From an uncultured Clostridia bacterium (GTDB lineage: Bacteria > Bacillota > Clostridia > TANB77 > CAG-508): a DNA stretch of 64,000 nt. This document shows, one piece after another, positions 1-64,000 of this stretch. The stretch covers positions 4,417 through 68,416 of the forward strand of contig CAKPAW010000002.1 of the NCBI GenBank assembly GCA_934133165.1. Reading direction: 5' to 3'. Below the pieces are notes generated by a model. The model saw only the letters and a list, made by a program, of their open reading frames with translations. It was not told where the DNA came from and did not search any database. How positions within the stretch are numbered: position 1 is the stretch's first letter; every line of letters starts with the position of its first letter. Position numbers and translations under genes: made by a program.

Positions 1-1619
1 CAAAGCTGACATTGACACCTGTAATTAATTTTAGAGATTTCCACGCAGAAACTTATAATCATGAATTTACAATAAAACAAGAAGAAAAAAATAGAAAATT
101 AAAAGTGGAACTAGATGGACAAGCACAGACACCTATATATATGTATAGTACAGATGGCAAGTATATTACACATCAAAATGATAGTTTTAGAAATATGTTT
201 TATATAGAAGAAGAAGAAAGAGGATTTTCTGCAGAAGAAAATCATGCAATTCCAGGTAGATATGAAATAGAAATTAAACCAAATGAGACCAAAGAAATAA
301 CATTTGTTACATCTTTAGAAGCAAATATAGAAGAAATAGATGGTAAAAAAACAATAAGCAAAGAAATAGTTAGAATAGCAGAGCTTATTTATGAATCAAA
401 TTTAATAGATAAAGCTAAAGAAAATGAAAATACAGAAAATACACAACTAATAAGAAATTTTATAATTTCAGCAGATAATTTTGTAGTGTATCGTCCATCT
501 TTTAGACTTCACACAATTATTGCAGGTTATCCATGGTTTTTAGACTGGGGAAGAGATGCATTAATTTCTTTTGAAGGAATTCTTCTAAAAACCAGAAGGT
601 TTGAAATAGCTAAAGAAGTTTTATTGACAATGATAAGAGATGTAAAATTTGGGTTAGTACCAAATGGCTATTCAGGTTATGATAATCGTCCATTATATAA
701 TAGTGCAGATAGTTCACTTTTATTATTTGAACAAGTAGAAAAATATTTAAATTATACAAATGATGATACATTTGTAAAAGAAAAAATGTATCCAGTATTA
801 GAAAAAATAATAGAGAGTTATGCAGAAGGAATAGATGTAGACGAAAATGACATTTATTTAGATGAAGACGGATTAATTTCTTCAGGAAGTCCAAATATAC
901 AAAATACATGGATGGATGCTAAAATAGGAAGTTATGTAGTAACACCAAGAAATGGAAAAGCAGTAGAAATTAATAGTATGTGGTATAATGCCTTAAAAAT
1001 TATGGAAGAATTAACTTTAAAATTTGAAACTAAGCAAAAGGCAAATAAATATAAAAAAATGTCAGACTTATGTAAGAAATCTTTCATAGAAAAATTCTAC
1101 AACAAAAAGAGAAAATGTTTATATGATGTATTAGGAGATAGTAAAATAAGACCAAATCAATTATTTGCATTAAGCCTTACTTATCCAGTGTTAGATCCAA
1201 AATCAGAGATAGCAAAAGAAATGTTTAATACAGTAACTAAGAAATTATTAAATAACTATGGATTGAAAACATTAGCAAAAGGCGAAGAAAATTATGTAGA
1301 AGTATATGAAGGAGATAGCTTTAGAAGAGACATGAGTTACCACCAAGGAATTACTTGGCCATGGCTTTTAGGAATATACTACAATTCATTTAAGAAAATA
1401 TTAGAAGCAAGCAATAAAACAGAGAAGAAAGAGCTACAAGAAAAATATAACAAGTTTGTACAAAATGTAAAAAATACATTTATAAAAGAATTCAATGAAG
1501 GCAAGACAATAGGAGGAATATCTGAATTATATGATTCAGCAAAACCTTTTGAATCAAAAGGAACAATAAATCAAGCATGGAGTGTAGCAGAAGTATTTAG
1601 AATAATTTTGGAGAATTAG
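1..1619 (+). CDS. glycogen debranching enzyme / amylo-alpha-1,6-glucosidase family protein (5' partial, open to window edge)
   Basis: ORF open to position 1; GDE C-terminal-like motifs 'GYPWFLDWGRDALISFEG', 'NTWMDAKIG', 'ITWPWLLG'. Confidence 0.6.
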   Translation, partial: KLTLTPVINFRDFHAETYNHEFTIKQEEKNRKLKVELDGQAQTPIYMYSTDGKYITHQNDSFRNMFYIEEEERGFSAEENHAIPGRYEIEIKPNETKEITFVTSLEANIEEIDGKKTISKEIVRIAELIYESNLIDKAKENENTENTQLIRNFIISADNFVVYRPSFRLHTIIAGYPWFLDWGRDALISFEGILLKTRRFEIAKEVLLTMIRDVKFGLVPNGYSGYDNRPLYNSADSSLLLFEQVEKYLNYTNDDTFVKEKMYPVLEKIIESYAEGIDVDENDIYLDEDGLISSGSPNIQNTWMDAKIGSYVVTPRNGKAVEINSMWYNALKIMEELTLKFETKQKANKYKKMSDLCKKSFIEKFYNKKRKCLYDVLGDSKIRPNQLFALSLTYPVLDPKSEIAKEMFNTVTKKLLNNYGLKTLAKGEENYVEVYEGDSFRRDMSYHQGITWPWLLGIYYNSFKKILEASNKTEKKELQEKYNKFVQNVKNTFIKEFNEGKTIGGISELYDSAKPFESKGTINQAWSVAEVFRIILEN

Positions 1620-1625
1620 AAAATC

Positions 1626-2648
1626 ATGTTAACCATTGAGAATTTAGAAAAGGATTTAAAAGAAGGAAAACTAAATAGCATTTATCTTTTATATGGGGAA
1701 GAACTATTCCTTTTAGAATCATGCTTAAAAAAAATAAAAAACAATTTTGGTGAAAGAAAAGCAGGAATAAACGAAGTAAAAATAGATGAAACAAATATAA
1801 GCTCAATAATATCAGATATAGAAACACCAGCGTTTGGATATGAAAAAAAATTAATTATTGCAAGAAACACCGGATTATTCAAAAAAGAAGGTAGAAAGAA
1901 AACAGGAATAAACACAGAATTAGTAAATAAAGTTGCTGAATATATAAAAGAAAATATAGAAATAATAAAAGAATCAGTAGTACTTGTTTTTGTGGAAGAA
2001 GAAGCGGAAAAAAATGAACTATATAAAGTAATAGACAATGTAGGAATAGTATGTGAATTTAGCGAATTAAAACCAGTTCAAATTGCTACAAGAATGAAAG
2101 CAATAACAAAAGCATATGGAGTTAGTATAGATGACATTACTATAAAATATTTTATAGAGTGTTGTGGAACCAATATGCAAAGATTAATAAATGAAATAAG
2201 AAAATTAATAGAGTATGCAGGCGCAAATGGAGAAATTACTAAAAAAGATATAGATCTATTATGTATAAAACAATTAGATAGTGTTATATTCGATTTAACA
2301 GATAATTTAGGCAATAAAAAAGTAAGTAAAGCATTAGAAGTATTAAATAATTTAATATATCAAAAAGAGCCCATTCAAAAAATATTAATTACATTATATA
2401 ATCATTTTAAAAAATTATATATTACTAAAATAGCACAAAAAGAAAATAATAATATAGCAGAATGTCTAAATTTAAAACCAAATCAAATGTTTTTAGTAAC
2501 AAAATATAAGACACAGTCAAATTACTTTAGAGAAGAAGAACTAAAAAATATTATAGAAGAATTAATAAATTTAGATTACAACTACAAAATAGGTCAAATA
2601 GATTTAAATGTTGGACTTGAATCTATATTATGCCGTTATTGTTCATAA
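1626..2648 (+). CDS. holA: DNA polymerase III delta subunit
   Basis: 340 aa; N-terminal 'LKEGKLNSIYLLYGEELFLLE' typical of HolA; close-packed after upstream gene. Confidence 0.8.
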   Translation: MLTIENLEKDLKEGKLNSIYLLYGEELFLLESCLKKIKNNFGERKAGINEVKIDETNISSIISDIETPAFGYEKKLIIARNTGLFKKEGRKKTGINTELVNKVAEYIKENIEIIKESVVLVFVEEEAEKNELYKVIDNVGIVCEFSELKPVQIATRMKAITKAYGVSIDDITIKYFIECCGTNMQRLINEIRKLIEYAGANGEITKKDIDLLCIKQLDSVIFDLTDNLGNKKVSKALEVLNNLIYQKEPIQKILITLYNHFKKLYITKIAQKENNNIAECLNLKPNQMFLVTKYKTQSNYFREEELKNIIEELINLDYNYKIGQIDLNVGLESILCRYCS

Positions 2649-2654
2649 ATTAAA

Positions 2655-2712
2655 TTTTAGGGACAGGTCTCAAAATTTAAAAAATTAAATTTTTAAGCCC
2701 GTCCCTAAAATT
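2655..2712 (+). terminator. hairpin terminator after holA (tttagggacagg...cccgtccctaaaattt)
   Basis: inverted repeat 'tagggacagg'/'cccgtcccta' followed by T-rich run; shares the 'gggacag' core with the dispersed mini-repeat. Confidence 0.45.
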
Positions 2713-2764
2713 TACGAATAAAAAAACTCCTTTTTCAAATAATAAGAAAAAGGAGTGATTTTTT

Positions 2765-3700
2765 ATGTACAATTTTAGAACGGATTTAGCAGATGAGAGA
2801 AGAGATTTATATAGAAAAGCTAATAGTATAGAAAATGAAGTTAATGGTGTAGAAACTGAGGTAGAAGATGTAAATGAAAAAATAAAAGTAACAAGAGTAA
2901 AAATTACGAATGAAGAAGGAGAACAAGCAATAGGAAAACCAAAGGGAGATTACATCACTATAGATATAAAGAAAATCAATTTATTAACAGATGAGGAATT
3001 AGAGGAATCTTCAAAAATTTTAGCAGAAGAATTGAAAAAATTAATAGGTGAAAAAATTGAATTTAAAGATGATGTATTAATAGTCGGGTTAGGAAACGAA
3101 GAAGTAACACCAGATGCTTTAGGACCAAATGTGATAAAAAATGTAGAAGTAACAAGGCATATTATAAATTATTTACCACAATATATAGATGAAAATGCGA
3201 GACCTATAAGTGCTATTGCACCAGGAGTTTTAGGAACAACAGGAATAGAAACATTAGAAATAATAAAAGGAGTTGTAGAACATATTAAACCTAAACTTTT
3301 AATAGTAATAGATGCATTAGCATCAAGAAGTATGGAAAGAATAAGTTCTACAATTCAAATATCAAATACAGGAATAGTGCCAGGGGCAGGAGTAGGAAAC
3401 ACTAGAAAAGAAATATCAATAAATACTTTAGGAATTCCTGTAATAGCTATAGGAATTCCAACAGTTGTAGAAACAGCAGTCGTAGTAAATGATGCATTAA
3501 ATATTTTTATAGAAAAATTACAACAAGAAGCAAAATCAAACGACTATTTAAATGAATTAAAAGAAAAAGACAATTATGAGGAGATAAAAGAAGCGTTACT
3601 TCCAAAAGAATTTAATTTTATAGTAACACCAAAGGAAATAGATGAACTTGTATTAAGTATGTCAGAAGTAGTTGCAAAAGGAATAAATATGGCATTATAA
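2765..3700 (+). CDS. gpr: germination (spore) protease GPR
   Basis: 311 aa; 'MYNFRTDLADERRDLY' N-terminus and size match the GPR endopeptidase family; RBS 'aaaaggagtg' upstream. Confidence 0.8.
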   Translation: MYNFRTDLADERRDLYRKANSIENEVNGVETEVEDVNEKIKVTRVKITNEEGEQAIGKPKGDYITIDIKKINLLTDEELEESSKILAEELKKLIGEKIEFKDDVLIVGLGNEEVTPDALGPNVIKNVEVTRHIINYLPQYIDENARPISAIAPGVLGTTGIETLEIIKGVVEHIKPKLLIVIDALASRSMERISSTIQISNTGIVPGAGVGNTRKEISINTLGIPVIAIGIPTVVETAVVVNDALNIFIEKLQQEAKSNDYLNELKEKDNYEEIKEALLPKEFNFIVTPKEIDELVLSMSEVVAKGINMAL

Positions 3701-3737
3701 ACTATATAAAAAATCCAATATAAATTACTATATTGGA

Positions 3738-4421
3738 TTATAATGCAATATGCAAAAAATATAGAATTAGTAGGTGCAAAGGATAGAAAATATAAAAGAA
3801 ATATTTTGCCTTTGGACCTTCTTTTTTATTATAAAATAAAATAAAAATAAGAGATAACGCTGTAAAAATAGCACATTGTATGTAAATATACCATAAAACA
3901 GGAGTAGCAATTATATCAGGCACAAATCTTAAAAAACATAGAACAATGGTAGTAATTGCCATAGGTACTTTTTTATCTTTAAAAAAGTAAAAGCAAAACA
4001 TTAATAAAATACCAAAAGCACCATAATCTACATGTATAAAATAGGCTATAATACTTGTTAAAATAACAAATAAAAATCCTAATGCTTTGTTTTTACATTT
4101 ATCATAAACAAATAAAGCAAGCAAGCCTAAAAATAAAGTAAAAAATATATTAAGAGTAAGTATTTCTTCAGTAAATGTAGATAAAAAAAGCATAAAAGGG
4201 ATTTGAGAAATGCAAGCAAAAATAAATAATTTTAGCATATGCCTTTTAAAATCTTTAGTATAAATATATCCTTGAACAGCTTGAAAAGCAAAAATAGGGA
4301 AGGCAATTCTTCCAATTAAATTACAAAAAGAAAATTTGCCAATAATAGCATCTCCAACATGATCAAATAACATGGTTATAACACCAATAATTTTTAAAAT
4401 AAAACTTGTCATTAAATTCAC
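3738..4421 (-). CDS. TraX-family polytopic membrane protein
   Basis: 227 aa, multiple TM helices; 'ITMLFDHVGDAIIG...IGRIAFPIFAFQAVQG' resembles the TraX family. Confidence 0.45.
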   Translation of the reverse strand: MNLMTSFILKIIGVITMLFDHVGDAIIGKFSFCNLIGRIAFPIFAFQAVQGYIYTKDFKRHMLKLFIFACISQIPFMLFLSTFTEEILTLNIFFTLFLGLLALFVYDKCKNKALGFLFVILTSIIAYFIHVDYGAFGILLMFCFYFFKDKKVPMAITTIVLCFLRFVPDIIATPVLWYIYIQCAIFTALSLIFILFYNKKEGPKAKYFFYIFYPLHLLILYFLHIAL

Positions 4422-4539
4422 CCAAAAACATTATCTAATAAAACAAAATAAAAATCAAGTAAACAAAAAAATATCTTGCATAAAATAATTAATTGATATA
4501 CAATAATTACAGATTTTACAAACGAGGAGGAAGTTTTTT

Positions 4540-5853
4540 ATGTCTAACGTAAAATTAGAACTAAAATACACTAAAATAGATACAAAAGAAATAATGAAAT
4601 ACAAGGAAAAAGTTCAAGAAATACATCAAGAACTACAAGAAAATAAAAACAAAGAAGAGGAATTTTTAGGTTGGTTAGAACATCCAACTAAATATAATAA
4701 AAAAGAATTTGAAAAAATAAAAAAATGCGCTAAAAAAATTAGAGAAGATTCAGAAATATTAGTAGTAATAGGAATAGGTGGCTCTTATTTAGGAGCAAGA
4801 GCAGTAATAGAAAGTTTAACACATACTTTTTATAATTTACTACCAAAAGAAGAAAGAAAATCACCACAAATTTTATATGTAGGAAACAATATTAGTGGTA
4901 AATATCTTGAAGATTTAGTAGAATTGATAGGAAACAGAGATTTATCTGTAAATGTAATATCAAAATCTGGAACAACTACAGAACCAGCTATAGCATTTAG
5001 ATTTTTCCGTGAATTTATGGAAAATAAATATGGAATAAAAGAAGCAAGAAAAAGAATATATGTTACAACAGATAAAGAAAAAGGAGCATTAAAAACACTT
5101 GCAACTAAAGAAGGTTACGAAACATTTATTATTCCAAACAATGTAGGTGGAAGATATTCTGTACTAACACCAGTAGGACTTCTTCCAATCGCAACTGCAG
5201 GAATAGATATAGACAAGTTAATGAGTGGAGCAAGATTTGCTGAAGAAAAATATAACGACGAAAATTTAAAATATAATGATTGCTATAAGTATGCTGTTGC
5301 AAGAAATTTACTATATAAAAATGATAAAAATATAGAAATATTAGTAAGTTACAAACCAAATTTACATTATTTTATAGAATGGTGGAAGCAACTATTTGGA
5401 GAAAGTGAAGGAAAAGACGGAAAAGGAATTTATCCATCTGGAGCAGAGTTTACAACAGACCTACATTCGTTAGGACAATACATACAAGAGGGAAGAAAAA
5501 ATTTATTTGAAACAGTTATAAATGTTGAAAAAGAAGAATCTAACATAAAAATAAATGTGGATGAAGATAATTTAGATGAGATAAATTACTTAGCAGATAA
5601 GACGATGGACTACGTAAATAGAAAAGCAATGGAAGGAACAATAAATGCTCATGTAGAAGGAGATGTGCCAAACATTGTTATAAACATGGAAAAGATAGAT
5701 GAAGAGACAATAGGACACTTAGTTTATTTCTTTGAACTTGCTTGTGCAATGAGCGGAAAAATATTAGGAGTAAATCCATTTAATCAACCTGGAGTAGAAA
5801 AATATAAAACAAATATGTTTAAATTACTTGGAAAACCAGGATATAATAAATAA
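4540..5853 (+). CDS. pgi: glucose-6-phosphate isomerase
   Basis: 437 aa; '[12 protein letters not shown]' and '[19 protein letters not shown]' PGI signatures; RBS 'gaggagg'. Confidence 0.9.
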
Positions 5854-5862
5854 AAAATAAAA

Positions 5863-5900
5863 TAGGATACAGTGTTTTAGTTACTGTGTCCTATTTTTGA
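5863..5900 (+). terminator. rho-independent terminator after pgi
   Basis: 'ataggatacagtg ttttagtt actgtgtcctat' hairpin plus T-run. Confidence 0.6.
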
Positions 5901-6166
5901 AATGTTCCTTTTCGAGTCCAACATTTTAGTGTAAATAAAAAAATAGCTTTCGCTATTTTTTCTGGTGCCAACGAAGTAGTTATCTAGAACTTTTTCGGCT
6001 CTCATAACGATTGATACAAATATCAATCAATTCATTGTCTTTACTTTAACATAAAATTTATAAACTTTCAAGTAATTTTATAAAAATCTTTTATATTCAT
6101 TGATAAAACAATATATTTATGATAGTATTCATCTATATAAATAATAGAGAAAGAGAATAATTTAAA

Positions 6167-7387
6167 ATGGAACAAAATATAAAGAAAATAGAAAGAAGTA
6201 TAAAAATATACCCTATATTTGCATCATTTACAGGAGATTTGATATTTTTTGTACCAATAGATACATTGTTTTTGACATTAGTAAAAGGTCTAAATGCAAG
6301 TCAAATAACAGCAATGACAATGGTAGCTTTAATTGTATGCATATTATCACAAAAAGTAATATTATCTACTGTAAAAAAGATAGGTAATGTTAATTCTTTA
6401 AGATTAGGAACAATCTTATTGTTGATAGCAGCATTTATATTGACATTTGGAAAATCATTTATTTTAATGCTATTGTATAAAACTATTAATGAAATAGCCT
6501 TTATGTTTTTAAATATGGATGAAATTATATTAAAAAGCAACTTAAATGCTGTAAATAGAAAAGCCGATTATTATAAAATAAGAAATAAATCAAAAATAAT
6601 GTATTCAATTATAACATTGCTTACAGCATTAGTAGCTGGAAAATTATTTAATATAAATCGATATTTACCAATGTATTTATCTATTATTGTATATATCTTA
6701 TTACTTGGAATAGCATTTATGTATTATGAAGCTAAAAATGAAGAACAAAAAGAAATTAAATTAAATAATATGAAAATAAAAATAACATCAACTATATTTT
6801 TAGTAATAATATCAAATGCAGTATTTTATTCTATTATAAAAATGGGACAAAACAATAGTAAATTATTTATGCAGTATGACTTTCAGAAATATCTATCTAT
6901 TGAGATGGTAACATACTATATAACAACGATAGTATTTATTTCAAGAATTGCAAGACTTATTGGAAATATAATTTGGGGTAAAATATATTTAAAAATAAAA
7001 GATAAAATGAGTATAGCTCTAACAATTTGTTTATGTTTAGCATTTTTATTACTAATAATAGGACACTATATAAATGTACCATTTATATATAAAGTAATAA
7101 TAATGTCACTAGGATTCTTCTTAATATTAGCAATAAGAGATTCGTTCCAAATATATATTGAAGATGTAGCATTAAACATTACTAATAAAGAAGAACAGCA
7201 GAAAATTATAATAAATATAGAAGTATATAGAAGATTTGGAACACTAATATTAAGTGCAATTTTCACACTAATTTTAATGAAATATGAATTAATAGTAATA
7301 GAATTTATATTATTAGGATTAAGTATCATTGAAATATTTATCAATAAGAAATTATGCAAAAAGATTAAACAATCAGAACTAGCTTGA
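6167..7387 (+). CDS. polytopic membrane protein, MFS-like transporter candidate
   Basis: 406 aa, ~12 hydrophobic segments; no specific family recognised. Confidence 0.4.
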   Translation: MEQNIKKIERSIKIYPIFASFTGDLIFFVPIDTLFLTLVKGLNASQITAMTMVALIVCILSQKVILSTVKKIGNVNSLRLGTILLLIAAFILTFGKSFILMLLYKTINEIAFMFLNMDEIILKSNLNAVNRKADYYKIRNKSKIMYSIITLLTALVAGKLFNINRYLPMYLSIIVYILLLGIAFMYYEAKNEEQKEIKLNNMKIKITSTIFLVIISNAVFYSIIKMGQNNSKLFMQYDFQKYLSIEMVTYYITTIVFISRIARLIGNIIWGKIYLKIKDKMSIALTICLCLAFLLLIIGHYINVPFIYKVIIMSLGFFLILAIRDSFQIYIEDVALNITNKEEQQKIIINIEVYRRFGTLILSAIFTLILMKYELIVIEFILLGLSIIEIFINKKLCKKIKQSELA

Positions 7388-7554
7388 ATGATGTTTTCTC
7401 TTTTAAAGTAACGTTTTATCAAGAATTTTATAAATTGTATGGACAAAATTAAAATACTATTTTTTATAATATCCTTAATGTTATCTTTAACATTAAACGT
7501 TGCATTGATAGCAGTTCTTTATAAGAACTGGGTTGATAAGCAACTACATAAATA

Positions 7555-7598
7555 AAAAGCTCACATCTGTACTTTGCTAGGTAGATGTGAGTTTTCTC
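7555..7598. terminator. bidirectional hairpin terminator (ctcacatct / agatgtgag)
   Basis: perfect 9-bp stem flanked by A-run upstream and T-run downstream. Confidence 0.5.
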
Positions 7599-7855
7599 AA
7601 TATATGTAAGATTAGTTTTTTTAATGTTACCATTGATAAAAGTAGGGGTAACTTTAGCAAATTCACATATAAATTCAAGCTTTTGTTTGAGAGTTTCTTC
7701 AAATTGTAGTTCTTGCTTAATTATCTTCATTTACTTTCAACATCATTTCTTGGATGATTTTAATATTGTTTTTAGACAACAAAAAAATCAACCAGATTTA
7801 TTTTCTGATTGATTTTTGTATCCATCTGTTTTATTAGTTCGAACAGATACGTCAT

Positions 7856-7938
7856 TGGTGCTGATGGTGGGACTCGAACCCACATGGTTTCCCGCTGGAT
7901 TTTGAGTCCAGTGCGTCTGCCAGTTCCGCCACATCAGC
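7856..7938 (-). tRNA. tRNA-Leu (anticodon CAA)
   Basis: reverse complement folds as a cloverleaf: acceptor GCTGATG, anticodon loop CTCAAAA, long variable arm, TTCGAGT T-loop, encoded CCA. Confidence 0.85.
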
Positions 7939-8013
7939 ATATTAATATGAAGTAGATTAATTTGGCTCTACATACTGACGTTGTAACTCACATTTGTTCG
8001 AACAACCTCAGCA

Positions 8014-8040
8014 AGTTCCGCCACATCAGCATATTAATAT
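8014..8040 (-). repeat. duplicated fragment of the tRNA-Leu 5' end plus its upstream flank (27/27 identical to 7922-7948)
   Basis: 'agttccgccacatcagcatattaatat' occurs twice about 65 bp apart. Confidence 0.6.
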
Positions 8041-8199
8041 AAATAAATTTAAGCATATTCATATGATAACAGAAAAAAAAGAATTTATCAAGAAAAAATA
8101 ATAAAAAACATAAAAAATAATGACAGAGCAAAAAAATACGTGTATAATTAAGTAAATTTAAAGAAATATAATAAAAATAAAAAAGAGAGGGAAAATATA

Positions 8200-9297
8200 A
8201 TGATAAAAGATACAAAATATTATGCAAAAATATTAGCTAAAATTGCTATAGCAATATCAGCTTTAATAGGAATATTTTTAACATATAAGCTAGCAATATT
8301 TTATATACCATTTATTATCGCAATGATAATAGCAGCATGTATAGAACCACTAATAAAACTATTAATGAAATTCACAAAAATAAAAAGAAAACCTGCTAGT
8401 ATAATCTCACTTATTTTAGTTTTATTAATTATCGGAGGACTATTAACATTAGGAATAGCAAAAATAGTTTCAGAAGGTTCGGCACTACTTTCTAATTTAA
8501 ATACTTATTTTGATCATATATATAAATTGGGAACAGATTTTATAAATGAAATGAATGAAGGAAGATCAAATATACCACAAGAAGTAGTTGTAGTTATACA
8601 AAATTCACTTACAGGAATAATTGACGTTGTAAAAGGCTGGCTAGTAGGATTCCTAAAAGGTACACTTAATTTTGTAACATCAATACCAGATATGATTACA
8701 TACGGATTTATTACAATACTTGCAATTATATTTATATGTTTTGATAAGGAATACATACCAAATAAAATAAAAAGCCAAATACCAACAAAATGGTTTGAGA
8801 AAATTAGACAAATAATAAATGAAACATGTAGTGTATCTGTAAAATATATAAAAGCAGAAGCAAAATTATCTTTAATTTGCTTTATATGGGTATTAATAGG
8901 ACTAAACATAGTTAATCTTATAGGAATAAAAGTAGAATACTTATTTATTATGACAGTAGTTATAGGATTTGTGGATTTATTACCTATATTTGGTGCTGGT
9001 GCAGTAATGTTACCATGGACAGGATATTTATTAATAACAGGAAATATACCATTAGCAATAGCTGTAACAATAGTTTGGATTATTTGGGCTGTTATAAAAC
9101 AATTAATAGAACCTAAAATGGTAAGCAAAGAAATAGGAATACACCCAATATTTACTTTAATAGGAATGTATACAGGTTTTAAACTAATGGGAGTAATAGG
9201 AATGATATTAGGCCCAATTGTTTTGATAATATTGAAAAATGTATTTAGTGAATTAATTGAAAAAGGAATATTGAAAAGCTTTTTTGAGCTAGACTAA
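8200..9297 (+). CDS. ytvI: AI-2E family transporter (sporulation integral membrane protein YtvI-like)
   Basis: 365 aa polytopic; N-terminus 'YAKILAKIAIAISALIGIFLTYKLAIFYIPFIIAMIIA' typical of the YtvI/PerM family. Confidence 0.7.
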   Translation: MIKDTKYYAKILAKIAIAISALIGIFLTYKLAIFYIPFIIAMIIAACIEPLIKLLMKFTKIKRKPASIISLILVLLIIGGLLTLGIAKIVSEGSALLSNLNTYFDHIYKLGTDFINEMNEGRSNIPQEVVVVIQNSLTGIIDVVKGWLVGFLKGTLNFVTSIPDMITYGFITILAIIFICFDKEYIPNKIKSQIPTKWFEKIRQIINETCSVSVKYIKAEAKLSLICFIWVLIGLNIVNLIGIKVEYLFIMTVVIGFVDLLPIFGAGAVMLPWTGYLLITGNIPLAIAVTIVWIIWAVIKQLIEPKMVSKEIGIHPIFTLIGMYTGFKLMGVIGMILGPIVLIILKNVFSELIEKGILKSFFELD

Positions 9298-9375
9298 TAA
9301 AATATAAAAAGTACGAAAAAAATAAAAATAAATAGGGTATAATAAGTAAAAGAAAATGTAGAAAAAGGTGGAAAA

Positions 9376-10281
9376 ATGTTATATAGTTACGAAACAATAG
9401 ATATAAAACCAAAATTGAATAAGAAAAAAGTAATTTTATTGATATTAATAGTACTAACTATAATAGCTGTGTCTGTTTATGCTGGAATATATTTTTCTAA
9501 AAAAAATAAAGAAAATCAAATAGCAAAAGAACAAGAAGAAATAACTAGAATAAAAATTGAAGAAGAAAACAAAATAAAAGAGGAACAAAGAAAAGAACAA
9601 GAACGTCTAAAAAATTCTGTACCATTTACAGAAGAACAAATAGAGAAAATTGAAAATATATATCATCTTCCAGATGGAAAAAACGCATTTTTGACTTTTG
9701 ATGATGGACCAACACAAAGTGTTACACCGCTTATATTGGATTTGTTAAAACAAGAAAATATAAAAGCTACATTTTTTGTATTAGGAAATAGAGCAAAAGC
9801 AAATCCTGAATTAATAAAAAGAGAGTTTGATGAGGGTCATTATATAGCAAATCATGGATATTCCCACAAATATAGTGCAATTTATCAAAATACACAAACA
9901 GTATTAGATGAATATAATTATACAGAAAGTTGTATTCAAGAAGCATTAGAAAATCCAGATTATCATTCAAGATTATTTAGATTTCCTGGAGGTTCTGTTG
10001 GAGGCTATTATCATAGTATAAAGAAAGAGGCAATAGGCTCTTTAAAAGAGCAAGGAATTGCTTATTTAGACTGGAATAGCTTATCAAAAGACGCAGAAGG
10101 AGCAAAAACAAAAGAGGATTTATTTCAAAATGTGGTAGATACAGTAGGCGAAAAAAAGAATGTTGTTATACTAATGCATGATGCGGCAGACAAAATTTTA
10201 ACGTATGAAACACTGCCAGATGTCATACAATATTTAAGAGATAATGGATATCAATTTAAAACGATATATGATATCTTATAG
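9376..10281 (+). CDS. polysaccharide deacetylase (NodB-homology) family protein with N-terminal TM anchor
   Basis: 'AFLTFDDGP' NodB motif 1, 'HGYSHK', 'LMHD' motifs. Confidence 0.75.
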   Translation: MLYSYETIDIKPKLNKKKVILLILIVLTIIAVSVYAGIYFSKKNKENQIAKEQEEITRIKIEEENKIKEEQRKEQERLKNSVPFTEEQIEKIENIYHLPDGKNAFLTFDDGPTQSVTPLILDLLKQENIKATFFVLGNRAKANPELIKREFDEGHYIANHGYSHKYSAIYQNTQTVLDEYNYTESCIQEALENPDYHSRLFRFPGGSVGGYYHSIKKEAIGSLKEQGIAYLDWNSLSKDAEGAKTKEDLFQNVVDTVGEKKNVVILMHDAADKILTYETLPDVIQYLRDNGYQFKTIYDIL

Positions 10282-10290
10282 GAGGAAAAA

Positions 10291-11157
10291 ATGTTATATG
10301 ATGTAATTATAATAGGAAGCGGACCTGCAGGAATATCAGCAAGTTTATATACAAAAAGGGCAGGCTTAGAAACTCTTATTGTTTCAAAAGGAATTGGAAC
10401 GTTAAATAAGGTTGAAAAAATCGAAAACTATTATGGAACACCCAATATAAGTGGAAAAGCAATCCAAGAAATAGGAGAGAATCAAGCCAAGAACTTAAAT
10501 ATAGAAATAAAAAATGAAGAAGTAATGCAAATAGATTATGGCAAAAACTTTATTGTAAAAACATTAAATTACGAATATGAAGCTAAAACAATTATTATAG
10601 CAACGGGAAGTAATAGAAAAGTAGCAAATATAAAAGGAATAAAAGAATTTGAAGGAAAAGGAGTAAGTTATTGTACTACATGTGATGGATTCTTTTACAA
10701 AGATAAAGATGTTGCAGTATTAGGTAATAAAGAATATGCCATACATGAAGCACAAAATTTATTGCCTATAGCTAAATCTGTAACAATGTTAACAAATGGG
10801 GAACAACCCGTGGAAAAAAGAACAGAAGGTATAGAAATAGAAGAAAATAAAATACGAGAATTTAGAGGAACAAATAGTATAGAAGAAATAGAATTTGAAG
10901 ATAATACTAAAAAGAAGATAGATGGAGTGTTTGTTGCACTTGGAACAGCGTCAAGCAGTGATTTAGCAAGAAAATTAGGAGTTATATTAGATGAGAAAAA
11001 CAATATAAAGGTAGATAACAAAATGGAAACTAATATAAAAGGAGTATATGCTTGTGGAGACTGCACAGGCGGAATTCTTCAAATATCAAAAGCTGTATAT
11101 GAGGGAATGGTTGCAGGAATGTCTGCAATACAATTTATAAAGAATATAAAATCATAA
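10291..11157 (+). CDS. thioredoxin reductase-like flavoprotein (CTTC redox motif; lacks the canonical GGGxxA NADPH motif, possibly ferredoxin-dependent FFTR type)
   Basis: 'IIIGSGPAG' FAD motif, 'CTTCDGFF' redox-active disulfide; second Rossmann motif replaced by 'VAVLGNKEYA'. Confidence 0.65.
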   Translation: MLYDVIIIGSGPAGISASLYTKRAGLETLIVSKGIGTLNKVEKIENYYGTPNISGKAIQEIGENQAKNLNIEIKNEEVMQIDYGKNFIVKTLNYEYEAKTIIIATGSNRKVANIKGIKEFEGKGVSYCTTCDGFFYKDKDVAVLGNKEYAIHEAQNLLPIAKSVTMLTNGEQPVEKRTEGIEIEENKIREFRGTNSIEEIEFEDNTKKKIDGVFVALGTASSSDLARKLGVILDEKNNIKVDNKMETNIKGVYACGDCTGGILQISKAVYEGMVAGMSAIQFIKNIKS

Positions 11158-11241
11158 AAAACTTAACTTTATAAAAATCAAGGTTATAGGTCAAATCCTT
11201 ATTTAAAAACCTAAATAAATTATAAAAGGAATGAAATTGAT

Positions 11242-11544
11242 ATGGAAATAACAAGTGAAAATTTTGAAAAAGAGGTACTAAATTCAGATGTACCAGTGTT
11301 AGTAGATTTTTGGGCAAGTTGGTGTAATCCTTGTAAAATGATGGGACCAGTCGTAGAAGAAGTTGCAAAAGAATTAGAAGGGAAGATAAAAGTATTTAAG
11401 TTGAATGTAGACAATGAAAGAGATTTAGCAATAAAATATAATATTATGAGTATACCTGCATTTTTACTTTTTAAAAATGGAAAAGTAGAAAAACAAACAA
11501 TAGGAATGCAAAGCAAAGAAGAATTAATTAATTTTTTAGGATAG
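11242..11544 (+). CDS. trxA: thioredoxin (active site WCNPC)
   Basis: 100 aa, 'VDFWASWCNPCKMMGP' thioredoxin fold signature. Confidence 0.8.
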   Translation: MEITSENFEKEVLNSDVPVLVDFWASWCNPCKMMGPVVEEVAKELEGKIKVFKLNVDNERDLAIKYNIMSIPAFLLFKNGKVEKQTIGMQSKEELINFLG

Positions 11545-11652
11545 AAAAAAATAATATCAACCGAGAATATGACAACTTTTTAGAAAAAAGTTGTTGCATT
11601 GGCAATGGAATTTTGCCAAAAAAATAAAAAAATAAAAAATTTCAAAAAAGTG

Positions 11653-11681
11653 TTGACAAAAGATAAAAAAGTATGTATAAT
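11653..11681 (+). promoter_or_regulatory. sigma-A type promoter for tRNA-Gly (TTGACA-17-TATAAT)
   Basis: perfect -35 'ttgaca' and -10 'tataat' with 17-bp spacer, ~40 bp upstream of the tRNA. Confidence 0.6.
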
Positions 11682-11720
11682 AAAAATCGTTCGAGAGAGA
11701 ACAAAAATTATTATACATAT

Positions 11721-11794
<74 letters not shown>

Positions 11795-11855
11795 TTATTG
11801 CGAACCCATGTTGATATAAATTAATTTCAATATGGTGTTCTTTTTTAGTTAAAAA

Positions 11856-11890
11856 TACAGCCAGTAGTCACTTGACTACTGGCTGTATCT
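11856..11890 (-). terminator. hairpin terminator downstream of the radical SAM gene (minus strand)
   Basis: 'acagccagtagtca'/'tgactactggctgt' perfect 14-bp stem; T-run on minus strand. Confidence 0.5.
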
Positions 11891-11992
11891 GTGAGATTAA
11901 TTACCGCATATTGATCCTCCACCTTCACAAGCATTCATTCTCTGGTGTCTTACAAAAAATCTCAGCAACCTTTTTCTTATCATAATATAATC

Positions 11993-12850
11993 TCACCACC
12001 TTTCTGTCATAGATCCATCTTCCCAGATAACTCCAAACTTATTTTCAGGAAAAGTTTTAAATATTTTTATAAATGACTTTAAAACATCTTCCCAACTAAC
12101 AGAAATTGTTTCTTCAACAAGAAAGCATGACCTTTTTAAGATAATTGGTGTAGAAAATGTTTCTTCAGGAATATTAATTAATGTTTGACATCCATTAGCA
12201 TATGGACTAGGCATATGAATTCCCATAGCATCTTCAAATGAAACGAAGTACTTTGGAGAGTTTTGTAATTCTCGAAGGAGAATTGAACCAAAGCCCATCT
12301 CATCATAATGATGAATACATGTTAATATATCTTTTCTTGTTGATAAATAAGGTTTAACTAAATTTAAATTAATCCTAATTTTTTCCTTAAAAGGTAATGA
12401 ATTATAAAATTCTTGTCTGTCATATTGTGAATTATTGTGTCTGATACAATCAGCAATTTCTTCATTATAGTGGTGTGCTGATATATTTAAACCATCTACT
12501 AATTCTAGTAAATCAAAGAATGTTGATTTTTGTGCAAAGCACTTGTATGGAACAGAAGTTGTAACATATATCTTTAAATTTGTCAGTCTTTTTACTTGCT
12601 GTACACAATATAAGAGGTCTTCTAAATAAAGACACGGTTCTCCACCTAGAAAAAGAACATCTTCAAATCCATTTTGATGTTCGATAATTGTATTTATTAT
12701 TTTCCGAACATTTGGTGGATTTTTTCCTTTGCATCGATTAGCAAAATCAATACAAAAAGGACAAGCATAGTTACATTCTCCTGTAAAATGAATGTTCATG
12801 CTCTTGTGAATACCATCGCAGTGGTTACATTTTAATCTCATATTTTCCAT
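11993..12850 (-). CDS. radical SAM protein (CxxxCxxC cluster motif, viperin-like motif context)
   Basis: 'NIHFTGECNYACPFC' CX3CX2C motif, 'GGEP' glycine-rich SAM motif, extra N-terminal CxxC; 285 aa ending in Trp. Confidence 0.7.
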   Translation of the reverse strand: MENMRLKCNHCDGIHKSMNIHFTGECNYACPFCIDFANRCKGKNPPNVRKIINTIIEHQNGFEDVLFLGGEPCLYLEDLLYCVQQVKRLTNLKIYVTTSVPYKCFAQKSTFFDLLELVDGLNISAHHYNEEIADCIRHNNSQYDRQEFYNSLPFKEKIRINLNLVKPYLSTRKDILTCIHHYDEMGFGSILLRELQNSPKYFVSFEDAMGIHMPSPYANGCQTLINIPEETFSTPIILKRSCFLVEETISVSWEDVLKSFIKIFKTFPENKFGVIWEDGSMTERW

Positions 12851-13202
12851 CCTTTCAATGTGTAATATTATTGGTATACCAATTTGCTTTTGGAATTATA
12901 AATTAAAATAATATATAAATTATAACATGGTTACATAATATTGTCAACTATTATCATTTCTTTAATTTAATTGACTTTTAATTTATTATTTTTTATTGAT
13001 AAAATATAAATCTTATGTTAAAGTATAAACAATAAATCGAGTTATATAAGATAGATTGAAACAAAGTATGCATTTTTTCGCATACCTGTTTCGTAATCGC
13101 TACATAAAAAGCCGAATAGTTCGACTTTTTTATTTATGGAAATCATTGAAAAAACAAAGCAATATTGATATACTATTAACAAATATTTTAAGAGGTGAAA
13201 AC

Positions 13203-14003
13203 ATGGATATAGAAAAAATAAAAGAATTTTTAATGCAAGAACATATATTAGTTGTGATATTAACAATAGTTATAGCAGTAATAATATTAAAAATAAAAGA
13301 CAAAATCTTTAATAAAGCAATAAAAAAGATAGAAGCAAATAAGAAAATGCATACTAAAAAAGAAATAACATACATAAAACTAACAAAAAATATAATCAAC
13401 TATTTAATAATAATAGTTGCAATTTTATTTATATTACAACTATTTGGAGTTAATGTGAGTTCAATTATAGCAGGATTAGGAGTAGCCTCTGTAATAGCAG
13501 GTTTAGCACTTCAAGATGCATTAAAAGACATAATAATGGGATTTAATATAATAGTAGACAACTATTATTCAGTGGGAGATGTTATAAAAATAGGAGACTT
13601 TGAAGGAAAGGTAATTGAATTAGGAGTAAAAACAACAAAATTACAAGATGTTAATAATGAAAATGTATTAATTATTGCAAACAGAAACATTGGTCAGGCA
13701 CTAAAATCATCAGATGAATTGATAATAGATGTACCAGCTCCATATGAAGAGAAAACAGAGAAAATTGAAAAGATTATTGATGTAATTGTTAATAAAATAA
13801 AAGAAAATGAGAATGTAAAAAAAGTTAAATATGTAGGAATAAATCAATTTGCAGATTCAGCAGTAAATTACAGAATAATTATATGGTGTTCTCCAGAAGT
13901 AAGATTACCAGTAAAAAGATATGCCTTAAGAATGGTAAAAGTAACATTAGATGAAAATAATATTACAATACCATACACTCAAATAGATATACATCAAAAA
14001 TAA
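13203..14003 (+). CDS. small-conductance mechanosensitive channel (MscS family)
   Basis: TM helices followed by MscS beta-domain-like 'GDVIKIGDFEGKVIELGVKTTKLQD...VLIIANRNIG'; RBS 'agaggtg'; longer ORF-track start at 13056 lacks RBS. Confidence 0.7.
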   Translation: MDIEKIKEFLMQEHILVVILTIVIAVIILKIKDKIFNKAIKKIEANKKMHTKKEITYIKLTKNIINYLIIIVAILFILQLFGVNVSSIIAGLGVASVIAGLALQDALKDIIMGFNIIVDNYYSVGDVIKIGDFEGKVIELGVKTTKLQDVNNENVLIIANRNIGQALKSSDELIIDVPAPYEEKTEKIEKIIDVIVNKIKENENVKKVKYVGINQFADSAVNYRIIIWCSPEVRLPVKRYALRMVKVTLDENNITIPYTQIDIHQK

Positions 14004-14067
14004 ATATACTATACTACTTCTGTTCAAGAAGTATAAAGGATTAGAAAAATAAAGTAGGAGAATAAGT

Positions 14068-14604
14068 ATGAAAATATATATAGTAAGACACGGGCAAACG
14101 AATTGCAATAAAGAAAATAAATATAATTGTAGATATGATGAAAATATAAATGAAATTGGAATAAAACAAGCTGAAAATATAAGAGGAAAAATTAAGGAAT
14201 TGAATATAGATTTAATTATATGTTCACCAATGAAAAGAACAAAGCATACATGTAAAATAATAAATGCAAACAATATTCCAGTAATTTATGATGATATACT
14301 TATCGAAAGAGATGGGGGAATATTGACTAATACAATTATTGATGATTATTATTTTAAAGAGTATTATAACTATTATTCAAAAAACATTGTTGAAGGTTTA
14401 GAAACATTGCCAGATTTATTTAAAAGGACTCATTCGTTTTTAAATGAGATAAAAGAAAAATATTATAATAAAAATATTTTACTGGTTACTCATGGAGCAG
14501 TAGCAAGGGCTATGCAATTTTATTTTGAAAAAATGCCAGAAGATGGAATGTTACTAAATGTGAGTGGTCAAAAAAATTGTGAAATAAAGGAGTATGAATT
14601 GTGA
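14068..14604 (+). CDS. histidine phosphatase family protein (phosphoglycerate mutase-like)
   Basis: 'IYIVRHGQTNCN' RHG catalytic motif; 178 aa. Confidence 0.7.
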   Translation: MKIYIVRHGQTNCNKENKYNCRYDENINEIGIKQAENIRGKIKELNIDLIICSPMKRTKHTCKIINANNIPVIYDDILIERDGGILTNTIIDDYYFKEYYNYYSKNIVEGLETLPDLFKRTHSFLNEIKEKYYNKNILLVTHGAVARAMQFYFEKMPEDGMLLNVSGQKNCEIKEYEL

Positions 14605-14875
14605 AATTAACAAGTGAAGAAGCAAAAAAATATTAGAAGAGGAAAGAAAAAAGACAAAAGATGATAGATGGATAGATCACTCAATATCTGTTGGAAATAG
14701 CGCTGGAAGAATTGCTAAAGCATTAGAAGAAAAAGGACATAAAGTAGATGTTGATAAAACAATAACTTTAGGTTATGTGCACGATATAGGAAAATATAAT
14801 GGAGAATCACAAGGGCATGTTATAAGAGGATATAATTTGTATGATTTATTTCCAGAAATAAAAGAAAATTTATAA
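14601..14875 (+). pseudogene. HD-domain protein, frameshifted in an A7 homopolymer (14623-14629)
   Basis: GTG start overlaps the upstream stop; frame 0 gives 'VKLTSEEAKKY*', -1 frame continues 'ILEEERKKTKDDRWIDHSISVGNSAGRIAKAL...GYVHDIGK' (H...HD motifs); one extra A restores a single ORF. Confidence 0.45.
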
Positions 14876-15010
14876 ATAAAATATTAAAAAAGAAAATTAC
14901 CAAAATATCACTGATTATTTGGTAATTTTTCTTTTAATTAAATACCAATTATACTATACTTTAAATAGAAATGATAAATATATCATTATAAGAAAAAGGA
15001 AGGTGATGTT

Positions 15011-15733
15011 ATGGCATTAATAAAATGTCCAGAATGTAACAATCAAATAAGTGACCAAGCAGATAGTTGCCCTAAATGTGGTTATGAATTAAAAAAGAAA
15101 GCAAAAGAGCCAGAGAACAAAGAAGAAAGTAAATCATTTATAAAAAAGGGTAATTTAAAATATTTAATAATAGTATTAGTAATAGCAGTAGGAGCATTTT
15201 TATTTTTCCAACAACCTAATAATAATACAGGAACGGGTACTGGTACTGGAACAGAACAACCAACTACTCCATCAACAAATACTGGATATTCAGTATATAC
15301 TGATGCTTATCTTGGAATATCTTTTGAAATACCAAGTAACTATAAAGTAACTACAGATAAAGAAGGATACATATATGTAGGTCAAAACATAGATAGCAAA
15401 GGAGCATTAATTCCATATATAATTATTGGTAGATATGATAATTTCAATAATGGAGTACAATTTTTAAACAATTTTACAGACTACATGAGAAAGCAATATA
15501 GTGACCTTAAAATTATAATTGATTTAATTTCTGGAGTTATTGGAAATAGAACAGTATATGGACTTGCGTATAGTTATAATGTAGATAATCATTTAATAAT
15601 AGATAACAGATATGCAGTTGTTATAAATAATAAAGTATATATGGTAGGATCTAAAGAAGAAAATACAAATACAACTGAAATTAATAATGTAGTAGAACAT
15701 ATTTTATCTACTTTAACAGAAAGGGGTGCATAA
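15011..15733 (+). CDS. zinc-ribbon domain membrane protein (N-terminal CPxC...CPKC ribbon, one TM helix, extracytoplasmic domain)
   Basis: 'CPECNNQISDQADSCPKCG', hydrophobic helix 'LIIVLVIAVGAFLFF', then a TGTGTGTGT linker. Confidence 0.55.
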   Translation: MALIKCPECNNQISDQADSCPKCGYELKKKAKEPENKEESKSFIKKGNLKYLIIVLVIAVGAFLFFQQPNNNTGTGTGTGTEQPTTPSTNTGYSVYTDAYLGISFEIPSNYKVTTDKEGYIYVGQNIDSKGALIPYIIIGRYDNFNNGVQFLNNFTDYMRKQYSDLKIIIDLISGVIGNRTVYGLAYSYNVDNHLIIDNRYAVVINNKVYMVGSKEENTNTTEINNVVEHILSTLTERGA

Positions 15734-15734
15734 T

Positions 15735-16925
15735 ATGGCATTAATTAAATGTAGTGAATGTGGAGAAAGTATATCATCAAGTGCTAAAATATGCCCACAT
15801 TGTGGTGTAAAAATTAATTTACAAACATGCCCTGAATGTGGTGCGAAATTAAAAGGTGATGAAACTAATTGCCCTGAATGTGGTTATCCAATTAATAAAA
15901 AGAATGCTACAAATATAATAACTGAAAATTTAGACAAAATAACAGGTGCTAAATCAGAAAGCTATGTAAAATTTAAAGATTTATTTAAAAATACTTTCAA
16001 AAAACATACAGAAGAGGAACTAGATGAAGTATTTGTTTGTGGTTCAGACAAAACAACTCCAAAAGTAGAAGATATAAATCCAAAACAAGCAAGTGCATGG
16101 GTATACTTTAAAATATTATTATTTTTCTTAATTGCATATATTCCAACACGTATAGGATTTATAACTTATGGAAATTCAAACTTTTTACCAATTATGATTA
16201 TGTTAGCAGCATTTGCAGTACCAGTAACAATACTTATATTTTTCTTTGAAATTAACTTGTTTAGAAATATACCATTTTATAAAGTAATAAAATATTTCAT
16301 ATTGGGTGGTTCATTATCATTAATTTTAGCAATTTTATATTTCTCATTACAATACTTTGAGACAAATGCTACAACTCAGACTTTCACGGGAGCTTTGATG
16401 ATTGGGTTAATTGAAGAAGCTGCTAAAGCAGTCATAGTTGCAATTTTCTTATTTAAAAGTAAAAAAAGCCAATATATACTAAATGGTTTATTAGTAGGTG
16501 CAGCAGTTGGAGCAGGATTTGCAGCTTTTGAAACAGCAGGATACATTTTAAGATATGGAATGAGTGGTGGTGTACAAACAATGCTAGAAATTATTAAACT
16601 ACGTGGATTTTTAGCACCAGGTGGACACGTTGCTTGGGCAGCAATTGAAGGAGCAGCATTAATGTATGTTAAGGGTTTTGATAAATTAGATAAAAAACAT
16701 ATAAATGATAAAAGATTTTTATTAATTTGTTTAATACCAGTAGTACTACATGGAATTTGGGATATGCCTATTGAACTTCCATATTATTTAGTACAAATTG
16801 CAATGACTATTATTGCTTGGATTGTAATAATATATTTCATAAATCTAGGATTAAAACAAATTGATGAAGCTAAAAAGTTAGAATTGGCTAAAAAAGTAGA
16901 GGAAGATAAAAATGTTATTTTGTAA
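15735..16925 (+). CDS. PrsW-family intramembrane metalloprotease with two N-terminal zinc ribbons
   Basis: 'CSECG...CPHCG' and 'CPECG...CPECG' ribbons; PrsW motifs 'EEAAK', 'FAAFE', 'GGHVAWAAIEG'; RBS 'aaagggg' placed for the ATG at 15735. Confidence 0.6.
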   Translation: MALIKCSECGESISSSAKICPHCGVKINLQTCPECGAKLKGDETNCPECGYPINKKNATNIITENLDKITGAKSESYVKFKDLFKNTFKKHTEEELDEVFVCGSDKTTPKVEDINPKQASAWVYFKILLFFLIAYIPTRIGFITYGNSNFLPIMIMLAAFAVPVTILIFFFEINLFRNIPFYKVIKYFILGGSLSLILAILYFSLQYFETNATTQTFTGALMIGLIEEAAKAVIVAIFLFKSKKSQYILNGLLVGAAVGAGFAAFETAGYILRYGMSGGVQTMLEIIKLRGFLAPGGHVAWAAIEGAALMYVKGFDKLDKKHINDKRFLLICLIPVVLHGIWDMPIELPYYLVQIAMTIIAWIVIIYFINLGLKQIDEAKKLELAKKVEEDKNVIL

Positions 16926-17008
16926 GATATAAAGGAGTATATAAAAAAAGAGGAGATTTAAAAATCTCCTCTTAGTGATATAATACTAATTAGTTACTAT
17001 GATTGCTG

Positions 17009-17149
17009 TTAATTATCGTCATCGATGCTAAAATTAGAATCACAACCGGGTTCGGTACATTCGATTCCACCGCCATCACCGCTTTCAACAGCAAGTCCGC
17101 CACAATCAGGGCAATCAACCAGTTCAAAATCCTCAGGTCCATTCATCAT
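17009..17149 (-). CDS. small Cys-rich zinc-ribbon-like protein (46 aa, MMNGPEDFELVDCPDCGGLAVESGDGGGIECTEPGCDSNFSIDDDN)
   Basis: not in the ORF track; strong RBS 'aaggagga' 8 nt upstream of the ATG on the minus strand; CxxC...CxxxxC spacing. Confidence 0.5.
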   Translation of the reverse strand: MMNGPEDFELVDCPDCGGLAVESGDGGGIECTEPGCDSNFSIDDDN

Positions 17150-17213
17150 AATGCTTTTCCTCCTTGTTTTAAAAAATTATATCACATCGGTTAATTTAGA
17201 GTATTTAACTCAT

Positions 17214-17276
17214 ACAAAAATTATACTACAATTTCTAAATTATGTCAATATCGAAAAATTGTAGTATAATTTTTGT
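17214..17276. repeat. 21-bp perfect inverted repeat with 21-nt loop (acaaaaattatactacaattt ... aaattgtagtataatttttgt)
   Basis: seen directly; sits between the small Cys-rich gene and the 17509 module. Confidence 0.7.
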
Positions 17277-17508
17277 GAGTGATTTTCTACAACGAAAAAT
17301 TAATCAGCAATAATTCATTTTATATCTTCTTATAAAAAATCGAACGAATTTGTTAATGGAGCGGTTAATCTACAGCTTACGAACTTTAACGCTCTCTTTC
17401 TAAAAATATTATATAGTAATTCCTATATTTTTTCAAGGAAGTATGGGAATTTTTTGTATTTTATAGTATAATAAAATCATCTAAAATCTTTTATGAAAGG
17501 AAAATATT

Positions 17509-17673
17509 ATGGAGTGGTTATTAAATAATTTAGAATGGATTGTAGGTAGTGTTATCACTATACTAGGATTAATATTTGGTGTTTCTTTTGTTATCAAGAA
17601 GAACGTTCAGAAATCCGGTAGGAATTCTACAAATATTCAGATTGGAGAAATTAATTATGACAAAAGAAAGTAA
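17509..17673 (+). CDS. small membrane peptide (54 aa; MEWLLNNLEWIVGSVITILGLIFGVSFVIKKNVQKSGRNSTNIQIGEINYDKRK)
   Basis: RBS 'aaagga' 8 nt upstream; one TM helix; C-terminal motif 'KSGRNSTNIQIGEIN' repeated in the N-terminus of the next gene. Confidence 0.45.
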   Translation: MEWLLNNLEWIVGSVITILGLIFGVSFVIKKNVQKSGRNSTNIQIGEINYDKRK

Positions 17674-18697
17674 AATGAAACAAAAATCTGGAAAAGATTC
17701 TACTAATATTCAAATTCAAGAGTTTAATGCTGGATTATCTTATAAAGATGTAAAAGAATTATGTCTTGATTTAATAACCGACAAATTAGATTCTTATAAA
17801 GAAGAAGCTAGTATTGAGGCTAAAAAAAGAGAAGAAAAATTAAGAACTGATTTTATAGTTGAACTTGAAAAAAACAAAATAGATTTAAATGAGTTTAAAA
17901 ATCCATCAATGCAGTTGTGCTATATAGATGCGCAAAAAGGATATATATCTTATGGTGACGATACATCAGAAAAGATACTTCTTGAATTGTTAAAGGATAG
18001 AATATCAGAATCAGATAAAAGCATTTTGCAAATAAGCTTAAATGAAGCTGTTAAAGTAGCACCTTTGTTAATGAAAAAACATTTAAATACATTGTCATTA
18101 TTATTCTTTATAAAAGAAATGAGCATTATGGGAATTAGAACAAGAGCTGAACTAATTGATTTCATTAAAGACGTTGTATTAAAATTTACAAAAGACTCTT
18201 CACTAACGAAAGTTGACTATGAACATTTAGAATATAATAAATGCATCACAAAAATAGAAATATTTAAAAGTGATATTTTTGAAATAATGAGAAGTAAATA
18301 CAAGTATTATTTTTTAAAAGAAATTTCATATGATGATTTTCAACAAAAATATTCTCAATTAACAAAATACATTGGTTCATTAGCGTTTTTTAATGTTGAT
18401 TCTGATAATATGTTAAGATTTAAGGAAGTTGATTCTTTTTTGTCTTATAACGAATTGGATATAATATCATCAGATGATAGAGAAATGTTTAATAAAATGT
18501 TAAAGGATTTAACTATGTCAGATGAAGAGTTTGAGAGAACTATTTTAGATAATAATGACTTGCTATGTCCATTGTTTTATACCTGGAAAGAGGATTTAAT
18601 GTCAAGTTGTAGTTTAACTACTATAGGTAAAGTACTAGCTATGATTAATATAAAAATCGAATTAAAAATTCCAGTTGATATGAGTATTTGGATATAG
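17657..18697 (+). CDS. hypothetical cytoplasmic protein (346 aa) sharing the N-terminal motif with the upstream peptide
   Basis: RBS 'ggagaa'; 'MTKESKMKQKSGKDSTNIQIQEFN...'; no family recognised; overlaps the small ORF by 17 nt in another frame. Confidence 0.5.
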   Translation: MTKESKMKQKSGKDSTNIQIQEFNAGLSYKDVKELCLDLITDKLDSYKEEASIEAKKREEKLRTDFIVELEKNKIDLNEFKNPSMQLCYIDAQKGYISYGDDTSEKILLELLKDRISESDKSILQISLNEAVKVAPLLMKKHLNTLSLLFFIKEMSIMGIRTRAELIDFIKDVVLKFTKDSSLTKVDYEHLEYNKCITKIEIFKSDIFEIMRSKYKYYFLKEISYDDFQQKYSQLTKYIGSLAFFNVDSDNMLRFKEVDSFLSYNELDIISSDDREMFNKMLKDLTMSDEEFERTILDNNDLLCPLFYTWKEDLMSSCSLTTIGKVLAMINIKIELKIPVDMSIWI

Positions 18698-18723
18698 ATA
18701 ATATAAAGATGGGAGTAATAAGT

Positions 18724-19194
18724 ATGATTGAAAAATTAAAAGAAAAATATGTGTTTTTTGATGTCGATGGAACATTGTCTGAATATAGATATAAAGATAG
18801 ATTATATGGTGGTGGATGTTCTGAACTTGGATGTCAATCGCTTGAAGATTTATTGTTTAATGATTTATTTTATAAGGCTAGACCACTTAAAACAATGCAA
18901 AGAATTATAGAAAATTTGGATAGTAATAAAATATTTATTTTAGGTGCAGTTACAACTAATACTGAAATAGATCAAAAATATAAATGGTTATCTGAACATT
19001 ATCCAAATATAAAAAGAGAAAATGTATTTTTTATATGTTCTACATTATTAAAACCAGAAGTTATAATTGAATATTGTAAACACTATAACATTGATATAAA
19101 ACAAACAGCATTTGTAGATGATAGAATTGATGTTTTAAGAAAAGCGGAAACTTTAGGGATAGATTCTTATCACCCTAGTTCTCTTACAGAATAA
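18724..19194 (+). CDS. HAD-superfamily 5'(3')-deoxyribonucleotidase-like protein (NT5C-like)
   Basis: 'VFFDVDGTL' HAD motif I (DxDGT), C-terminal 'FVDDRIDVL' motif; ~156 aa. Confidence 0.5.
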   Translation: MIEKLKEKYVFFDVDGTLSEYRYKDRLYGGGCSELGCQSLEDLLFNDLFYKARPLKTMQRIIENLDSNKIFILGAVTTNTEIDQKYKWLSEHYPNIKRENVFFICSTLLKPEVIIEYCKHYNIDIKQTAFVDDRIDVLRKAETLGIDSYHPSSLTE

Positions 19195-19209
19195 TAAAGG
19201 ATTAAAAAA

Positions 19210-20418
19210 ATGAAGAGATTATTAAAAATTAGTTTTGATTTATCTTTATTATCTTTTATACCAATAATTTCATGGTTTTTATTAGGTATATTAGTTGATA
19301 AAAATTTAATTAATATTTTTACTTTAACTTATCCAATACAATTTATATATTATATTTTAAAATCAGTATTCTCTACTGGTGCTAATATTTGTAAGGAAAA
19401 AGATAAAAATAAAAATGCTGTAATGTCAGGTATGGTTATGGGAACTATCGTTTCGGTTATTATTTTTTCTATACTTTTAATTAATGTAGATAATTATATA
19501 AATTTTATGAATATGGATATTAATACATATAAAGTATTTACTATATATTCCATATTACAATTGTTTATTTGTTTAGAATTTGCAATGATGTTAAATAAAT
19601 TATATTATGAAGAAAACAATACAATAGCAAATAAATATTCCTTAATATTTAATTTATTAAATTTTGGATTATTAATTGGTACATCTTTAATAACCAAAAA
19701 TCAAATTGCTATAATTACTACAACACTAATTCCATTGGCATTATTTACTTTATACATTTATATAAAAAATAGCAATAAATTTAAATTACAATTAAATGTT
19801 TTAAAATGTATTAAATATGATTCAGTAGAATTGTTTAATAATATTGCGTTTTTCTTGATTTTTTTATTTGGTTTAAGTAATGCTCTAGAATATGGTGAAC
19901 AATTTGCAATTGCGCTTACATTTGTGGCTCTTATAACCGATACGCAATGGGATACTGCTGATGCAATAGTTACTGCAGCAACAATTGATATAAGTAAAAA
20001 CGAATTCAACTATAAATATCATAGGAATAATGCTTATAAATTATTAAGTTTATTATTTATAACTAGTTTAATTATGTTTGTTTGTTTATATGGTTTTTAT
20101 GATTTAAATTTTAAAATTACAATGATTTATTTTGGATTTGAAATTATAAATTTCATAATTTATCCTATATACAGAATTAAAACTTGTTATTTACAGTTAG
20201 AATGGTCTGCATTTAAAACAACATCTAATAAAATATGTGCTTCTATTTTAAGAATGATGATGTCTTTATTAAAAACACCATTTTGTACAGGTATAGGACA
20301 AGTATGCTCATCAATATATCAATTTATTTCTGTAAGCATATTTTTTAAATTAAATTATAATGTAGATAAAACAGGAAAAGTAACATCCAAAAAAATCATT
20401 AGTAAAGACAATGCTTAA
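19210..20418 (+). CDS. polytopic membrane protein (flippase/MOP-like?); last 12 nt plus stop lie inside repeat R1
   Basis: 402 aa, ~10-12 TM segments; ends 'KDNA*' exactly like the ABC transporter at 25299. Confidence 0.4.
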   Translation: MKRLLKISFDLSLLSFIPIISWFLLGILVDKNLINIFTLTYPIQFIYYILKSVFSTGANICKEKDKNKNAVMSGMVMGTIVSVIIFSILLINVDNYINFMNMDINTYKVFTIYSILQLFICLEFAMMLNKLYYEENNTIANKYSLIFNLLNFGLLIGTSLITKNQIAIITTTLIPLALFTLYIYIKNSNKFKLQLNVLKCIKYDSVELFNNIAFFLIFLFGLSNALEYGEQFAIALTFVALITDTQWDTADAIVTAATIDISKNEFNYKYHRNNAYKLLSLLFITSLIMFVCLYGFYDLNFKITMIYFGFEIINFIIYPIYRIKTCYLQLEWSAFKTTSNKICASILRMMMSLLKTPFCTGIGQVCSSIYQFISVSIFFKLNYNVDKTGKVTSKKIISKDNA

Positions 20419-20872
20419 TTGGCATTGTCTTTATCATTTTCAATAGGCATATATTTTTTTATGTACTATTTTGTATCTTTAAATATTCAATTTTATTTCC
20501 AATTGCTCTTTCATCTTCAAAATATCCAAGATAGTGAAATCTATTTTTTACTTTAATTAAGCATTCAATATTTTCTTCTAGTGCTTTGGCAATATTCTCT
20601 ATAATATATTCTTCTTTTTTAGATTTTGATTCTTCTTTAAATTTTGGAATTTTAATCTCATATCCTACAATTAAATTTCTAATATATTCAGATTGTGATA
20701 TGTTTAAGTTGGAAGAATTATTTTTTAAAACAAATTTTTCATCATCACTTAAAAATACATTAACTTTATTATTTCTTATTCTCATAAATTTCAAAGCTCC
20801 TTTTTTAAATATTAAGGGTATGGGAATTCCCATAATAGAATTTGTATGGGAGTACAAATTCAGTGCTGGCTA
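20404..20872. repeat. direct repeat R1 (~470 bp; copy of 25285-25757) carrying a MobC-like gene and palindromes
   Basis: starts with 11-bp-stem hairpin AAAGACAATGC-TTAATTG-GCATTGTCTTT; contains 16-bp palindrome TATGGGAATTCCCATA (20819-20834) and hairpin GAATTTGTA(T/C)GGGAGTACAAATTC (20838-20861). Confidence 0.75.
20459..20785 (-). CDS. MobC-family ribbon-helix-helix protein (mobilisation accessory protein-like), copy 1
   Basis: 'MRIRNNKVNVFLSDDEKFVLK...LNISQSEYIRNLIVG' matches the MobC pattern (vRlt.eE...S.SeylR); true start likely MRIRNN (ORF-track start at 20857 reads through the upstream palindrome). Confidence 0.6.
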   Translation of the reverse strand: MRIRNNKVNVFLSDDEKFVLKNNSSNLNISQSEYIRNLIVGYEIKIPKFKEESKSKKEEYIIENIAKALEENIECLIKVKNRFHYLGYFEDERAIGNKIEYLKIQNST

Positions 20873-20878
20873 TACATA

Positions 20879-20902
20879 ATATGTGAGTATGTACTCACAT
20901 AT
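20879..20902. terminator. perfect palindrome ATATGTGAGTA-TG-TACTCACATAT overlapping the tnpV-like stop
   Basis: 11-bp arms; unique to R1 flank. Confidence 0.5.
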
Positions 20903-21257
20903 TTTCATTATAAATTAACTCTTTTAATATAATTTCTTCTGCTATATTTTTATAATTATTCATAAGTTTTGCCCACTCAATAGGGTTATTATCTTTATTT
21001 TTTTCAGTCAGTTTTTCATCACTTTTTATATAATTATGCATTAGAGTATTTAATAAATCTTCCGAATTTTTACTTACTGAAATAAGATAATTAGTAAGTT
21101 CTTCTTTCATTAAAAGTGAAGTATATAGTGCTTTTTTATACTCCTTTAAATATGCTAGTCTCGTTCTTCCATATTTGTTTATATTTCCTTTTTTAGTTTC
21201 TTTTAAAGTTAAATCTGGTAATAAATAATCTCCATGTTTTGTATAAGTTATTTCCAT
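20895..21257 (-). CDS. TnpV-family transposon protein (as in Tn4451-like elements)
   Basis: 120 aa; 'GDYLLPDLTL...YGRTRLAYLKEYKKALYTSLL...WAKLMNN...AEEIILKELIY' matches the TnpV pattern; directly downstream of the serine recombinase. Confidence 0.55.
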   Translation of the reverse strand: MEITYTKHGDYLLPDLTLKETKKGNINKYGRTRLAYLKEYKKALYTSLLMKEELTNYLISVSKNSEDLLNTLMHNYIKSDEKLTEKNKDNNPIEWAKLMNNYKNIAEEIILKELIYNENM

Positions 21258-21284
21258 AATTAAATCATTCCTTTCTTATTTTTA

Positions 21285-23069
21285 TTAAATATTTATAATT
21301 GTTTTTGGTATTAATAGTAGGTTATCTACTATGTTGTTATCTTCAATATATGGGCAGTTTATAATCCCATCTTGATAAAAATGTTGTTTTATTAGTTCCA
21401 TATATAGAAGTAAATCTGCTTCAGAATATTTATTATCTTCATATTTTTTTGTAGAAAATATAAAGTAATCTTGTTCTATTTTTTCTAATTCTTGTTTATT
21501 AATTTGTTCTTTATATTTAATTCCAATTTCATTATTATTTAGAATTTCATTAAGATAATTTAAATATTCTTTATTGCTTTTTGATATAAATTCATCAGTA
21601 AATTTTATATTTTTAATTTCAATATTGTAATTTTTGTCTCTTGTTATTTCTAAACTTGCTATTAATCTTTGTATTAATTCTTTCTTTGTTTTTCTATTTA
21701 GGCTATCCCATAAAAATGAAAATCCAAGTTTATTTTGAAATAGAATATTATTATCATTTTGATAATCACATTCTAATTTTTTAAGTAATTCTACTGTGTA
21801 ATCTTTAAAGTCATCATCTGGATCTAGTTTGTTTTTCTTTTGATTTAGTTTGTATATTTCTTTTTTAATAACTTCATTTTTATAGTTAATTACTTCAACA
21901 TTTAGAGTAGAACTTAAATATAGATCTACTAACTTTTTCTCTTGTTGTTTTAGTTTTTCAATAGCATTATCTATATCCTTTATTTCTTTTGTTTTGGTAG
22001 AATTACATACAATAATTTCATTATCTGCATCATACATATATCTAGTTAATTCATTTAAAATACGTCCCAGTTTTTGTTCTATTTTATCTGAACTATAATG
22101 AAGTCCTTTGTATTTACAATTACTATTTTTACAAGTTAAGTGATAATATACTTTTTCTTTTTCTGTACCACTATTTTTAAATGAATTAGTAGAAGAAAGT
22201 ATTCCACCACAATCAGGACATTTAACAATTGATGTAAATAAATGAATATGTTCTCCGTAGTTTGCGTGCTTATTTTTCTCTAAATTTGCTCTTGTAACAT
22301 TCCAAGTTTGTTCATCAATTATAGGTTCACAATAGTTATTAACTTTTAAAACATCTTGAGGTTTTCTTTTATATTTACCATATTCAAATATTCCAACATA
22401 AATAGTATTAGTTAGTATTTTATAGACTCGGTCACTTCGCCATTTACCTTGTTTTAAGTATGAATTATTATCTTTCATAATACTTGCTATGTTTCTTGTA
22501 GAGTGTCCTTTTTTACATAGTTCAAATATTTCTTTTACAACTTCTGCTTCAATAGGTTCTACTTCTAAATGACAAGTTTCTTTATTTCTAATATAGCCAT
22601 AAGGTGCTTTGCTAGGATGAATACGTTCTAATGCCATTTCTTCCATAGCACGTTTAGTTCTTGCTCCAATCTCTTTTCTTTCTCTTTGACTAAATACTAA
22701 ATTCATCCCAAAAATCATTTCACCATTAGCAGTAGATACATCATAAGGCTCAAGTATTAATTCAATCTTAATATCGTGTTCTTCGCAGTAATTAAGTAAC
22801 CAAAAACCATCATAATTGTTTCTAGTTAATCTATCTACTTTAATAGCAATTAACTTATCAATTTTCTTGGATTTGATATCTTTAAGTAATCTTTGCATTT
22901 CAGGTCTCATTAAATCTTTTCCAGAATGTCCTGCATCATTGGATACATCTACAATATCATAATCATTCTTTTCACAATATTCTTTAATCATTCTAAGTTG
23001 TGAATCAATAGAATAACCATTATCTCTTTGGTCGTCAGTAGATACTCTTACATAAACACCACATCTCAT
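21285..23069 (-). CDS. large serine recombinase (TnpX/TndX-like site-specific recombinase)
   Basis: 594 aa; N-terminal resolvase catalytic domain 'CGVYVRVSTDDQRDNGYSIDSQ' (nucleophile Ser), recombinase domain, Cys-rich zinc-ribbon region 'CPDCGG...C..C'. Confidence 0.85.
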   Translation of the reverse strand: MRCGVYVRVSTDDQRDNGYSIDSQLRMIKEYCEKNDYDIVDVSNDAGHSGKDLMRPEMQRLLKDIKSKKIDKLIAIKVDRLTRNNYDGFWLLNYCEEHDIKIELILEPYDVSTANGEMIFGMNLVFSQRERKEIGARTKRAMEEMALERIHPSKAPYGYIRNKETCHLEVEPIEAEVVKEIFELCKKGHSTRNIASIMKDNNSYLKQGKWRSDRVYKILTNTIYVGIFEYGKYKRKPQDVLKVNNYCEPIIDEQTWNVTRANLEKNKHANYGEHIHLFTSIVKCPDCGGILSSTNSFKNSGTEKEKVYYHLTCKNSNCKYKGLHYSSDKIEQKLGRILNELTRYMYDADNEIIVCNSTKTKEIKDIDNAIEKLKQQEKKLVDLYLSSTLNVEVINYKNEVIKKEIYKLNQKKNKLDPDDDFKDYTVELLKKLECDYQNDNNILFQNKLGFSFLWDSLNRKTKKELIQRLIASLEITRDKNYNIEIKNIKFTDEFISKSNKEYLNYLNEILNNNEIGIKYKEQINKQELEKIEQDYFIFSTKKYEDNKYSEADLLLYMELIKQHFYQDGIINCPYIEDNNIVDNLLLIPKTIINI

Positions 23070-23156
23070 AGTTTTCCTCCTTTCATTAAATTTCGAGAAA
23101 TATTAAAATACCTCTCATATGTTTCCTCACAAATAGGCAAAATGTATAGTCTAAAA

Positions 23157-23435
23157 TTAAAATTTTTTCAAAAATTGTGTAATTTCTTTAATATTATACT
23201 TTTGATTATGCTCTTTAATATAAAAAGTCTTATTTGATATTTCATTAACTTTGTATTCAAGTATTGTAAGAGTAGTAGGATATGTAATTTGGTATTCAGT
23301 AGGTATTACTACTTGTAGATTGGTGTGCAATATAGTTTTAATCTGTCCTAATATAACCTTATATTTAAAGTTTTTTAAGATGTTGGTTAAATCTTTATTA
23401 GGTTTTAGATTTTCAATTACTTTAAATTCAAGCAT
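23157..23435 (-). CDS. hypothetical protein (92 aa) upstream of the recombinase
   Basis: ORF only; no family recognised. Confidence 0.3.
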   Translation of the reverse strand: MLEFKVIENLKPNKDLTNILKNFKYKVILGQIKTILHTNLQVVIPTEYQITYPTTLTILEYKVNEISNKTFYIKEHNQKYNIKEITQFLKKF

Positions 23436-23477
23436 GAAAAAAGTCCTCTTTTCTGTGATAAGAGAACTTTTAAAGTT

Positions 23478-23534
23478 TTATATAAAATAAAAACTTACGA
23501 ACAATTAAGTCCGTAAGTTGATTTCAAATGGAGC
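23478..23534. repeat. 57-bp direct repeat DR1 (copy of 25843-25899, 1 mismatch); contains a terminator hairpin and ends 'tggagc'
   Basis: 'ttatataaaataaaaacttacga(a/g)caattaagtccgtaagttgatttcaaatggagc'. Confidence 0.75.
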
Positions 23535-23697
23535 CTTAACTATACATGTTTACGAAATTAAGACTATAAGATTTGATTAAATCTCTCTGATAGATTTATT
23601 ATATCATTTTATTAGATATTTTCAAGGGAGTATAGAAAAAAATGTCTAAATATAGTATAATTTATTTGCAAGAAAATAATATGTGGAGTAGATTAAG

Positions 23698-25299
23698 ATG
23701 AAAAAAAACAACATTAATTTTATATTTGGATTATTAGACAGGAAAAAAGTTGCTTTATGCTTGTTTATTGAGGCCTTTTTAGATTTTATTTACTACGTTA
23801 TTCCTTATACTTTTGCTCTTTTTTTAACAATGCCTTTTACTATTGAAAAAGCAGTAATTGTTGCTTCGATATTTATTGCTTCTAAATCAGTTAGATGTTT
23901 TGTGTTATATTTAGAGAGAAAAGTTATGGATAATTATTTATATGATTACTCTAATGTTCAATATTTAGAATACTACAAAAAATTAACTAAAGTGCCTGTA
24001 GAAACTTTATCTAAGTACCAAACAGGATATTTAGAGAATATAATAGAAAAGATATCTGAGTTAGTTAAAAAGATTCTTAGTGCAGAATATATAGGAATAT
24101 TATTATCTTTTGGATTTTTCTTTCTTACTGTATTTCAACAATCAAAAATTTTATTTGTAACATCGTTAGTATTAAGTATTTTATGTGTTATGATAAGTGT
24201 ATACATATTAAAAAAATCAAATAAACATGTTGAAGATTTATATGATAAAGAATATGAGTATTCATCTGTATATCAAGACTTTATTAGTAATATTAGAACT
24301 GTTAAAGCATTAAATGATGACAAATATTTTGAAAAAATTATATCAAAAGAAGGAAACGAATGTTATAAAAAACAAAACAAGTATGTTAAATGCTATTCAT
24401 TAGAAGAATTAATAAGAAATATTTTAATAGTGATACCATTTGCATTAGCAATTATAAAGGCAGTTATAGATTTATCTAATGGAATTGATACACTAGGAAT
24501 AATTACATTTTATATATCTATTTATTTAGAAATGGGATTTATATTTGATGAATTATCTGGAACAATTGTTAGTGGATTTGAATTAAAAGCATTAAAGAAA
24601 AAATGTATTCAATTATTTAGTAAATTAGATGAAAGAGAATTATTAACTAATTTTAATAAAATAGAATTATCAAATATAGATTTAAAATATAAAGAATCTA
24701 ATTTTAATATTAAAGTTGATAATATGGTAATAAAAAATAAAGATAAAATTTCAATAACTGGGAAGTCTGGTCAAGGAAAAACATCTATAATCAACTTGAT
24801 TTTAGGAAATATAACTACTTATAAAGGAAATGCTAAAATAGATGAAAATAATATGAGAGATTATAGACTTGACATAGGAGTTGTAAGTCAAGAAATAGAA
24901 TTATTTAATATGACTATAAAAGAAAATTTATGTTTAGATAAGAGTATTTCAGATGAAAAAATAATAAATTATTTAAAAGAATTAGAACTAGATGAAATTC
25001 TAATGTTTGAAGATGGAATATATACCATAGTTGGTGAAAAAGGATTAAAACTTTCAACTGGTCAAAAAAGAAGAATAAATATTTTAAGAAGTTATCTAAT
25101 GGAAAAAGATGTTTATATTTTAGATGAGCCTACATCTAATTTAGATAAACATACTGAAGAAATTGTAGTGGATTTTATATTAAAACACTTTAAAGATAAA
25201 ACATTAATAATTGCTACACATAATGAAAAAATAAATGAAATATGTAATAAGTTTTATCACTTTGATAACCATAAATTATTATTAAAAGACAATGCTTAG
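23698..25299 (+). CDS. ABC transporter, fused permease/ATP-binding (exporter type)
   Basis: 533 aa; 6 N-terminal TM helices; Walker A 'GKSGQGKTS', signature 'LSTGQKRR', Walker B 'VYILDEPTSNLD'; last 12 nt plus stop lie inside repeat R2 ('KDNA*'). Confidence 0.75.
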   Translation: MKKNNINFIFGLLDRKKVALCLFIEAFLDFIYYVIPYTFALFLTMPFTIEKAVIVASIFIASKSVRCFVLYLERKVMDNYLYDYSNVQYLEYYKKLTKVPVETLSKYQTGYLENIIEKISELVKKILSAEYIGILLSFGFFFLTVFQQSKILFVTSLVLSILCVMISVYILKKSNKHVEDLYDKEYEYSSVYQDFISNIRTVKALNDDKYFEKIISKEGNECYKKQNKYVKCYSLEELIRNILIVIPFALAIIKAVIDLSNGIDTLGIITFYISIYLEMGFIFDELSGTIVSGFELKALKKKCIQLFSKLDERELLTNFNKIELSNIDLKYKESNFNIKVDNMVIKNKDKISITGKSGQGKTSIINLILGNITTYKGNAKIDENNMRDYRLDIGVVSQEIELFNMTIKENLCLDKSISDEKIINYLKELELDEILMFEDGIYTIVGEKGLKLSTGQKRRINILRSYLMEKDVYILDEPTSNLDKHTEEIVVDFILKHFKDKTLIIATHNEKINEICNKFYHFDNHKLLLKDNA

Positions 25300-25757
25300 T
25301 TGGCATTGTCTTTATAATTTTCAATATGAGGTATATATTTTTTTAGCGTATTATTTTGTGTATTTAAAAATTCGATTTTAGTTCCAATTGCTTGTTCATC
25401 TTCAAAATATCCAAGATGATGAAATTTATTTTTTACTTTGATTAAGCAATTAATATTTTCTTCTAGTGCTTTAACAATATTTTCTATAATATATTCATCT
25501 TTTTTAGGTTTTTGTTCTTCTTTGACTTCTGGAATTTTAATCTCATATCCTATAATTAAATTTCTAATATATTCAGACTGAGATAAGTTTAATTTTGAAG
25601 AATCTCTTTTTAAAATAAACTTCTCATCATCACTTAAAAATACATTAACTTTATTATTTCTTATTCTCATAATTTGAAATCTCCTTTCTAAAAATTTAAG
25701 GGTATGGGAATTCCCATATACGAATTTGTACGGGAGTACAAATTCAGTGCTGGCTAG
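25285..25757. repeat. direct repeat R2 (~470 bp; copy of 20404-20872)
   Basis: same hairpin (25285-25313), MobC-like gene, palindrome TATGGGAATTCCCATA (25703-25718), hairpin GAATTTGTACGGGAGTACAAATTC (25722-25745). Confidence 0.75.
25296..25670 (-). CDS. MobC-family ribbon-helix-helix protein, copy 2
   Basis: 124 aa 'MRIRNNKVNVFLSDDEKFILKRDSSKLNLSQSEYIRNLIIG...'; ~80% identical to copy 1. Confidence 0.6.
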   Translation of the reverse strand: MRIRNNKVNVFLSDDEKFILKRDSSKLNLSQSEYIRNLIIGYEIKIPEVKEEQKPKKDEYIIENIVKALEENINCLIKVKNKFHHLGYFEDEQAIGTKIEFLNTQNNTLKKYIPHIENYKDNAN

Positions 25758-25842
25758 TCATAGATTTTATTCCCATATTCAAAAAAACAAAAAAAGAGGA
25801 TTAAATTATTTTGATAATTTTTTTGCTCTTTTTGAAGATTAT

Positions 25843-25893
25843 TTATATAAAATAAAAACTTACGAGCAATTAAGTCCGTAAGTTGATTTCAAA

Positions 25894-25899
<6 letters not shown>
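25843..25899. repeat. 57-bp direct repeat DR2 overlapping the last 6 nt of tRNA-Gly and its 3' terminator hairpin
   Basis: see DR1. Confidence 0.75.
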
Positions 25900-25967
<68 letters not shown>

Positions 25968-26296
25968 AAATGTAACTAAACATATTATATAACATATAAA
26001 AGATACTTTCAAGTAAAAAATAACAAAAATGACTTGCCAAAATAAAAAACAAATGGTAAAATGAATAAAAATTTAAAGGGGAGTAGCTTATAAACTACTA
26101 ATCAACACCTCGGCAGAAAATGCATGGTTAGTAACCTTTAAGGTAAGCAAGACTTTTAAAGAAAGGAGTACATGTAAATGTAGTGTTTTCTTTAGGAGTC
26201 TTATTTTTTATATTCTAGAAAAGACTTTTAAGAAGAGATAGAGGATTTTAAGAAAAAATAGACTATTAAACAAAAAAATGGAAAAAATAAAATTAG

Positions 26297-26328
26297 ATGA
26301 CGCAAAAGGAAACGTCCCTTTTGTGCCA
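26297..26328. repeat. mini-repeat copy A (gatgacgcaaaaggaaacgtcccttttgtgcc) in the 5' leader of the Ca-ATPase gene
   Basis: shares 'gatgacgcaaaa-gaaacgtcc' with copy D and 'ggaaacgtccc' with copies B2/E. Confidence 0.65.
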
Positions 26329-26345
26329 AAAAGGAGAAATGAAAA

Positions 26346-29078
26346 ATGGAAGAAAATTGGTTTAACAAAAGTATTGAACAAACAGAAAAAGAGTTAGAAA
26401 CAAATATCAAGAATGGATTAAACAAAGAACAAGTAGAAAAAGCAAGAGAAAAATATGGTTTAAATGAATTAAAAGCAAAGAAAAAGAAAAGTTTAATAAT
26501 TAAATTTTTAGAGCAATTTAAAGATTTCATGATTATAATTTTAATTATTGCAGCAATAATTTCAGGGGCTGTAGGAATTGCACAAGGAGAAGGAATTACA
26601 GATACAATTATAATTTTAATAGTTGTAATAGTAAATGCAATAATAGGTGTAGCACAAGAAAACAAGGCAGAAAAATCTTTAGAGGCTTTACAAAAATTAA
26701 GTTCTCATGCAGCAAAAGTAATAAGAAATGGAAAAATGGAAGTATTACCTTCAAAGGAATTAGTGCCAGGAGATATAGTTGTACTAGATACAGGAGACTA
26801 TGTACCAGCAGATTTAAGAATTTGTGAAGGAGCAAATTTAAAAGCTCAAGAATCTTCTTTAACAGGCGAATCTGTTCCAGTAGAGAAAAATATAGATACT
26901 ATTGAAGAAGAAAAAATAGGAATTGGCGATAGAAGTAATATGCTATTTTCATCTAGTTTAATTACTTATGGCAGAGGAAAAGCAATAGTAGTAGCAACTG
27001 GAATGAATACAGAAGTAGGCAAAATAGCTCAGATAATAACTAACGTAGAAAATACAGATACACCACTTCAAGAAAAATTAAATAAATTAGGAAAAACATT
27101 AGGAATAGTAGCAGTTCTTATATGTATAGTTATTTTTATTATAGGAATAGCTATTGGAAAAGATGCATTAGAAATGTTTATGACGGCCGTAAGCTTAGCA
27201 GTAGCAGCTATACCAGAGGGACTAGCAGCAGTTTCAACAATAGTTTTAGCAATTGGTGTTCAAAGAATGGTAAAGAAAAATGCTATTGTAAAAAAGCTTC
27301 CAGCAGTAGAAACTTTGGGTAGTGCAACAGTCATATGTTCAGACAAAACAGGAACATTAACACAAAACAAAATGACAGTGCAAAAAGTATTTTACGATGA
27401 TATTTTACAAAATGTAGAAAATGCTAAAGTAAATAATAACAATGAAGAATTAAAGAAATTAGTATATATAAGTATGCTTTGCAATGATACAAAAGTAGCT
27501 TCAGACAATACTCTAACAGGAGATCCAACAGAAACAGCATTAGTAGATATGGGATTTGAGTTAGATTTCCAACCAGCTTTATATGAAGAGTATCCAAGAG
27601 TAGAGGAAATACCATTTGACTCAGATAGAAAATTAATGACAACAGTTCACAAGGTCGGAGAAACATATTTTGTTTATACAAAAGGTGGAATAGATGAATT
27701 ACTTGCAAGATGTAAAGTCTACATTTTAGACGGAAAAATAGAAAACAACCTAGAAGAATATAAAGAAACAATAGCTAAAAATAACGAAGCAATGGCACAA
27801 GAGGCTTTAAGAGTACTTGGAATGGCTTATAAAGAAATGAACCATATGCCAACAAAAGAAGAAATGAAAAACATAGAAAATGACTTGACATTTGTTGGAA
27901 TGGTTGGAATGATAGATCCACCAAGAGAAGAAGCAAGAAAAGCAGTAGAAAAATGTAAAACAGCAGGAATAAAAACAGTAATGATTACAGGAGACCATAA
28001 AATAACAGCAATAGCAATAGCAAGGCAATTAGGTATTTTGGAAAATGATGAAGAAGCAATAACAGGTGCAGAACTTGAAGAAATGAGTCAGGAAGAGTTA
28101 GAACAAAATGTTAGAAAATATAGTGTATATGCAAGGGTATCACCAGAACATAAAGTAAGAATAGTAAAAGCGTGGCAAGAAAATGGAGAAATAGTTGCAA
28201 TGACAGGTGATGGTGTAAATGATGCACCAGCGCTAAAAACAGCAGATATTGGCTGTAGTATGGGAATGGTAGGAACAGATGTTGCAAAAGAAGCTTCAGA
28301 TGTAATACTAACAGATGATAACTTTGCAACAGTAGTGTCAGCAGTAGAAGAAGGAAGACGTATATATGACAATATATTAAAAGCAATACAATATTTATTA
28401 TCTAGCAATGTAGGAGAAATTATTGTTTTATTCGTAGCAATATTAATTACACCATGGCTTTCAAGCAAATTTGGAATAGATGTTAGCTTAATAGTTCCAT
28501 TGCTTCCAATTCATATATTATGGATAAATTTAGTAACAGATTCACTTCCAGCTTTAGCATTAGCAGTAGATCCAGCAGAAGAAGATATAATGGAGAGAAA
28601 ACCTTTAAAGAGTGGAAAAGGAATATTTACAAAAGGAATGACATGGAGAGTAATATATCAAGGAATAATGATAGGTATGTTAACACTTGCAGCATTTGTT
28701 ATAGGATTAGCTACACCAGAGGCTGAACTTCCACAAATAGAAGGATTAAGTGTGCAAGAAATAAAAGTAGAAATAGGCCAAACAATGGCATTTACAGTTT
28801 TAGCACTATCAGAACTTGTTCATGTATTTAATGTAAGAAATAACAAAAAATCATTATTAAAAACAAAGGCATTAAGTAATAAATATTTATTATTAGCAAT
28901 TGCAGTGTCAGCAGCACTTATGTTAGTAATACTATTTGTACCATTCTTAAGAGAAGTATTTAGTATACCAGTTTTACCAACAGCTAATATAATTGAAACA
29001 ATAGCACTTGTATTTGCACCACTTGTTATAGTAGAAATATTTAAATTATTAAAAATAAATACAACAAAAGACGAATAA
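26346..29078 (+). CDS. calcium-translocating P-type ATPase (PMCA/SERCA type)
   Basis: 910 aa; 'CSDKTGTLT' phosphorylation motif, 'TGDGVNDAPAL' hinge motif, 10 TM segments. Confidence 0.9.
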   Translation: MEENWFNKSIEQTEKELETNIKNGLNKEQVEKAREKYGLNELKAKKKKSLIIKFLEQFKDFMIIILIIAAIISGAVGIAQGEGITDTIIILIVVIVNAIIGVAQENKAEKSLEALQKLSSHAAKVIRNGKMEVLPSKELVPGDIVVLDTGDYVPADLRICEGANLKAQESSLTGESVPVEKNIDTIEEEKIGIGDRSNMLFSSSLITYGRGKAIVVATGMNTEVGKIAQIITNVENTDTPLQEKLNKLGKTLGIVAVLICIVIFIIGIAIGKDALEMFMTAVSLAVAAIPEGLAAVSTIVLAIGVQRMVKKNAIVKKLPAVETLGSATVICSDKTGTLTQNKMTVQKVFYDDILQNVENAKVNNNNEELKKLVYISMLCNDTKVASDNTLTGDPTETALVDMGFELDFQPALYEEYPRVEEIPFDSDRKLMTTVHKVGETYFVYTKGGIDELLARCKVYILDGKIENNLEEYKETIAKNNEAMAQEALRVLGMAYKEMNHMPTKEEMKNIENDLTFVGMVGMIDPPREEARKAVEKCKTAGIKTVMITGDHKITAIAIARQLGILENDEEAITGAELEEMSQEELEQNVRKYSVYARVSPEHKVRIVKAWQENGEIVAMTGDGVNDAPALKTADIGCSMGMVGTDVAKEASDVILTDDNFATVVSAVEEGRRIYDNILKAIQYLLSSNVGEIIVLFVAILITPWLSSKFGIDVSLIVPLLPIHILWINLVTDSLPALALAVDPAEEDIMERKPLKSGKGIFTKGMTWRVIYQGIMIGMLTLAAFVIGLATPEAELPQIEGLSVQEIKVEIGQTMAFTVLALSELVHVFNVRNNKKSLLKTKALSNKYLLLAIAVSAALMLVILFVPFLREVFSIPVLPTANIIETIALVFAPLVIVEIFKLLKINTTKDE

Positions 29079-29140
29079 GCTTAATACTTACTGCACCAAC
29101 GAAAACACGACGTTTTGTACCATAAAAAAATATCTAAAAT

Positions 29141-29169
29141 TTGACGTTTTAAGAAAAGTATGGTATAAT
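29141..29169 (+). promoter_or_regulatory. sigma-A type promoter (TTGACG-17-TATAAT) upstream of the glucosaminidase-like gene
   Basis: seen directly. Confidence 0.5.
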
Positions 29170-29214
29170 TAAAAACGTGGTGTGAAAAAAACACCAGAAA
29201 GGATGTAGAAAAAA

Positions 29215-29934
29215 ATGAATAATGATACTACATGTGGGCTGAAAATCAAACAAGTTATAGCAACATTAATAATATTAGTAATGACAGCCACAATAGGACA
29301 AATGTTTATTTTTAAACAAGAAAATTTACAAATAGCAGAAGAAACATTAGAAGTAGAAAATACTATAGAAAAAGCAGAAGTAGAAAATAGTTTCGAAAGA
29401 GAAACAGAAGTAACTTCAAGATCATCAGAAGAAAGAATAGTAGAAGAAATAATTGAAAAACAACCACAATATATTTCAATAGAAGAAATAACAATTTCAA
29501 GAGATATGGATTTAACTGAAAGATGTGGAATATCAAAAGAAGATTTTATAAATTTAGTGGAAAATATGAAAGTTGACTATTCAGGATTTTTTGCACAAAA
29601 TGCAGAAACAATATATGATTTATGTGAAGAATACGAAATAAACGAAATATTCTTCTGTGGATTAATTGCAGCAGAATCAGGATGGAATATATCATCTAAC
29701 CATAAAAATACATGTAACTATATAAGCATGATGTCTGGTGGAAAATTAATTAGATACTCAACACCAGAAGAAGGGTTAGAAGCAGCTGCTAAGTTATTAC
29801 ACAATAGATATTTAACAGAAGGTGGATCTTGTTATTATGGAAAAACTTTATCTGCAGTACAAAGAAGATTCTGTCCAAACTCTTCAACATGGGTAGGTTT
29901 AGTTTATGGATGTATGAAACAAGTTGTAAAATAG
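29215..29934 (+). CDS. membrane-anchored cell-wall hydrolase with glucosaminidase-like domain
   Basis: N-terminal TM; 'GLIAAESGWN' resembles the FlgJ/Glucosaminidase 'ESGWG' motif. Confidence 0.5.
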   Translation: MNNDTTCGLKIKQVIATLIILVMTATIGQMFIFKQENLQIAEETLEVENTIEKAEVENSFERETEVTSRSSEERIVEEIIEKQPQYISIEEITISRDMDLTERCGISKEDFINLVENMKVDYSGFFAQNAETIYDLCEEYEINEIFFCGLIAAESGWNISSNHKNTCNYISMMSGGKLIRYSTPEEGLEAAAKLLHNRYLTEGGSCYYGKTLSAVQRRFCPNSSTWVGLVYGCMKQVVK

Positions 29935-29963
29935 AATAATTTACAAAATATGTAAATTAATTA

Positions 29964-29992
29964 TTGACATTGCTAATAAAAGAGTATATAAT
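29964..29992 (+). promoter_or_regulatory. sigma-A type promoter (TTGACA-17-TATAAT) driving the tandem-repeat RNA region
   Basis: perfect hexamers, 17-bp spacer. Confidence 0.55.
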
Positions 29993-30046
29993 GAATATAC
30001 TAATAGAGATAGTAATTTAAACTATCATAGATGTGCTGACATCTTA

Positions 30047-30150
30047 AAAAATCCGAAACACCTGTAAGACGAATGTGCTTACCGTTGGCGGACAACAGAA
30101 AAATCCGAAACACTTGTAAGACGAATGTGCTTACCGTTGACGGACAACAG
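30047..30150 (+). repeat. two tandem 52-nt repeats (aaaaatccgaaacac(c/t)tgtaagacgaatgtgcttaccgttg(g/a)cggacaacag); candidate structured ncRNA or leader
   Basis: 2 mismatches between units; each unit has internal stem 'gtaag...cttac'; followed by a hairpin plus T7 run at ~30164-30207. Confidence 0.7.
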
Positions 30151-30280
30151 AAAAATCAGTAATAAAAATATAGGGCTTATAATTTTTTATAGGCTCTATA
30201 TTTTTTTATTATATTTAAATAAAGAATATAAAAAACAATAGCAATTTATAAAATATATTGCTATAATAAAGGAGGTAAAA

Positions 30281-30598
30281 ATGCAATTAGGTTTATTTCA
30301 AAATATAGTAAATGAAATAAGAAGGATAAATATTAGTGACTTTATAAGTGAAGTCACAGAAAGGCTAGAAAAAATGGAAGAAGAATTAGTAATAGATAGA
30401 TTTGAAGAAAATACTGCAATTTGTGAAGATAGAAAAACAGGCAGAATAATAGAAATTCCAAGAGAAAACATTGAAGAAAATGTAAAAGAGGGAGACGTAA
30501 TAAAAAAAGTAGAAGGAATTTATAAAAAAGATATAGAAAAACAAGAAAAAATAGAAAAAAGAATAGAAGAAAAAATGAATAGAATATGGAAAGATTAA
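30281..30598 (+). CDS. small cytoplasmic protein, DUF3006-like
   Basis: 105 aa, 'LVIDRFEENTAICEDRKTGRIIEIPRENI' resembles DUF3006; this family often precedes ComEC-family MBL genes. Confidence 0.35.
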   Translation: MQLGLFQNIVNEIRRINISDFISEVTERLEKMEEELVIDRFEENTAICEDRKTGRIIEIPRENIEENVKEGDVIKKVEGIYKKDIEKQEKIEKRIEEKMNRIWKD

Positions 30599-30673
30599 AT
30601 ATAAAAATACATAAATTAAAGAAAAATAAAGTGTAAAAAGTTAATAAAAAAACTTGTAATAGGGGGAAAACAA

Positions 30674-31633
30674 GTGGCAAATAGGGGCAAAAAAACTAAA
30701 CGTATAGAATTTATAATAGGGCTTATTATTTTCATATTGATTGCAATATTAAGTGAAAGTGGAATCATACCAATAGGAAAAATCTTTAATAGTGAAAATA
30801 GCGAAGTTTTAGATAGTAACGAAATTTCAAAAAGAGTTACAGCAGAAGAAAGTGAAAATGTAACATTAGAAGGAGAAGACATATTGCAAATACACTTTTT
30901 TGATGTAGGGCAAGCAGATAGCACATTAATAATAAGTGACAATAAAACTATGCTAATAGATGCTGGAACTAATGAAATGGGCTCAAAAGTAGTAGCAAAT
31001 ATAAAAAAACTGGGAATAGAAAAAATAGACTATCTTATAGGAACTCATCCACACGAAGATCATATTGGTGGGTTAGATGATGTAATTAAAAATTTTGAAA
31101 TAGGAACAATATATATGCCTAAAATACAAACGAATACAAAAACTTTTGAAGATGTATTAGATGCAATAACAGAAAAAAACTTGACTGTTACTACTCCAAA
31201 AGAAGGCGATAAATTTGAATTAGGAAAAGCAGAATGTGAAATAATGCTTTGTGGAACTGGAACAAAAGAAGAAAAAGAAAATTTAAATTTATCTTCAATA
31301 GTAACAAAAGTAACATATGGAAAACAAAGCTATTTATTTATGGGTGATAGCGAAAAAGAAAATGAACAATCTAGAACTTGGCCAAAAGTTAATGTACTAA
31401 AAGTAGGACATCATGGTTCAAATACAAGCTCTTCAAAGGAATTTTTAGATCAAGTATTACCACAAATAGCAATAATAAGTGTGGGAAAAGACAATAGTTA
31501 CGGGCATCCAAAACAAGTAATATTAGACAGATTAAATAAAATAGGGGCAGTAATTTATACAACTAAAGATAAAGGAAATATATTAATAGAAAGTGACGGA
31601 AACAATAACAAAGTTTCTTTCTATAGAAGATAA
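30674..31633 (+). CDS. ComEC/Rec2-related MBL-fold metallo-hydrolase with N-terminal TM anchor
   Basis: 'HPHEDHIGG' HxHxDH motif, 'VGHHGS'; GTG start with RBS 'aggggg'. Confidence 0.7.
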   Translation: MANRGKKTKRIEFIIGLIIFILIAILSESGIIPIGKIFNSENSEVLDSNEISKRVTAEESENVTLEGEDILQIHFFDVGQADSTLIISDNKTMLIDAGTNEMGSKVVANIKKLGIEKIDYLIGTHPHEDHIGGLDDVIKNFEIGTIYMPKIQTNTKTFEDVLDAITEKNLTVTTPKEGDKFELGKAECEIMLCGTGTKEEKENLNLSSIVTKVTYGKQSYLFMGDSEKENEQSRTWPKVNVLKVGHHGSNTSSSKEFLDQVLPQIAIISVGKDNSYGHPKQVILDRLNKIGAVIYTTKDKGNILIESDGNNNKVSFYRR

Positions 31634-31689
31634 ATATGGCAGAAATTAGATTTTGTAGCAGTTTGCACTGCGTACAAAATCTTGATTCT
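31634..31689. repeat. intergenic repeat family 2, copy 1 (atatggcagaaattagattttgtagcagtttgcactgcgtacaaaatcttgattct)
   Basis: reverse-complement copy at 55623-55677 (~4 mismatches); internal hairpin tttgtagcagt-ttgc-actgcgtacaaa. Confidence 0.7.
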
Positions 31690-31723
31690 GGTCTTTTACT
31701 AAAATAGAACAGAAAGGCGAAAA

Positions 31724-32488
31724 ATGGACAATAGAAAAATAGGAGTTTTTGATTCTGGAATAGGTGGATTAACAGTATTAAGTAAAATAATAGAGTTGTT
31801 ACCAAACGAAGAATACATATATTATGCAGATACAGAAAATGTACCATACGGAACAAAACCAAAAGAAGAAGTAAAAAAATATGTGAGAAAAGCTGTAGAG
31901 TTCTTGATTTCAAAAGATGTAAAAGCAATTGTAATAGCTTGTAACACAGCAACGAGCATAGCAATAAATGAGTTAAGAAATACATATAACATGCCAATAA
32001 TAGGAATAGAGCCAGCAGTAAAGCCAGCAATAGAAAATAAAGGAAAGAAAAAAGTACTAGTAATGGCAACACCAACAACTATAAGAGAAGAAAAATTACA
32101 TAATTTAATAGAAAAATTTGAGGCTAAAGAATATGTAGATTTAATTCCTATGCCTAAATTGGTGGAATTTGCAGAAAAAAGAGAATTTAAATCAGAAAAA
32201 GTAGAAAAATATATAAAGGAAGAATTAAAAATATATAATTTGGAAAACTATTCTGAACTAGTATTAGGATGTACACATTTTCCATTCTTTAAAGAAACAT
32301 TAACAAAAATATTTCCTAAAGAAACCAAGATTATAGATGGAAGTTTAGGAGTGGCAAATAGATTAAAAAATGTATTAAAAGAGAACAATATGCTAGCAAA
32401 TAATACATTAAAAATTGAATATTATTACTCAGGAAAGTTAGTAAAAGATGACAAAAACTTAAATGAATTATTACAAATGACAAAGTAG
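31724..32488 (+). CDS. murI: glutamate racemase
   Basis: 'IGVFDSGIGGLTV', 'ACNTAT', 'LGCTHFP' motifs. Confidence 0.85.
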   Translation: MDNRKIGVFDSGIGGLTVLSKIIELLPNEEYIYYADTENVPYGTKPKEEVKKYVRKAVEFLISKDVKAIVIACNTATSIAINELRNTYNMPIIGIEPAVKPAIENKGKKKVLVMATPTTIREEKLHNLIEKFEAKEYVDLIPMPKLVEFAEKREFKSEKVEKYIKEELKIYNLENYSELVLGCTHFPFFKETLTKIFPKETKIIDGSLGVANRLKNVLKENNMLANNTLKIEYYYSGKLVKDDKNLNELLQMTK

Positions 32489-32631
32489 CAGTTAGGTACA
32501 ATCCTAATTACTACTTTTTCTCAATTTGAGACAAAGTTTAAAGTGATATTAAGCCAAAGACTATAGTAGTCTTGTTTTTTTTACAAAAATGTAATATAAT
32601 TTGGGTGAAATTTATATAGGGAGAAATTAAC

Positions 32632-35600
32632 GTGGGAAATTTTGTACACTTACATATACATAGTGAATTTAGTTTATTAGATGGAGCAAACAGAATAAAA
32701 GATATACCAGTAATTGCAAAAGAACTTGGAATGGATGCAATTGCTATTACTGACCATGGAGCAATGTTTGGAGTTATAGATTTTTATAAAGCATGTAAAG
32801 CAAACGGAGTAAAACCAATAATAGGTTGTGAAGTATATGTAGCACCACGAACAAGACATGACAAAGATCCTAAATTAGATAGTAAATATAATCATTTAAT
32901 ATTACTTGCAAAAGACATGACAGGTTATAGGAACTTATCAAAATTAGTATCGTTAAGTTATACAGAAGGTTTTTATTATAAACCAAGAATAGATAAAGAA
33001 ATATTAGAAAAATATCATGAAGGATTAGTATGCTCTAGTGCTTGTTTAGCAGGAGAGATAAGCCAAGCAATACTTGCAAATGATATGGAAGAAGCAAAAA
33101 AAGCAGCATTATGGTTTAAAAATTTATTTGGAGAAGATTATTATTTAGAAATACAAAATAATGGTGTGAAAGAGCAAGTATTAGTTAATCAAAAACTAAT
33201 AGAACTTTCAAAAGAATTAAACATACCATTAGTTGCCACAAATGATGCACACTATTCAAGAAGAGAAGACGCATACAATCATGAAGTACTTTTATGTATT
33301 CAAACAGGAAAGAAAATGTCAGACGAAGACAGGATGAGATTTGACACAGACGAGCTTTATATAAAATCACCAGAAGAAATGAGTGATTATTTTTCAAATG
33401 TACCAGAAGCAATAGAAAATACAGTAAAAATAGCAGAAAAATGTAATATTGAATTTGAATTTGGACATACAATTCTGCCAAATTACGATGTACCAGAAGG
33501 ATATGCAACACATTACGACTACATAGAAGACTTAACAAAAAAAGGTTTAATAAAGAGATATGGGACAAAAGGGACAGATTCACCATTAGGGACGTTTCCT
33601 AATGGAGCGGGTGAAGAAAAAAATAAAAAAATAGAGTTACCAAAAGGGACAGATTCACCTTTAAGAAACGTCCCTAATGGTAATGGTAGCTATGAAGAGT
33701 TGCCAGAAGAGATTAGAAAAAGAGCAGAATATGAATTAGGTGTTATTAAGAAAATGGGATATGTAGACTATTTCTTGATAGTATGGGATTATATAAATTA
33801 TGCTAAAACACATGATATTCCAGTAGGACCAGGTCGTGGTTCTGGTGCAGGTTCTATTGTTGCATATGCAATAGGAATAACAGATATAGATCCTATAAAA
33901 TATAATCTACTTTTTGAAAGATTTTTAAATCCTGAAAGAATTAGTATGCCCGATTTTGACGTTGACTTTTGTTATGAAAAAAGAGATAAAGTAATAGAAT
34001 ATGTTTGTAAAAAATACGGTTATGACCATGTATCACAAATTATAACATTTGGTACAATGTCAGCAAGAATGGTAATCCGTGATGTAGCAAGAGTTCTAGA
34101 TGTACCATATGCAGAAGCAGATAAACTTGCTAAAATGATACCAAATGAAATACATATTACAATTAAAAAGGCATTAGAGCAAAATAAAGAGTTAAATACA
34201 CTTTATGAAACAGATACAGAAATTAAGAAACTATTAGATATAGCAATGGCATTAGAAGGAATGCCACGTCAGGCTTCAACACACGCATGTGGAATAGTTA
34301 TAACAAAAGATCCAGTAGATACTTATGTTCCTTTATATGTAAGAGATGGCAATATTTCTACACAATATATAATGACTACACTAGAAGAACTTGGACTTTT
34401 AAAAATGGACTTTTTAGGTTTAAGAACATTAACAGTTATAAAAGATACCATAGATTTAGTAAAAAAAGACAAAGGCATAGATGTAGAATTTGACAAAAAT
34501 ATGAATGACCCTAAAGTCTATAAATTATGGCAAGAGGGAAATTCTGTTGGAATATTCCAGTTTGAATCACAAGGAATGACAAACTTTATGAGAGAGTTAA
34601 AGCCAGATAGCTTAGAAGATATAATAGCAGGGGTGTCACTTTACAGACCTGGACCAATGGATCAAATTCCAAGATACATAGCAAACAAAAAAGACCCTGA
34701 ACATGCAGTATACACACATCCTGCATTAAAGCCAATACTAGAGGTTACTTATGGTTGTATGGTATACCAAGAGCAAGTTATGCAAATAGTAAGAGATTTA
34801 GCAGGATACTCATTAGGTAGAGCAGATTTAGTTCGTCGTGCTATGGGTAAGAAAAAGCTAGATGTAATGGCAAAAGAAAGAGAAATATTTATAAATGGCC
34901 AAGTAGATGAAAATGGTAATGTTGTAGTTCCTGGATGTGTAAGAAACGGAATAGATGAAAAAAGTGCAAATAAAATATTTGATGAAATGGCTGAATTTGC
35001 TAAATATGCCTTCAACAAATCACATGCCGCAGCATATGCAGTCGTATCATATCAAACAGCATATTTAAAAGCATATTATCCAGAAGAATTTATGGCAGCA
35101 ACTTTAAACAGCTTTTTAGGAAACTTGGATAAAGTCCCATATTATATAGAAGAATGTAAAAGACTAAAAATAGACATATTAAAGCCAGACATAAATAAAA
35201 GTGAAACAAAATTTACAGTTGATAATGGCAAAATACGTTTTGGATTAGGGAGTATAAAAAACGTAGGAGTCGCAGCAGTGAATACAGTTGTAGAAGAAAG
35301 ACAAAAAAATGGCAAATACAAGTCATTTACAGATTTCTGTGAAAGAATTCAGGCAGAAGCGGTAAATAAAAAATGTATAGAAAGTTTAATAAAATCTGGA
35401 GCATTTGATGAATTTGAACAAACAAGAAGTACATTAATGGCATCATTTGAAGACATAATAGATGCAATTTCAGATAGTTCAAGAAAAAACATAAAAGGTC
35501 AAGTATCAATGTTTGATTTAGGTGGATTAGGTGGAAGCGAAAGTTCATCTGAAGAAGACGAAAAACAACTTGAAAAATTAAAATATTCATATACAACACT

Positions 35601-36339
35601 TAAAGAATACACAGATAAAGAGCTTTTATCAATGGAAAAAGAAATGCTAGGAATATATATATCAGGACATCCTTTATCAGAATTAAAAGAAATTATTGAA
35701 AAAAATACAAATATAAGCACATTAAAAATAAGAGAAGGATTAGAAGAACTAGCACAAACAGGAAAATTTCCGTACAAAGATGGACAAATAGTAAAGTTCA
35801 TAGGAATAATAAATTCAATAAAGAAAAAGTACACAAAAAATAACAAAATAATGGCTTTTGTTACACTAGAAGATTTGTATGGAAGTATGGAAACAGTAGT
35901 ATTTGAGAATGTATATACACAATCAGCAAATAGTTTAATAGAAGACAATATAGTGCTAGTAGAAGGACGACTAAGCATTAGAGAAGACGAAGAAAGCGTA
36001 AGCATAGTAGCCAGCAAAATACAAAATGTTGACGCAAAAGGGACGTTTCCTAATGCGTCATCTGTCCCTTTTGCTTCATCACTTGCTGGTACAAAAAATG
36101 AAGGATTAAGAAGAATAAATAAGCTAGAAATAGATATTACCAATTTAAGCGAAGAAATGAAAGATAAATTGAGAGGAGCACTTAAATTCTTTGCAGGAGA
36201 CAGAAACAATACAACATTATTTATATTAAATGGAGAAAGCAAATTACCTGCAGGAGGAATTTTCTTAAATGGAAACACTTTAAATGAAATAGAAGAAATA
36301 GTAGGAAAAGAAAATATCTTAACAGAGGATAGTCACTAA
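32632..36339 (+). CDS. dnaE: DNA polymerase III alpha subunit (DnaE type)
   Basis: 1235 aa; PHP domain 'FVHLHIHSEFSLLDGA', polymerase core, OB fold; GTG start with RBS 'agggag'; carries in-frame mini-repeat insertions. Confidence 0.9.
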   Translation: MGNFVHLHIHSEFSLLDGANRIKDIPVIAKELGMDAIAITDHGAMFGVIDFYKACKANGVKPIIGCEVYVAPRTRHDKDPKLDSKYNHLILLAKDMTGYRNLSKLVSLSYTEGFYYKPRIDKEILEKYHEGLVCSSACLAGEISQAILANDMEEAKKAALWFKNLFGEDYYLEIQNNGVKEQVLVNQKLIELSKELNIPLVATNDAHYSRREDAYNHEVLLCIQTGKKMSDEDRMRFDTDELYIKSPEEMSDYFSNVPEAIENTVKIAEKCNIEFEFGHTILPNYDVPEGYATHYDYIEDLTKKGLIKRYGTKGTDSPLGTFPNGAGEEKNKKIELPKGTDSPLRNVPNGNGSYEELPEEIRKRAEYELGVIKKMGYVDYFLIVWDYINYAKTHDIPVGPGRGSGAGSIVAYAIGITDIDPIKYNLLFERFLNPERISMPDFDVDFCYEKRDKVIEYVCKKYGYDHVSQIITFGTMSARMVIRDVARVLDVPYAEADKLAKMIPNEIHITIKKALEQNKELNTLYETDTEIKKLLDIAMALEGMPRQASTHACGIVITKDPVDTYVPLYVRDGNISTQYIMTTLEELGLLKMDFLGLRTLTVIKDTIDLVKKDKGIDVEFDKNMNDPKVYKLWQEGNSVGIFQFESQGMTNFMRELKPDSLEDIIAGVSLYRPGPMDQIPRYIANKKDPEHAVYTHPALKPILEVTYGCMVYQEQVMQIVRDLAGYSLGRADLVRRAMGKKKLDVMAKEREIFINGQVDENGNVVVPGCVRNGIDEKSANKIFDEMAEFAKYAFNKSHAAAYAVVSYQTAYLKAYYPEEFMAATLNSFLGNLDKVPYYIEECKRLKIDILKPDINKSETKFTVDNGKIRFGLGSIKNVGVAAVNTVVEERQKNGKYKSFTDFCERIQAEAVNKKCIESLIKSGAFDEFEQTRSTLMASFEDIIDAISDSSRKNIKGQVSMFDLGGLGGSESSSEEDEKQLEKLKYSYTTLKEYTDKELLSMEKEMLGIYISGHPLSELKEIIEKNTNISTLKIREGLEELAQTGKFPYKDGQIVKFIGIINSIKKKYTKNNKIMAFVTLEDLYGSMETVVFENVYTQSANSLIEDNIVLVEGRLSIREDEESVSIVASKIQNVDAKGTFPNASSVPFASSLAGTKNEGLRRINKLEIDITNLSEEMKDKLRGALKFFAGDRNNTTLFILNGESKLPAGGIFLNGNTLNEIEEIVGKENILTEDSH
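33566..33605 (+). repeat. mini-repeat copy B1 inside dnaE (caaaagggacagattcaccattagggacgtttcctaatgg), in frame, encoding KGTDSPLGTFPNG
   Basis: seen directly; core in 'gggacgtttcc' orientation. Confidence 0.7.
33641..33680 (+). repeat. mini-repeat copy B2 inside dnaE (caaaagggacagattcacctttaagaaacgtccctaatgg), in frame, encoding KGTDSPLRNVPNG
   Basis: core inverted relative to B1 ('gaaacgtccc'). Confidence 0.7.
36031..36075 (+). repeat. mini-repeat copy C inside the dnaE 3' region (gacgcaaaagggacgtttcctaatgcgtcatctgtcccttttgc)
   Basis: 10-bp inverted repeat caaaagggac/gtcccttttg; encodes DAKGTFPNASSVPFAS. Confidence 0.65.
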
Positions 36340-36386
36340 TTAGGAAAATGTCATAGTGTGATATAGTTTAAAAAAATAAAAATTGA

Positions 36387-36433
36387 CACAAAAGGGACAG
36401 ATGACGCAAAATGAAACGTCCATTTTGCGTCAG
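36387..36433 (+). repeat. mini-repeat copy D between dnaE and the HD-CYTH gene (cacaaaagggacagatgacgcaaaatgaaacgtccattttgcgtcag)
   Basis: internal inverted repeat tgacgcaaaatg/cattttgcgtca. Confidence 0.65.
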
Positions 36434-36448
36434 AAAAGGATGTTGAAA

Positions 36449-38653
36449 ATGAATGAAAAATTAGTAATAAATGATGAAATACATGGAGATATTGAATTAG
36501 ATGGAGTGTACAAAGAATTAGTAGAATCAAAAGATTTTCAAAGACTAAAAGACATAATCCAAACTGGTACATCTTACTTAAAATATCCAGATATGAAGTA
36601 TGAAACTAGATTTGACCACAGCATTGGATCTTATTATTTAATTTGTAAAATTATAGAAAGTATAGAAAAAAAGCTAAATGCACAAGGAATAAAAATAAGA
36701 GATGATGAAAAGGAGATTGCTAAAATTGCAATGCTTCTTCATGATGTTGGTCATGGTGCATATTCACATACTTTGGAAAAAATAACAGGGTATTCCCATG
36801 AAAAGAGAAGTATTGATATTGTAAAAGATGAAAATACTGAAATACATCAAATTTTGAAAAAATATTATGGGGAAGAGTTTACAACAAAGGTAGGAAAATT
36901 TTTAGAAAAAGTATATGAATACAAAAAAGAAGATAAAAAACAAAATGGTATTAAAATAAAAAATAATAGAGTAAGTTTGAAAGATTTATTAGCATCTTTT
37001 GTTTCTAATAATATTGATGCAGATAGATTAGATTATTTAGTTAGAGATTCTCAAAAAGCAGGTTACAAGATACTAACAGAAGTTGATAAATTAATAGATA
37101 GTTTTGAATTTGTTTTAGATGTAGATAAAATTATTGTGGCAATACCAGAAGAAAAGAAAATATTTTTAGATATGGCAATATTAGAAAGGTCTAGAAATTA
37201 TAAAGAAATATATTTTTGTGAACCATCTGTAATAGGAGACCATGTTCTAGATTTCTTGTTAGAAGAAATTAGAAATAATAAAGATGAAATACCAAAGGAA
37301 GTAAATCCTATATTGTATAAATTTTTAACTAATAAAAAAGCAGATTTTACAACTGAAGAATATATGCAAATAGTTGAAACTCCAATGAGAGAAACTTTGG
37401 AAAGCATAAGAGACAATTCTACAAATGAAAAGCTAAAAGAATTGTGTGACATAGCAAACTTCACTAAGACATATCAAACATTAAATACAGATAAAAATGA
37501 ACAATATATTCGTTATTTACTACATAAAGCTATTCCAGAAATATCTGAACAAACTGATGGAATTATAGAAGAAACAAGATGTGTAAAGCCATATAAATCA
37601 AACGAACATGAAAATATAAATATTATTACATGTAATGGAATAGAAGATTATAAAGATATAGAGCAAAATTTAATTAAGTTAGAACCATTTTATGTAAGAA
37701 CAGTTGCAGTTAGTAAAGAAATGCTTAGATTAGAATTAGGAATATCTAAAGAAGAATTTAAAGAAAAATATGAAAAAATAGTAGATGAAGTAATTAGTAC
37801 AGTTATAAAATCTAAAGATGAATTTGAACTTAGATATGTTTTAACAAAAGGAATAACATATGGTGAAGAGATAAAAGAAAAAATAGAACAAAAATATGAA
37901 ATAATAGATGAAGCTAAATATATGTCAAAAGATATGTATTATGATAATCCTGAAAATTATGAATTGTTAGAAGGTAAAAAGACTTTAAGAGTAAGAAAAG
38001 GGGCAACATTTCATAAAAGAGAAGAAACATATGGATTTAAAAAGACAAGAGCAACATATAAAACTTACAAAAAAGATGATCAAGATGGTTATACAGTTAG
38101 AAGAAAAGAAGAACAAATAGGTGAAGATGATCAGTTAAGTACATATACAAATTTCTTAAATGAAATGAAAATAAATATAGAAGACTTAAAACCTATGTTA
38201 GAAGTAAATAACTTACGTTATTTGTTTACAGTAAATGTAAATGGAGTATTAGTAGATATATCATTTAATACAGCACATTATATAAATCAAGTACATGAAA
38301 TGTTTGGAACCATTGGAACAATAGAAATTAAACCAAGAGACAATAAAGTATATGATAGACTAAGCTTACTAGAGTTAAGACAATACTTAGAAGAGCAGAT
38401 TCCAGAACTAGAAAAATATTTATCTAACACAAATGTATATGAAATAGGAATGTTAGATACATATGAAAAGTATAAAAAAGGTTATATAATAAGTGAAGAA
38501 GTTAAGGAAGATGAAGAAAATCATAAAGAAGCAACAGAAAAATTAGATGAAATTTTAGAAAAGGCTAAAAATAGAAAAGATTTTGCATGGCTAAATGAAA
38601 TTCCAGAAGTAAAGCAAGAAAATAGACCAACATACCAAGGAGAAGAAATATAA
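36449..38653 (+). CDS. HD-domain (dGTPase/SAMHD1-like) phosphohydrolase fused to a C-terminal CYTH-like (triphosphate tunnel) domain
   Basis: 'RFDHSIGSYYL...LLHDVGHGAYSH' HD motifs; C-terminal 'LRVRKG...YTVRRKEE...GTIEIKPRD' has a CYTH-like charged beta-strand pattern; start at MNEKLVINDEIHG (ORF-track start 36383 would translate repeat copy D). Confidence 0.55.
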   Translation: MNEKLVINDEIHGDIELDGVYKELVESKDFQRLKDIIQTGTSYLKYPDMKYETRFDHSIGSYYLICKIIESIEKKLNAQGIKIRDDEKEIAKIAMLLHDVGHGAYSHTLEKITGYSHEKRSIDIVKDENTEIHQILKKYYGEEFTTKVGKFLEKVYEYKKEDKKQNGIKIKNNRVSLKDLLASFVSNNIDADRLDYLVRDSQKAGYKILTEVDKLIDSFEFVLDVDKIIVAIPEEKKIFLDMAILERSRNYKEIYFCEPSVIGDHVLDFLLEEIRNNKDEIPKEVNPILYKFLTNKKADFTTEEYMQIVETPMRETLESIRDNSTNEKLKELCDIANFTKTYQTLNTDKNEQYIRYLLHKAIPEISEQTDGIIEETRCVKPYKSNEHENINIITCNGIEDYKDIEQNLIKLEPFYVRTVAVSKEMLRLELGISKEEFKEKYEKIVDEVISTVIKSKDEFELRYVLTKGITYGEEIKEKIEQKYEIIDEAKYMSKDMYYDNPENYELLEGKKTLRVRKGATFHKREETYGFKKTRATYKTYKKDDQDGYTVRRKEEQIGEDDQLSTYTNFLNEMKINIEDLKPMLEVNNLRYLFTVNVNGVLVDISFNTAHYINQVHEMFGTIGTIEIKPRDNKVYDRLSLLELRQYLEEQIPELEKYLSNTNVYEIGMLDTYEKYKKGYIISEEVKEDEENHKEATEKLDEILEKAKNRKDFAWLNEIPEVKQENRPTYQGEEI

Positions 38654-39553
38654 ATGAAATATTATATTGACTTAGGGTCAAATGTTATTAAAATTTATAA
38701 ATGTGAAAATGAAAAAATAAGTTTAATAGAAGAAAAAGATATTCTTTTTCAAGAAAATTTTGACGAAGAAGAAGGTATATCAAGAAAAAAATATAGAGAA
38801 TTGATGATGTATTTAAAACAATTGGTAGATAATTATAGTTTAAATAAAGATACATGTAACATATATGCAACAGGAATTTGGAGAAAAATACCAAACGAAC
38901 AATTTGAAACTTTAAAAGCAGATTTTAATGATAAAGGACTTAAATTTAATATTATTTCTAAAGATGAAGAAAAATTTTATTTTGAAAAAGCTGTACAAGG
39001 AATATATGATAGTAAAAGAATTTTAATGGTTAATATAGGTTCAAAACAAACAGAACTGTTAGTATATGACAAAGCTAATATTGTAAACAGAAAAACACTG
39101 AATATAGGAGTCACTGAGATAGTAAACAATTTCCCAACAATAAATGAAAAATCAAATGATTTAAAGAAGGAAGATATTATAAATTATGTATTAGAAGTAA
39201 TAAACAAAGAAAATATAGATTTTTCATGCGATTGTGGTGTGTTTACAGGAGGAGAATTGAGATTTCAAAAACTTGTAAAATATAATTTAGTACCAAATGC
39301 AATGTTTAATGATAATATTCATGAATATATGATATCATTTAAAGATTTTGGAAAAAAGAACAAAGAATTGTTAAATAAAATTAGCCTACAAGATTTGTAT
39401 TTGCTCATGCCAAATAACAAAAGTTGGCTAGAAGGTTCAAAGGCAGCTGCTATTTTAGCAGAAGCAATATTTAAAAAGGCTAATGTAGAATACATAATTC
39501 CTTCAGATTTAAATATTATAAATGGAATAGCAAAACAAGAAAATAGGTATTAA
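38654..39553 (+). CDS. Ppx/GppA-like (ASKHA fold) phosphatase family protein
   Basis: 'YYIDLGSNVIKIY' resembles the Ppx/GppA N-terminal 'IDLGSNS'; start overlaps the upstream stop (ataaATG). Confidence 0.4.
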   Translation: MKYYIDLGSNVIKIYKCENEKISLIEEKDILFQENFDEEEGISRKKYRELMMYLKQLVDNYSLNKDTCNIYATGIWRKIPNEQFETLKADFNDKGLKFNIISKDEEKFYFEKAVQGIYDSKRILMVNIGSKQTELLVYDKANIVNRKTLNIGVTEIVNNFPTINEKSNDLKKEDIINYVLEVINKENIDFSCDCGVFTGGELRFQKLVKYNLVPNAMFNDNIHEYMISFKDFGKKNKELLNKISLQDLYLLMPNNKSWLEGSKAAAILAEAIFKKANVEYIIPSDLNIINGIAKQENRY

Positions 39554-39691
39554 AGAAGATAAAAACAAAAGCTTGATATATATAAAATAAATTATACAAA
39601 ATAAAATTATGCACTAGGACTTGCAATATCTTAAAAATATGATATAATAAACAAGCTAAATATTATGTGTAGCGTGAAAGGATGAAGAAAA

Positions 39692-40975
39692 ATGAGTATG
39701 AAAGTTGAAAAAACAGACAAAAAAAATGAAGTAAAATTAAGCTTTACAATTGAAGCTTCTAAATTTGAAGAAGCAATACAAAAAGTATATGTAAAAAGTG
39801 CAAAATATTTTAATATTCCAGGATTTAGAAAAGGAAAGGCACCATATAAAATAGTTGAAAAACAATATGGAGCACAAATATTCTATGAAGATGCTTTTAA
39901 TGAAATAGCAGGAGAAGTTTATGAAAAAGAATTAACAGATGCTAAAATAGAAGCAGTAAGCAGACCTGAAATAGACATTATCCAAATGGAAAAAGGAAAA
40001 GACTTAATTTTTACAGCAGTAGTACAAACTAAACCAGAAGTAACATTAGGAAAATATAAAGGTATAGAACTTAAAAAAGTAGAGTATAATGTAGAAGAAA
40101 AAGACATAGACCACGAAATAGGACATATGCAAGAAAGAAATGCAAGACTTGTAAATGTTGAAGATAGACCAGTTGAAAAAAATGACACAACAGTTATCGA
40201 TTTCGAAGGTTTTGTAGATGGTGTTGCATTTGAAGGTGGAAAAGCAGAAAATCACGAATTAGTAATAGGAAGTAACACATTTATTCCAGGATTTGAAGAC
40301 CAAATTATTGGTATGAAAATAGGAGAAGAAAAAGACATAAATGTAACATTCCCAGAAGAATACTTCTCTAAAGACTTAGCTGGAAAAGCTGCAGTATTCA
40401 AAGTAAAACTACATGAAATAAAGAAAAAAGAATTACCAGAAGTAGATGATGAATTTGCAAAAGATGTTAGCGAATTTGATACAATCAAAGAATTAAAAGC
40501 TTCTATAAAAGAAAAATTAGAAGAAGAAAATAAAAACAAAGCAAAATATGAAACAGAAGAAGAAGCAATAAAAACAGTATGTGATAATACAGAAATAGAC
40601 ATTCCATCAGGAATGGTAGAAACAGAAACAGACAATATGATAAAAGACATTGAACAAAGATTAATGTATCAAGGATTAAATTTTGCACAATATCTTCAAA
40701 TGATGGGTAAAACAGAAGAAGATATGAGAAAAGAAATGAAAGAACAAGCTGAAAGACAAGTAAAAACAAAACTTGTATTAGGAGCAATAGTTGAAGCAGA
40801 AAAAATAGAAGCAACAGACGAAGAAGTAAAAGCAAAATTAGAAGAAATGGCTACTATGTATGGAAAAGATGCAAAAGACTTAGAAGCAAATGAAAGCTTA
40901 AAAGCATACATTGCAGAATCTGTAAAAACAGAAAAAGCAATTAGTTTCATAGTAGATAACGCAAAAATAAAATAG
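39692..40975 (+). CDS. tig: trigger factor
   Basis: 427 aa; 'NIPGFRKGKAP' ribosome-binding motif, PPIase middle domain. Confidence 0.9.
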   Translation: MSMKVEKTDKKNEVKLSFTIEASKFEEAIQKVYVKSAKYFNIPGFRKGKAPYKIVEKQYGAQIFYEDAFNEIAGEVYEKELTDAKIEAVSRPEIDIIQMEKGKDLIFTAVVQTKPEVTLGKYKGIELKKVEYNVEEKDIDHEIGHMQERNARLVNVEDRPVEKNDTTVIDFEGFVDGVAFEGGKAENHELVIGSNTFIPGFEDQIIGMKIGEEKDINVTFPEEYFSKDLAGKAAVFKVKLHEIKKKELPEVDDEFAKDVSEFDTIKELKASIKEKLEEENKNKAKYETEEEAIKTVCDNTEIDIPSGMVETETDNMIKDIEQRLMYQGLNFAQYLQMMGKTEEDMRKEMKEQAERQVKTKLVLGAIVEAEKIEATDEEVKAKLEEMATMYGKDAKDLEANESLKAYIAESVKTEKAISFIVDNAKIK

Positions 40976-41182
40976 AAAAATAAATGGAGGAAAGTTAGGG
41001 GTAAAATTATTTTTAAAATAAGTAAAGTTTGCCACTAGCTTTTCTTACTTATTTAAACAATTCAGAGGAATAATATTAACCAGTTAATCATTAATTCATA
41101 AGGAAAATACTTTATCCAGGGAAAAAATGAAAGAAGGTTAAAATGTGTGTCCACTGACTTATATAAAAGGAGGAATTTTTAA

Positions 41183-41788
41183 ATGAACGAAAGAAATAGT
41201 TTAGTACCATATGTTATTGAACAAACAGCAAAAGGAGAAAGATCATACGATATTTATTCAAGATTATTAAAAGACAGAATTATATTTTTAGGAGAAGATG
41301 TTAATCCAACATCAGCAAGTTTAGTAATTGCACAATTATTATTCTTAGAATCAGAAGATCCAGATAAAGAAATATCTTTATATATAAATAGCCCAGGAGG
41401 TTCAATTTCAGACGGAATGGGAATAGTAGATACAATGAATTATATTAAATGCCCAGTATCTACAATATGTATTGGTATGGCTGCAAGCATGGGAGCAGTA
41501 TTACTAGCAGCAGGAGAAAAAGGAAGAAGATTTGCTACACCAAATGCAGAAATATTAATTCACCAACCACTAATAGGTGGAAACGGAATTTCAGGACAAA
41601 CAACTGAAATAAAAATTCATGCAGACCATATGATAAAAACAAGAGAAAAATTAAACAAATTCTTAAGTGCAAGAACAGGCCAATCTTTAGAAACAATTGA
41701 AAAAGATACAGAAAGAGATAACTATATGACAGCAGAAGAAGCATTAAAATATGGTTTAATAGATGGAATTATGGAGAAAAGAAGTTAA
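41183..41788 (+). CDS. clpP: ATP-dependent Clp protease proteolytic subunit
   Basis: 'IYINSPGGS', 'GMAASMGA', 'IHQPL' catalytic triad context. Confidence 0.9.
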
Positions 41789-41886
41789 AATAGAGAATTA
41801 ATGTATAACATTAAAAATAAAAATGAGATAAAGAAAAAGAAAGTTTTAAATAAAAAACTTTAAAGGTGAAGAAAAGGGAGAAAAAA

Positions 41887-43200
41887 ATGGCAAAAGGCGA
41901 AAAAAACATAAAATGTTCATTTTGTGGAAAATCACAAGATGCAGTAGAAAGAATAATAGCAGGACCAGGTGTGTTTATTTGCGATGAATGTATAAAAGTT
42001 TGTTCAAATATTTTAGAAGATGAATCTTTTGATGATAAGGAATTTAATTATACATTAAACAATGAAAAAGACAAATTACCAGCACCAGCAGAAATAAAAA
42101 AAGTTTTAGATAGCTATGTAATAGGTCAAGAAGACGCTAAAAAAACACTAGCTGTTGCAGTGTACAACCATTATAAACGTATATATAACCCACAAAAAAA
42201 TGATGATGACGTAGAAATTCAAAAAAGTAATGTTTTATTATTAGGACCAACAGGATGTGGAAAAACACTTCTTGCACAAACACTTGCAAGAATATTAAAA
42301 GTACCATTTGCAATAGCAGATGCTACAACATTAACAGAAGCAGGCTATGTTGGCGAAGATGTAGAAAACATTTTGTTAAAGCTAATTCAAAATGCAGACT
42401 ATGACATAGAAAAAGCAGAAAAAGGAATAGTATATATAGATGAAATAGACAAAATAACAAGAAAATCAGAAAATCCATCTATAACTAGAGATGTAAGTGG
42501 TGAAGGTGTACAACAAGCATTACTTAAAATAGTAGAAGGAACAATAGCATCTGTTCCACCACAAGGAGGAAGAAAGCATCCACACCAAGAGCTTTTACAA
42601 ATAAATACAGAAAATATACTATTTATTTGCGGAGGAGCATTTGAAGGGTTAGACAAAATTATAAATGAGCGTACAGGTAAAAAAGCAATAGGATTTGGAG
42701 CAAATGTTCAAAGTCAAAAAGAAATAGATAAATATAAAATTTATGAACAACTATTACCACAAGACTTATTAAAATTTGGTCTAATACCAGAATTTGTAGG
42801 AAGACTTCCAATAGTTGCAACTTTAAGAGAATTAGACAGAGAAGCACTTATAGATATAGTTACAAAACCAAAAAATGCTTTAGTAAAACAATACAAAAAA
42901 TTATTAGAATTAGACAATGTAGAACTAGAATTTGAAAAAGAAGCATTAGAAGTTATTGTAGATAAAGCAATAGAAAGAAAAACAGGTGCAAGAGGACTTC
43001 GTTCTATAATAGAGGAAATAATGAGAGATATTATGTTTGATATTCCATCAAATCCTAAAATAGAAAAATGCATAATAACAAAGGAAACAGTATTAGAAAA
43101 GAAAGCACCAACACTTATTATAAATGACAAAAAAGAGGTTATAAAAAGTGGGGAAAAGCCACAAAGAAAAAATACAAATAAAAAAATAGAAACAGCATAA
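41887..43200 (+). CDS. clpX: ATP-dependent Clp protease ATP-binding subunit ClpX
   Basis: zinc-binding 'CSFCGK...CDEC', Walker A 'GPTGCGKT'; RBS 'gggag' 8 nt before the ATG at 41887. Confidence 0.9.
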
Positions 43201-43224
43201 AAGGAGTTAAACACTCCTTTTTTT

Positions 43225-43302
43225 CTATATTAGATAAATACGGCGAGCTTAAGATTTCATTATAATTTACATTTGATAGAAAATCTTAAGTTTGCTTTTT
43301 TG
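43225..43302 (+). repeat. terminator-containing repeat family 3, copy 1 (…aaatacggcgagcttaagatttcattataatttacatttgatagaaaatcttaagtttgctttttt)
   Basis: ~80% identical to 58134-58197; conserved loop 'atttgatagaaaatctta'. Confidence 0.65.
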
Positions 43303-43391
43303 TAGTTTAAATTCTATTTAAATTGTAATTTTTTTGACAAGTTATCAAATTTTATTGTATAATGTTTAATATAAAAAGGGGAAAATTAAAT

Positions 43392-44423
43392 ATGAATAAT
43401 GAAATTACAATAAAGGAAATAACTCAAAAAGTAGAAAAATCTTCAACAAATTTTGAAAAAACAAATACAGACTTAAAAAGAAAATATTTATTATGGAATA
43501 TAGAGGCTTTTAATATTGTTGCATCAAAAATAAGTGCTAATAGAGGTACTTTTGGAACAGGATATCCATTTTATGCATTAGACGAAAATTTGGATGGAAA
43601 ATTACCTATTATAGAAGAACAAATTAGGTATAACAGACAATTAGTCAGAAATGGGGAAACTGTTCAAAAGTCTATATGGGAATGTAAAAGATGTTTAGAA
43701 GAAAAATATGCTAATATGCCAGATTTAAAAAGAATTTGTAAACCATGCCCTAATATGTTAGATGAATTAAAACCTAGAAAGATTATAAATAGATTACCGG
43801 ATATTGATATGTGGATAATTTGTGAGGATGGAAAAATAGATGAAGTAGAAGATCAACTACAAAAATTATTAGAATGTTTTAATATGCAACCATCTGATAT
43901 AGATCCTTTTTCAGCAATAGAAAATGTAGAAGAAATATCGAAAGATTTAGAGGAAGGAAGAGTACCTAAAAATTTTCTACCAATGGATGTACACATAATG
44001 GAATATTCTAAAATGGAAGAATTGATAAAGGAAGTTCCAGGAGTATTAAGAATAGCAAAGCAAGAAGAAAAAATTCCATATTTGCCAATACATCCAAAAT
44101 CTTATAGAAAAACTTGGCAATATGATGATGAGGCATACAATTTTATTTATGATTATCTTTCAGCACTTACACCATTCAACTTTGAAAAAGAATTACAAAC
44201 AACTTTAGATGATAGTAAAAGACAAGTAATTAGAGAAAATACAAAAGAAGAATTATTAGACTTTTTACTAAAATCGGCAACTAAAGCAAACTTTAGAAGG
44301 TTTCAGTCATTGGAATTAGAAGAAATTTTCTTAAAAAAAGTTGAAAATTGGGCAAAAACTGGAAGAGATGGGATACAAAAAATAAAAGAAATTTTGGGAG
44401 AAGAATACCAATTAGAAATATAA
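43392..44423 (+). CDS. hypothetical protein with CxxC...CxxC motif
   Basis: 343 aa; 'CKRCLEEKYANMPDLKRICKPCPNM'; no family recognised. Confidence 0.4.
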   Translation: MNNEITIKEITQKVEKSSTNFEKTNTDLKRKYLLWNIEAFNIVASKISANRGTFGTGYPFYALDENLDGKLPIIEEQIRYNRQLVRNGETVQKSIWECKRCLEEKYANMPDLKRICKPCPNMLDELKPRKIINRLPDIDMWIICEDGKIDEVEDQLQKLLECFNMQPSDIDPFSAIENVEEISKDLEEGRVPKNFLPMDVHIMEYSKMEELIKEVPGVLRIAKQEEKIPYLPIHPKSYRKTWQYDDEAYNFIYDYLSALTPFNFEKELQTTLDDSKRQVIRENTKEELLDFLLKSATKANFRRFQSLELEEIFLKKVENWAKTGRDGIQKIKEILGEEYQLEI

Positions 44424-44448
44424 TAAAAACGAGAAAAGGGGAAAATAT

Positions 44449-45342
44449 ATGTCAAAAAAGATAGATTTACATATTCATACAACAATGTCAGATGGATTTT
44501 TAACACCAAAAGAAGTAATAGATGAAGCAAAAAAAAATGGAGTTTATGCAATTTCTATTGCAGATCATGATACAATAGAAGCATACAATGAAGAATTATT
44601 TAATTATGCAAAAAGTAAAAACGTAAAATTAATTAACGCAGTAGAAATATCAACTAAAAGTAAAAAAGCAGGGATTCATGTACTAGGGTATAATTTTGAT
44701 TTAAATGATAAGAAGTTCCAAGAAAGATTATATAAAATAAGAAATGCAAGACATGATTATTTGTATAATGTTGGTAAAAAATTAAATGAGTTAGGTTATA
44801 TTTTAAATGTAGAAGAATTAGACAAAATAGATGCTGTAACAAAGGCACATATTGCACTAGATGTTATAAATAATGAAAGAAATAAAGAATTATTATTAAA
44901 AACATTTAATCATATTCCAAGCAAAGGCGAATTTATAGAAACAATTATGAATGAAAATTGTCCTGCTTATGTAAAAAAGGAATCAGTAACACCAAAAGAA
45001 GCTGCACAAATTATAAGAGAAGCTAATGGGAAAGTTGTATTAGCACATCCAGTAGCATATATTCACGAAGATAATTTAACAGATGAAGATATTTTAGAAA
45101 TAATAAAAGATATGAAACCAGATGGATTAGAAGCAAACTATCTATATGTAGACAGATATGATAATAAAATTAATGAAGTAGAAAAATGGAATAAATTTGC
45201 AAAAGAAAATAATTTATTTGTGACGATAGGCTCTGATTTTCATAACAAAGATGGACTTAGACCAGAAATTGGTTTTGTAAATACTGATTTTATTTTAGAA
45301 GACAAAATAGTTGATGAAATATTAATTAATTTGAATAAATAG
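44449..45342 (+). CDS. PHP-domain metal-dependent phosphoesterase
   Basis: 'KIDLHIHTTMSDG...ISIADHDT' PHP motifs. Confidence 0.6.
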   Translation: MSKKIDLHIHTTMSDGFLTPKEVIDEAKKNGVYAISIADHDTIEAYNEELFNYAKSKNVKLINAVEISTKSKKAGIHVLGYNFDLNDKKFQERLYKIRNARHDYLYNVGKKLNELGYILNVEELDKIDAVTKAHIALDVINNERNKELLLKTFNHIPSKGEFIETIMNENCPAYVKKESVTPKEAAQIIREANGKVVLAHPVAYIHEDNLTDEDILEIIKDMKPDGLEANYLYVDRYDNKINEVEKWNKFAKENNLFVTIGSDFHNKDGLRPEIGFVNTDFILEDKIVDEILINLNK

Positions 45343-45451
45343 AAAGTATTAATATTAATTATTGATGTAGATTTTTAGCATATAAAGCTTTATTTTTGAA
45401 ATAATGTATGCAAAAATCTACATTTGTGTTTAAAATAAGGAAGAGAAGAAA

Positions 45452-46186
45452 ATGAACTATATACTAAAAATAAAAGATGCAGAAATTCCACTTAATATAC
45501 AAAATTATAAGAAAGCTAAAAGTATAAAACTATATTTTAAAGAAGGAATATTAAAAGTAACAAAATCACCTTACGTACCTAAAAGAGAAGTAGATAAATT
45601 AATTAAAAACAATGAAGAAAAAATTTATGAAGAATACAAAAAAATTGAGAAGAAAAAGCGTCTAAATAATGTAAGGTGGAAAACCGGTGATACTATTTTA
45701 TATAAAGGTGAAGAATATAGCATAAATAAGAATTATTATGAAAAAAATAGTGTAAGAATAAATATAAATGAAGAATCAAAAATATTTGAAATACAACTTT
45801 CTCTTGCAATAAAAGAAACCGAAGAAGAGAAAAAGTATATTTTAAATGCAATAAGAAAATTATTTAAAAATAATACAGAAGCAATTTTACAAGAGAGGCT
45901 GCCATACTGGAGTAATATAACTAAAATTAATTATGCAAGTGTTAATGTAAAAGATGCCAAAACAAGATATGGAAGTTGTGTGCCATCTAAAAAGGCACTT
46001 CATTTTAGTAGTAGATTAGTAATGCTTCCAAAAGAGGCTATAGATGCAGTAATTGTACATGAACTATGCCATATTGTTCATCCAAACCATAGCAAAAAAT
46101 TTTATGAATTAATAGAAAAATATATTCCAAATTACAAACAAATAGATAAGTATTTAAAGAAAAATGGCAAACTAATTACCATATAA
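45452..46186 (+). CDS. YgjP/DUF45-family (M48-like) metal-dependent hydrolase
   Basis: 'HELCHIVHPNHSKKFY' HExxH motif context typical of DUF45. Confidence 0.6.
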   Translation: MNYILKIKDAEIPLNIQNYKKAKSIKLYFKEGILKVTKSPYVPKREVDKLIKNNEEKIYEEYKKIEKKKRLNNVRWKTGDTILYKGEEYSINKNYYEKNSVRININEESKIFEIQLSLAIKETEEEKKYILNAIRKLFKNNTEAILQERLPYWSNITKINYASVNVKDAKTRYGSCVPSKKALHFSSRLVMLPKEAIDAVIVHELCHIVHPNHSKKFYELIEKYIPNYKQIDKYLKKNGKLITI

Positions 46187-46214
46187 TAAAAAGTAAATTA
46201 AGTGGAGTTAATAA

Positions 46215-47156
46215 ATGAAAAAAATAGATGAAAAAGAATTACATGAATTATTTGAAAAAATGAGACAAACGGATTTAAAAGCATATGAAGAATTGTATAA
46301 AAAATATTATAATTTGGTACATAATATTGCATTTTCCGTTTTAAAAAATTACGAAAATGCAGAGGATATAGCACAAAATGTGTTTGTTAAAATTGGTAAT
46401 TTAGAACAAGAAAAATTGCCCAAAAATTATGAAGCAAGTTGGCTATATACAGTTACAAAAAATGAATGTATCTCATTTATTAGAAGAAATAAAGAAACTA
46501 GCTCAATAGAAAATAGAATAGAAAACGAAAATGAAAAAAATGAAATAGAAACTGTAATTCAAAATAGTTCATACCAGAATTTATTAGAAAGCTTAGAGCA
46601 AGTAGAAAAACAAATTATATTTCTAAAAATAGAAGCGGGATATTCATTTAAAGAAATTTCAAAATTATTAAAAATGCCTATGGGGACAGTACAATGGAAG
46701 TATTATAAATCTTTAAATTCGCTAAAATTGTTAATTGGTAATTTATCAATGTTTATTCTAGGAACAATTACATGTATATTAAATAAAAAACAAATTAGAA
46801 AAGCAACTATAAATAATACTGAAAAAGCAGAACAAAGGGAAAAAGAAAATGTCACTCAAAATAATAATATGAAAGAAGAAAATCAAAAGAATTATGATAC
46901 TGAACAAGATAGTATAGAAAATAATTCAAAACAAGAAGAAACATCAACAAATATAATATCAGAAAACAATGGACAAGAAGAAATAAAACAAGGAGAGCAA
47001 ACTATAATAGGAACTGAATTAGTAGAAAATAGAATAGTGCCAAGAGATATAATTTTATATGGACTAACAAGCGTATTTTTATTTTTTACAATATTTTTCA
47101 CAATTATTAGTATAAAAAACCAACAAAGCAGAAAGGAAAAAACGTCTAAAAGGTAA
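46215..47156 (+). CDS. sigma-70 family (ECF-like) sigma factor fused to two C-terminal TM helices (membrane-tethered sigma factor)
   Basis: region 2 'DIAQNVFVKI...WLYTVTKNECISFIRR', region 4 'GYSFKEISKLLKMPMGTVQWKYYKSL'; TM helices at ~183-203 and ~285-305 separated by an acidic low-complexity linker. Confidence 0.55.
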   Translation: MKKIDEKELHELFEKMRQTDLKAYEELYKKYYNLVHNIAFSVLKNYENAEDIAQNVFVKIGNLEQEKLPKNYEASWLYTVTKNECISFIRRNKETSSIENRIENENEKNEIETVIQNSSYQNLLESLEQVEKQIIFLKIEAGYSFKEISKLLKMPMGTVQWKYYKSLNSLKLLIGNLSMFILGTITCILNKKQIRKATINNTEKAEQREKENVTQNNNMKEENQKNYDTEQDSIENNSKQEETSTNIISENNGQEEIKQGEQTIIGTELVENRIVPRDIILYGLTSVFLFFTIFFTIISIKNQQSRKEKTSKR

Positions 47157-47177
47157 GAAAGGTAAAGGTGATTACTA

Positions 47178-48086
47178 ATGAATAAAAAGAAAATAGGAAT
47201 TATAATAGGCATTGCAATTTTACTTGTAGTATTAACAATAGGAACTTTATATATTATAGACTTGAATAGAATGAAAAATAATGAACCAGTATTTTTTAGT
47301 ACATGGGGTTTTAAATATAATCCTACTATAAAAGATGTAAAAGAAGACTTAGCAAAGAAAGATACAAATGAACATACTTTTTTAGGAAAAGTTATAAATA
47401 GTATTGGAATTTATGAACAAGTATGTTGGGCAGTAGAAGTACCAGGCGATATTCAGATTACAATAGAACCTTTAGATGGGGAAGAAATTAGGAAAAGTTC
47501 AGATAAAATAGTAACATCTTTAAAAGAATATGATGGAAATAATTACGAAGTAGGAACAATTGTAAAAGTAACATATACAGGAGAAGTATTAGAAACATAT
47601 CCTGCCAGAGTAAATTGCACAAAAATAGAAGAAGTAAAAAATTACACAATAGAAATGTATAAGAAGATTTTAGATGATTTAATAAATCAAGATTCAGTAA
47701 TAAATGAAGATGCAAAATTTATAGCAATAGATTTTACAAAATTTTTAGCATATCATAAAGATAGATATGATGGAAGTTCACAATTAAGAAGTTTATCTCC
47801 AAATGAAAAGAAAGCATTATTAGAGTATTGTAAAAAGTACAATGAAAATGTGATAGAGGCAACAATGGAAGAACTAAAAGAAAAAGGCTATTTTGATCAA
47901 AAAAATCTATATTTACAAGGAATACTAATTACAGCAACAGATATAGAAAAAATAGAATTTGATAAAGCAGTATTAAGCCTTGAAAAATACAGAGGAGGTC
48001 TAGCAGCAGTATTTCCTAAATATGAATTAACTTTAGTAGATAATGACTATTGGGACTTAAAAGTATTATCAATGGCAATTTCATAA
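47178..48086 (+). CDS. membrane-anchored extracytoplasmic protein (hypothetical; candidate partner of the tethered sigma factor)
   Basis: N-terminal signal anchor 'IGIIIGIAILLVVLTIGTLYII'; no family recognised. Confidence 0.35.
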   Translation: MNKKKIGIIIGIAILLVVLTIGTLYIIDLNRMKNNEPVFFSTWGFKYNPTIKDVKEDLAKKDTNEHTFLGKVINSIGIYEQVCWAVEVPGDIQITIEPLDGEEIRKSSDKIVTSLKEYDGNNYEVGTIVKVTYTGEVLETYPARVNCTKIEEVKNYTIEMYKKILDDLINQDSVINEDAKFIAIDFTKFLAYHKDRYDGSSQLRSLSPNEKKALLEYCKKYNENVIEATMEELKEKGYFDQKNLYLQGILITATDIEKIEFDKAVLSLEKYRGGLAAVFPKYELTLVDNDYWDLKVLSMAIS

Positions 48087-48165
48087 AGGATGCTTTATAA
48101 TATTTAAATTAAAACATACAAAACCCTGCCACTTTTTTAGTAGCAGAGTTTTGTATGAATGCAAA

Positions 48166-48546
48166 TTAATACACTTTCAAAGATTTAATAACAATATTGA
48201 GATCTGCGAAAGTTTTCTTAACAAATATGTCAGTTGTATCAATCCATGCATCTTCTCCCATGCTGCCGATTGCCAGAACACAACCGTCATCTCCGAAAAT
48301 AACAGCAACTTTATCGCCATCATAAATATGAGCTTCTTTGAAATTCTCTTTAAGCTGATTGCAGAAAATTTCGCCTTCCTCTTTGGTGTCTCCAACCTTA
48401 ATAAAAGGAAGATTTCTAAAAGAAAAAGTAGAAGTGTCTTCGAACATAATGTCCCAAACATAATAACAATGATGTTCAGAGTAGTACGGAGGCTTTTCTA
48501 AGCCTTTAATCCGAGCTGTTGCAATGTTAACTTCCTGAAAATTCAT
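48166..48546 (-). CDS. hypothetical protein (126 aa) in a locally higher-GC segment
   Basis: strong RBS 'aggagga' on the minus strand; GC visibly ~38-40% vs ~27% background; palindrome TTCGTATAGCTACGAA in its upstream region (48590-48605). Confidence 0.45.
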   Translation of the reverse strand: MNFQEVNIATARIKGLEKPPYYSEHHCYYVWDIMFEDTSTFSFRNLPFIKVGDTKEEGEIFCNQLKENFKEAHIYDGDKVAVIFGDDGCVLAIGSMGEDAWIDTTDIFVKKTFADLNIVIKSLKVY

Positions 48547-48828
48547 ATTAATTCCTCCTAACAATTGTTTTATGAGAATTTAACAACTTGCTATTCTTTT
48601 TATAGTTCGTATAGCTACGAATAATTACAATTATAATTATATCATGATTTACATAATTTTTCAACGAATTTGGCTAATTTATATTATTAAACAAATGTGT
48701 TTTACAAGCTTCTTTTTCTGTATTTAAATTATCTTTCTTTAATTTTTCTAATACTACCTTTCATAAAAGTAGGGTTTATTATAGAAAATTCACATTACTT
48801 GTATCTATAGTTCAAATGGATTTGTTAT

Positions 48829-48903
48829 TGGCTGGGGTACTGTGATTCGAACACAGGAATGTCGGAGTCAGAGTCCGATGCCTTACCGCTTGGCGATACC
48901 CCA
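48829..48903 (-). tRNA. tRNA-Gln (anticodon CUG)
   Basis: reverse complement TGGGGTATCGCCAAGCGGTAAGGCATCGGACTCTGACTCCGACATTCCTGTGTTCGAATCACAGTACCCCAGCCA; U1:A72 typical of tRNA-Gln. Confidence 0.85.
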
Positions 48904-49088
48904 ATAAATATAAAATTAATAGTCACGAATAAATTTACTTACCAGCGACTTAATTTATAATAACACATCAAACAAAAAAGTTCAAGATAAATTGTCTAAT
49001 AACCAAAAGTAAAAATTGAATTTCTAAAATTTTACATTTCTTTTGAATATAATAATACCAAATGTGAATAATATTTCTAAGGAGGTAA

Positions 49089-50363
<1,275 letters not shown>

Positions 50364-50462
50364 AGGACATTTGGGGACGGGTCACTTTTGTCCTTTGTGT
50401 AATTTAGATAGAATAAAATAAAAACATATCAATTTTTATTGATATGTTTTTTATCTATTTAA

Positions 50463-51836
50463 CTATTTTACATCTCTATTTATAATATAGAATCTAATTC
50501 CTAAAGCGATAACGGCAACTAGTGTAATTCCAATAAATATATATAAAGTATTAGTATCACCTGTTTGAGGTATTGTTGTATTTGCTGTAGTTGTATCTTG
50601 TGTTAGTCTAACTTTAGGTGTAACTTTTGATACTAAAGTATTTGTTCCATCATCTGTTTTTATTTCATTTGCAGTAATTTCAACTTTTTCATTAGTATTT
50701 AGTATAACATTAAGAATTTTAGAATCTATGTTATCTTTAACTTTTAATTTATAAGAAACAGTAGCTGTCTCTTTTGGTTCTAATTTATCAATAGTCCAAG
50801 TAATTAAATTATTTTGTAAATCTATAGTTGGTGAAATTGTTCCTTTAGTAGGCTCTGTAACATATGAAAAATCAAAGTTATCTACAATTTCTTGTGGAAA
50901 ATAATCATAAATTTTTAAATCTGTTAAAGTATTTGAAGATGTATCTTCAAAGTTATTTAAAATTGTAGTACAAATTGTTTCTTCAATTTTACTATCAGGA
51001 ATGTAATAGAATTTTCCAACAGTAGGTTCTGCAGTTGTACCAAATATTTCTTCTGCTAGAGCCTTATAAGTAATTCCTGTAGATGGTTCTTCAACATCTG
51101 GAACACCAGTCATAACAGAGAAAATATTAACGCCAGCTTTATCTAATTCTTTTAATTTAGCAATTGTTTTAGTAGCAGTTTCTCCAGAATATGTTAATGT
51201 AGGTCCACCAACAGCAGTATTTGGAACACCATCTGTTAATAAAACAATGTATTTACATTCACAATCTTTTGTAAAGTTTTGATTAGCTATAGTTAATCCA
51301 GCTTCAATGTTTGTTCTAGGTCCGAATTCAGCAACTTTTATAGAATCTATAGTAGATAAAACAGTAGCTTTGTCAGCACTTGGTTTTAATCTTAATTTTG
51401 CATCTGTAAGAGTTCCTTCTTCATCGCCAGTAGAGAAAGTTGTAATACCAATTTTTACATTTTCATTTTCCATAAGTTTTGTTGCTAATGTTTTAGCAGA
51501 GTCTGTTATTACATCAAATCTAGTAGAAGTTCCAACAGCATCTTTCATGCTTAAAGAGTTATCAATAACAAAAGTAATTTCAGTTGGTTTATTGAATATA
51601 GGTTCTGCTGTATTAGTAACTTTTAGTTCAATAGTTAATTCTTTCTTTTCTAAATCATAAGAAGTAATTTTCTTTTCAAATTTAGCTATATCATTAATAT
51701 TAATAGTACAAATATTATTTTCTACAATTTCAAATTTAGCTTTTTCTGAACTGGTAGTTGCAGCTAAACAAGTAGTAGAAATTAATAAAAGTATAGCTAT
51801 TATAGCAAAAATAAATTTTTTCTTTGTCTTTAACAT
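50463..51836 (-). CDS. sortase-anchored surface protein with vWA domain (C-terminal IPQTG sorting signal)
   Basis: signal peptide; MIDAS 'TFVIDNSLSM'; 'IPQTGDTN' + hydrophobic segment + 'NRDVK' tail. Confidence 0.65.
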   Translation of the reverse strand: MLKTKKKFIFAIIAILLLISTTCLAATTSSEKAKFEIVENNICTININDIAKFEKKITSYDLEKKELTIELKVTNTAEPIFNKPTEITFVIDNSLSMKDAVGTSTRFDVITDSAKTLATKLMENENVKIGITTFSTGDEEGTLTDAKLRLKPSADKATVLSTIDSIKVAEFGPRTNIEAGLTIANQNFTKDCECKYIVLLTDGVPNTAVGGPTLTYSGETATKTIAKLKELDKAGVNIFSVMTGVPDVEEPSTGITYKALAEEIFGTTAEPTVGKFYYIPDSKIEETICTTILNNFEDTSSNTLTDLKIYDYFPQEIVDNFDFSYVTEPTKGTISPTIDLQNNLITWTIDKLEPKETATVSYKLKVKDNIDSKILNVILNTNEKVEITANEIKTDDGTNTLVSKVTPKVRLTQDTTTANTTIPQTGDTNTLYIFIGITLVAVIALGIRFYIINRDVK

Positions 51837-52002
51837 AAAATAATCCCTTCCTTTATTATATTATCTATCGTTTATATTATAATATACGATAATATTATTT
51901 TCAACAAAAAAATTAAAATGAAATAAAATTGTAATATTTAGTGGAAAAAAATAAATAAATATGATATTATGTAGAAACAAAAAAATAAGAGGGAAAATAA
52001 TT

Positions 52003-52656
52003 ATGAAAAACATAATAGGAATAGTATTATCTTACGTATTTATAGCTATTATTATAGTAGCAGCAAAATTCTTTGAAAAAGCAGGAAAAGAAGCAAGTAG
52101 AAAATTTATACACATAATGTTATCTAACTGGTGGTTTTTAGCAATGTACTTTTTTGATAATGTTATTTGGGCAAGTATTGTACCACTTAGCTTTGTTATT
52201 ATAAATTATATATCTTACAAAAAAGATTTAATAAAAGTAATGGAACGAGATGCAAAAGAAAAAGATGGATTAGGAACAGTATATTATGCACTTTCATTAT
52301 TTTTAATATCAATATTTACTTTTGGAATTATAAAAAGACCAGAAATAGGACTATGCTCTATTTTAATAATGGGGTATGGAGATGGATTAGCAGCAATTAT
52401 AGGAAGAAGCATAAAAAGTATGCCTTACAAAGTAGGAAAAACAAAGAAAACAATTGCAGGTTCAGCTACAATGCTATTTATATCATTCTTTATAGTAGCA
52501 ATTTTCTTATGTAGTATACAATCACCATTGTGGTTATTAAAATCAATATTATTAGCAGTAAGCGTAACAATATTAGAGGCAGTTTCTGTAAAAGGAACAG
52601 ATAATATAACAGTTCCAATATTTGCCTGTTTGTTACTAACAACTATGGCAATTTAA
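52003..52656 (+). CDS. CTP-transferase/dolichol-kinase-like (CdsA family) membrane protein
   Basis: 'GYGDGLAAIIGRSIKSMPYKVGKTKKTIAGSATM' family motif; RBS 'agaggg'. Confidence 0.45.
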   Translation: MKNIIGIVLSYVFIAIIIVAAKFFEKAGKEASRKFIHIMLSNWWFLAMYFFDNVIWASIVPLSFVIINYISYKKDLIKVMERDAKEKDGLGTVYYALSLFLISIFTFGIIKRPEIGLCSILIMGYGDGLAAIIGRSIKSMPYKVGKTKKTIAGSATMLFISFFIVAIFLCSIQSPLWLLKSILLAVSVTILEAVSVKGTDNITVPIFACLLLTTMAI

Positions 52657-52688
52657 TAAGAGGCAGTTTTATAATGGGGGAATAAAAA

Positions 52689-54545
52689 ATGATGCAGAAA
52701 ATTTTGGATAGAATAGATAATCCAAAAGATACAAAAAGATTAACAGAAAAAGAAAAAATACAACTTGCTGAAGAAATAAGAGAAGAAATGGTAGAAACTG
52801 TTTCAAAAACAGGTGGACATTTAGCTTCAAACTTGGGCGTAGTAGAATTAACTATTGCACTTCATAGTGTGTTTGATTTACCAGAAGACAAAATTGTGTG
52901 GGATGTAGGACATCAAACTTATGTGCATAAAATGTTGACAGGCAGAAGAGAAAAAATGAATACGCTAAGAAGTTTAAATGGTATAGCAGGTTTTCCAAAA
53001 ACAAAAGAATCTATTTATGATGATTTTAATACAGGACATAGCAGTACTTCTATTTCAGCAGCACTTGGAATGGCAAGAGCAAGAGATTTAAATAATAAAG
53101 ACAATCATGTTATAGCAGTTATTGGAGATGGAGCACTAACAGGAGGAATGGCATTAGAAGCACTAGATGATGCAGGAAGTAGTAAGACAAGACTAATAGT
53201 AATTTTAAATGACAATGAGATGAGTATATCTAAAAATGTAGGTGGAATTTCTAGATTTCTAACAAGAATTAGGACAAAGAAATTCTATAAAAAATCTAAT
53301 AATTGTATTAGAAAATTATTAGAAAAAATACCTAAATTTGGTCCATTTGTAATACATATAGCAAGAAGAATAAAATATAGCATAAAACAACTAATGATAC
53401 CCAATATGTTTTTTGAAGACTTAGGATTCAAATATTTAGGACCAGTAGATGGACATGATATAGAAAGGGTAGAGTGGATTTTAAATTTAGCAAAAAAAGA
53501 AAAAGAGCCAGTAGTAGTACATATTATTACTAAAAAGGGAAAAGGCTATAAACCAGCAGAAGAAAATCCAGATTCTTTCCATTCAGTAGGAAGTTTTAAT
53601 AAAGAAACAGGAAAACTTATTAAAACTAAAGAAAAAGATTATTCACAAGTATTTGGAGATAAGCTAGTAGAACTTGCCGAAAAAAATGAAAAAATAGTAG
53701 CAGTTACAGCAGCTATGGCAGATGGAACAGGACTTAAAGAATTTAAGAAAAAATATCCAAAAAGATTTTTTGATGTAGGTATAGCAGAACAACATTCCGT
53801 ATGTATGGCAGCAGGAATGGCAAAGGAAGGTTTTATACCAGTTGTACCAATATATTCATCTTTTTATCAAAGAGCATTTGACCAAGTAATACATGATGTA
53901 TGTATGCAAAACTTACCAGTTGTAATGTGCGTAGATAGAGCAGGCTTAGTAGGGCAAGATGGAGAAACACACCAAGGAATGTTTGACTTGTCATTCTTTA
54001 ATTTAATACCAAACATTACTATAATGGCACCAAAAGATTTTAAAGAATTAGAAGAAATGCTTGAATTTGCAATAAATTTAAAAGCACCAGTTGTTATACG
54101 TTATCCACGTGGTACAGAAAGCAAAAAAATAAAATTTGATAAGCAGGAAAAAATAGAATTAGGAAAATCAGAAATTTTAACACAAGGGGAAGATATAACA
54201 ATAGTGGCAATTGGTAAAATGGTAGCAAAGGCTTTTGAAGTAAAAGAAGAATTAGAAAAAGAAGGAAAAACAGCGGAAGTAATAAATGCTAGATTTTTAA
54301 AGCCATTTGATGAGCAAACTATAATAAATTCTATGAGAAAAACAAAAAATATAATAACTTTAGAAGACAATACAATAATAGGTGGTTTAGCTTCAAAAGT
54401 GGAAGAACTAGTAAGCAAAAATAAAGAAAACAATATACAATTTAAAGCATTTGGATTACCAGACAAATTTATAGAACATGGCAAAGTAGAAGAACTAGAA
54501 GAAATGTATAAACTAGATGCAAAAAGCATAGCAAAGGAAATTTAA
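52689..54545 (+). CDS. dxs: 1-deoxy-D-xylulose-5-phosphate synthase
   Basis: 618 aa; 'GGHLASNLGVVELTIALH', TPP-binding 'GDGALTGGMA'. Confidence 0.9.
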   Translation: MMQKILDRIDNPKDTKRLTEKEKIQLAEEIREEMVETVSKTGGHLASNLGVVELTIALHSVFDLPEDKIVWDVGHQTYVHKMLTGRREKMNTLRSLNGIAGFPKTKESIYDDFNTGHSSTSISAALGMARARDLNNKDNHVIAVIGDGALTGGMALEALDDAGSSKTRLIVILNDNEMSISKNVGGISRFLTRIRTKKFYKKSNNCIRKLLEKIPKFGPFVIHIARRIKYSIKQLMIPNMFFEDLGFKYLGPVDGHDIERVEWILNLAKKEKEPVVVHIITKKGKGYKPAEENPDSFHSVGSFNKETGKLIKTKEKDYSQVFGDKLVELAEKNEKIVAVTAAMADGTGLKEFKKKYPKRFFDVGIAEQHSVCMAAGMAKEGFIPVVPIYSSFYQRAFDQVIHDVCMQNLPVVMCVDRAGLVGQDGETHQGMFDLSFFNLIPNITIMAPKDFKELEEMLEFAINLKAPVVIRYPRGTESKKIKFDKQEKIELGKSEILTQGEDITIVAIGKMVAKAFEVKEELEKEGKTAEVINARFLKPFDEQTIINSMRKTKNIITLEDNTIIGGLASKVEELVSKNKENNIQFKAFGLPDKFIEHGKVEELEEMYKLDAKSIAKEI

Positions 54546-54551
54546 AAAAGT

Positions 54552-55346
54552 ATGGATAGAAATGTTTTAAACAAATACAAAAAAGAAGATGAAAAATTAA
54601 TCTTATCTAAAGTAATGGATAAGATTAATTTTTGTGAGACCAGAAATAAAATACAGGTAACAGATTTTTTTGACTTAGGGCAAAAACAATTAATATATAA
54701 TTTTTTAAACAGTCAAAAGGTCAAAAATTATATATTTTATGGTGGATTTGAAGAAGCAGAACGAGTATTAACAGTATTTTATCCAGAAAAATTAGAAGAT
54801 TTAATACAAAATATAAATTTTAATGAATATATAAAAGTAATTCGTATTACACTTCCAAATGAAAATAAAGGGAAATATGCTCATCAAAATTATTTAGGTG
54901 CATTAATGAAACTAGGGTTAAAGCGAGAAAAAATAGGAGATATATTAGTAGATGAAAATGGTGCAGATATTATAATAAAAGAAGATATATTAAAATTTCT
55001 TATTACAAATCTTCCACAACTCACTAGATTTCAAAAATCAGAAATAGAAGAAATTAAATTAGAAGAATTAAGAAAAGCTGTAATACAAAAGGAGAAAATG
55101 ACAATAACAGTTTCTTCTATGAGAATAGATAATATAGTGGCAGAACTTGCAAAATGCTCTAGAAATAAAGCAAATGAATTATTAGAACAAGAAAGAGTTT
55201 TTGTAAATTATGAAGTAATAACAAAACCTACAAAGCAAATAAAAGAAGATGATAAAATAACTATAAGAGGAAAAGGAAGATTTGAAGTAAAACAAATTTT
55301 AGGAAATACTAGAAAAGGTAGAATAATGGTTGAAATAGAAAAATAA
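54552..55346 (+). CDS. YlmH-like RNA-binding (S4-domain) protein
   Basis: 264 aa; C-terminal S4-like region; family call by N-terminal resemblance only. Confidence 0.4.
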   Translation: MDRNVLNKYKKEDEKLILSKVMDKINFCETRNKIQVTDFFDLGQKQLIYNFLNSQKVKNYIFYGGFEEAERVLTVFYPEKLEDLIQNINFNEYIKVIRITLPNENKGKYAHQNYLGALMKLGLKREKIGDILVDENGADIIIKEDILKFLITNLPQLTRFQKSEIEEIKLEELRKAVIQKEKMTITVSSMRIDNIVAELAKCSRNKANELLEQERVFVNYEVITKPTKQIKEDDKITIRGKGRFEVKQILGNTRKGRIMVEIEK

Positions 55347-55622
55347 GAGAATGTCGAAATTTGTCTTACGATTTTTCTTGATTTTCAGGTAAAATCATGC
55401 TAGTATAAGGTCATGCAATTTATTTGACAATTGCATGACTAATTTTATTTTTTATAAAGCAACTTAGGAAGAGACAGAAATTTTAATTAATAATCTAGTT
55501 TATTTATTTTAAAATTATTTCTAAAAAGATTTAAGATTAAATATTAGGAATTCAAAATTAAAGATTCAAGTTTCAAGTTTCAAATATTAAATTTAAAAAT
55601 CAAAATTAAATCTAAAAAAATA

Positions 55623-55677
55623 GAATCAAGATTTTATACGCAGTGCAAACTGCTACAAAATCTAAATTCTGCCATAT
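55623..55677. repeat. intergenic repeat family 2, copy 2 (inverted orientation relative to 31634-31689)
   Basis: reverse complement 'atatggcagaatttagattttgtagcagtttgcactgcgtataaaatcttgattct'. Confidence 0.7.
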
Positions 55678-55689
55678 TTATCTTCTACA

Positions 55690-55716
55690 GAAAGTTATCA
55701 TACTATGATAACTTTC
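55690..55716. promoter_or_regulatory. 13-bp-arm perfect palindrome GAAAGTTATCATA-C-TATGATAACTTTC (operator-like)
   Basis: seen directly, ~160 bp upstream of the Rpn-family gene. Confidence 0.4.
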
Positions 55717-55877
55717 CTAGAATCTAAAAAATATCCAAGATTACAAAAATAGAATAAAGGAGGGAGGCTAATTTTATAGTATGTTATTGTCAATGAAATT
55801 GTAAATAATTAATAAATATTTACTAAAAAGTATTGTTAAGAACAAATATATTTAGTATAATTAGAAAGGAAAAGCCT

Positions 55878-56786
55878 ATGGCAAATGAAAGACAAGAAGA
55901 ATTACAATTCCAAACAAAAGAGAAAAAATACAATTTAAAAAATGATGTAATATTCCAAACATTCTTTAGTCGTAAAGGAAATGAAGAGTTTCTAATAGAC
56001 TTTTTAAATGCACTATTGAATAAAGATATAAAATCCATAGAGGTACGAGAAGAAGTAAATTTAGAAAGATTAAGCAAAGAAGAAAAAGGTGGAAGACTAG
56101 ACTTACAAGCAAAATTAGAAGATGGAACAATAATATCAATAGAAATGCAACTAAGAAACGAATATAATATAGAAGAAAGAACTACGCTATATAGTGGAAA
56201 GGTAATATCAAGAGAAACTGAAAGAGGAACAGACTACGAAGATATAAATCAAGTAATAATGATAAACATATTAGGGTATAATTTCTTAAAGATAGAAGAT
56301 TACATATCAGAGACAGCAATAGTGTTAGAGAAGCATAGAGACTATGAAGTGCTAACAGGATTAAAGTGGTATTTTATAGAGCTACCAAAGTTTAGAAAGC
56401 AAAATCCAGATATGAATGAAAAAATAAATCAATGGTTAGCATTTATAGATGATTATAATAAGGAGATGATCAAGGTGGCAGAAGAAAAAAATGATAAACT
56501 AAAAAAAGCAAGAATTGAAATGAACTATTTAACAGGAGATGCAGAAGTAAGAAGACTAGCCGAATTAAGAGAGAAATGGGAAATGGATAGAATAAGTGCT
56601 ATTAATCATGCCACAAGAAAAGGAAAAGAAATACGGGGAAAAAATACGGAGAAAGAAAACGGAAGAATAGAAGAAAGAAAAGAAGTAGCAAAAGAAATGA
56701 TAAAAAAAGGTTTGGATATTAATTTGATATGTGAAATTACAAAATTAACAAAAGAAGAAATAATGAAAATAGAAAACGAAAAATAA
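55878..56786 (+). CDS. Rpn-family recombination-promoting nuclease / putative transposase (PD-(D/E)XK, YhgA-like)
   Basis: 'KNDVIFQTFFSRKGNEEFLIDFLNALL...GGRLDLQAKLEDGTIISIEMQ' typical of the family. Confidence 0.6.
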   Translation: MANERQEELQFQTKEKKYNLKNDVIFQTFFSRKGNEEFLIDFLNALLNKDIKSIEVREEVNLERLSKEEKGGRLDLQAKLEDGTIISIEMQLRNEYNIEERTTLYSGKVISRETERGTDYEDINQVIMINILGYNFLKIEDYISETAIVLEKHRDYEVLTGLKWYFIELPKFRKQNPDMNEKINQWLAFIDDYNKEMIKVAEEKNDKLKKARIEMNYLTGDAEVRRLAELREKWEMDRISAINHATRKGKEIRGKNTEKENGRIEERKEVAKEMIKKGLDINLICEITKLTKEEIMKIENEK

Positions 56787-56882
56787 CACATAATGTAAAA
56801 AACAAAAAAATTTGCTCTAAAAATTGACAAAAAATGATATATCAAATATAATGAAAGTATAAAAATAAAAGGAGGAAAAAAT

Positions 56883-57202
56883 ATGGGAATAGCTGATTAA
56901 TTTTAGGAATTATATCACTTATAATAGGATTTATACCATTATGTGGATCAATAGCATTACTTCCAGCAATAATTGGTTTAATCTTAGGAATAGTAGATAC
57001 AGTTCTAAAAAAGAAAAAAGGTGAAAAAATAGCAGTTTCTGTAACTGGTTTAGTATTATCAGCAATAGCAGTTGTTGTAATAATATTCTGGGTGTTTGTA
57101 TTTGGAGCAGTTGCAAGTAATATTGATACTAACAATATAAACGAAACAACAGGAAACTTGTTAACATATTTAAATGAATGGTCTGCTACATACGAATACT
57201 AG
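56883..57202 (+). pseudogene. DUF4190-like small membrane protein, apparent frameshift after codon 5
   Basis: strong RBS 'aaggagga' + ATG gives MGIAD*; the -1 frame continues 'LILGIISLIIGFIPLCGSIALLPAIIGLILGIV...' (two TM helices) without any in-frame ATG. Confidence 0.4.
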
Positions 57203-57617
57203 AATAAATAGGATAACAAAATTTATAAAAAAGAATTATATTTATGTGAATATTACATTTATATTAATTTCCATATATATAATTCTTTTTCCTATTATAC
57301 AAATTCCCATAAAAGCAATTTTTCCTAGATTTAATGAATGTACATATTTAAGAACTACTGGTAAGCCATGTCCATTATGTGGTGGGACAAGGTATATTCA
57401 AAATTTACCAAAAGTATTTGATGATATAACATATCTATTTAATCCTTTTGGAGTAATAATGATATGTATATTTTTAGAGATTATATATAGAACATATAAT
57501 TTAATGACAAGAAAAAAAGAAAAAACAGAAAAATATATAAAAATAGACATAACAATACATTTAATAGAACTAATAGCTTTAGCTCTTTATGAAATAATAT
57601 TTTTGATAAGTAATTAG
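57174..57617 (+). CDS. DUF2752-family membrane protein (CPLCGGTR motif)
   Basis: 'GKPCPLCGGTRYI' signature; start uncertain (ATG 57174 or GTG 57246). Confidence 0.5.
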   Translation: MNGLLHTNTRINRITKFIKKNYIYVNITFILISIYIILFPIIQIPIKAIFPRFNECTYLRTTGKPCPLCGGTRYIQNLPKVFDDITYLFNPFGVIMICIFLEIIYRTYNLMTRKKEKTEKYIKIDITIHLIELIALALYEIIFLISN

Positions 57618-57755
57618 AAAAAGTACTATAAAATTGTTGAAAATAGTGATATTCTGTGTTAAAATATGAAATACAAAAGGTTATAAACCTTTCGGAAAAA
57701 TTTCGGGAGGTAACAAAATGACCTCCTGAAAAAACTATTAATAGGAGGGAAAAAA

Positions 57756-58040
57756 ATGAAGATGTATTTTGATGCAGATGAAGAAGTAAAGGTAAGAAGA
57801 TACGGAAATACTCATTTAGTATCTAAAAACAAATTAGCAGATTTTTTAACAGCAGAGGAGGATGAAGACAATTTAGAATCAAGTACAGCTTCTAGCTTAG
57901 AGAATACTGTTATGTTAGGATATTTGCCATTTATAATGTCAATCACAATGACAAAAGAAAATCCTAATATCATTACATTATCTCCTATTAAAGTTAGAAT
58001 GGAGATAAGCGATAAACTTGCAGAATTTCTTGTATCATAG
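57756..58040 (+). CDS. hypothetical protein (94 aa)
   Basis: RBS 'aggaggg'; no family recognised. Confidence 0.35.
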   Translation: MKMYFDADEEVKVRRYGNTHLVSKNKLADFLTAEEDEDNLESSTASSLENTVMLGYLPFIMSITMTKENPNIITLSPIKVRMEISDKLAEFLVS

Positions 58041-58086
58041 CATAAAAAAGAGAACTTTATTTAGTTAATTATAAGGTTCTCTTTTT

Positions 58087-58133
58087 TATATAGTAGGAAA
58101 TTTCTCCTAGTAGGAGAAATTTCCTACTATATA
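58087..58133. repeat. 47-bp perfect palindrome (tatatagtaggaaatttctccta-g-taggagaaatttcctactatata)
   Basis: 23-bp arms, exact; lies between a hairpin terminator (58061-58087) and repeat family 3 copy 2. Confidence 0.8.
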
Positions 58134-58197
58134 AATATGGCGAGCCTTAGATTTTCTTAAAATTTATATTTGATAGAAAATCTTAGGCTCGTTTTTT
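58134..58197 (+). repeat. terminator-containing repeat family 3, copy 2 (aaatatggcgagccttagattttcttaaaatttatatttgatagaaaatcttaggctcgttttttt)
   Basis: stem cgagccttagattttc/gaaaatcttaggctcg plus T7. Confidence 0.65.
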
Positions 58198-58261
58198 TGT
58201 TGATTTTAAACAAGTAATATGATAAAATACTTAACAATAATAAAAGATTAGGAGAAAAAAA

Positions 58262-60073
58262 TTGGAAGATAGAAAAAAATACATTAGAAATTTTAGTATA
58301 ATTGCACATATAGATCATGGAAAATCAACTTTAGCAGATAGATTAATAGAAATAACAGGCGTTCTTTCAAAACGTGAGATGGAAGCACAAGTGTTAGATA
58401 ATATGGATATAGAAAAAGAACGAGGAATAACTATTAAATCTCAAGCAGTACGTATGAAATACAAAGCTAAAGATGGAAATGAATATGAACTAAATTTAAT
58501 AGACACACCTGGCCACGTAGACTTCAACTATGAAGTGTCTAGAAGTTTAGCAGCATGTGACGGTGCAGTACTTGTAGTAGATGCAAGCCAAGGAGTAGAA
58601 GCTCAAACACTTGCAAATGTATATTTAGCAATAGATAATAACCTAGAAATTTTACCAGTAATAAATAAAATAGATTTACCAAATGCAAGACCAGACGAAG
58701 TAAAAAAAGAAATAGAAGATATTATAGGAATTCCAGCAATGGATGCACCTTGTATTTCAGCAAAATCTGGACTAAATGTAGAAGAAGTTTTAGAAAGAAT
58801 TGTAACAGATTTACCGGCACCTACAGGAGACGAAAATAAAGCTTTAAAATGTCTAATATTTGATTCTTTGTACAATGATTACAAAGGAGCAATAGCATAT
58901 GTTAGAGTAAAAGATGGAACAGTAAAAGTGGGGGACGAAATAATGCTTATGGCAGCTAAAAAGACTTTTACAGTAACAGAGGTAGGACATTTTGAACCAG
59001 GTACATATGAACCATGTGAGTACTTAGAAGCGGGTGAAGTAGGCTATATTGCAGCAAGTATTAAAAACTTATCAGACATTAGAGTTGGTGATACAATAAC
59101 TTTAAAAAATAGTCCAGCAGAAGAACCTCTTCCAGGGTATAAAAAAGTAAATCCTATGGTATATTGTGGGATATATCCAATGGATGGAAGTGATTACGAA
59201 AACTTAAAAGTAGCATTAGAAAAACTAAAATTAAATGATGCAGCATTAGAATACGAAGCAGAAACTTCAAATGCACTTGGTTTTGGATTTAGATGTGGAT
59301 TTTTAGGTTTGCTTCATTTAGAAATAATAGAAGAAAGACTAGAAAGAGAATTTGACTTAAGCTTAATTACTACTTCACCATCAGTTATATACAAAGTTTA
59401 TAAAACAGACGGGACAATGGTGGAACTATATAATCCATCAGATTTACCGGTTCCAAACGAGATATCATATATGGAAGAACCATTTGTTACAGCAGAAATT
59501 TTAACACCAAAAGAATATGTAGGAAATATAATGGAAATTTGCCAAAACAGACGTGGTAATTATATAGATATGAAATATTTGGATGAAAATAGGGTAAACT
59601 TAATATATGAAATGCCATTAAATGAAATTATATATGATTTCTTTGATCAATTAAAATCAAGAACAAAAGGATATGCATCATTTGATTATGAAATAAAAGA
59701 TTATAGACGTTCAGAATTAGTAAAATTAGATATTTGGGTTAATGGTGAAGGAGTAGATGCATTATCATTTATAGTACATAAAGATTCAAGTTATGAACGT
59801 GGTAAGAAGATGATAGAAAAACTAAAAACAGCAATACCAAGACAATTATTTGCAATACCAATTCAAGCAGTAATTGGAGGAAAAATAATAGCAAGAGAAA
59901 CAATTTCTGCAATGAGAAAAGATGTACTAGCTAAATGCTATGGTGGAGATATTACAAGAAAGAAAAAACTATTAGAAAAACAGAAAAAAGGTAAAAAGAA
60001 GATGCGTCAAATAGGAAATGTAGAAATACCACAAGAAGCATTTTTATCAGTGTTGAAATTAGATGAAGAATAA
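58262..60073 (+). CDS. lepA: translation elongation factor 4
   Basis: '[21 protein letters not shown]' G1 motif, 'DTPGHVDF'; TTG start with RBS 'aggag'. Confidence 0.9.
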
Positions 60074-60253
60074 GTTTTATATTGTATAAGTTACCTAAGG
60101 TAAAAAAGAGAAAAAGAGTACTAATAAGTACCCCTTCTCAAGCAATATTTAGTTTTTAGTTGCTGATAAAATTTTGCGTTAGCAAAATGATATACATATA
60201 TAATAACATAAAATTATGTAAAATACAAGAAAGAGAAAGGATTTTGTAGAAAA

Positions 60254-61075
60254 ATGTCAAAAAATGAAAAGTACAATGAACAAAGAATGCAAAAAAAGAA
60301 ACAAAATAACCAAAAGGGACAGATTAACCAAAAGGAAACGTCCCCAAAGGAGCAGGTAGAAGGAAGAAATGCTGTTTTAGAATTACTGGAGTCTGGAAAA
60401 GATATAAATAAAATATACATAGAATCTGGTGAAAAAACTGGATCAATAAATAAAATAATAGCATTAGCAAAAGAAAATAAAGTATTAATAAGCTACATAG
60501 ATAAAAACAAAATGAGGCAAATGGCAATAACAGAAAACTATCAGGGAGTAATAGCAGTTGTACCACCTTATGAATATGTAGAAGTAGAAGATATATTACA
60601 AGAGGCAAAAGACAAAAATGAAGATCCTTTTGTTGTAATATTGGACGGAATAGAAGATATTCATAATTTGGGAGCAATAATAAGAACAGCAGAAACTGCT
60701 GGAGTGCATGGAATAATAATTCCTAAGAGGAGAGCAGCATCTGTAAATGCTACAGTAAATAAAGTGTCTGCAGGGGCTGTAGAACATATGAAAATAGCAA
60801 GAGTAAATAATTTAAATGAAACAATAAAAGAACTAAAAGAATCAGGACTTTGGATTTGTGGTACAGACATGGATACAGAAACTTATTATTATAATCAAGA
60901 TTTAAAAGGGCCACTTGCAATAGTAATTGGAAGTGAGGGCTTTGGAATGAGCAGACTTGTAAAAGAAAATTGTGACTTTATAGTAAAAATTCCTATGAAA
61001 GGTAAAATAACATCTTTAAATGCTTCAGTATCAGCAGGAATAGTTATATATGAAGCAGTAAAACAAAGAAATTAA
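60254..61075 (+). CDS. rlmB: 23S rRNA 2'-O-methyltransferase, TrmH/SpoU family (RlmB-like) with N-terminal basic extension containing mini-repeat copy E
   Basis: SpoU substrate-binding 'EGRNAVLELLESGKDINKIYI', methylase motifs 'ILDGIEDIHNLGAIIRTA', 'GSEGFGMS'. Confidence 0.8.
   Translation: MSKNEKYNEQRMQKKKQNNQKGQINQKETSPKEQVEGRNAVLELLESGKDINKIYIESGEKTGSINKIIALAKENKVLISYIDKNKMRQMAITENYQGVIAVVPPYEYVEVEDILQEAKDKNEDPFVVILDGIEDIHNLGAIIRTAETAGVHGIIIPKRRAASVNATVNKVSAGAVEHMKIARVNNLNETIKELKESGLWICGTDMDTETYYYNQDLKGPLAIVIGSEGFGMSRLVKENCDFIVKIPMKGKITSLNASVSAGIVIYEAVKQRN
60311..60350 (+). repeat. mini-repeat copy E inside the rlmB N-terminal coding region (caaaagggacagattaaccaaaaggaaacgtccccaaagg), encoding KGQINQKETSPKE
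   Basis: seen directly. Confidence 0.65.
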
Positions 61076-61129
61076 ATAATCATGTTTTGTGTTATTAAAA
61101 TCTAATAAAAATCAAAGGAGGAAACAAAA

Positions 61130-62635
61130 ATGCACTATGGAAGAAAAAGAGCAATTATAATTGCAAGTATAATAATTGGAGTACTATTAATATTAGGAAT
61201 AGGGGGAACAATATTATATTTAAAAACAGATATATTTAAGTCAAATCAAAGTTTATTTTTTAAATATATAGAACAAGCAGCAAAAGGAATAGAATATACA
61301 CCAAATGCAAATATGACAAATAATATTAATAGAATAAAAGAAGAACCTTTCACATTAGCGGGAAATTTAAGCTATGAAACAGATGAAAAAAATAATCCTA
61401 CAAAAAATGCATTAAAAAATATGAAGTTTGTAGTAGAAGCAAAAGTAGATAATTCTGCAAAAAAAGCATATGGAATAGGAACATTAAAAAGCAATAATCA
61501 AGACTTATTTAAATTAGAATATGCAAATACAGATAATATATATGCTCTAAAATCAGATGAAGTAGTAACAGCATTTATTGGAGTAGAAAATCAAAATTTA
61601 AAAGTTTTAGCTCAAAAATTAGGAATAACAAATACAAGTAATATTCCAAATAGTGTAGCACCAATACTTAATTTATGTGAAACATTAAATTTAACAGAAG
61701 ATGAAAAATCACATATATATGAAACATATATGCCAGTATTAGAACAAAATATAGAAAAAAGTAATTTTACAAAAAATAAAGATATTGCAATAAGCAGAGA
61801 TGGAGTAGTTTATAATACTACAGGATATCGTTTAGAATTAAGTGCCTCTGAACTAAAACAAATAGAAATAAAACTATTACAAGCATTAAAAGAAGATAGC
61901 ATAACATTAAACTTAATAACAACCAAAGCTAAAACATTTAATTTAGAGGAAAAATATACTCAAATAAATACTTTGGTTCAAGAAATAGATAGTTTAATAA
62001 ATAAAATAAATAAAGAAAGTACAAATTCACAAGACGGAATAATCATTACTGTCTATGTAGAAAATGGAAAAGTAGTAACAACAGAAATAATATATAAAAA
62101 TGAAGTTAAATATACTATTTATGGTCAAAAAGAAAACAATGCAAATAGTTACTATATATTAATAGAAAATTTGAGTACCACAGAGGAATATAACAAAATA
62201 GAGATAAAAACTGAAGAAACTAGTAGCAACAATTCATCAACTTTAAGTGTATTAATTAATATAAATAATAAAAAAGGAATAGAAGTTTATTTAGAAAATG
62301 CAAATGATAATGAAGAAGATACTTTTAAAACAAATTGTGAAGTAACTATTAATGAAGAAGATAATAAAAATTCTATATTAAGCTATGAACAAGAAATAGC
62401 CTTCAAAGAAAGTATTACAGATATAGTAAAAATAGATAGAAATAATTGTGCAGTATTGAATGACTATCCAACAGAACAACTACAAGTATTAGTAAAAAGC
62501 TTAGTACAAAGAGTACAAGAACTTATAAATCAAAAGGCACAAGCTGTTGGAATTCCACTAAATATTAATGTACAAGGAAATGCAGATACAACTGATAGTA
62601 CTGAGAATAGTGTGGATAATAATACACAAGAATAA
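61130..62635 (+). CDS. membrane-anchored hypothetical protein (501 aa)
   Basis: N-terminal TM 'AIIIASIIIGVLLILGIGGTILYL'; Asn/Lys-rich; no family recognised. Confidence 0.4.
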   Translation: MHYGRKRAIIIASIIIGVLLILGIGGTILYLKTDIFKSNQSLFFKYIEQAAKGIEYTPNANMTNNINRIKEEPFTLAGNLSYETDEKNNPTKNALKNMKFVVEAKVDNSAKKAYGIGTLKSNNQDLFKLEYANTDNIYALKSDEVVTAFIGVENQNLKVLAQKLGITNTSNIPNSVAPILNLCETLNLTEDEKSHIYETYMPVLEQNIEKSNFTKNKDIAISRDGVVYNTTGYRLELSASELKQIEIKLLQALKEDSITLNLITTKAKTFNLEEKYTQINTLVQEIDSLINKINKESTNSQDGIIITVYVENGKVVTTEIIYKNEVKYTIYGQKENNANSYYILIENLSTTEEYNKIEIKTEETSSNNSSTLSVLININNKKGIEVYLENANDNEEDTFKTNCEVTINEEDNKNSILSYEQEIAFKESITDIVKIDRNNCAVLNDYPTEQLQVLVKSLVQRVQELINQKAQAVGIPLNINVQGNADTTDSTENSVDNNTQE

Positions 62636-62693
62636 TATTTAATTTATATCATTAAAATTATAACAAAACGAATTGTAAAATTCACAAAAAATA

Positions 62694-62721
62694 TTGACGA
62701 AATCTAAAAAAGTAGTATAAT
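62694..62721 (+). promoter_or_regulatory. promoter (TTGACG-16-TATAAT) for the thrS T-box leader
   Basis: seen directly. Confidence 0.5.
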
Positions 62722-62729
62722 AGAAATAT

Positions 62730-62968
62730 AGTAAAAATAAAAACAAAAATGAGACAAAGTAAAATTAAGGTTGCTTAAAGAGAATACTTGTCACCGGCTG
62801 AAAGCAAGTAAAAGTAAACAAATTTGAAAAACTACCTCATTAGTTGCTAGTAAAAAGCTAGACGTATTTACCTGCGTTAAAGGAGTAAATTAAGTAAAAA
62901 ATAGGATGGAACCGTGTAAAAAGCACTCCTAGGTATATGTAAAAATATATCTAGAGAGTGCTTTTTTT
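62730..62968 (+). promoter_or_regulatory. T-box riboswitch leader (Thr ACC specifier candidate) with terminator
   Basis: T-box sequence 'aataggatggaaccgtg'; 'aactacctcat' provides an ACC specifier; terminator 'aaagcactcct...agagtgcttttttt'. Confidence 0.7.
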
Positions 62969-63038
62969 GTATTTTTTGCACATAAAAAATTGCAGACAAA
63001 TATAAAATTAGGTTACCAACCAAAAGGGGGAATATAAA

Positions 63039-64000
63039 ATGTTTAAAATTAAATTAGACGGAGGAAAAACAATGGAAGTAGAAGAAAGTATGTATTGGCA
63101 TACAACAGCTCATATTTTAGCACAAGCTGTTAAAAGATTATTTCCAAATTACAAATTAACAATAGGTCCAGCAATAGAAAATGGATTCTATTATGATTTT
63201 GATGTAGAAAAACCATTTACAGAAGATGATATATCTGCATTAGAAGAAGAAATGAAAAAAATAATTAAAGAAGATTTAACTATTGAAAGATTCGAACTTC
63301 CAAGAAAAGAAGCTATTAAATTAATGGAAGAAAGAGAAGAACCATACAAAGTAGAATTAATTAGAGATTTACCAGAAGGAGAAGTAATATCATTTTATAA
63401 ACAAGGTGAATTTGTTGACCTTTGCCGTGGTCCACATTTACCTTCAACAGGAAAAGTTAAAGCAATAAAATTAACTTCAATGTCTTCAAGCTATTGGAGA
63501 GGAGATGCTAATAACCAAACATTACAAAGAGTTTATGGAATTTCTTTCCCAAAGGCATCTGAACTTGAAGAATATTTAACAAAATTAGAAGAAGCAAAAC
63601 AAAGAGACCATAGAAAACTAGGTAAAGAACTAGGAATTTTTATGACTCATGACTTAGTAGGAAAAGGACTTCCAATGTACTTACCAAATGGTTGCATGGT
63701 ATGGGATTTATTAGAAAATTATATTAAAGGAAAAGAAAGAAAATTAGGCTATAAGCATGTTTTAACTCCACCACTAGCAAGCGTAGATTTATATAAAACA
63801 TCAGGACACTGGGAACATTACAAAGATAGTATGTTTCCTAAGATGGAAGTTGAAGGAGAAGAATTTGTACTTCGTCCAATGAACTGCCCACATCATATGA
63901 TGATATATGCAAACAGTATACATTCATACAAAGATTTACCAATTAGAATTGGTGAAATTGCAAGAGATTGTAGATATGAAGCAAGCGGAACATTAAAAGG
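63039..64000 (+). CDS. thrS: threonyl-tRNA synthetase (3' partial, runs off window)
   Basis: 'HTTAHILAQAVKRLFPNYKLTIGPAIENGFYYDFD' TGS/second-additional domain; RBS 'aaggggg'. Confidence 0.85.
   Translation, partial: MFKIKLDGGKTMEVEESMYWHTTAHILAQAVKRLFPNYKLTIGPAIENGFYYDFDVEKPFTEDDISALEEEMKKIIKEDLTIERFELPRKEAIKLMEEREEPYKVELIRDLPEGEVISFYKQGEFVDLCRGPHLPSTGKVKAIKLTSMSSSYWRGDANNQTLQRVYGISFPKASELEEYLTKLEEAKQRDHRKLGKELGIFMTHDLVGKGLPMYLPNGCMVWDLLENYIKGKERKLGYKHVLTPPLASVDLYKTSGHWEHYKDSMFPKMEVEGEEFVLRPMNCPHHMMIYANSIHSYKDLPIRIGEIARDCRYEASGTLK

What the first reader, a model, noticed from the sequence alone, without database searches (positions are those of the whole stretch)
33566..33680. Dispersed palindromic mini-repeat inserted in-frame into dnaE, twice in tandem (RPE-like element)
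Two ~40-bp units lie 35 bp apart inside the dnaE reading frame between the PHP domain and the polymerase core. They are caaaagggacagattcacc-attag-ggacgtttcc-taatgg and caaaagggacagattcacc-tttaa-gaaacgtccc-taatgg, with the core inverted between the two. Together they add ~45 residues (KGTDSPLGTFPNG...KGTDSPLRNVPNG) without breaking the frame. Related copies occur at 36031-36075 (dnaE 3' region), 36387-36433 (intergenic), 26297-26328 (5' leader of the Ca-ATPase gene) and 60311-60350 (rlmB N-terminus). The terminators at 2655-2712 and 50363-50397 also share the 'gggacag/gggacgg' core. Every copy lying inside a gene preserves the frame, as Rickettsia palindromic elements (RPEs) do when they colonise protein-coding sequences. 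I am not aware of such an element being described for clostridia-like genomes. An insertion into an essential replicative polymerase is striking.
Basis: seen in the sequence. Interest (0 to 1): 0.78.

Follow-up and report, generated by a model that had tools for sequence, protein, structure and literature searches.

The report
REP-type palindromic repeats inside dnaE
The two 40-base units inside the replicative polymerase gene are real copies of a dispersed hairpin repeat (a REP/REPIN-type element whose likely partner transposase, a RAYT, lies in related genomes), translated in frame in what looks like a disordered loop; this is a new family in uncultured gut Clostridia, but a known kind of element.

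Summary
The window (27% G+C, about 97% identical to uncultured Clostridium sp. UMGS1612) holds six copies of a ~50-nt palindromic element. Two lie 30 nt apart in dnaE (aa 312-351), one in the dnaE 3' part, one in an RlmB-like N-terminus and two in front of genes.

The pattern AAGGGACAGAT-N11-AAACGTCC hit more than 103 8-kb blocks in 19 MAG species of gut Clostridia. The dnaE site carries 0, 1 or 2 units in alleles 93-97% identical. RlmB orthologues of 82-86% identity lack the segment. About a quarter of copies are intragenic, in several frames and on both strands.

The element works like a REP. Relatives carry a Y1/HUH transposase whose best sequence and fold match is E. coli TnpA-REP (4ER8). 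It sits directly upstream of radA in seven loci and is flanked by inverted GGGAC-core palindromes in all nine complete loci. Head-to-head doublets are common, no target-site duplication is seen, and each genome has its own sequence tag.

Intragenic REPs, including one in Rickettsia conorii dnaE, are already published (PMC3733652). I found no such system described for Firmicutes. Verdict: a real new REP/RAYT family in a new lineage, of moderate interest.

The parts
32632..36339 (+). dnaE (DNA polymerase III alpha, 1235 aa), host gene of three copies
   Evidence: ORF. Pfam domains: PHP 6-176, DNA_pol3_alpha 355-596, finger 599-760, HHH_6 846-935, OB 1054-1132. Aligns to Taq Pol III alpha 2HPI over residues 3-1150.
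33565..33606 (+). Unit A (aa 312-325): 5' module CAAAAGGGACAGAT-TCACC, then a hairpin CCATTAGG-GACGTTT-CCTAATGG whose loop is flipped
   Evidence: nhmmer hits 33565-33590(+) and 33580-33606(-). DNA fold -6.9 kcal/mol, z -3.2.
33607..33636 (+). A-rich spacer between units A and B (encodes AGEEKNKKIE)
   Evidence: Absent from the one-unit allele L062 and the no-unit alleles L105/L106.
33637..33683 (+). Unit B (aa 336-351): full long-type copy, loop AAACGTC
   Evidence: nhmmer E 3e-14. DNA fold -9.9 kcal/mol, z -4.0. A and B together fold to -19.95 kcal/mol, z -5.5.
36030..36078 (-). Copy D in the dnaE 3' part (aa 1134-1149, just after the OB fold), opposite orientation, encodes DAKGTFPNASSVPFAS
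   Evidence: nhmmer E 2.5e-13. Fold -12.9 kcal/mol, z -5.4. L105 carries a decayed version at the same place.
36384..36432 (+). Copy E, intergenic, ending just before the SD/start of the HD-domain gene (start about 36449)
   Evidence: Fold -12.6 kcal/mol, z -5.3. The same site is occupied in L012 by a copy carrying a different tag.
26295..26329 (+). Copy F, partial (inner hairpin only), just 5' of the SD of the P-type ATPase gene
   Evidence: Fold -6.2 kcal/mol, z -2.9.
60307..60352 (+). Copy C in the N-terminal extension of the SpoU/RlmB-like methyltransferase, in a different frame (QKGQINQKETSPKE), with a decayed 3' arm
   Evidence: Fold z only -1.9. Orthologue alignment.
32484..32516 (.). 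Decayed copy of the related short hairpin type (X-CAATTRGGGAC-N-GTCCCYAATTG-X'), upstream of dnaE
   Evidence: Intact at the same place in L026 (UMGS1612) and L001.
2655..2712 (.). Inverted doublet of another dispersed palindrome family (AAATTTTTAAGSCCGTCCCTAAAATTT) sharing the GGGAC(A/G)G core
   Evidence: Matches in L079, L098, L016, L055, L102 and L035. Fold -18.5 kcal/mol, z -7.9.
50362..50397 (+). Member of a further dispersed family (AAAGGACAWTTGGGGACGGGTCACTTTTGTCCTTT)
   Evidence: Matches in L055, L079 (two) and L102. Weak fold, z -2.1.

Best explanation
The units are copies of a non-autonomous palindromic repeat of the REP/REPIN kind. Its anatomy is X1-CAAAAGGGAC-AGAT-X2-C-WWWW-GG-AAAC-GTCCC-YAATG-X'. 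X is a 5-nt tag that occurs twice directly and once inverted, so the single strand can form an outer or an inner hairpin. Related genomes encode one RAYT-type tyrosine (Y1/HUH) transposase. It sits directly upstream of radA and is flanked by inverted copies of these repeats, an arrangement called a 'REPtron'. Inferred mechanism, by homology with E. coli TnpA-REP and IS200/IS605: the RAYT binds the hairpin on single-stranded DNA, then cuts and rejoins it, spreading copies without target-site duplication. Selection then removes disruptive insertions. Survivors sit in intergenic spacers or, for about a quarter of copies, in permissive protein segments where the element reads through without a stop codon. 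In dnaE, two copies (or one copy that was duplicated) occupy what appears to be a disordered linker just before the polymerase core, and an older copy follows the OB fold. They are most likely neutral passengers. The flipped loop of unit A is a hairpin-loop inversion.

Shown here: the family, its distribution, presence/absence across orthologues, RAYT identity and its flanking by the repeats.
Inferred: that the RAYT mobilises the repeats, and that the dnaE inserts are neutral.
For: Family and spread:
- 120 distinct copies share the anatomy above.

Structure:
- Outer helix: 73% of cells paired, against 65% in shuffles and 42% or less when slid; covariation 0.174 against 0.069.
- Inner helix: 64.6% against 56.5%; covariation 0.201 against 0.096.

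Mobility signatures:
- The dnaE site carries 0, 1 or 2 units in close alleles.
- RlmB orthologues with and without the segment exist, and a 98%-identical RlmB differs by QK->LL inside the element-encoded peptide.
- Each genome has its own tag subfamily, even at orthologous sites.
- Mosaic forms and head-to-head doublets are common.
- No target-site duplication was detected.

Coding copies: 31 of 122 classified copies are intragenic, on both strands and in four frames.

RAYT:
- ORFs L033:3494-4261 and L010:2796-3587 match Pfam Y1_Tnp at 52 and 50 bits (cut-off 23). Their best NCBIfam hit is 'REP-associated tyrosine transposase' at 74 bits, against 20 bits for IS200.
- The HUH histidines and the Tyr-x-His-x-Asn-Pro motif are invariant.
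- The only PDB hit of the sequence profile is 4ER8 TnpA-REP.
- The AlphaFold model (pLDDT 89) has 4ER8_A as top fold match, E 1.8e-6, TM 0.72. IS200/IS608 structures score about 100-fold weaker.
- RAYT genes turned up in 7 of the 103 repeat-selected blocks, against about 0.5 expected (P about 1e-6).
- GGGAC-core palindromes in inverted orientation flank the gene in all nine complete loci (L033, L010, L051, L071, L089, L108-L111). The two cut loci (L009, L093) show one at the visible end.
- The RAYT sits directly upstream of radA in seven loci (L033, L051, L071, L108-L111).

dnaE loop:
- Residues 313-350 have pLDDT 25-33 and no secondary structure, between helices 294-310 and 359-375.
- Alignments to the E. 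coli and M. tuberculosis structures break at query residues 274-359.
Against: - No RAYT lies in the window, and none was seen for the window's own species.
- In the nearest relatives (UMGS1663 L071, and L108) the RAYT is flanked by the short hairpin type, not the long type found in dnaE. Only L033, L010, L009 and L111 show long-type flanks.
- The NCBIfam score is below the curated cut-off (74 < 80).
- The comparison of filled and empty dnaE sites is not a clean insertion. CAAAAG and AATG are shared by the empty allele, so polarity rests on the unit-free alleles P0002, P0003 and more distant orthologues.
- Whether A and B arose as two insertions, one doublet or a 75-nt tandem duplication is unresolved.
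- Copy number per genome and RAYT copy number could not be measured.
- The DnaE model is of modest overall quality (mean pLDDT 64.5).
- Nothing was tested experimentally.
Confidence: 0.78

Rival explanations
1. The elements are classical MITEs: deletion derivatives of a DDE-type insertion sequence, mobilised in trans through their terminal inverted repeats.
For: The outer arms (ATG-X1-CAAAAGGGAC ... GTCCC-YAATG-X'-CAT) look like ~16-nt terminal inverted repeats. The size (~50 nt) and the subfamily structure resemble MITEs.
Against: No target-site duplication: the best 3-mer signal is 14 of 134 copies against 5 expected, with no consistent register. No IS with matching ends was seen in about 770 kb of flanking DNA. 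The only transposase physically tied to the repeats is a Y1/HUH RAYT.
Confidence: 0.05
2. The repeat is primarily a host cis-acting signal, for example an mRNA 5'/3' hairpin that controls stability or translation. It would be kept at specific genes by selection, and the coding copies would be by-products.
For: In unidirectional intergenic regions, same-strand copies end a median 18.5 nt before the next start codon, just 5' of the SD. Opposite-strand copies begin a median 2 nt after the upstream stop. The same genes (a ~790-aa MKLSTNFV protein, a SerS-like protein and others) carry a copy in front of the SD in up to five species. Pairing covaries.
Against: About 25% of copies lie inside ORFs on either strand. 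Tags are genome-specific rather than gene-specific. No Rfam family matches. No positional -10 box signal is seen upstream. The layout is also what head-to-head doublets filling short spacers would give. The RAYT linkage points to mobility. Co-option of some copies is not excluded.
Confidence: 0.1
3. The dnaE and RlmB segments are ancient, functionally conserved protein regions (a peptide motif such as KGTD/GTFPNG), not insertions.
For: Related peptides (PLGTFPNG, KGTD, GNVP, SVPF) recur at the same two DnaE sites in orthologues of 76-86% identity.
Against: Orthologues of 93% and 88% identity lack the site-1 units, and many others lack both. The same DNA occurs in non-coding DNA and in four reading frames on both strands, giving unrelated peptides. 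The region is predicted to be disordered. RlmB orthologues lack the segment.
Confidence: 0.02
4. The 'twice in tandem' arrangement arose locally, by a 75-nt tandem duplication of one inserted unit followed by loop inversion, rather than by two insertion events.
For: Both units share an identical 19-nt 5' module in the same orientation. The sequences after each unit look loosely alike on my own reading (GGAGCGGGTGAAGAA vs GGTAGCTATGAAGAG). UMGS1663 has a single unit with A's left flank and B's right flank.
Against: The one-unit allele can equally be a recombinational deletion between A and B. The A-rich spacer resembles the spacers of ordinary doublets (listing). The EKN codons of the empty allele may survive inside the spacer, which would suggest two insertions. 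Identity over the 69-nt period is only 62%.
Confidence: 0.35

Closest known systems
REP/REPIN elements with their RAYT transposase ('REPtron'; E. coli TnpA-REP 4ER8; Nunvar 2010 PMC2817692; Bertels 2017 PMC5581495; Di Nocera 2013 PMC3733652)
   Same: - Short imperfect palindromes dispersed in many copies.
- Inverted head-to-head doublets and mosaic clusters.
- Species-specific consensus sequences.
- A Y1/HUH transposase whose closest fold is TnpA-REP, flanked by the repeats in inverted orientation and held at one conserved chromosomal position.
- No target-site duplication.
- Occasional intragenic copies, including in DNA replication and repair genes.
   Different: - No terminal GTAG or CGTC tag. 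The constant core is GGGAC(A/G)G, and CGTC sits in the loop.
- The long type has a three-tag, two-hairpin architecture.
- About 25% of copies are intragenic.
- Intergenic copies abut the SD/start as often as the stop, whereas published REPs lie mainly near 3' ends.
- The RAYT is ~260 aa with a C-terminal helix-turn-helix region (E. coli: 165 aa).
- The host is a low-G+C Clostridia lineage, absent from the eight phyla listed in the 2013 survey.
Rickettsia palindromic elements (RPE-1 to RPE-8)
   Same: Palindromic repeats that persist inside ORFs in frame, adding surface or loop peptides to essential proteins. R. conorii dnaE carries one (PMC3733652). The host genomes are small and A+T-rich.
   Different: I saw no sequence resemblance to RPEs, and this was not formally tested. 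The host phylum is different. RPE-1 is longer (my own knowledge). No dedicated transposase is known for the RPE/CGTC repeats (PMC3733652), whereas here RAYT genes are flanked by the repeats.
IS200/IS605-family ends and their derived palindrome-associated elements
   Same: Hairpin-dependent recognition by a Y1/HUH enzyme is inferred, and there is no target-site duplication.
   Different: The transposase matches the IS200 NCBIfam model only weakly (about 20 bits) and TnpA-REP better. It occupies one conserved locus beside radA in seven loci, rather than appearing as dispersed IS copies. No tnpB was seen next to it in the called genes of L108-L111.

Membership tests
REP/REPIN-RAYT system (REPtron) | A RAYT: a Y1/HUH tyrosine transposase closer to TnpA-REP than to IS200/IS605 TnpA | tested here: met
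   Pfam Y1_Tnp 52 and 50 bits (cut-off 23). The best NCBIfam hit is REP_Tyr_transpos at 74 and 59.5 bits, below its cut-off of 80, against about 20 bits for IS200. The HUH histidines and catalytic Tyr motif are invariant. The sequence profile hits only 4ER8 in the PDB. Foldseek's top hit is 4ER8_A at E 1.8e-6, with IS200/IS608 about 100-fold weaker.
REP/REPIN-RAYT system (REPtron) | [quoted passage not shown] | tested here: met
   All nine complete loci (L033, L010, L051, L071, L089, L108-L111) carry GGGAC-core palindromes on both sides in inverted orientation. L009 and L093, cut by the locus end, show one at the visible end. This was not seen for the window's own genome, because no RAYT lies in the window.
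REP/REPIN-RAYT system (REPtron) | Short imperfect palindromes that are highly over-represented in the genome | tested here: inconclusive
Copy number per genome could not be counted because no whole genome was held.
REP/REPIN-RAYT system (REPtron) | Doublets in inverted orientation (REPINs) are a common arrangement | tested here: met
   About 28 loci show a (-) copy followed by a (+) copy 10-250 nt apart. (-) copies abut the upstream stop codon and (+) copies abut the downstream start.
REP/REPIN-RAYT system (REPtron) | Extragenic location | tested here: not met
   31 of 122 classified copies lie inside ORFs. Intragenic REPs are, however, documented exceptions in the literature (PMC3733652).
REP/REPIN-RAYT system (REPtron) | A conserved unpaired terminal tetranucleotide (GTAG or CGTC super-families) | tested here: not met
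   The consensus has no terminal GTAG. CGTC occurs only inside the loop (AAACGTCCC), and the short type lacks it. The family therefore lies outside the two tagged super-families.
REP/REPIN-RAYT system (REPtron) | RAYT present in one copy and vertically inherited | tested here: inconclusive
   The RAYT lies directly upstream of radA in seven loci, while RAYT identity ranges from 45 to 98%. Copy number per genome could not be tested. L010 and L089 sit in other contexts.
Rickettsia palindromic elements (RPE) | In-frame persistence inside ORFs of otherwise conserved proteins | tested here: met
   DnaE (three copies), RlmB-like and 28-31 other ORFs.
Rickettsia palindromic elements (RPE) | Sequence membership in an RPE family, or a Rickettsiales host | not tested
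   No RPE consensus sequence was available to compare. The host is a Clostridia MAG lineage, so membership is very unlikely. The resemblance is one of behaviour only.
MITE (DDE-transposase derived) | Target-site duplication flanking terminal inverted repeats, and a parent IS with the same ends | tested here: not met
   No direct-repeat signal at any register. No matching IS in the loci held. The serine-recombinase element at 20.4-25.9 kb of the window is unrelated.
Known structured RNA families (Rfam 15) | A covariance-model match | tested here: not met
   No hit at gathering score in the window. No hit at E<=1 over 33300-36600 apart from one chance lncRNA match elsewhere in that range.

The most novel reading that the evidence does not exclude
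This could be the first REPIN-RAYT system characterised in Firmicutes, run by a longer RAYT subgroup with a C-terminal helix-turn-helix region fixed beside radA. In this reading the variable 5-nt tag (X1 = X2 = reverse complement of X') is the specificity determinant, read by base pairing as in the IS608 guide/target system. That would explain why X2 is almost fixed within a genome while the outer tags vary from copy to copy yet stay complementary. It would also make the tag-transposase pair a naturally re-programmed single-strand DNA transposition system, one that additionally seeds loop insertions in essential proteins such as DnaE.
Probability: 0.12. Interest if true: 0.7.

Novelty: new member of a known kind. 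Interest (0 to 1): 0.45.

Why it matters
If the reading is right, REP/RAYT biology extends to a reduced-genome, uncultured gut Clostridia lineage, a phylum absent from the published REP surveys I could read. It also links the 'RPE-like' phenomenon of translated palindromes to a candidate transposase.

For annotation, it explains length variation and odd Gly/Pro/Thr-rich loop peptides in conserved proteins of these MAGs (DnaE, RlmB and many others). It also gives a strain-level marker, since the dnaE site carries 0, 1 or 2 units.

The family has three features that make it a useful comparative data set for asking how RAYTs recognise and spread REPs: genome-specific tags, a mix of short and long forms, and a RAYT at a fixed locus. 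It does not change what is known in principle, because intragenic REPs, including one in a dnaE gene, are already on record.

Tried and rejected
- **Promoter idea.** I tested whether the 5'-UTR copies start at a transcription start. A scan for -10-like hexamers upstream of 32 SD-proximal copies, against 101 others, gave no clear positional peak. I dropped the idea.
- **Target-site duplications.** I tested all registers with k = 3-6 and found none.
- **Rfam.** The whole window at gathering score, and 33300-36600 at E<=1, gave no relevant family.
- **Phage DNA similarity.** The dnaE units gave no match.
- **Single-sequence search of the RAYT against the PDB.** No hit. Only the profile search and the fold search found 4ER8.
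- **Mobile element at 20.4-25.9 kb as a possible source of the repeats.** It encodes a serine recombinase, TnpV and NikA-like proteins, and is unrelated.
- **Replication-strand bias, as expected for IS200/IS605-type insertion.** Intragenic copies are 17 same-strand against 14 opposite, so no bias is visible. The orientation rule in intergenic DNA is explained by head-to-head doublets.
- **Literature searches for REP, REPIN or RAYT in Firmicutes or Clostridia.** The only relevant statement found is that Group 1 RAYTs also occur in Clostridia, with low flanking 16-mer counts.
Full report
**1. The observation**

- AAAGGGACAGATTCACC occurs exactly at 33568 and 33643. With up to three mismatches the window has 4 matches against 0.13 expected.
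- The hairpin core GGGACGTTTCCTAATGG has 5 matches against 0.03 expected.
- Both units lie in a 1235-aa ORF (32632-36339) that is a DnaE-type Pol III alpha.
- A profile built from 120 copies finds six copies in the window and no more. They are A 33565-33606, B 33637-33683, D 36030-36078(-), E 36384-36431, F 26295-26326 (partial) and C 60307-60352.
- The window is 26.8% G+C. It is about 97% identical to uncultured Clostridium sp. UMGS1612 over 4.7 kb, and 94.6% to UMGS1663.

**2. It is a dispersed family**

It returned 103 8-kb blocks, all from uncultured gut Clostridia MAGs (rabbit, mouse, human) of 19 species.

The 120 distinct copies give this anatomy: (A)TG-X1-CAAAAGGGAC-AGAT-X2-C-WWWW-GG-AAAC-GTCCC-YAATG-X'-CA(T).
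- X is a 5-nt tag that appears twice directly (X1, X2) and once as the reverse complement (X').
- Two alternative hairpins follow from this: an outer one (X1...GGGAC with GTCCC...X') and an inner one (X2-CWWWWGG with CCWWWWG-X', loop AAACGTC).
- Both covary well above controls.
  - Outer helix: 73% paired against 65% in shuffles and 42% or less when slid; covariation 0.174 against 0.069.
  - Inner helix: 64.6% against 56.5%; covariation 0.201 against 0.096.
- As single-stranded DNA, the window copies B, D and E fold at -9.9 to -12.9 kcal/mol (z -4.0 to -5.4). The RlmB copy has decayed (z -1.9). A and B together can form a long hairpin of -19.95 kcal/mol (z -5.5).

The tag is genome-specific. 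It is GACGC in MGBC165436, ACCCC in SRR17684647_bin.47, GAGCYG in a Hadza MAG, ACTCC/GCTCC in Lapin-023 bin83, and TAACC plus GACGC in UMGS1612 and in the window.

Mosaic forms also occur: extra 5' modules in tandem, extra 3' modules, and an inverted 5' module on the 3' side, as in copy D.

**3. Insertion, not ancient protein sequence**

*DnaE site 1.* In an alignment of 37 orthologues, P0002 (93% identical) and P0003 (88%) lack the site-1 units, while P0001 (96%) has both. More distant orthologues carry other element-encoded peptides (PLGTFPNG, KGTD, GNVP) at the same two variable sites. At the DNA level the site is:
- empty in L105/L106;
- occupied by one unit in UMGS1663;
- occupied by two units in the window, UMGS1612 and GCA_977051115.

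The lengths are 143, 167 and 239-242 nt, so the inserts are multiples of three. The boundaries are not clean, because CAAAAG and AATG are also present in the empty allele. I therefore cannot tell whether A and B arose as two insertions, one doublet, or a 75-nt duplication.

*DnaE site 2 (copy D).* This copy is older: L105 keeps a decayed version.

*RlmB-like protein.* Many orthologues of 82-86% identity (248-257 aa) start directly at ...QVEGRN. Others carry QKGQI(N/S)(QK/LL/HL)ETS(P/Q). A 98%-identical protein differs by QK->LL inside the element-encoded peptide.

*All copies.* 31 of 122 classified copies are intragenic, where the crude coding fraction is 84%. They are on both strands (17 and 14) and in four frames, and they give unrelated peptides. 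This rules out a conserved protein motif.

*Where the dnaE copies sit in the protein.*
- Site 1 (aa 312-351) lies just before the DNA_pol3_alpha domain (355-596). Site 2 (aa 1134-1149) lies just after the OB fold (1054-1132).
- Alignments to the E. coli and M. tuberculosis structures break across query residues 274-359.
- An AlphaFold model of residues 1-640 has mean pLDDT of only 64.5. In it, residues 313-350 have pLDDT 25-33 and no secondary structure, between helices 294-310 and 359-375.

**4. What it is**

Between inverted copies in L033 and L010 lies a 255-263-aa ORF. Evidence on its identity:
- It matches Pfam Y1_Tnp at 52 and 50 bits (cut-off 23).
- Its best NCBIfam hit is 'REP-associated tyrosine transposase' at 74 bits. 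This is below the cut-off of 80, but the IS200 model gives only about 20 bits.
- The HUH histidines and the Y-x-H-x-N-P motif are invariant in 37 homologues.
- A profile of the family hits one PDB sequence only, 4ER8 TnpA-REP.
- An AlphaFold model of homologue P0121 (pLDDT 89) has 4ER8_A, 'REP associated tyrosine transposase bound to a REP hairpin', as its top fold match (E 1.8e-6, TM 0.72). IS200, IS608 and ISDra2 transposases follow about 100-fold weaker.

Evidence on its link to the repeats:
- Homologues occur in 7 of the 103 repeat-selected blocks, where about 0.5 would be expected for a single-copy gene (P about 1e-6; the genome size is assumed).
- In seven loci the gene sits directly upstream of radA. 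disA follows wherever genes were called.
- In all nine complete loci it is flanked by GGGAC-core palindromes in inverted orientation. These are either the long type found in dnaE (L033, L010, L111; also the cut locus L009), a short perfect hairpin X-CAATTRGGGAC-N-GTCCCYAATTG-X' (L051, L071, L108-L110; also the cut locus L093), or, in L089, a repeat type of its own.
- The long type is the short hairpin with an extra left arm. A decayed short-type copy lies upstream of dnaE in the window (32484-32516).

Other REP-like features:
- Head-to-head doublets are common (about 28 loci).
- In unidirectional spacers, (-) copies begin a median 2 nt after the upstream stop, and (+) copies end a median 18.5 nt before the next start.
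- No target-site duplication is detectable.

**5. Mechanism**

By homology (inferred, not shown here), the RAYT binds the hairpin on single-stranded DNA, then cleaves and rejoins it. Copies spread without duplication of the target. Selection keeps copies only in spacers and in permissive protein loops, where the element has open frames. The dnaE units are most likely neutral passengers. The flipped loop of unit A is a local inversion within the hairpin.

Main weaknesses:
- No RAYT was seen for the window's own species.
- The nearest relatives show short-type flanks around the RAYT.
- No genome-wide copy counts are available.
- No experiments were done.

**6. Comparison with what is known**

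Di Nocera et al. 2013 (PMC3733652) report the following.
- REP super-families occur in eight phyla. Firmicutes is not mentioned.
- Head-to-head dimers are common.
- Intragenic REPs are enriched in DNA synthesis and repair genes.
- A REP lies inside R. conorii dnaE.
- RPE-4 and RPE-6 are CGTC-tagged REPs.
- CGTC repeats lack a dedicated transposase.

Bertels et al. 2017 (PMC5581495) note Group 1 RAYTs in Clostridia, but with few flanking repeats.

The kind of element and the dnaE precedent are therefore known. What is new here:
- the family itself, which has no GTAG or CGTC terminal tag and a three-tag, two-hairpin build;
- its host lineage;
- the high intragenic share;
- the longer RAYT with a C-terminal helix-turn-helix region, sitting beside radA.

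**7. Rejected or unresolved**
- The classical MITE explanation is rejected: there is no target-site duplication and no parent IS.
- The known-RNA-family explanation is rejected.
- The promoter-at-5'-end idea found no support.
- A host cis-regulatory role for the SD-proximal copies is not excluded, but it is not needed to explain the data.

**8. Verdict**

This is a new member of a known kind, of moderate interest.

Noticed in passing
window 29966-30200: A strong sigma-70-like promoter (TTGACA-17-TATAAT) is followed by two tandem 52-nt units (30047-30098 and 30099-30150, 96% identical) and a T-rich hairpin. It looks like an unannotated small RNA gene with two repeated modules. There is no Rfam match, even at E<=1.
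   Followed up: partly
window 31617-31698 and 55613-55694: An 82-nt repeat, 93% identical, lies in inverted orientation in two intergenic regions. It contains the hairpin AGATTTTGTAGC...GCGTACAAAATCT. It is probably yet another dispersed element or a shared terminator or small RNA. The first arm has no Rfam match.
   Followed up: partly
window 20454-25974: An integrated mobilisable element. It encodes two NikA-like proteins (20459-20857-, 25296-25670-), TnpV (20895-21257-), a large serine recombinase (21285-23069-) and an ABC transporter (23698-25299+). It is bounded by 300-nt direct repeats (87% identical) and lies next to a tRNA gene (25897-25967-). It is unrelated to the hairpin repeats.
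   Followed up: partly
window 2655-2712 and 50362-50397; L079, L055, L102, L098, L016, L035: The two 'terminators' belong to two further dispersed palindrome families that share only the GGGAC(A/G)G core. The first is an inverted doublet. The lineage therefore holds at least four related hairpin families.
   Followed up: partly
L033, L051, L071, L108-L111: In these seven loci the RAYT gene sits directly upstream of radA, and disA follows wherever genes were called. A repeat copy lies in the radA leader just before its SD. RAYT identity ranges from 45 to 98%, while the upstream neighbour varies (GH15, Ham1-like or other genes).
   Followed up: partly
L103, L011, L034, L022, L025 (and other gene clusters): The same gene (a ~790-aa protein starting MKLSTNFV) carries a long-type copy 12-16 nt before its start codon in five species, each with that genome's own tag. 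This implies either concerted evolution or repeated insertion at the same spot. It remains unexplained.
   Followed up: partly
table (e.g. UMGS1612 loci L004, L038, L053, L097, L101): Within a genome the central tag X2 is almost invariant (for example TAACC). The outer tags X1 and X' differ from copy to copy yet tend to stay complementary to each other. This could reflect compensatory change or a guide/target-type recognition.
   Followed up: no
L107 6533-6543 (dnaE of P0003): A short-type hairpin (GTCGCAATTGGGGACAGTCCCCAATTGTGA) lies within the last codons of dnaE in this 88%-identical orthologue. The dnaE 3' end and the following spacer are therefore a recurrent landing place.
   Followed up: no

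What the first reader, a model, noticed from the sequence alone, without database searches (positions are those of the whole stretch)
60311..60350. The same mini-repeat forms part of the N-terminal extension of the TrmH/RlmB methyltransferase
Copy E encodes KGQINQKETSPKE within a basic, low-complexity N-terminal extension that precedes the SpoU substrate-binding domain. This shows the element is tolerated in coding sequence of a second, unrelated gene. In copies A and D it sits in 5' leaders (Ca-ATPase, HD-CYTH gene). The ORF-track start of the 36383 ORF (MTQKGQMTQNETS...) is simply translated repeat.
Basis: seen in the sequence. Interest (0 to 1): 0.55.

Follow-up and report, generated by a model that had tools for sequence, protein, structure and literature searches.

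The report
Palindromic repeat translated inside rlmB
A 50-base palindromic "junk DNA" repeat that is scattered through this gut Clostridia genome has been fixed in frame near the start of an rRNA methyltransferase gene. It is translated there as a floppy tail, a known behaviour of REP-type repeats seen here in a new bacterial group.

Summary
Window 60307-60354 is a copy of a ~50-nt nested-palindromic dispersed repeat (core GGGACAGAT-N11-AAACGTCC). The window holds six copies: two in 5' leaders, three inside dnaE and one inside rlmB. The rlmB copy lies downstream of a conserved RBS and ATG, with no alternative in-frame start after it, so it is translated (QKGQINQKETSPKE). It sits in a ~31-residue tail predicted to be disordered, ahead of the SpoU substrate-binding domain.

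Of the 120 closest RlmB cluster representatives, 68 carry the repeat-encoded segment. Fifty lack it, most with tails of 8-11 residues.

The family occurs in low-GC uncultured gut Clostridia. Its copies sit next to stop codons and ribosome-binding sites with strong polarity. About a fifth to a quarter of sites are in frame inside real genes (DnaE, AddA-like, Mfd, MiaB-like and others).

In related genomes a RAYT/TIRYT-type Y1 (HUH) transposase with a C-terminal HTH is bracketed by inverted copies of the element. Across 58 metagenomic homologues, 40 show flanking inverted repeats, nearly all containing GGGAC.

The repeat is therefore a REP/TIR-type element, probably mobilised by that transposase. 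It is a new member of a known kind and of moderate interest.

The parts
60307..60354 (+). Copy E of the dispersed nested-palindromic repeat, in frame inside rlmB (codons ~19-34). Unit 1 is TAACCAAAAGGGAC at 60307-60320, unit 2 is TTAACCAAAAGGAAAC at 60324-60339, and the degenerate inverted unit 3 is GTCCCCAAAGG at 60340-60350.
   Evidence: nhmmer E=1.1e-13 and an exact match to the pattern. The fold is weak (-8.1 kcal/mol, z -1.2) because the 3' arm is no longer complementary. The close strain L114 keeps the hairpin CCTTTTGG-AAACGTC-CCAAAAGG.
60254..61075 (+). rlmB/TrmH-group-3-type 2'-O-methyltransferase gene (273 aa) with a ~31-residue N-terminal tail that contains copy E.
   Evidence: Pfam SpoU_sub_bind 35-108 and SpoU_methylase 126-266. 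1GZ0 aligns from aa 32. pLDDT is below 50 for residues 1-32.
60232..60256 (+). Conserved RBS (GAAAGGA) and ATG start of rlmB, upstream of the repeat.
   Evidence: The same context is present in repeat-bearing (L114, L105, L115, L116) and repeat-free (L112) orthologues.
26295..26328 (+). Copy A, partial (inner hairpin only), in the 5' leader directly before the RBS of the P-type ATPase gene (ATG 26346).
   Evidence: nhmmer E=3.7e-7, model positions 18-51. Hairpin -11.5 kcal/mol, z -3.3. Sequence; Pfam.
33562..33606 (+). Copy B inside dnaE. Its 3' half (loop) is flipped: GGGACGTTTCC instead of GGAAACGTCCC.
   Evidence: Split nhmmer hits on both strands; sequence. It is absent from the 95%-identical DnaE of L116.
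33636..33683 (+). Copy C inside dnaE (reads PKGTDSPLRNVPNG), between the PHP and polymerase core domains.
   Evidence: nhmmer E=1.7e-15. Hairpin -19 kcal/mol, z -4.0. The site is empty in L116, and L106 has a single copy.
36030..36079 (-). Copy X, antisense inside the 3' part of dnaE (read on the + strand as AKGTFPNASSVPFAS), after the OB fold.
   Evidence: nhmmer E=1.8e-14. Hairpin -22.1 kcal/mol, z -4.7. L116 has only a shorter, degenerate segment there.
36383..36432 (+). Copy D in the 5' leader of the HD-domain gene (RBS AAGGA ~36437, ATG 36449). The mechanical ORF start TTG 36383 lies inside it.
   Evidence: nhmmer E=4.9e-11. 12-bp hairpin, -16.3 kcal/mol, z -4.4. Promoter-like TTGACA-18-CAAAAT lies within it.
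32632..36339 (+). dnaE (DNA polymerase III alpha), host of copies B, C and X.
   Evidence: Pfam PHP, DNA_pol3_alpha, finger, HHH_6 and OB; alignment A1.

Best explanation
Copy E is one member of a family of ~50-nt nested-palindromic dispersed repeats. These are REP/TIR-type elements specific to a clade of low-GC uncultured gut Clostridia.

The element has two direct units and one inverted ~15-18-nt unit: [X]-AAAAGG-GAC-AG / [X]-AAAAGG-AAAC / GTCCC-CAATG-[X']. The third unit can pair with either of the first two. The arms X vary between copies and genomes but co-vary within a copy. The core GGGACAGAT...AAACGTCC is constant.

Shown:
- The family is dispersed at about one copy per 10 kb in the window.
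- It sits preferentially with its 3' end against a gene boundary, either just upstream of an RBS or abutting the stop codon of an opposite-strand gene.
- A substantial minority of copies are fixed in frame in variable linkers or tails of real proteins.
- In rlmB the copy lies a few codons after the conserved start and is translated as part of a disordered Lys/Gln-rich tail in front of the L30e-like substrate-binding domain.

Inferred:
- Copies are generated by a RAYT/TIRYT-type Y1 (HUH) tyrosine transposase acting on the single-stranded hairpin form. Related genomes carrying this family encode such a gene bracketed by inverted copies of the element.
- Only insertions in permissive frames and permissive protein regions survive selection.
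- The rlmB copy is a passenger that is now decaying. It has lost its 3' arm complementarity and has no demonstrated function for the enzyme.
For: Family and chance:
- Pattern matches in the window are far above expectation.
- The genome scan returned more than 105 stretches, most of them in low-GC gut Clostridia MAGs. The rest are single chance hits in high-GC genomes.

Anatomy and co-variation:
- X1:X3 complementarity is 4.58 of 7, against 3.42±0.12 for shuffled partners.
- X2:X3 complementarity is 4.28, against 3.41±0.08.
- X1=X2 identity is 4.75, against 3.86±0.09.
- Hairpins are strong for copies A, C, X and D (z -3.3 to -4.7).

Coding status of E: conserved start and RBS, no downstream start, the 1GZ0 alignment and the disordered tail.

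Presence and absence:
- Of the 120 closest RlmB cluster representatives, 68 carry the segment, 2 carry part of it and 50 lack it.
- The dnaE sites are empty in a 95%-identical orthologue.

Other in-frame hosts confirmed by Pfam: MiaB-like radical-SAM, AddA/UvrD-like, Mfd, U32 peptidase and GH15. Only 3 of the 6 frames are used, all giving hydrophilic or Pro/Gly-rich peptides.

Polarity:
- 26 sites abut an opposite-strand stop codon, against 2 in the sense arrangement.
- 22 sites (+9 ORF-call artefacts) lie sense upstream of a start codon, against 3 antisense.

Transposase link:
- Y1_Tnp scores 49-52 bits against a cutoff of 23.
- NCBIfam 'REP-associated tyrosine transposase' gives E=1e-20 and 3e-16, against ~19 bits for IS200.
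- The HUH motif and catalytic Tyr are invariant, and the best PDB hit is TnpA_REP 4ER8.
- The gene is bracketed by inverted elements in L017, L053 and L121.
- In 40 of 58 metagenomic homologue loci the downstream flank shares an inverted word of at least 12 nt with the upstream 500 nt. Only 10 share a direct word. Nearly all shared words contain GGGAC.
- GGGAC/GTCCC density is 8.3 per kb downstream and 3.9 per kb upstream, against 1.2 per kb in the rest of the loci.

Literature parallels:
- REPs lie close to ORF 3' ends, supply stop codons, and occur intragenically in DNA-repair and RNA-modification genes. TIRtrons carry a GGGGWSAS motif (PMC3733652).
- Y1 subclass 2.1 has a C-terminal HTH (PMC6006769).
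Against: - No RAYT gene lies in the 64-kb window, and its presence in this very genome was not tested.
- The NCBIfam score is below the equivalog cutoff (74 against 80 bits).
- No transposition intermediate or recent insertion polymorphism with clean junctions was seen. The filled and empty dnaE junctions share host-like CAAAAG/AATG, so the boundaries are ambiguous.
- Genome-specific arm variants are shared even by the rlmB copy at the same site. This needs either gene conversion or repeated insertion, and neither was shown.
- Site counts may include diverged orthologous sites counted more than once.
- Some 'CDS antisense' calls may be spurious ORFs.
Confidence: 0.8

Rival explanations
1. The repeat in rlmB is not translated. 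The true start codon lies after it, so copy E is a 5'-leader element like A and D. Di Nocera et al. suspected this for many N-terminal REPs.
For: - Family members very often sit just upstream of an RBS in the sense orientation.
- E is followed by an SD-like AAAGGAG.
- PMC3733652 notes that many REPs at ORF N-termini are probably extragenic.
Against: - No in-frame ATG, GTG or TTG lies between the element and QVEGRN. The next in-frame start would delete half of the SpoU_sub_bind domain.
- The RBS and ATG context upstream is conserved between repeat-bearing and repeat-free orthologues.
- All seven repeat-bearing orthologous DNA sequences keep the frame open from that ATG, despite inserts of different length.
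Confidence: 0.07
2. The element is primarily a cis-acting RNA structure, such as a leader or 3'-UTR hairpin that controls translation, ribosome stalling at stop codons or mRNA stability. On this view it is maintained by selection, and E would modulate early rlmB translation.
For: - Orientation and position bias is strong, next to RBSs and within 0-12 nt of stop codons.
- The arms co-vary.
- REPs within 15 nt of stop codons reduce translation in E. coli (Liang et al. 2015, as cited in PMC12306157).
Against: - There is no Rfam match, even at E≤10.
- Copies occur on both strands inside genes and in tandem expansions.
- E itself folds weakly (z -1.2).
- No U-tract or terminator signature was found.
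- The association with a Y1 transposase explains the family's spread without any RNA function.

This rival is compatible with exaptation of some intergenic copies. It does not explain how the family originated.
Confidence: 0.1
3. The similarity reflects a selected peptide module, such as a basic RNA- or DNA-binding tail shared by RlmB and DnaE, rather than a DNA repeat.
For: The host proteins bind nucleic acids, and the encoded segments are hydrophilic.
Against: The same DNA is read in three different frames or strands, giving unrelated peptides (KGTDSPLRNVPNG, QKGQINQKETSP, PLGTFPNxSSVPFG). It also occurs in non-coding leaders and after stop codons.
Confidence: 0.01

Closest known systems
REP/REPIN elements with RAYT (TnpA_REP) transposases of Proteobacteria (E. 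coli, Pseudomonas, Stenotrophomonas)
   Same: - Both are short, dispersed, imperfect palindromes with a conserved motif, present in many copies.
- Both are often paired in inverted orientation.
- Both lie close to the 3' ends of ORFs and sometimes supply the stop codon.
- Both are associated with a Y1 HUH transposase gene bracketed by inverted copies, a REPtron arrangement (PMC8266576, PMC5581495, PMC3733652).
   Different: - This family has no GTAG tag. Its conserved parts are GGGACAGAT and AAACGTCC.
- The element is a three-unit nested palindrome of ~50 nt, not a single hairpin of 20-40 nt.
- The host is Clostridia.
- The transposase carries a C-terminal HTH and scores below the NCBIfam equivalog cutoff.
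- About 17-29% of sites are intragenic.
TIRtrons / TIRYT (Di Nocera et al. 2013) = TnpA_Y1 subclass 2.1 with C-terminal HTH (Quentin et al. 2018)
   Same: - Both have a Y1 transposase with a C-terminal HTH, flanked by inverted repeats that share GGGGWSAS. Here the motif is GGGGACAG/AGGGACAG.
- Some genomes also carry moderately abundant dispersed families of the same repeat (PMC3733652, PMC6006769).
   Different: - Neither paper's passages that I read list Clostridial families of this kind.
- For subclass 2.1, Quentin et al. found no REP-like sequences near the gene.
- Here the repeat is abundant, hairpin-forming and partly intragenic.
Rickettsia palindromic elements (RPE), including RPE-4/-6 = CGTC-tagged REPs
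   Same: - Both are palindromic repeats fixed in frame inside housekeeping genes, including dnaE and repair genes.
- Both encode extra hydrophilic peptide segments in permissive regions (PMC10969869, PMC3733652).
   Different: - The sequence, size (RPE-1 is ~100-150 bp) and taxon all differ.
- RPE/CGTC repeats have no associated transposase, whereas this family has a candidate one.
- CGTC lies in the conserved loop here, not at an end.
Classical bacterial MITEs (Correia, RUP, BOX and similar)
   Same: Both are small, non-autonomous, have inverted termini, and occur in intergenic and occasionally intragenic sites.
   Different: No target-site duplication was found above chance. There is no DDE-type parent IS, and the size is at the lower limit.

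Membership tests
REP / REPtron (RAYT-associated repetitive extragenic palindromes) | Short palindromic repeat with a common consensus, in many dispersed copies per genome | tested here: met
   Six copies in 64 kb. About 100 unique copies in low-GC Clostridia MAG loci. Hairpin z-scores of -3.3 to -4.7 for four of the six window copies.
REP / REPtron (RAYT-associated repetitive extragenic palindromes) | Conserved GTAG tetranucleotide 5' of the palindrome | tested here: not met
   The 54-column consensus AATGTCCCAAAAGGGACAGATTACCCAAAAGGAAACGTCCCCAATGGGACATAA has no GTAG. The invariant blocks are GGGACAGAT and AAACGTCC.
REP / REPtron (RAYT-associated repetitive extragenic palindromes) | Seldom overlaps protein-coding regions (extragenic) | tested here: not met
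   Of 98 distinct sites, 13+4 are sense and up to 11 antisense inside ORFs. The hosts are confirmed as real genes by Pfam.
REP / REPtron (RAYT-associated repetitive extragenic palindromes) | Y1 (HUH + Tyr) transposase gene bracketed by inverted copies of the repeat | tested here: met
   Met in related genomes, namely L017, L053 and L121. 40 of 58 homologue loci have inverted flanking words. It was not tested in the genome of the window itself, and no such gene lies in the window.
REP / REPtron (RAYT-associated repetitive extragenic palindromes) | Preferential location close to the 3' ends of ORFs | tested here: met
   At 26 sites a stop codon ends 0-12 nt from the element, and at 13 of them within ±3 nt.
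TIRtron / TIRYT (TnpA_Y1 subclass 2.1) | Y1 transposase with an additional C-terminal helix-turn-helix domain | tested here: met
   The proteins are 255-263 aa. Y1_Tnp covers residues ~13-126. The C-terminal HTH_23/HTH_19/HTH_3/Sigma70_r4 hits have E=1e-3 to 1e-4, below Pfam cutoffs.
TIRtron / TIRYT (TnpA_Y1 subclass 2.1) | Flanking inverted repeats sharing the motif GGGGWSAS | tested here: inconclusive
   The flanks contain GGGGACAG or AGGGACAG in this family. More distant homologues have GGGGACGG/GGGACGTT, which fits only in part.
Rickettsia palindromic elements (RPE) | In-frame insertion of a palindromic repeat into unrelated protein-coding genes | tested here: met
   The hosts are DnaE (two sites), RlmB, MiaB-like, AddA-like, Mfd, U32 peptidase and GH15.
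Rickettsia palindromic elements (RPE) | RPE consensus sequences, ~100-150 bp, Rickettsia lineage | tested here: not met
   The element is ~50 nt and occurs in Clostridia MAGs. RPE size is as described in PMC10969869. I did not align it against RPE consensus sequences.
Classical MITE | Terminal inverted repeats plus target-site duplication | tested here: not met
   Outer arms of 10-19 nt are present, but identical flanks are no more frequent than with shuffled partners (k=2: 12 against 9.9; k=5: 0).
Known structured RNA families (Rfam 15) | Match to a curated covariance model | tested here: not met
   At the gathering threshold there were only 4 tRNAs in the window. At E≤10 over 33500-36500 there was nothing relevant.
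RlmB / TrmH group 3 methyltransferase (host gene) | N-terminal L30e-like substrate-binding domain plus SPOUT methylase domain | tested here: met
   PF08032 at 1.6e-19 and PF00588 at 5.6e-45. 1GZ0 at E=9.3e-51.

The most novel reading that the evidence does not exclude
This may be an active REP-RAYT-like system of a kind not yet described for Clostridia. Its features would be a GGGAC/CGTC-core, three-unit palindrome served by an HTH-bearing Y1 transposase, with three notable behaviours:
- Its repeats undergo concerted evolution within each genome.
- They are placed with strict polarity against stop codons and ribosome-binding sites.
- They routinely colonise DNA-repair and RNA-modification genes in frame.

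If true, it would offer a tractable model for how RPE-like 'protein-coding palindromes' arise. RPE/CGTC repeats themselves have no known transposase. It would also offer a test of whether such copies are exapted for translational control.
Probability: 0.25. Interest if true: 0.6.

Novelty: new member of a known kind. Interest (0 to 1): 0.4.

Why it matters
Three points follow from this result.

- **Annotation.** In these poorly known gut Clostridia, N-terminal extensions, odd linkers in essential proteins (DnaE, Mfd, AddA, MiaB, RlmB) and false ORF starts can all come from one selfish repeat family. This matters for gene calling and for interpreting protein variation between strains. One example is the QK/LL flip between RlmB variants that are 97-98% identical.

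- **Range of the system.** It extends REP/TIR-Y1 transposase systems to uncultured Clostridia. It also links in-frame 'coding palindromes', long known from Rickettsia without a mobilising enzyme, to a candidate transposase that could be tested biochemically.

- **Convergence.** It reproduces in a distant phylum two earlier observations: that such repeats hug stop codons, and that they turn up in DNA-repair and RNA-modification genes.

Tried and rejected
- **Rfam.** I searched at the gathering threshold and at E≤10. Nothing matched, so the element is not a known riboswitch or leader.
- **Viral contigs.** The pattern gave only two N10-spaced hits, which I take to be chance matches, so there is no phage link.
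- **Target-site duplication.** None was found above chance, so I rejected a classical MITE.
- **Intrinsic terminator.** There is no consistent U-tract after the hairpin in either orientation, and the scan tool flagged only copy A on the minus strand.
- **Promoter.** Only copy D has TTGACA-18-CAAAAT. Nothing was found for A, and nothing inside E. It is not a family trait.
- **Period-18 tandem structure upstream of E.** TRF sees only a weak 9-nt A-rich repeat. By eye, KKQNNQ resembles a decayed unit, but this is unproven.
- **The 57 nt replacing the element core in L115.** It is unique among the held sequences and remains unexplained.
- **Repeat-free genomes.** I tested whether repeat-free rlmB loci belong to repeat-free genomes. 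There are 0 copies in 14-21 kb around L112, L113, L115 and L118. However, repeat-bearing loci also have no second copy in their 20 kb, so the test is uninformative.
- **MiaB empty-site comparison.** This failed because the MiaB-like gene in L112 is a paralogue.
- **RAYT in the window.** None was found.
- **Liang et al. 2015.** I could not retrieve it directly and cite it through PMC12306157.
- **BsmFI-type GGGAC restriction site.** I considered a link only as an idea and did not pursue it.
Full report
**Observation.** The stretch 60311-60350 reads CAAAAGGGACAGATTAACCAAAAGGAAACGTCCCCAAAGG. It lies inside ORF 60254-61075 (273 aa), where it encodes QKGQINQKETSPK(E). Pfam places SpoU_sub_bind at residues 35-108 and SpoU_methylase at 126-266, so the segment sits in an N-terminal extension. 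A degenerate 32-nt pattern derived from it matches three places in the window against 0.00 expected. GGGACAGAT and GAAACGTCC are each over-represented. A profile built from 98 copies found in other genomes detects exactly six elements in the window. These are A 26295-26328 (partial), B 33562-33606, C 33636-33683, X 36079-36030 (minus strand), D 36383-36432 and E 60307-60354 (E=1.1e-13). B, C and X are inside dnaE (ORF 32632-36339). A and D end a few bases before the RBS of a P-type ATPase gene and of an HD-domain gene.

**Is copy E really translated?** The context 'agaaaggattttgtagaaaaATGtcaaaaaa' is conserved in syntenic lepA-rlmB loci, both with the repeat (L114, L105, L115, L116) and without it (L112). 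No in-frame ATG, GTG or TTG lies between the repeat and the conserved QVEGRN. The next in-frame start would remove much of the substrate-binding domain. E. coli RlmB (1GZ0) aligns only from residue 32. An AlphaFold model built with 41 orthologues gives pLDDT below 50 for residues 1-32 and a confident fold from residue 33. The repeat is therefore translated as part of a disordered tail. Di Nocera et al. caution that many N-terminal REPs are really leaders (PMC3733652). That caution does not apply here.

Of the 120 closest RlmB cluster representatives (at least 73% identity), 68 carry the repeat-encoded KGQ..ETS segment, always in the same frame and place. Two carry a remnant. Fifty lack it, and 36 of those have tails of only 8-11 residues, for example MSKKEELQDQVEGRN.
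- Extra units occur, as in P0104 (KGQMNKKGQISQKETSP) and P0094 (PMDN repeats).
- Variants 97-98% identical to the window's protein differ by QK versus LL. At the DNA level this is CCAAAAGG versus CCTTTTGG, with L105 showing CCATTTGG. It is a four-base flip of box 2, not a set of point mutations.
- In the window the 3' arm is no longer complementary, and copy E folds weakly (-8.1 kcal/mol, z -1.2). Copies A, C, X and D give z -3.3 to -4.7.

**It is a DNA element, not a peptide motif.** dnaE copy C reads PKGTDSPLRNVPNG in another frame. Copy X is on the opposite strand and is read as AKGTFPNASSVPFAS. Copies A and D are non-coding. A DnaE that is 95% identical (L116) lacks B and C (RYGTK--EKNE--SSSYEELPEE) and has only a short degenerate segment at site X. 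L106 has one copy where the window and L041 have two, 75 bp apart.

**Anatomy.** The consensus is AATGTCCCAAAAGGGACAGATTACCCAAAAGGAAACGTCCCCAATGGGACATAA. It consists of two direct units and one inverted unit, giving two alternative hairpins that share the 3' arm. The arms X differ between copies but co-vary within a copy:

| Measure | Observed | Shuffled partners |
|---|---|---|
| X1:X3 complementarity (of 7) | 4.58 | 3.42±0.12 |
| X2:X3 complementarity | 4.28 | 3.41±0.08 |
| X1=X2 identity | 4.75 | 3.86±0.09 |

Arm variants are genome-specific. Identity at variable columns is 0.72 within genomes and 0.57 between them. The rlmB copy of the Hadza species shares that genome's private CCGAAAGG/CCGAAAAG/CCCAACGG variants. 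This implies either concerted evolution or repeated insertion at the same site, and I could not tell which. No target-site duplication exceeds chance.

**Distribution.** An exact-pattern scan of one genome per species returned more than 105 stretches. Most are in low-GC uncultured Clostridia or Clostridiaceae gut MAGs from rabbit, mouse and human, including Hadza. The remainder are single chance matches in high-GC genomes. I grouped the copies into 98 distinct sites:

| Context | Sites |
|---|---|
| Element 3' end abuts the stop codon of an opposite-strand gene | 26 |
| Sense arrangement after a stop codon | 2 |
| Sense, 0-40 nt upstream of a start codon | 22 (+9 mechanical 'start inside element' ORF calls, like 36383) |
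| Antisense upstream of a start codon | 3 |
| Sense inside a CDS | 13 (+4 N-terminal) |
| Antisense inside a CDS | up to 11 |

- For the 26 after-stop sites, the stop codon ends 0-12 nt from the element, and at 13 of them within ±3 nt.
- By my own binomial arithmetic the two asymmetries have p of about 3e-6 and 2e-4. Diverged orthologous sites may be counted twice.
- Intragenic hosts confirmed by Pfam include MiaB-like radical-SAM, AddA/UvrD-like helicase-nuclease, Mfd, U32 peptidase, GH15 and M16 peptidase.
- Only three of the six frames are used, all giving hydrophilic or Pro/Gly-rich peptides. I infer that selection filters insertions.

**What the family is.** I clustered the ORFs of the element-bearing loci. 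This revealed a 255-263-aa protein in L017, L053 and L088, with a partial copy in L016.
- Its motifs are YHVIIRG, NHVH (HUH) and RYIHKNP.
- Pfam Y1_Tnp scores 49-52 bits against a cutoff of 23.
- NCBIfam 'REP-associated tyrosine transposase' gives E=1e-20 and 3e-16 (74 and 59.5 bits, below the equivalog cutoff of 80). IS200 scores about 19 bits.
- The C-terminus has weak HTH hits, and the best PDB sequence match is E. coli TnpA_REP 4ER8.
- The gene's stop codon lies in or at an element in the sense orientation, and an inverted copy lies 170-500 nt upstream. This is a REPtron or TIRtron arrangement.

A metagenome scan with the three-protein alignment gave 80 loci. In 40 of the 58 loci with usable flanks, the downstream flank shares an inverted exact word of at least 12 nt with the upstream 500 nt. 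Only 10 share a direct word. Nearly all shared words contain GGGAC(A/G)G or GGGACGTT. GGGAC/GTCCC density is 8.3 per kb downstream and 3.9 per kb upstream, against 1.2 per kb elsewhere in the loci. The reverse complement of the window element's invariant loop is GGGACGTTTCC.

**Comparison with the literature.**
- Di Nocera et al. (PMC3733652) described GTAG- and CGTC-tagged REPs. These lie within 20 bp of ORF 3' ends and can supply stop codons. They occur in frame inside genes, notably DNA synthesis and repair genes (UvrD, RecBCD, DnaE) and RNA-modifying genes.
- The same paper described TIRtrons, in which RAYT-like TIRYT genes are flanked by inverted repeats sharing GGGGWSAS.
- Quentin et al. 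(PMC6006769) place HTH-bearing Y1 proteins in subclass 2.1 and found no REPs next to them.
- Bertels et al. (PMC5581495) note RAYT group 1 in Clostridia, with only low-frequency flanking 16-mers.
- RPEs are the classic in-frame coding palindromes (PMC10969869).

The present family fits this known kind. It differs in lacking GTAG, in its three-unit architecture, in its host clade and in its high intragenic fraction.

**Mechanism.**
- Shown: the family's anatomy, dispersal and polarity, the in-frame coding copies, and the association with a Y1 transposase in related genomes.
- Inferred: the Y1 enzyme mobilises the hairpin form of the element on single-stranded DNA. Selection retains only copies in permissive frames and regions. 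The rlmB copy is a decaying passenger encoding a harmless disordered tail. Some leader or after-stop copies may have been exapted, as in E. coli, where REPs within 15 nt of a stop codon reduce translation (Liang et al. 2015, as cited in PMC12306157).
- Not shown: a RAYT gene in the window's own genome (none lies in the window), any transposition event, or any function.

**Verdict.** The deeper identity is a REP/TIR-type repeat family with a candidate Y1 transposase. It is a new member of a known kind and of moderate interest.

Noticed in passing
window 30047-30150 (context 29960-30215): Two tandem 52-nt units, 96% identical (AAAAATCCGAAACACCTGTAAGACGAATGTGCTTACCGTTGGCGGACAACAG). They lie between a sequence I read by eye as TTGACA...TATAAT promoter-like and a long terminator-like hairpin, in an intergenic region. 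No Rfam match. The fold has z -5.1, though much of that comes from the terminator. This is a candidate small RNA with two repeated modules.
   Followed up: partly
window ~20454-25967: A probable integrated mobile element next to a tRNA gene (25897-25967, minus strand). It has a large serine recombinase ORF at 21285-23069 (minus strand). It carries duplicated 300+92-nt blocks (20454-20878 and 25339-25762, 87% identical) encoding paralogous small proteins. A 58-nt direct repeat (23477-23534 and 25842-25899, 98% identical) abuts the tRNA.
   Followed up: partly
L001 5625-6533 (= window ~55878-56786) versus L002/L114: A PDDEXK_2/Rpn-like (recombination-promoting nuclease or transposase-like) gene is present in the window-type contig. 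It is absent from otherwise syntenic contigs of the same or a sister strain, so this is a presence/absence polymorphism.
   Followed up: no
window 60074-60253 versus L114/L105: The lepA-rlmB spacer is ~180 nt in the window, L112 and L116, and carries a terminator-like hairpin (detected on the minus strand) and a promoter-like site. In L114 and L105 it is only ~21 nt, which may mean rlmB is co-transcribed with lepA there.
   Followed up: no
L115 10055-10135 (GCA_963621995.1; RlmB 92% identical): At the exact position of the element core, a unique 57-nt segment lies between AACCAAAAGGAC and CAAAAGGAGCAG. It encodes DFLAVRTESKLQIKHAEVAS. It matches nothing else among the held sequences, and its origin is unknown.
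   Followed up: partly
L088 ~3800-3870 and 4860-4930; L122, L125, L142 flanks of the Y1 transposase gene: Some related genomes carry a simpler palindrome next to the transposase gene, for example TCCCAATTAGGGACAGTCCCTAATTGGGA, which is the outer helix only. This suggests that the 50-nt three-unit element arose by internal duplication of one arm within a simple REP-like hairpin.
   Followed up: partly
L074 (U32 peptidase), L043 (AddA-like), L008/L035 (Mfd), L107/L081/L051 (MiaB-like), L053/L088 (GH15): In-frame element copies are concentrated in DNA-repair or replication genes and in RNA-modification genes. This echoes the enrichment reported for GTAG/CGTC REPs in Proteobacteria (PMC3733652). 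L074 has two tandem copies in frame.
   Followed up: partly
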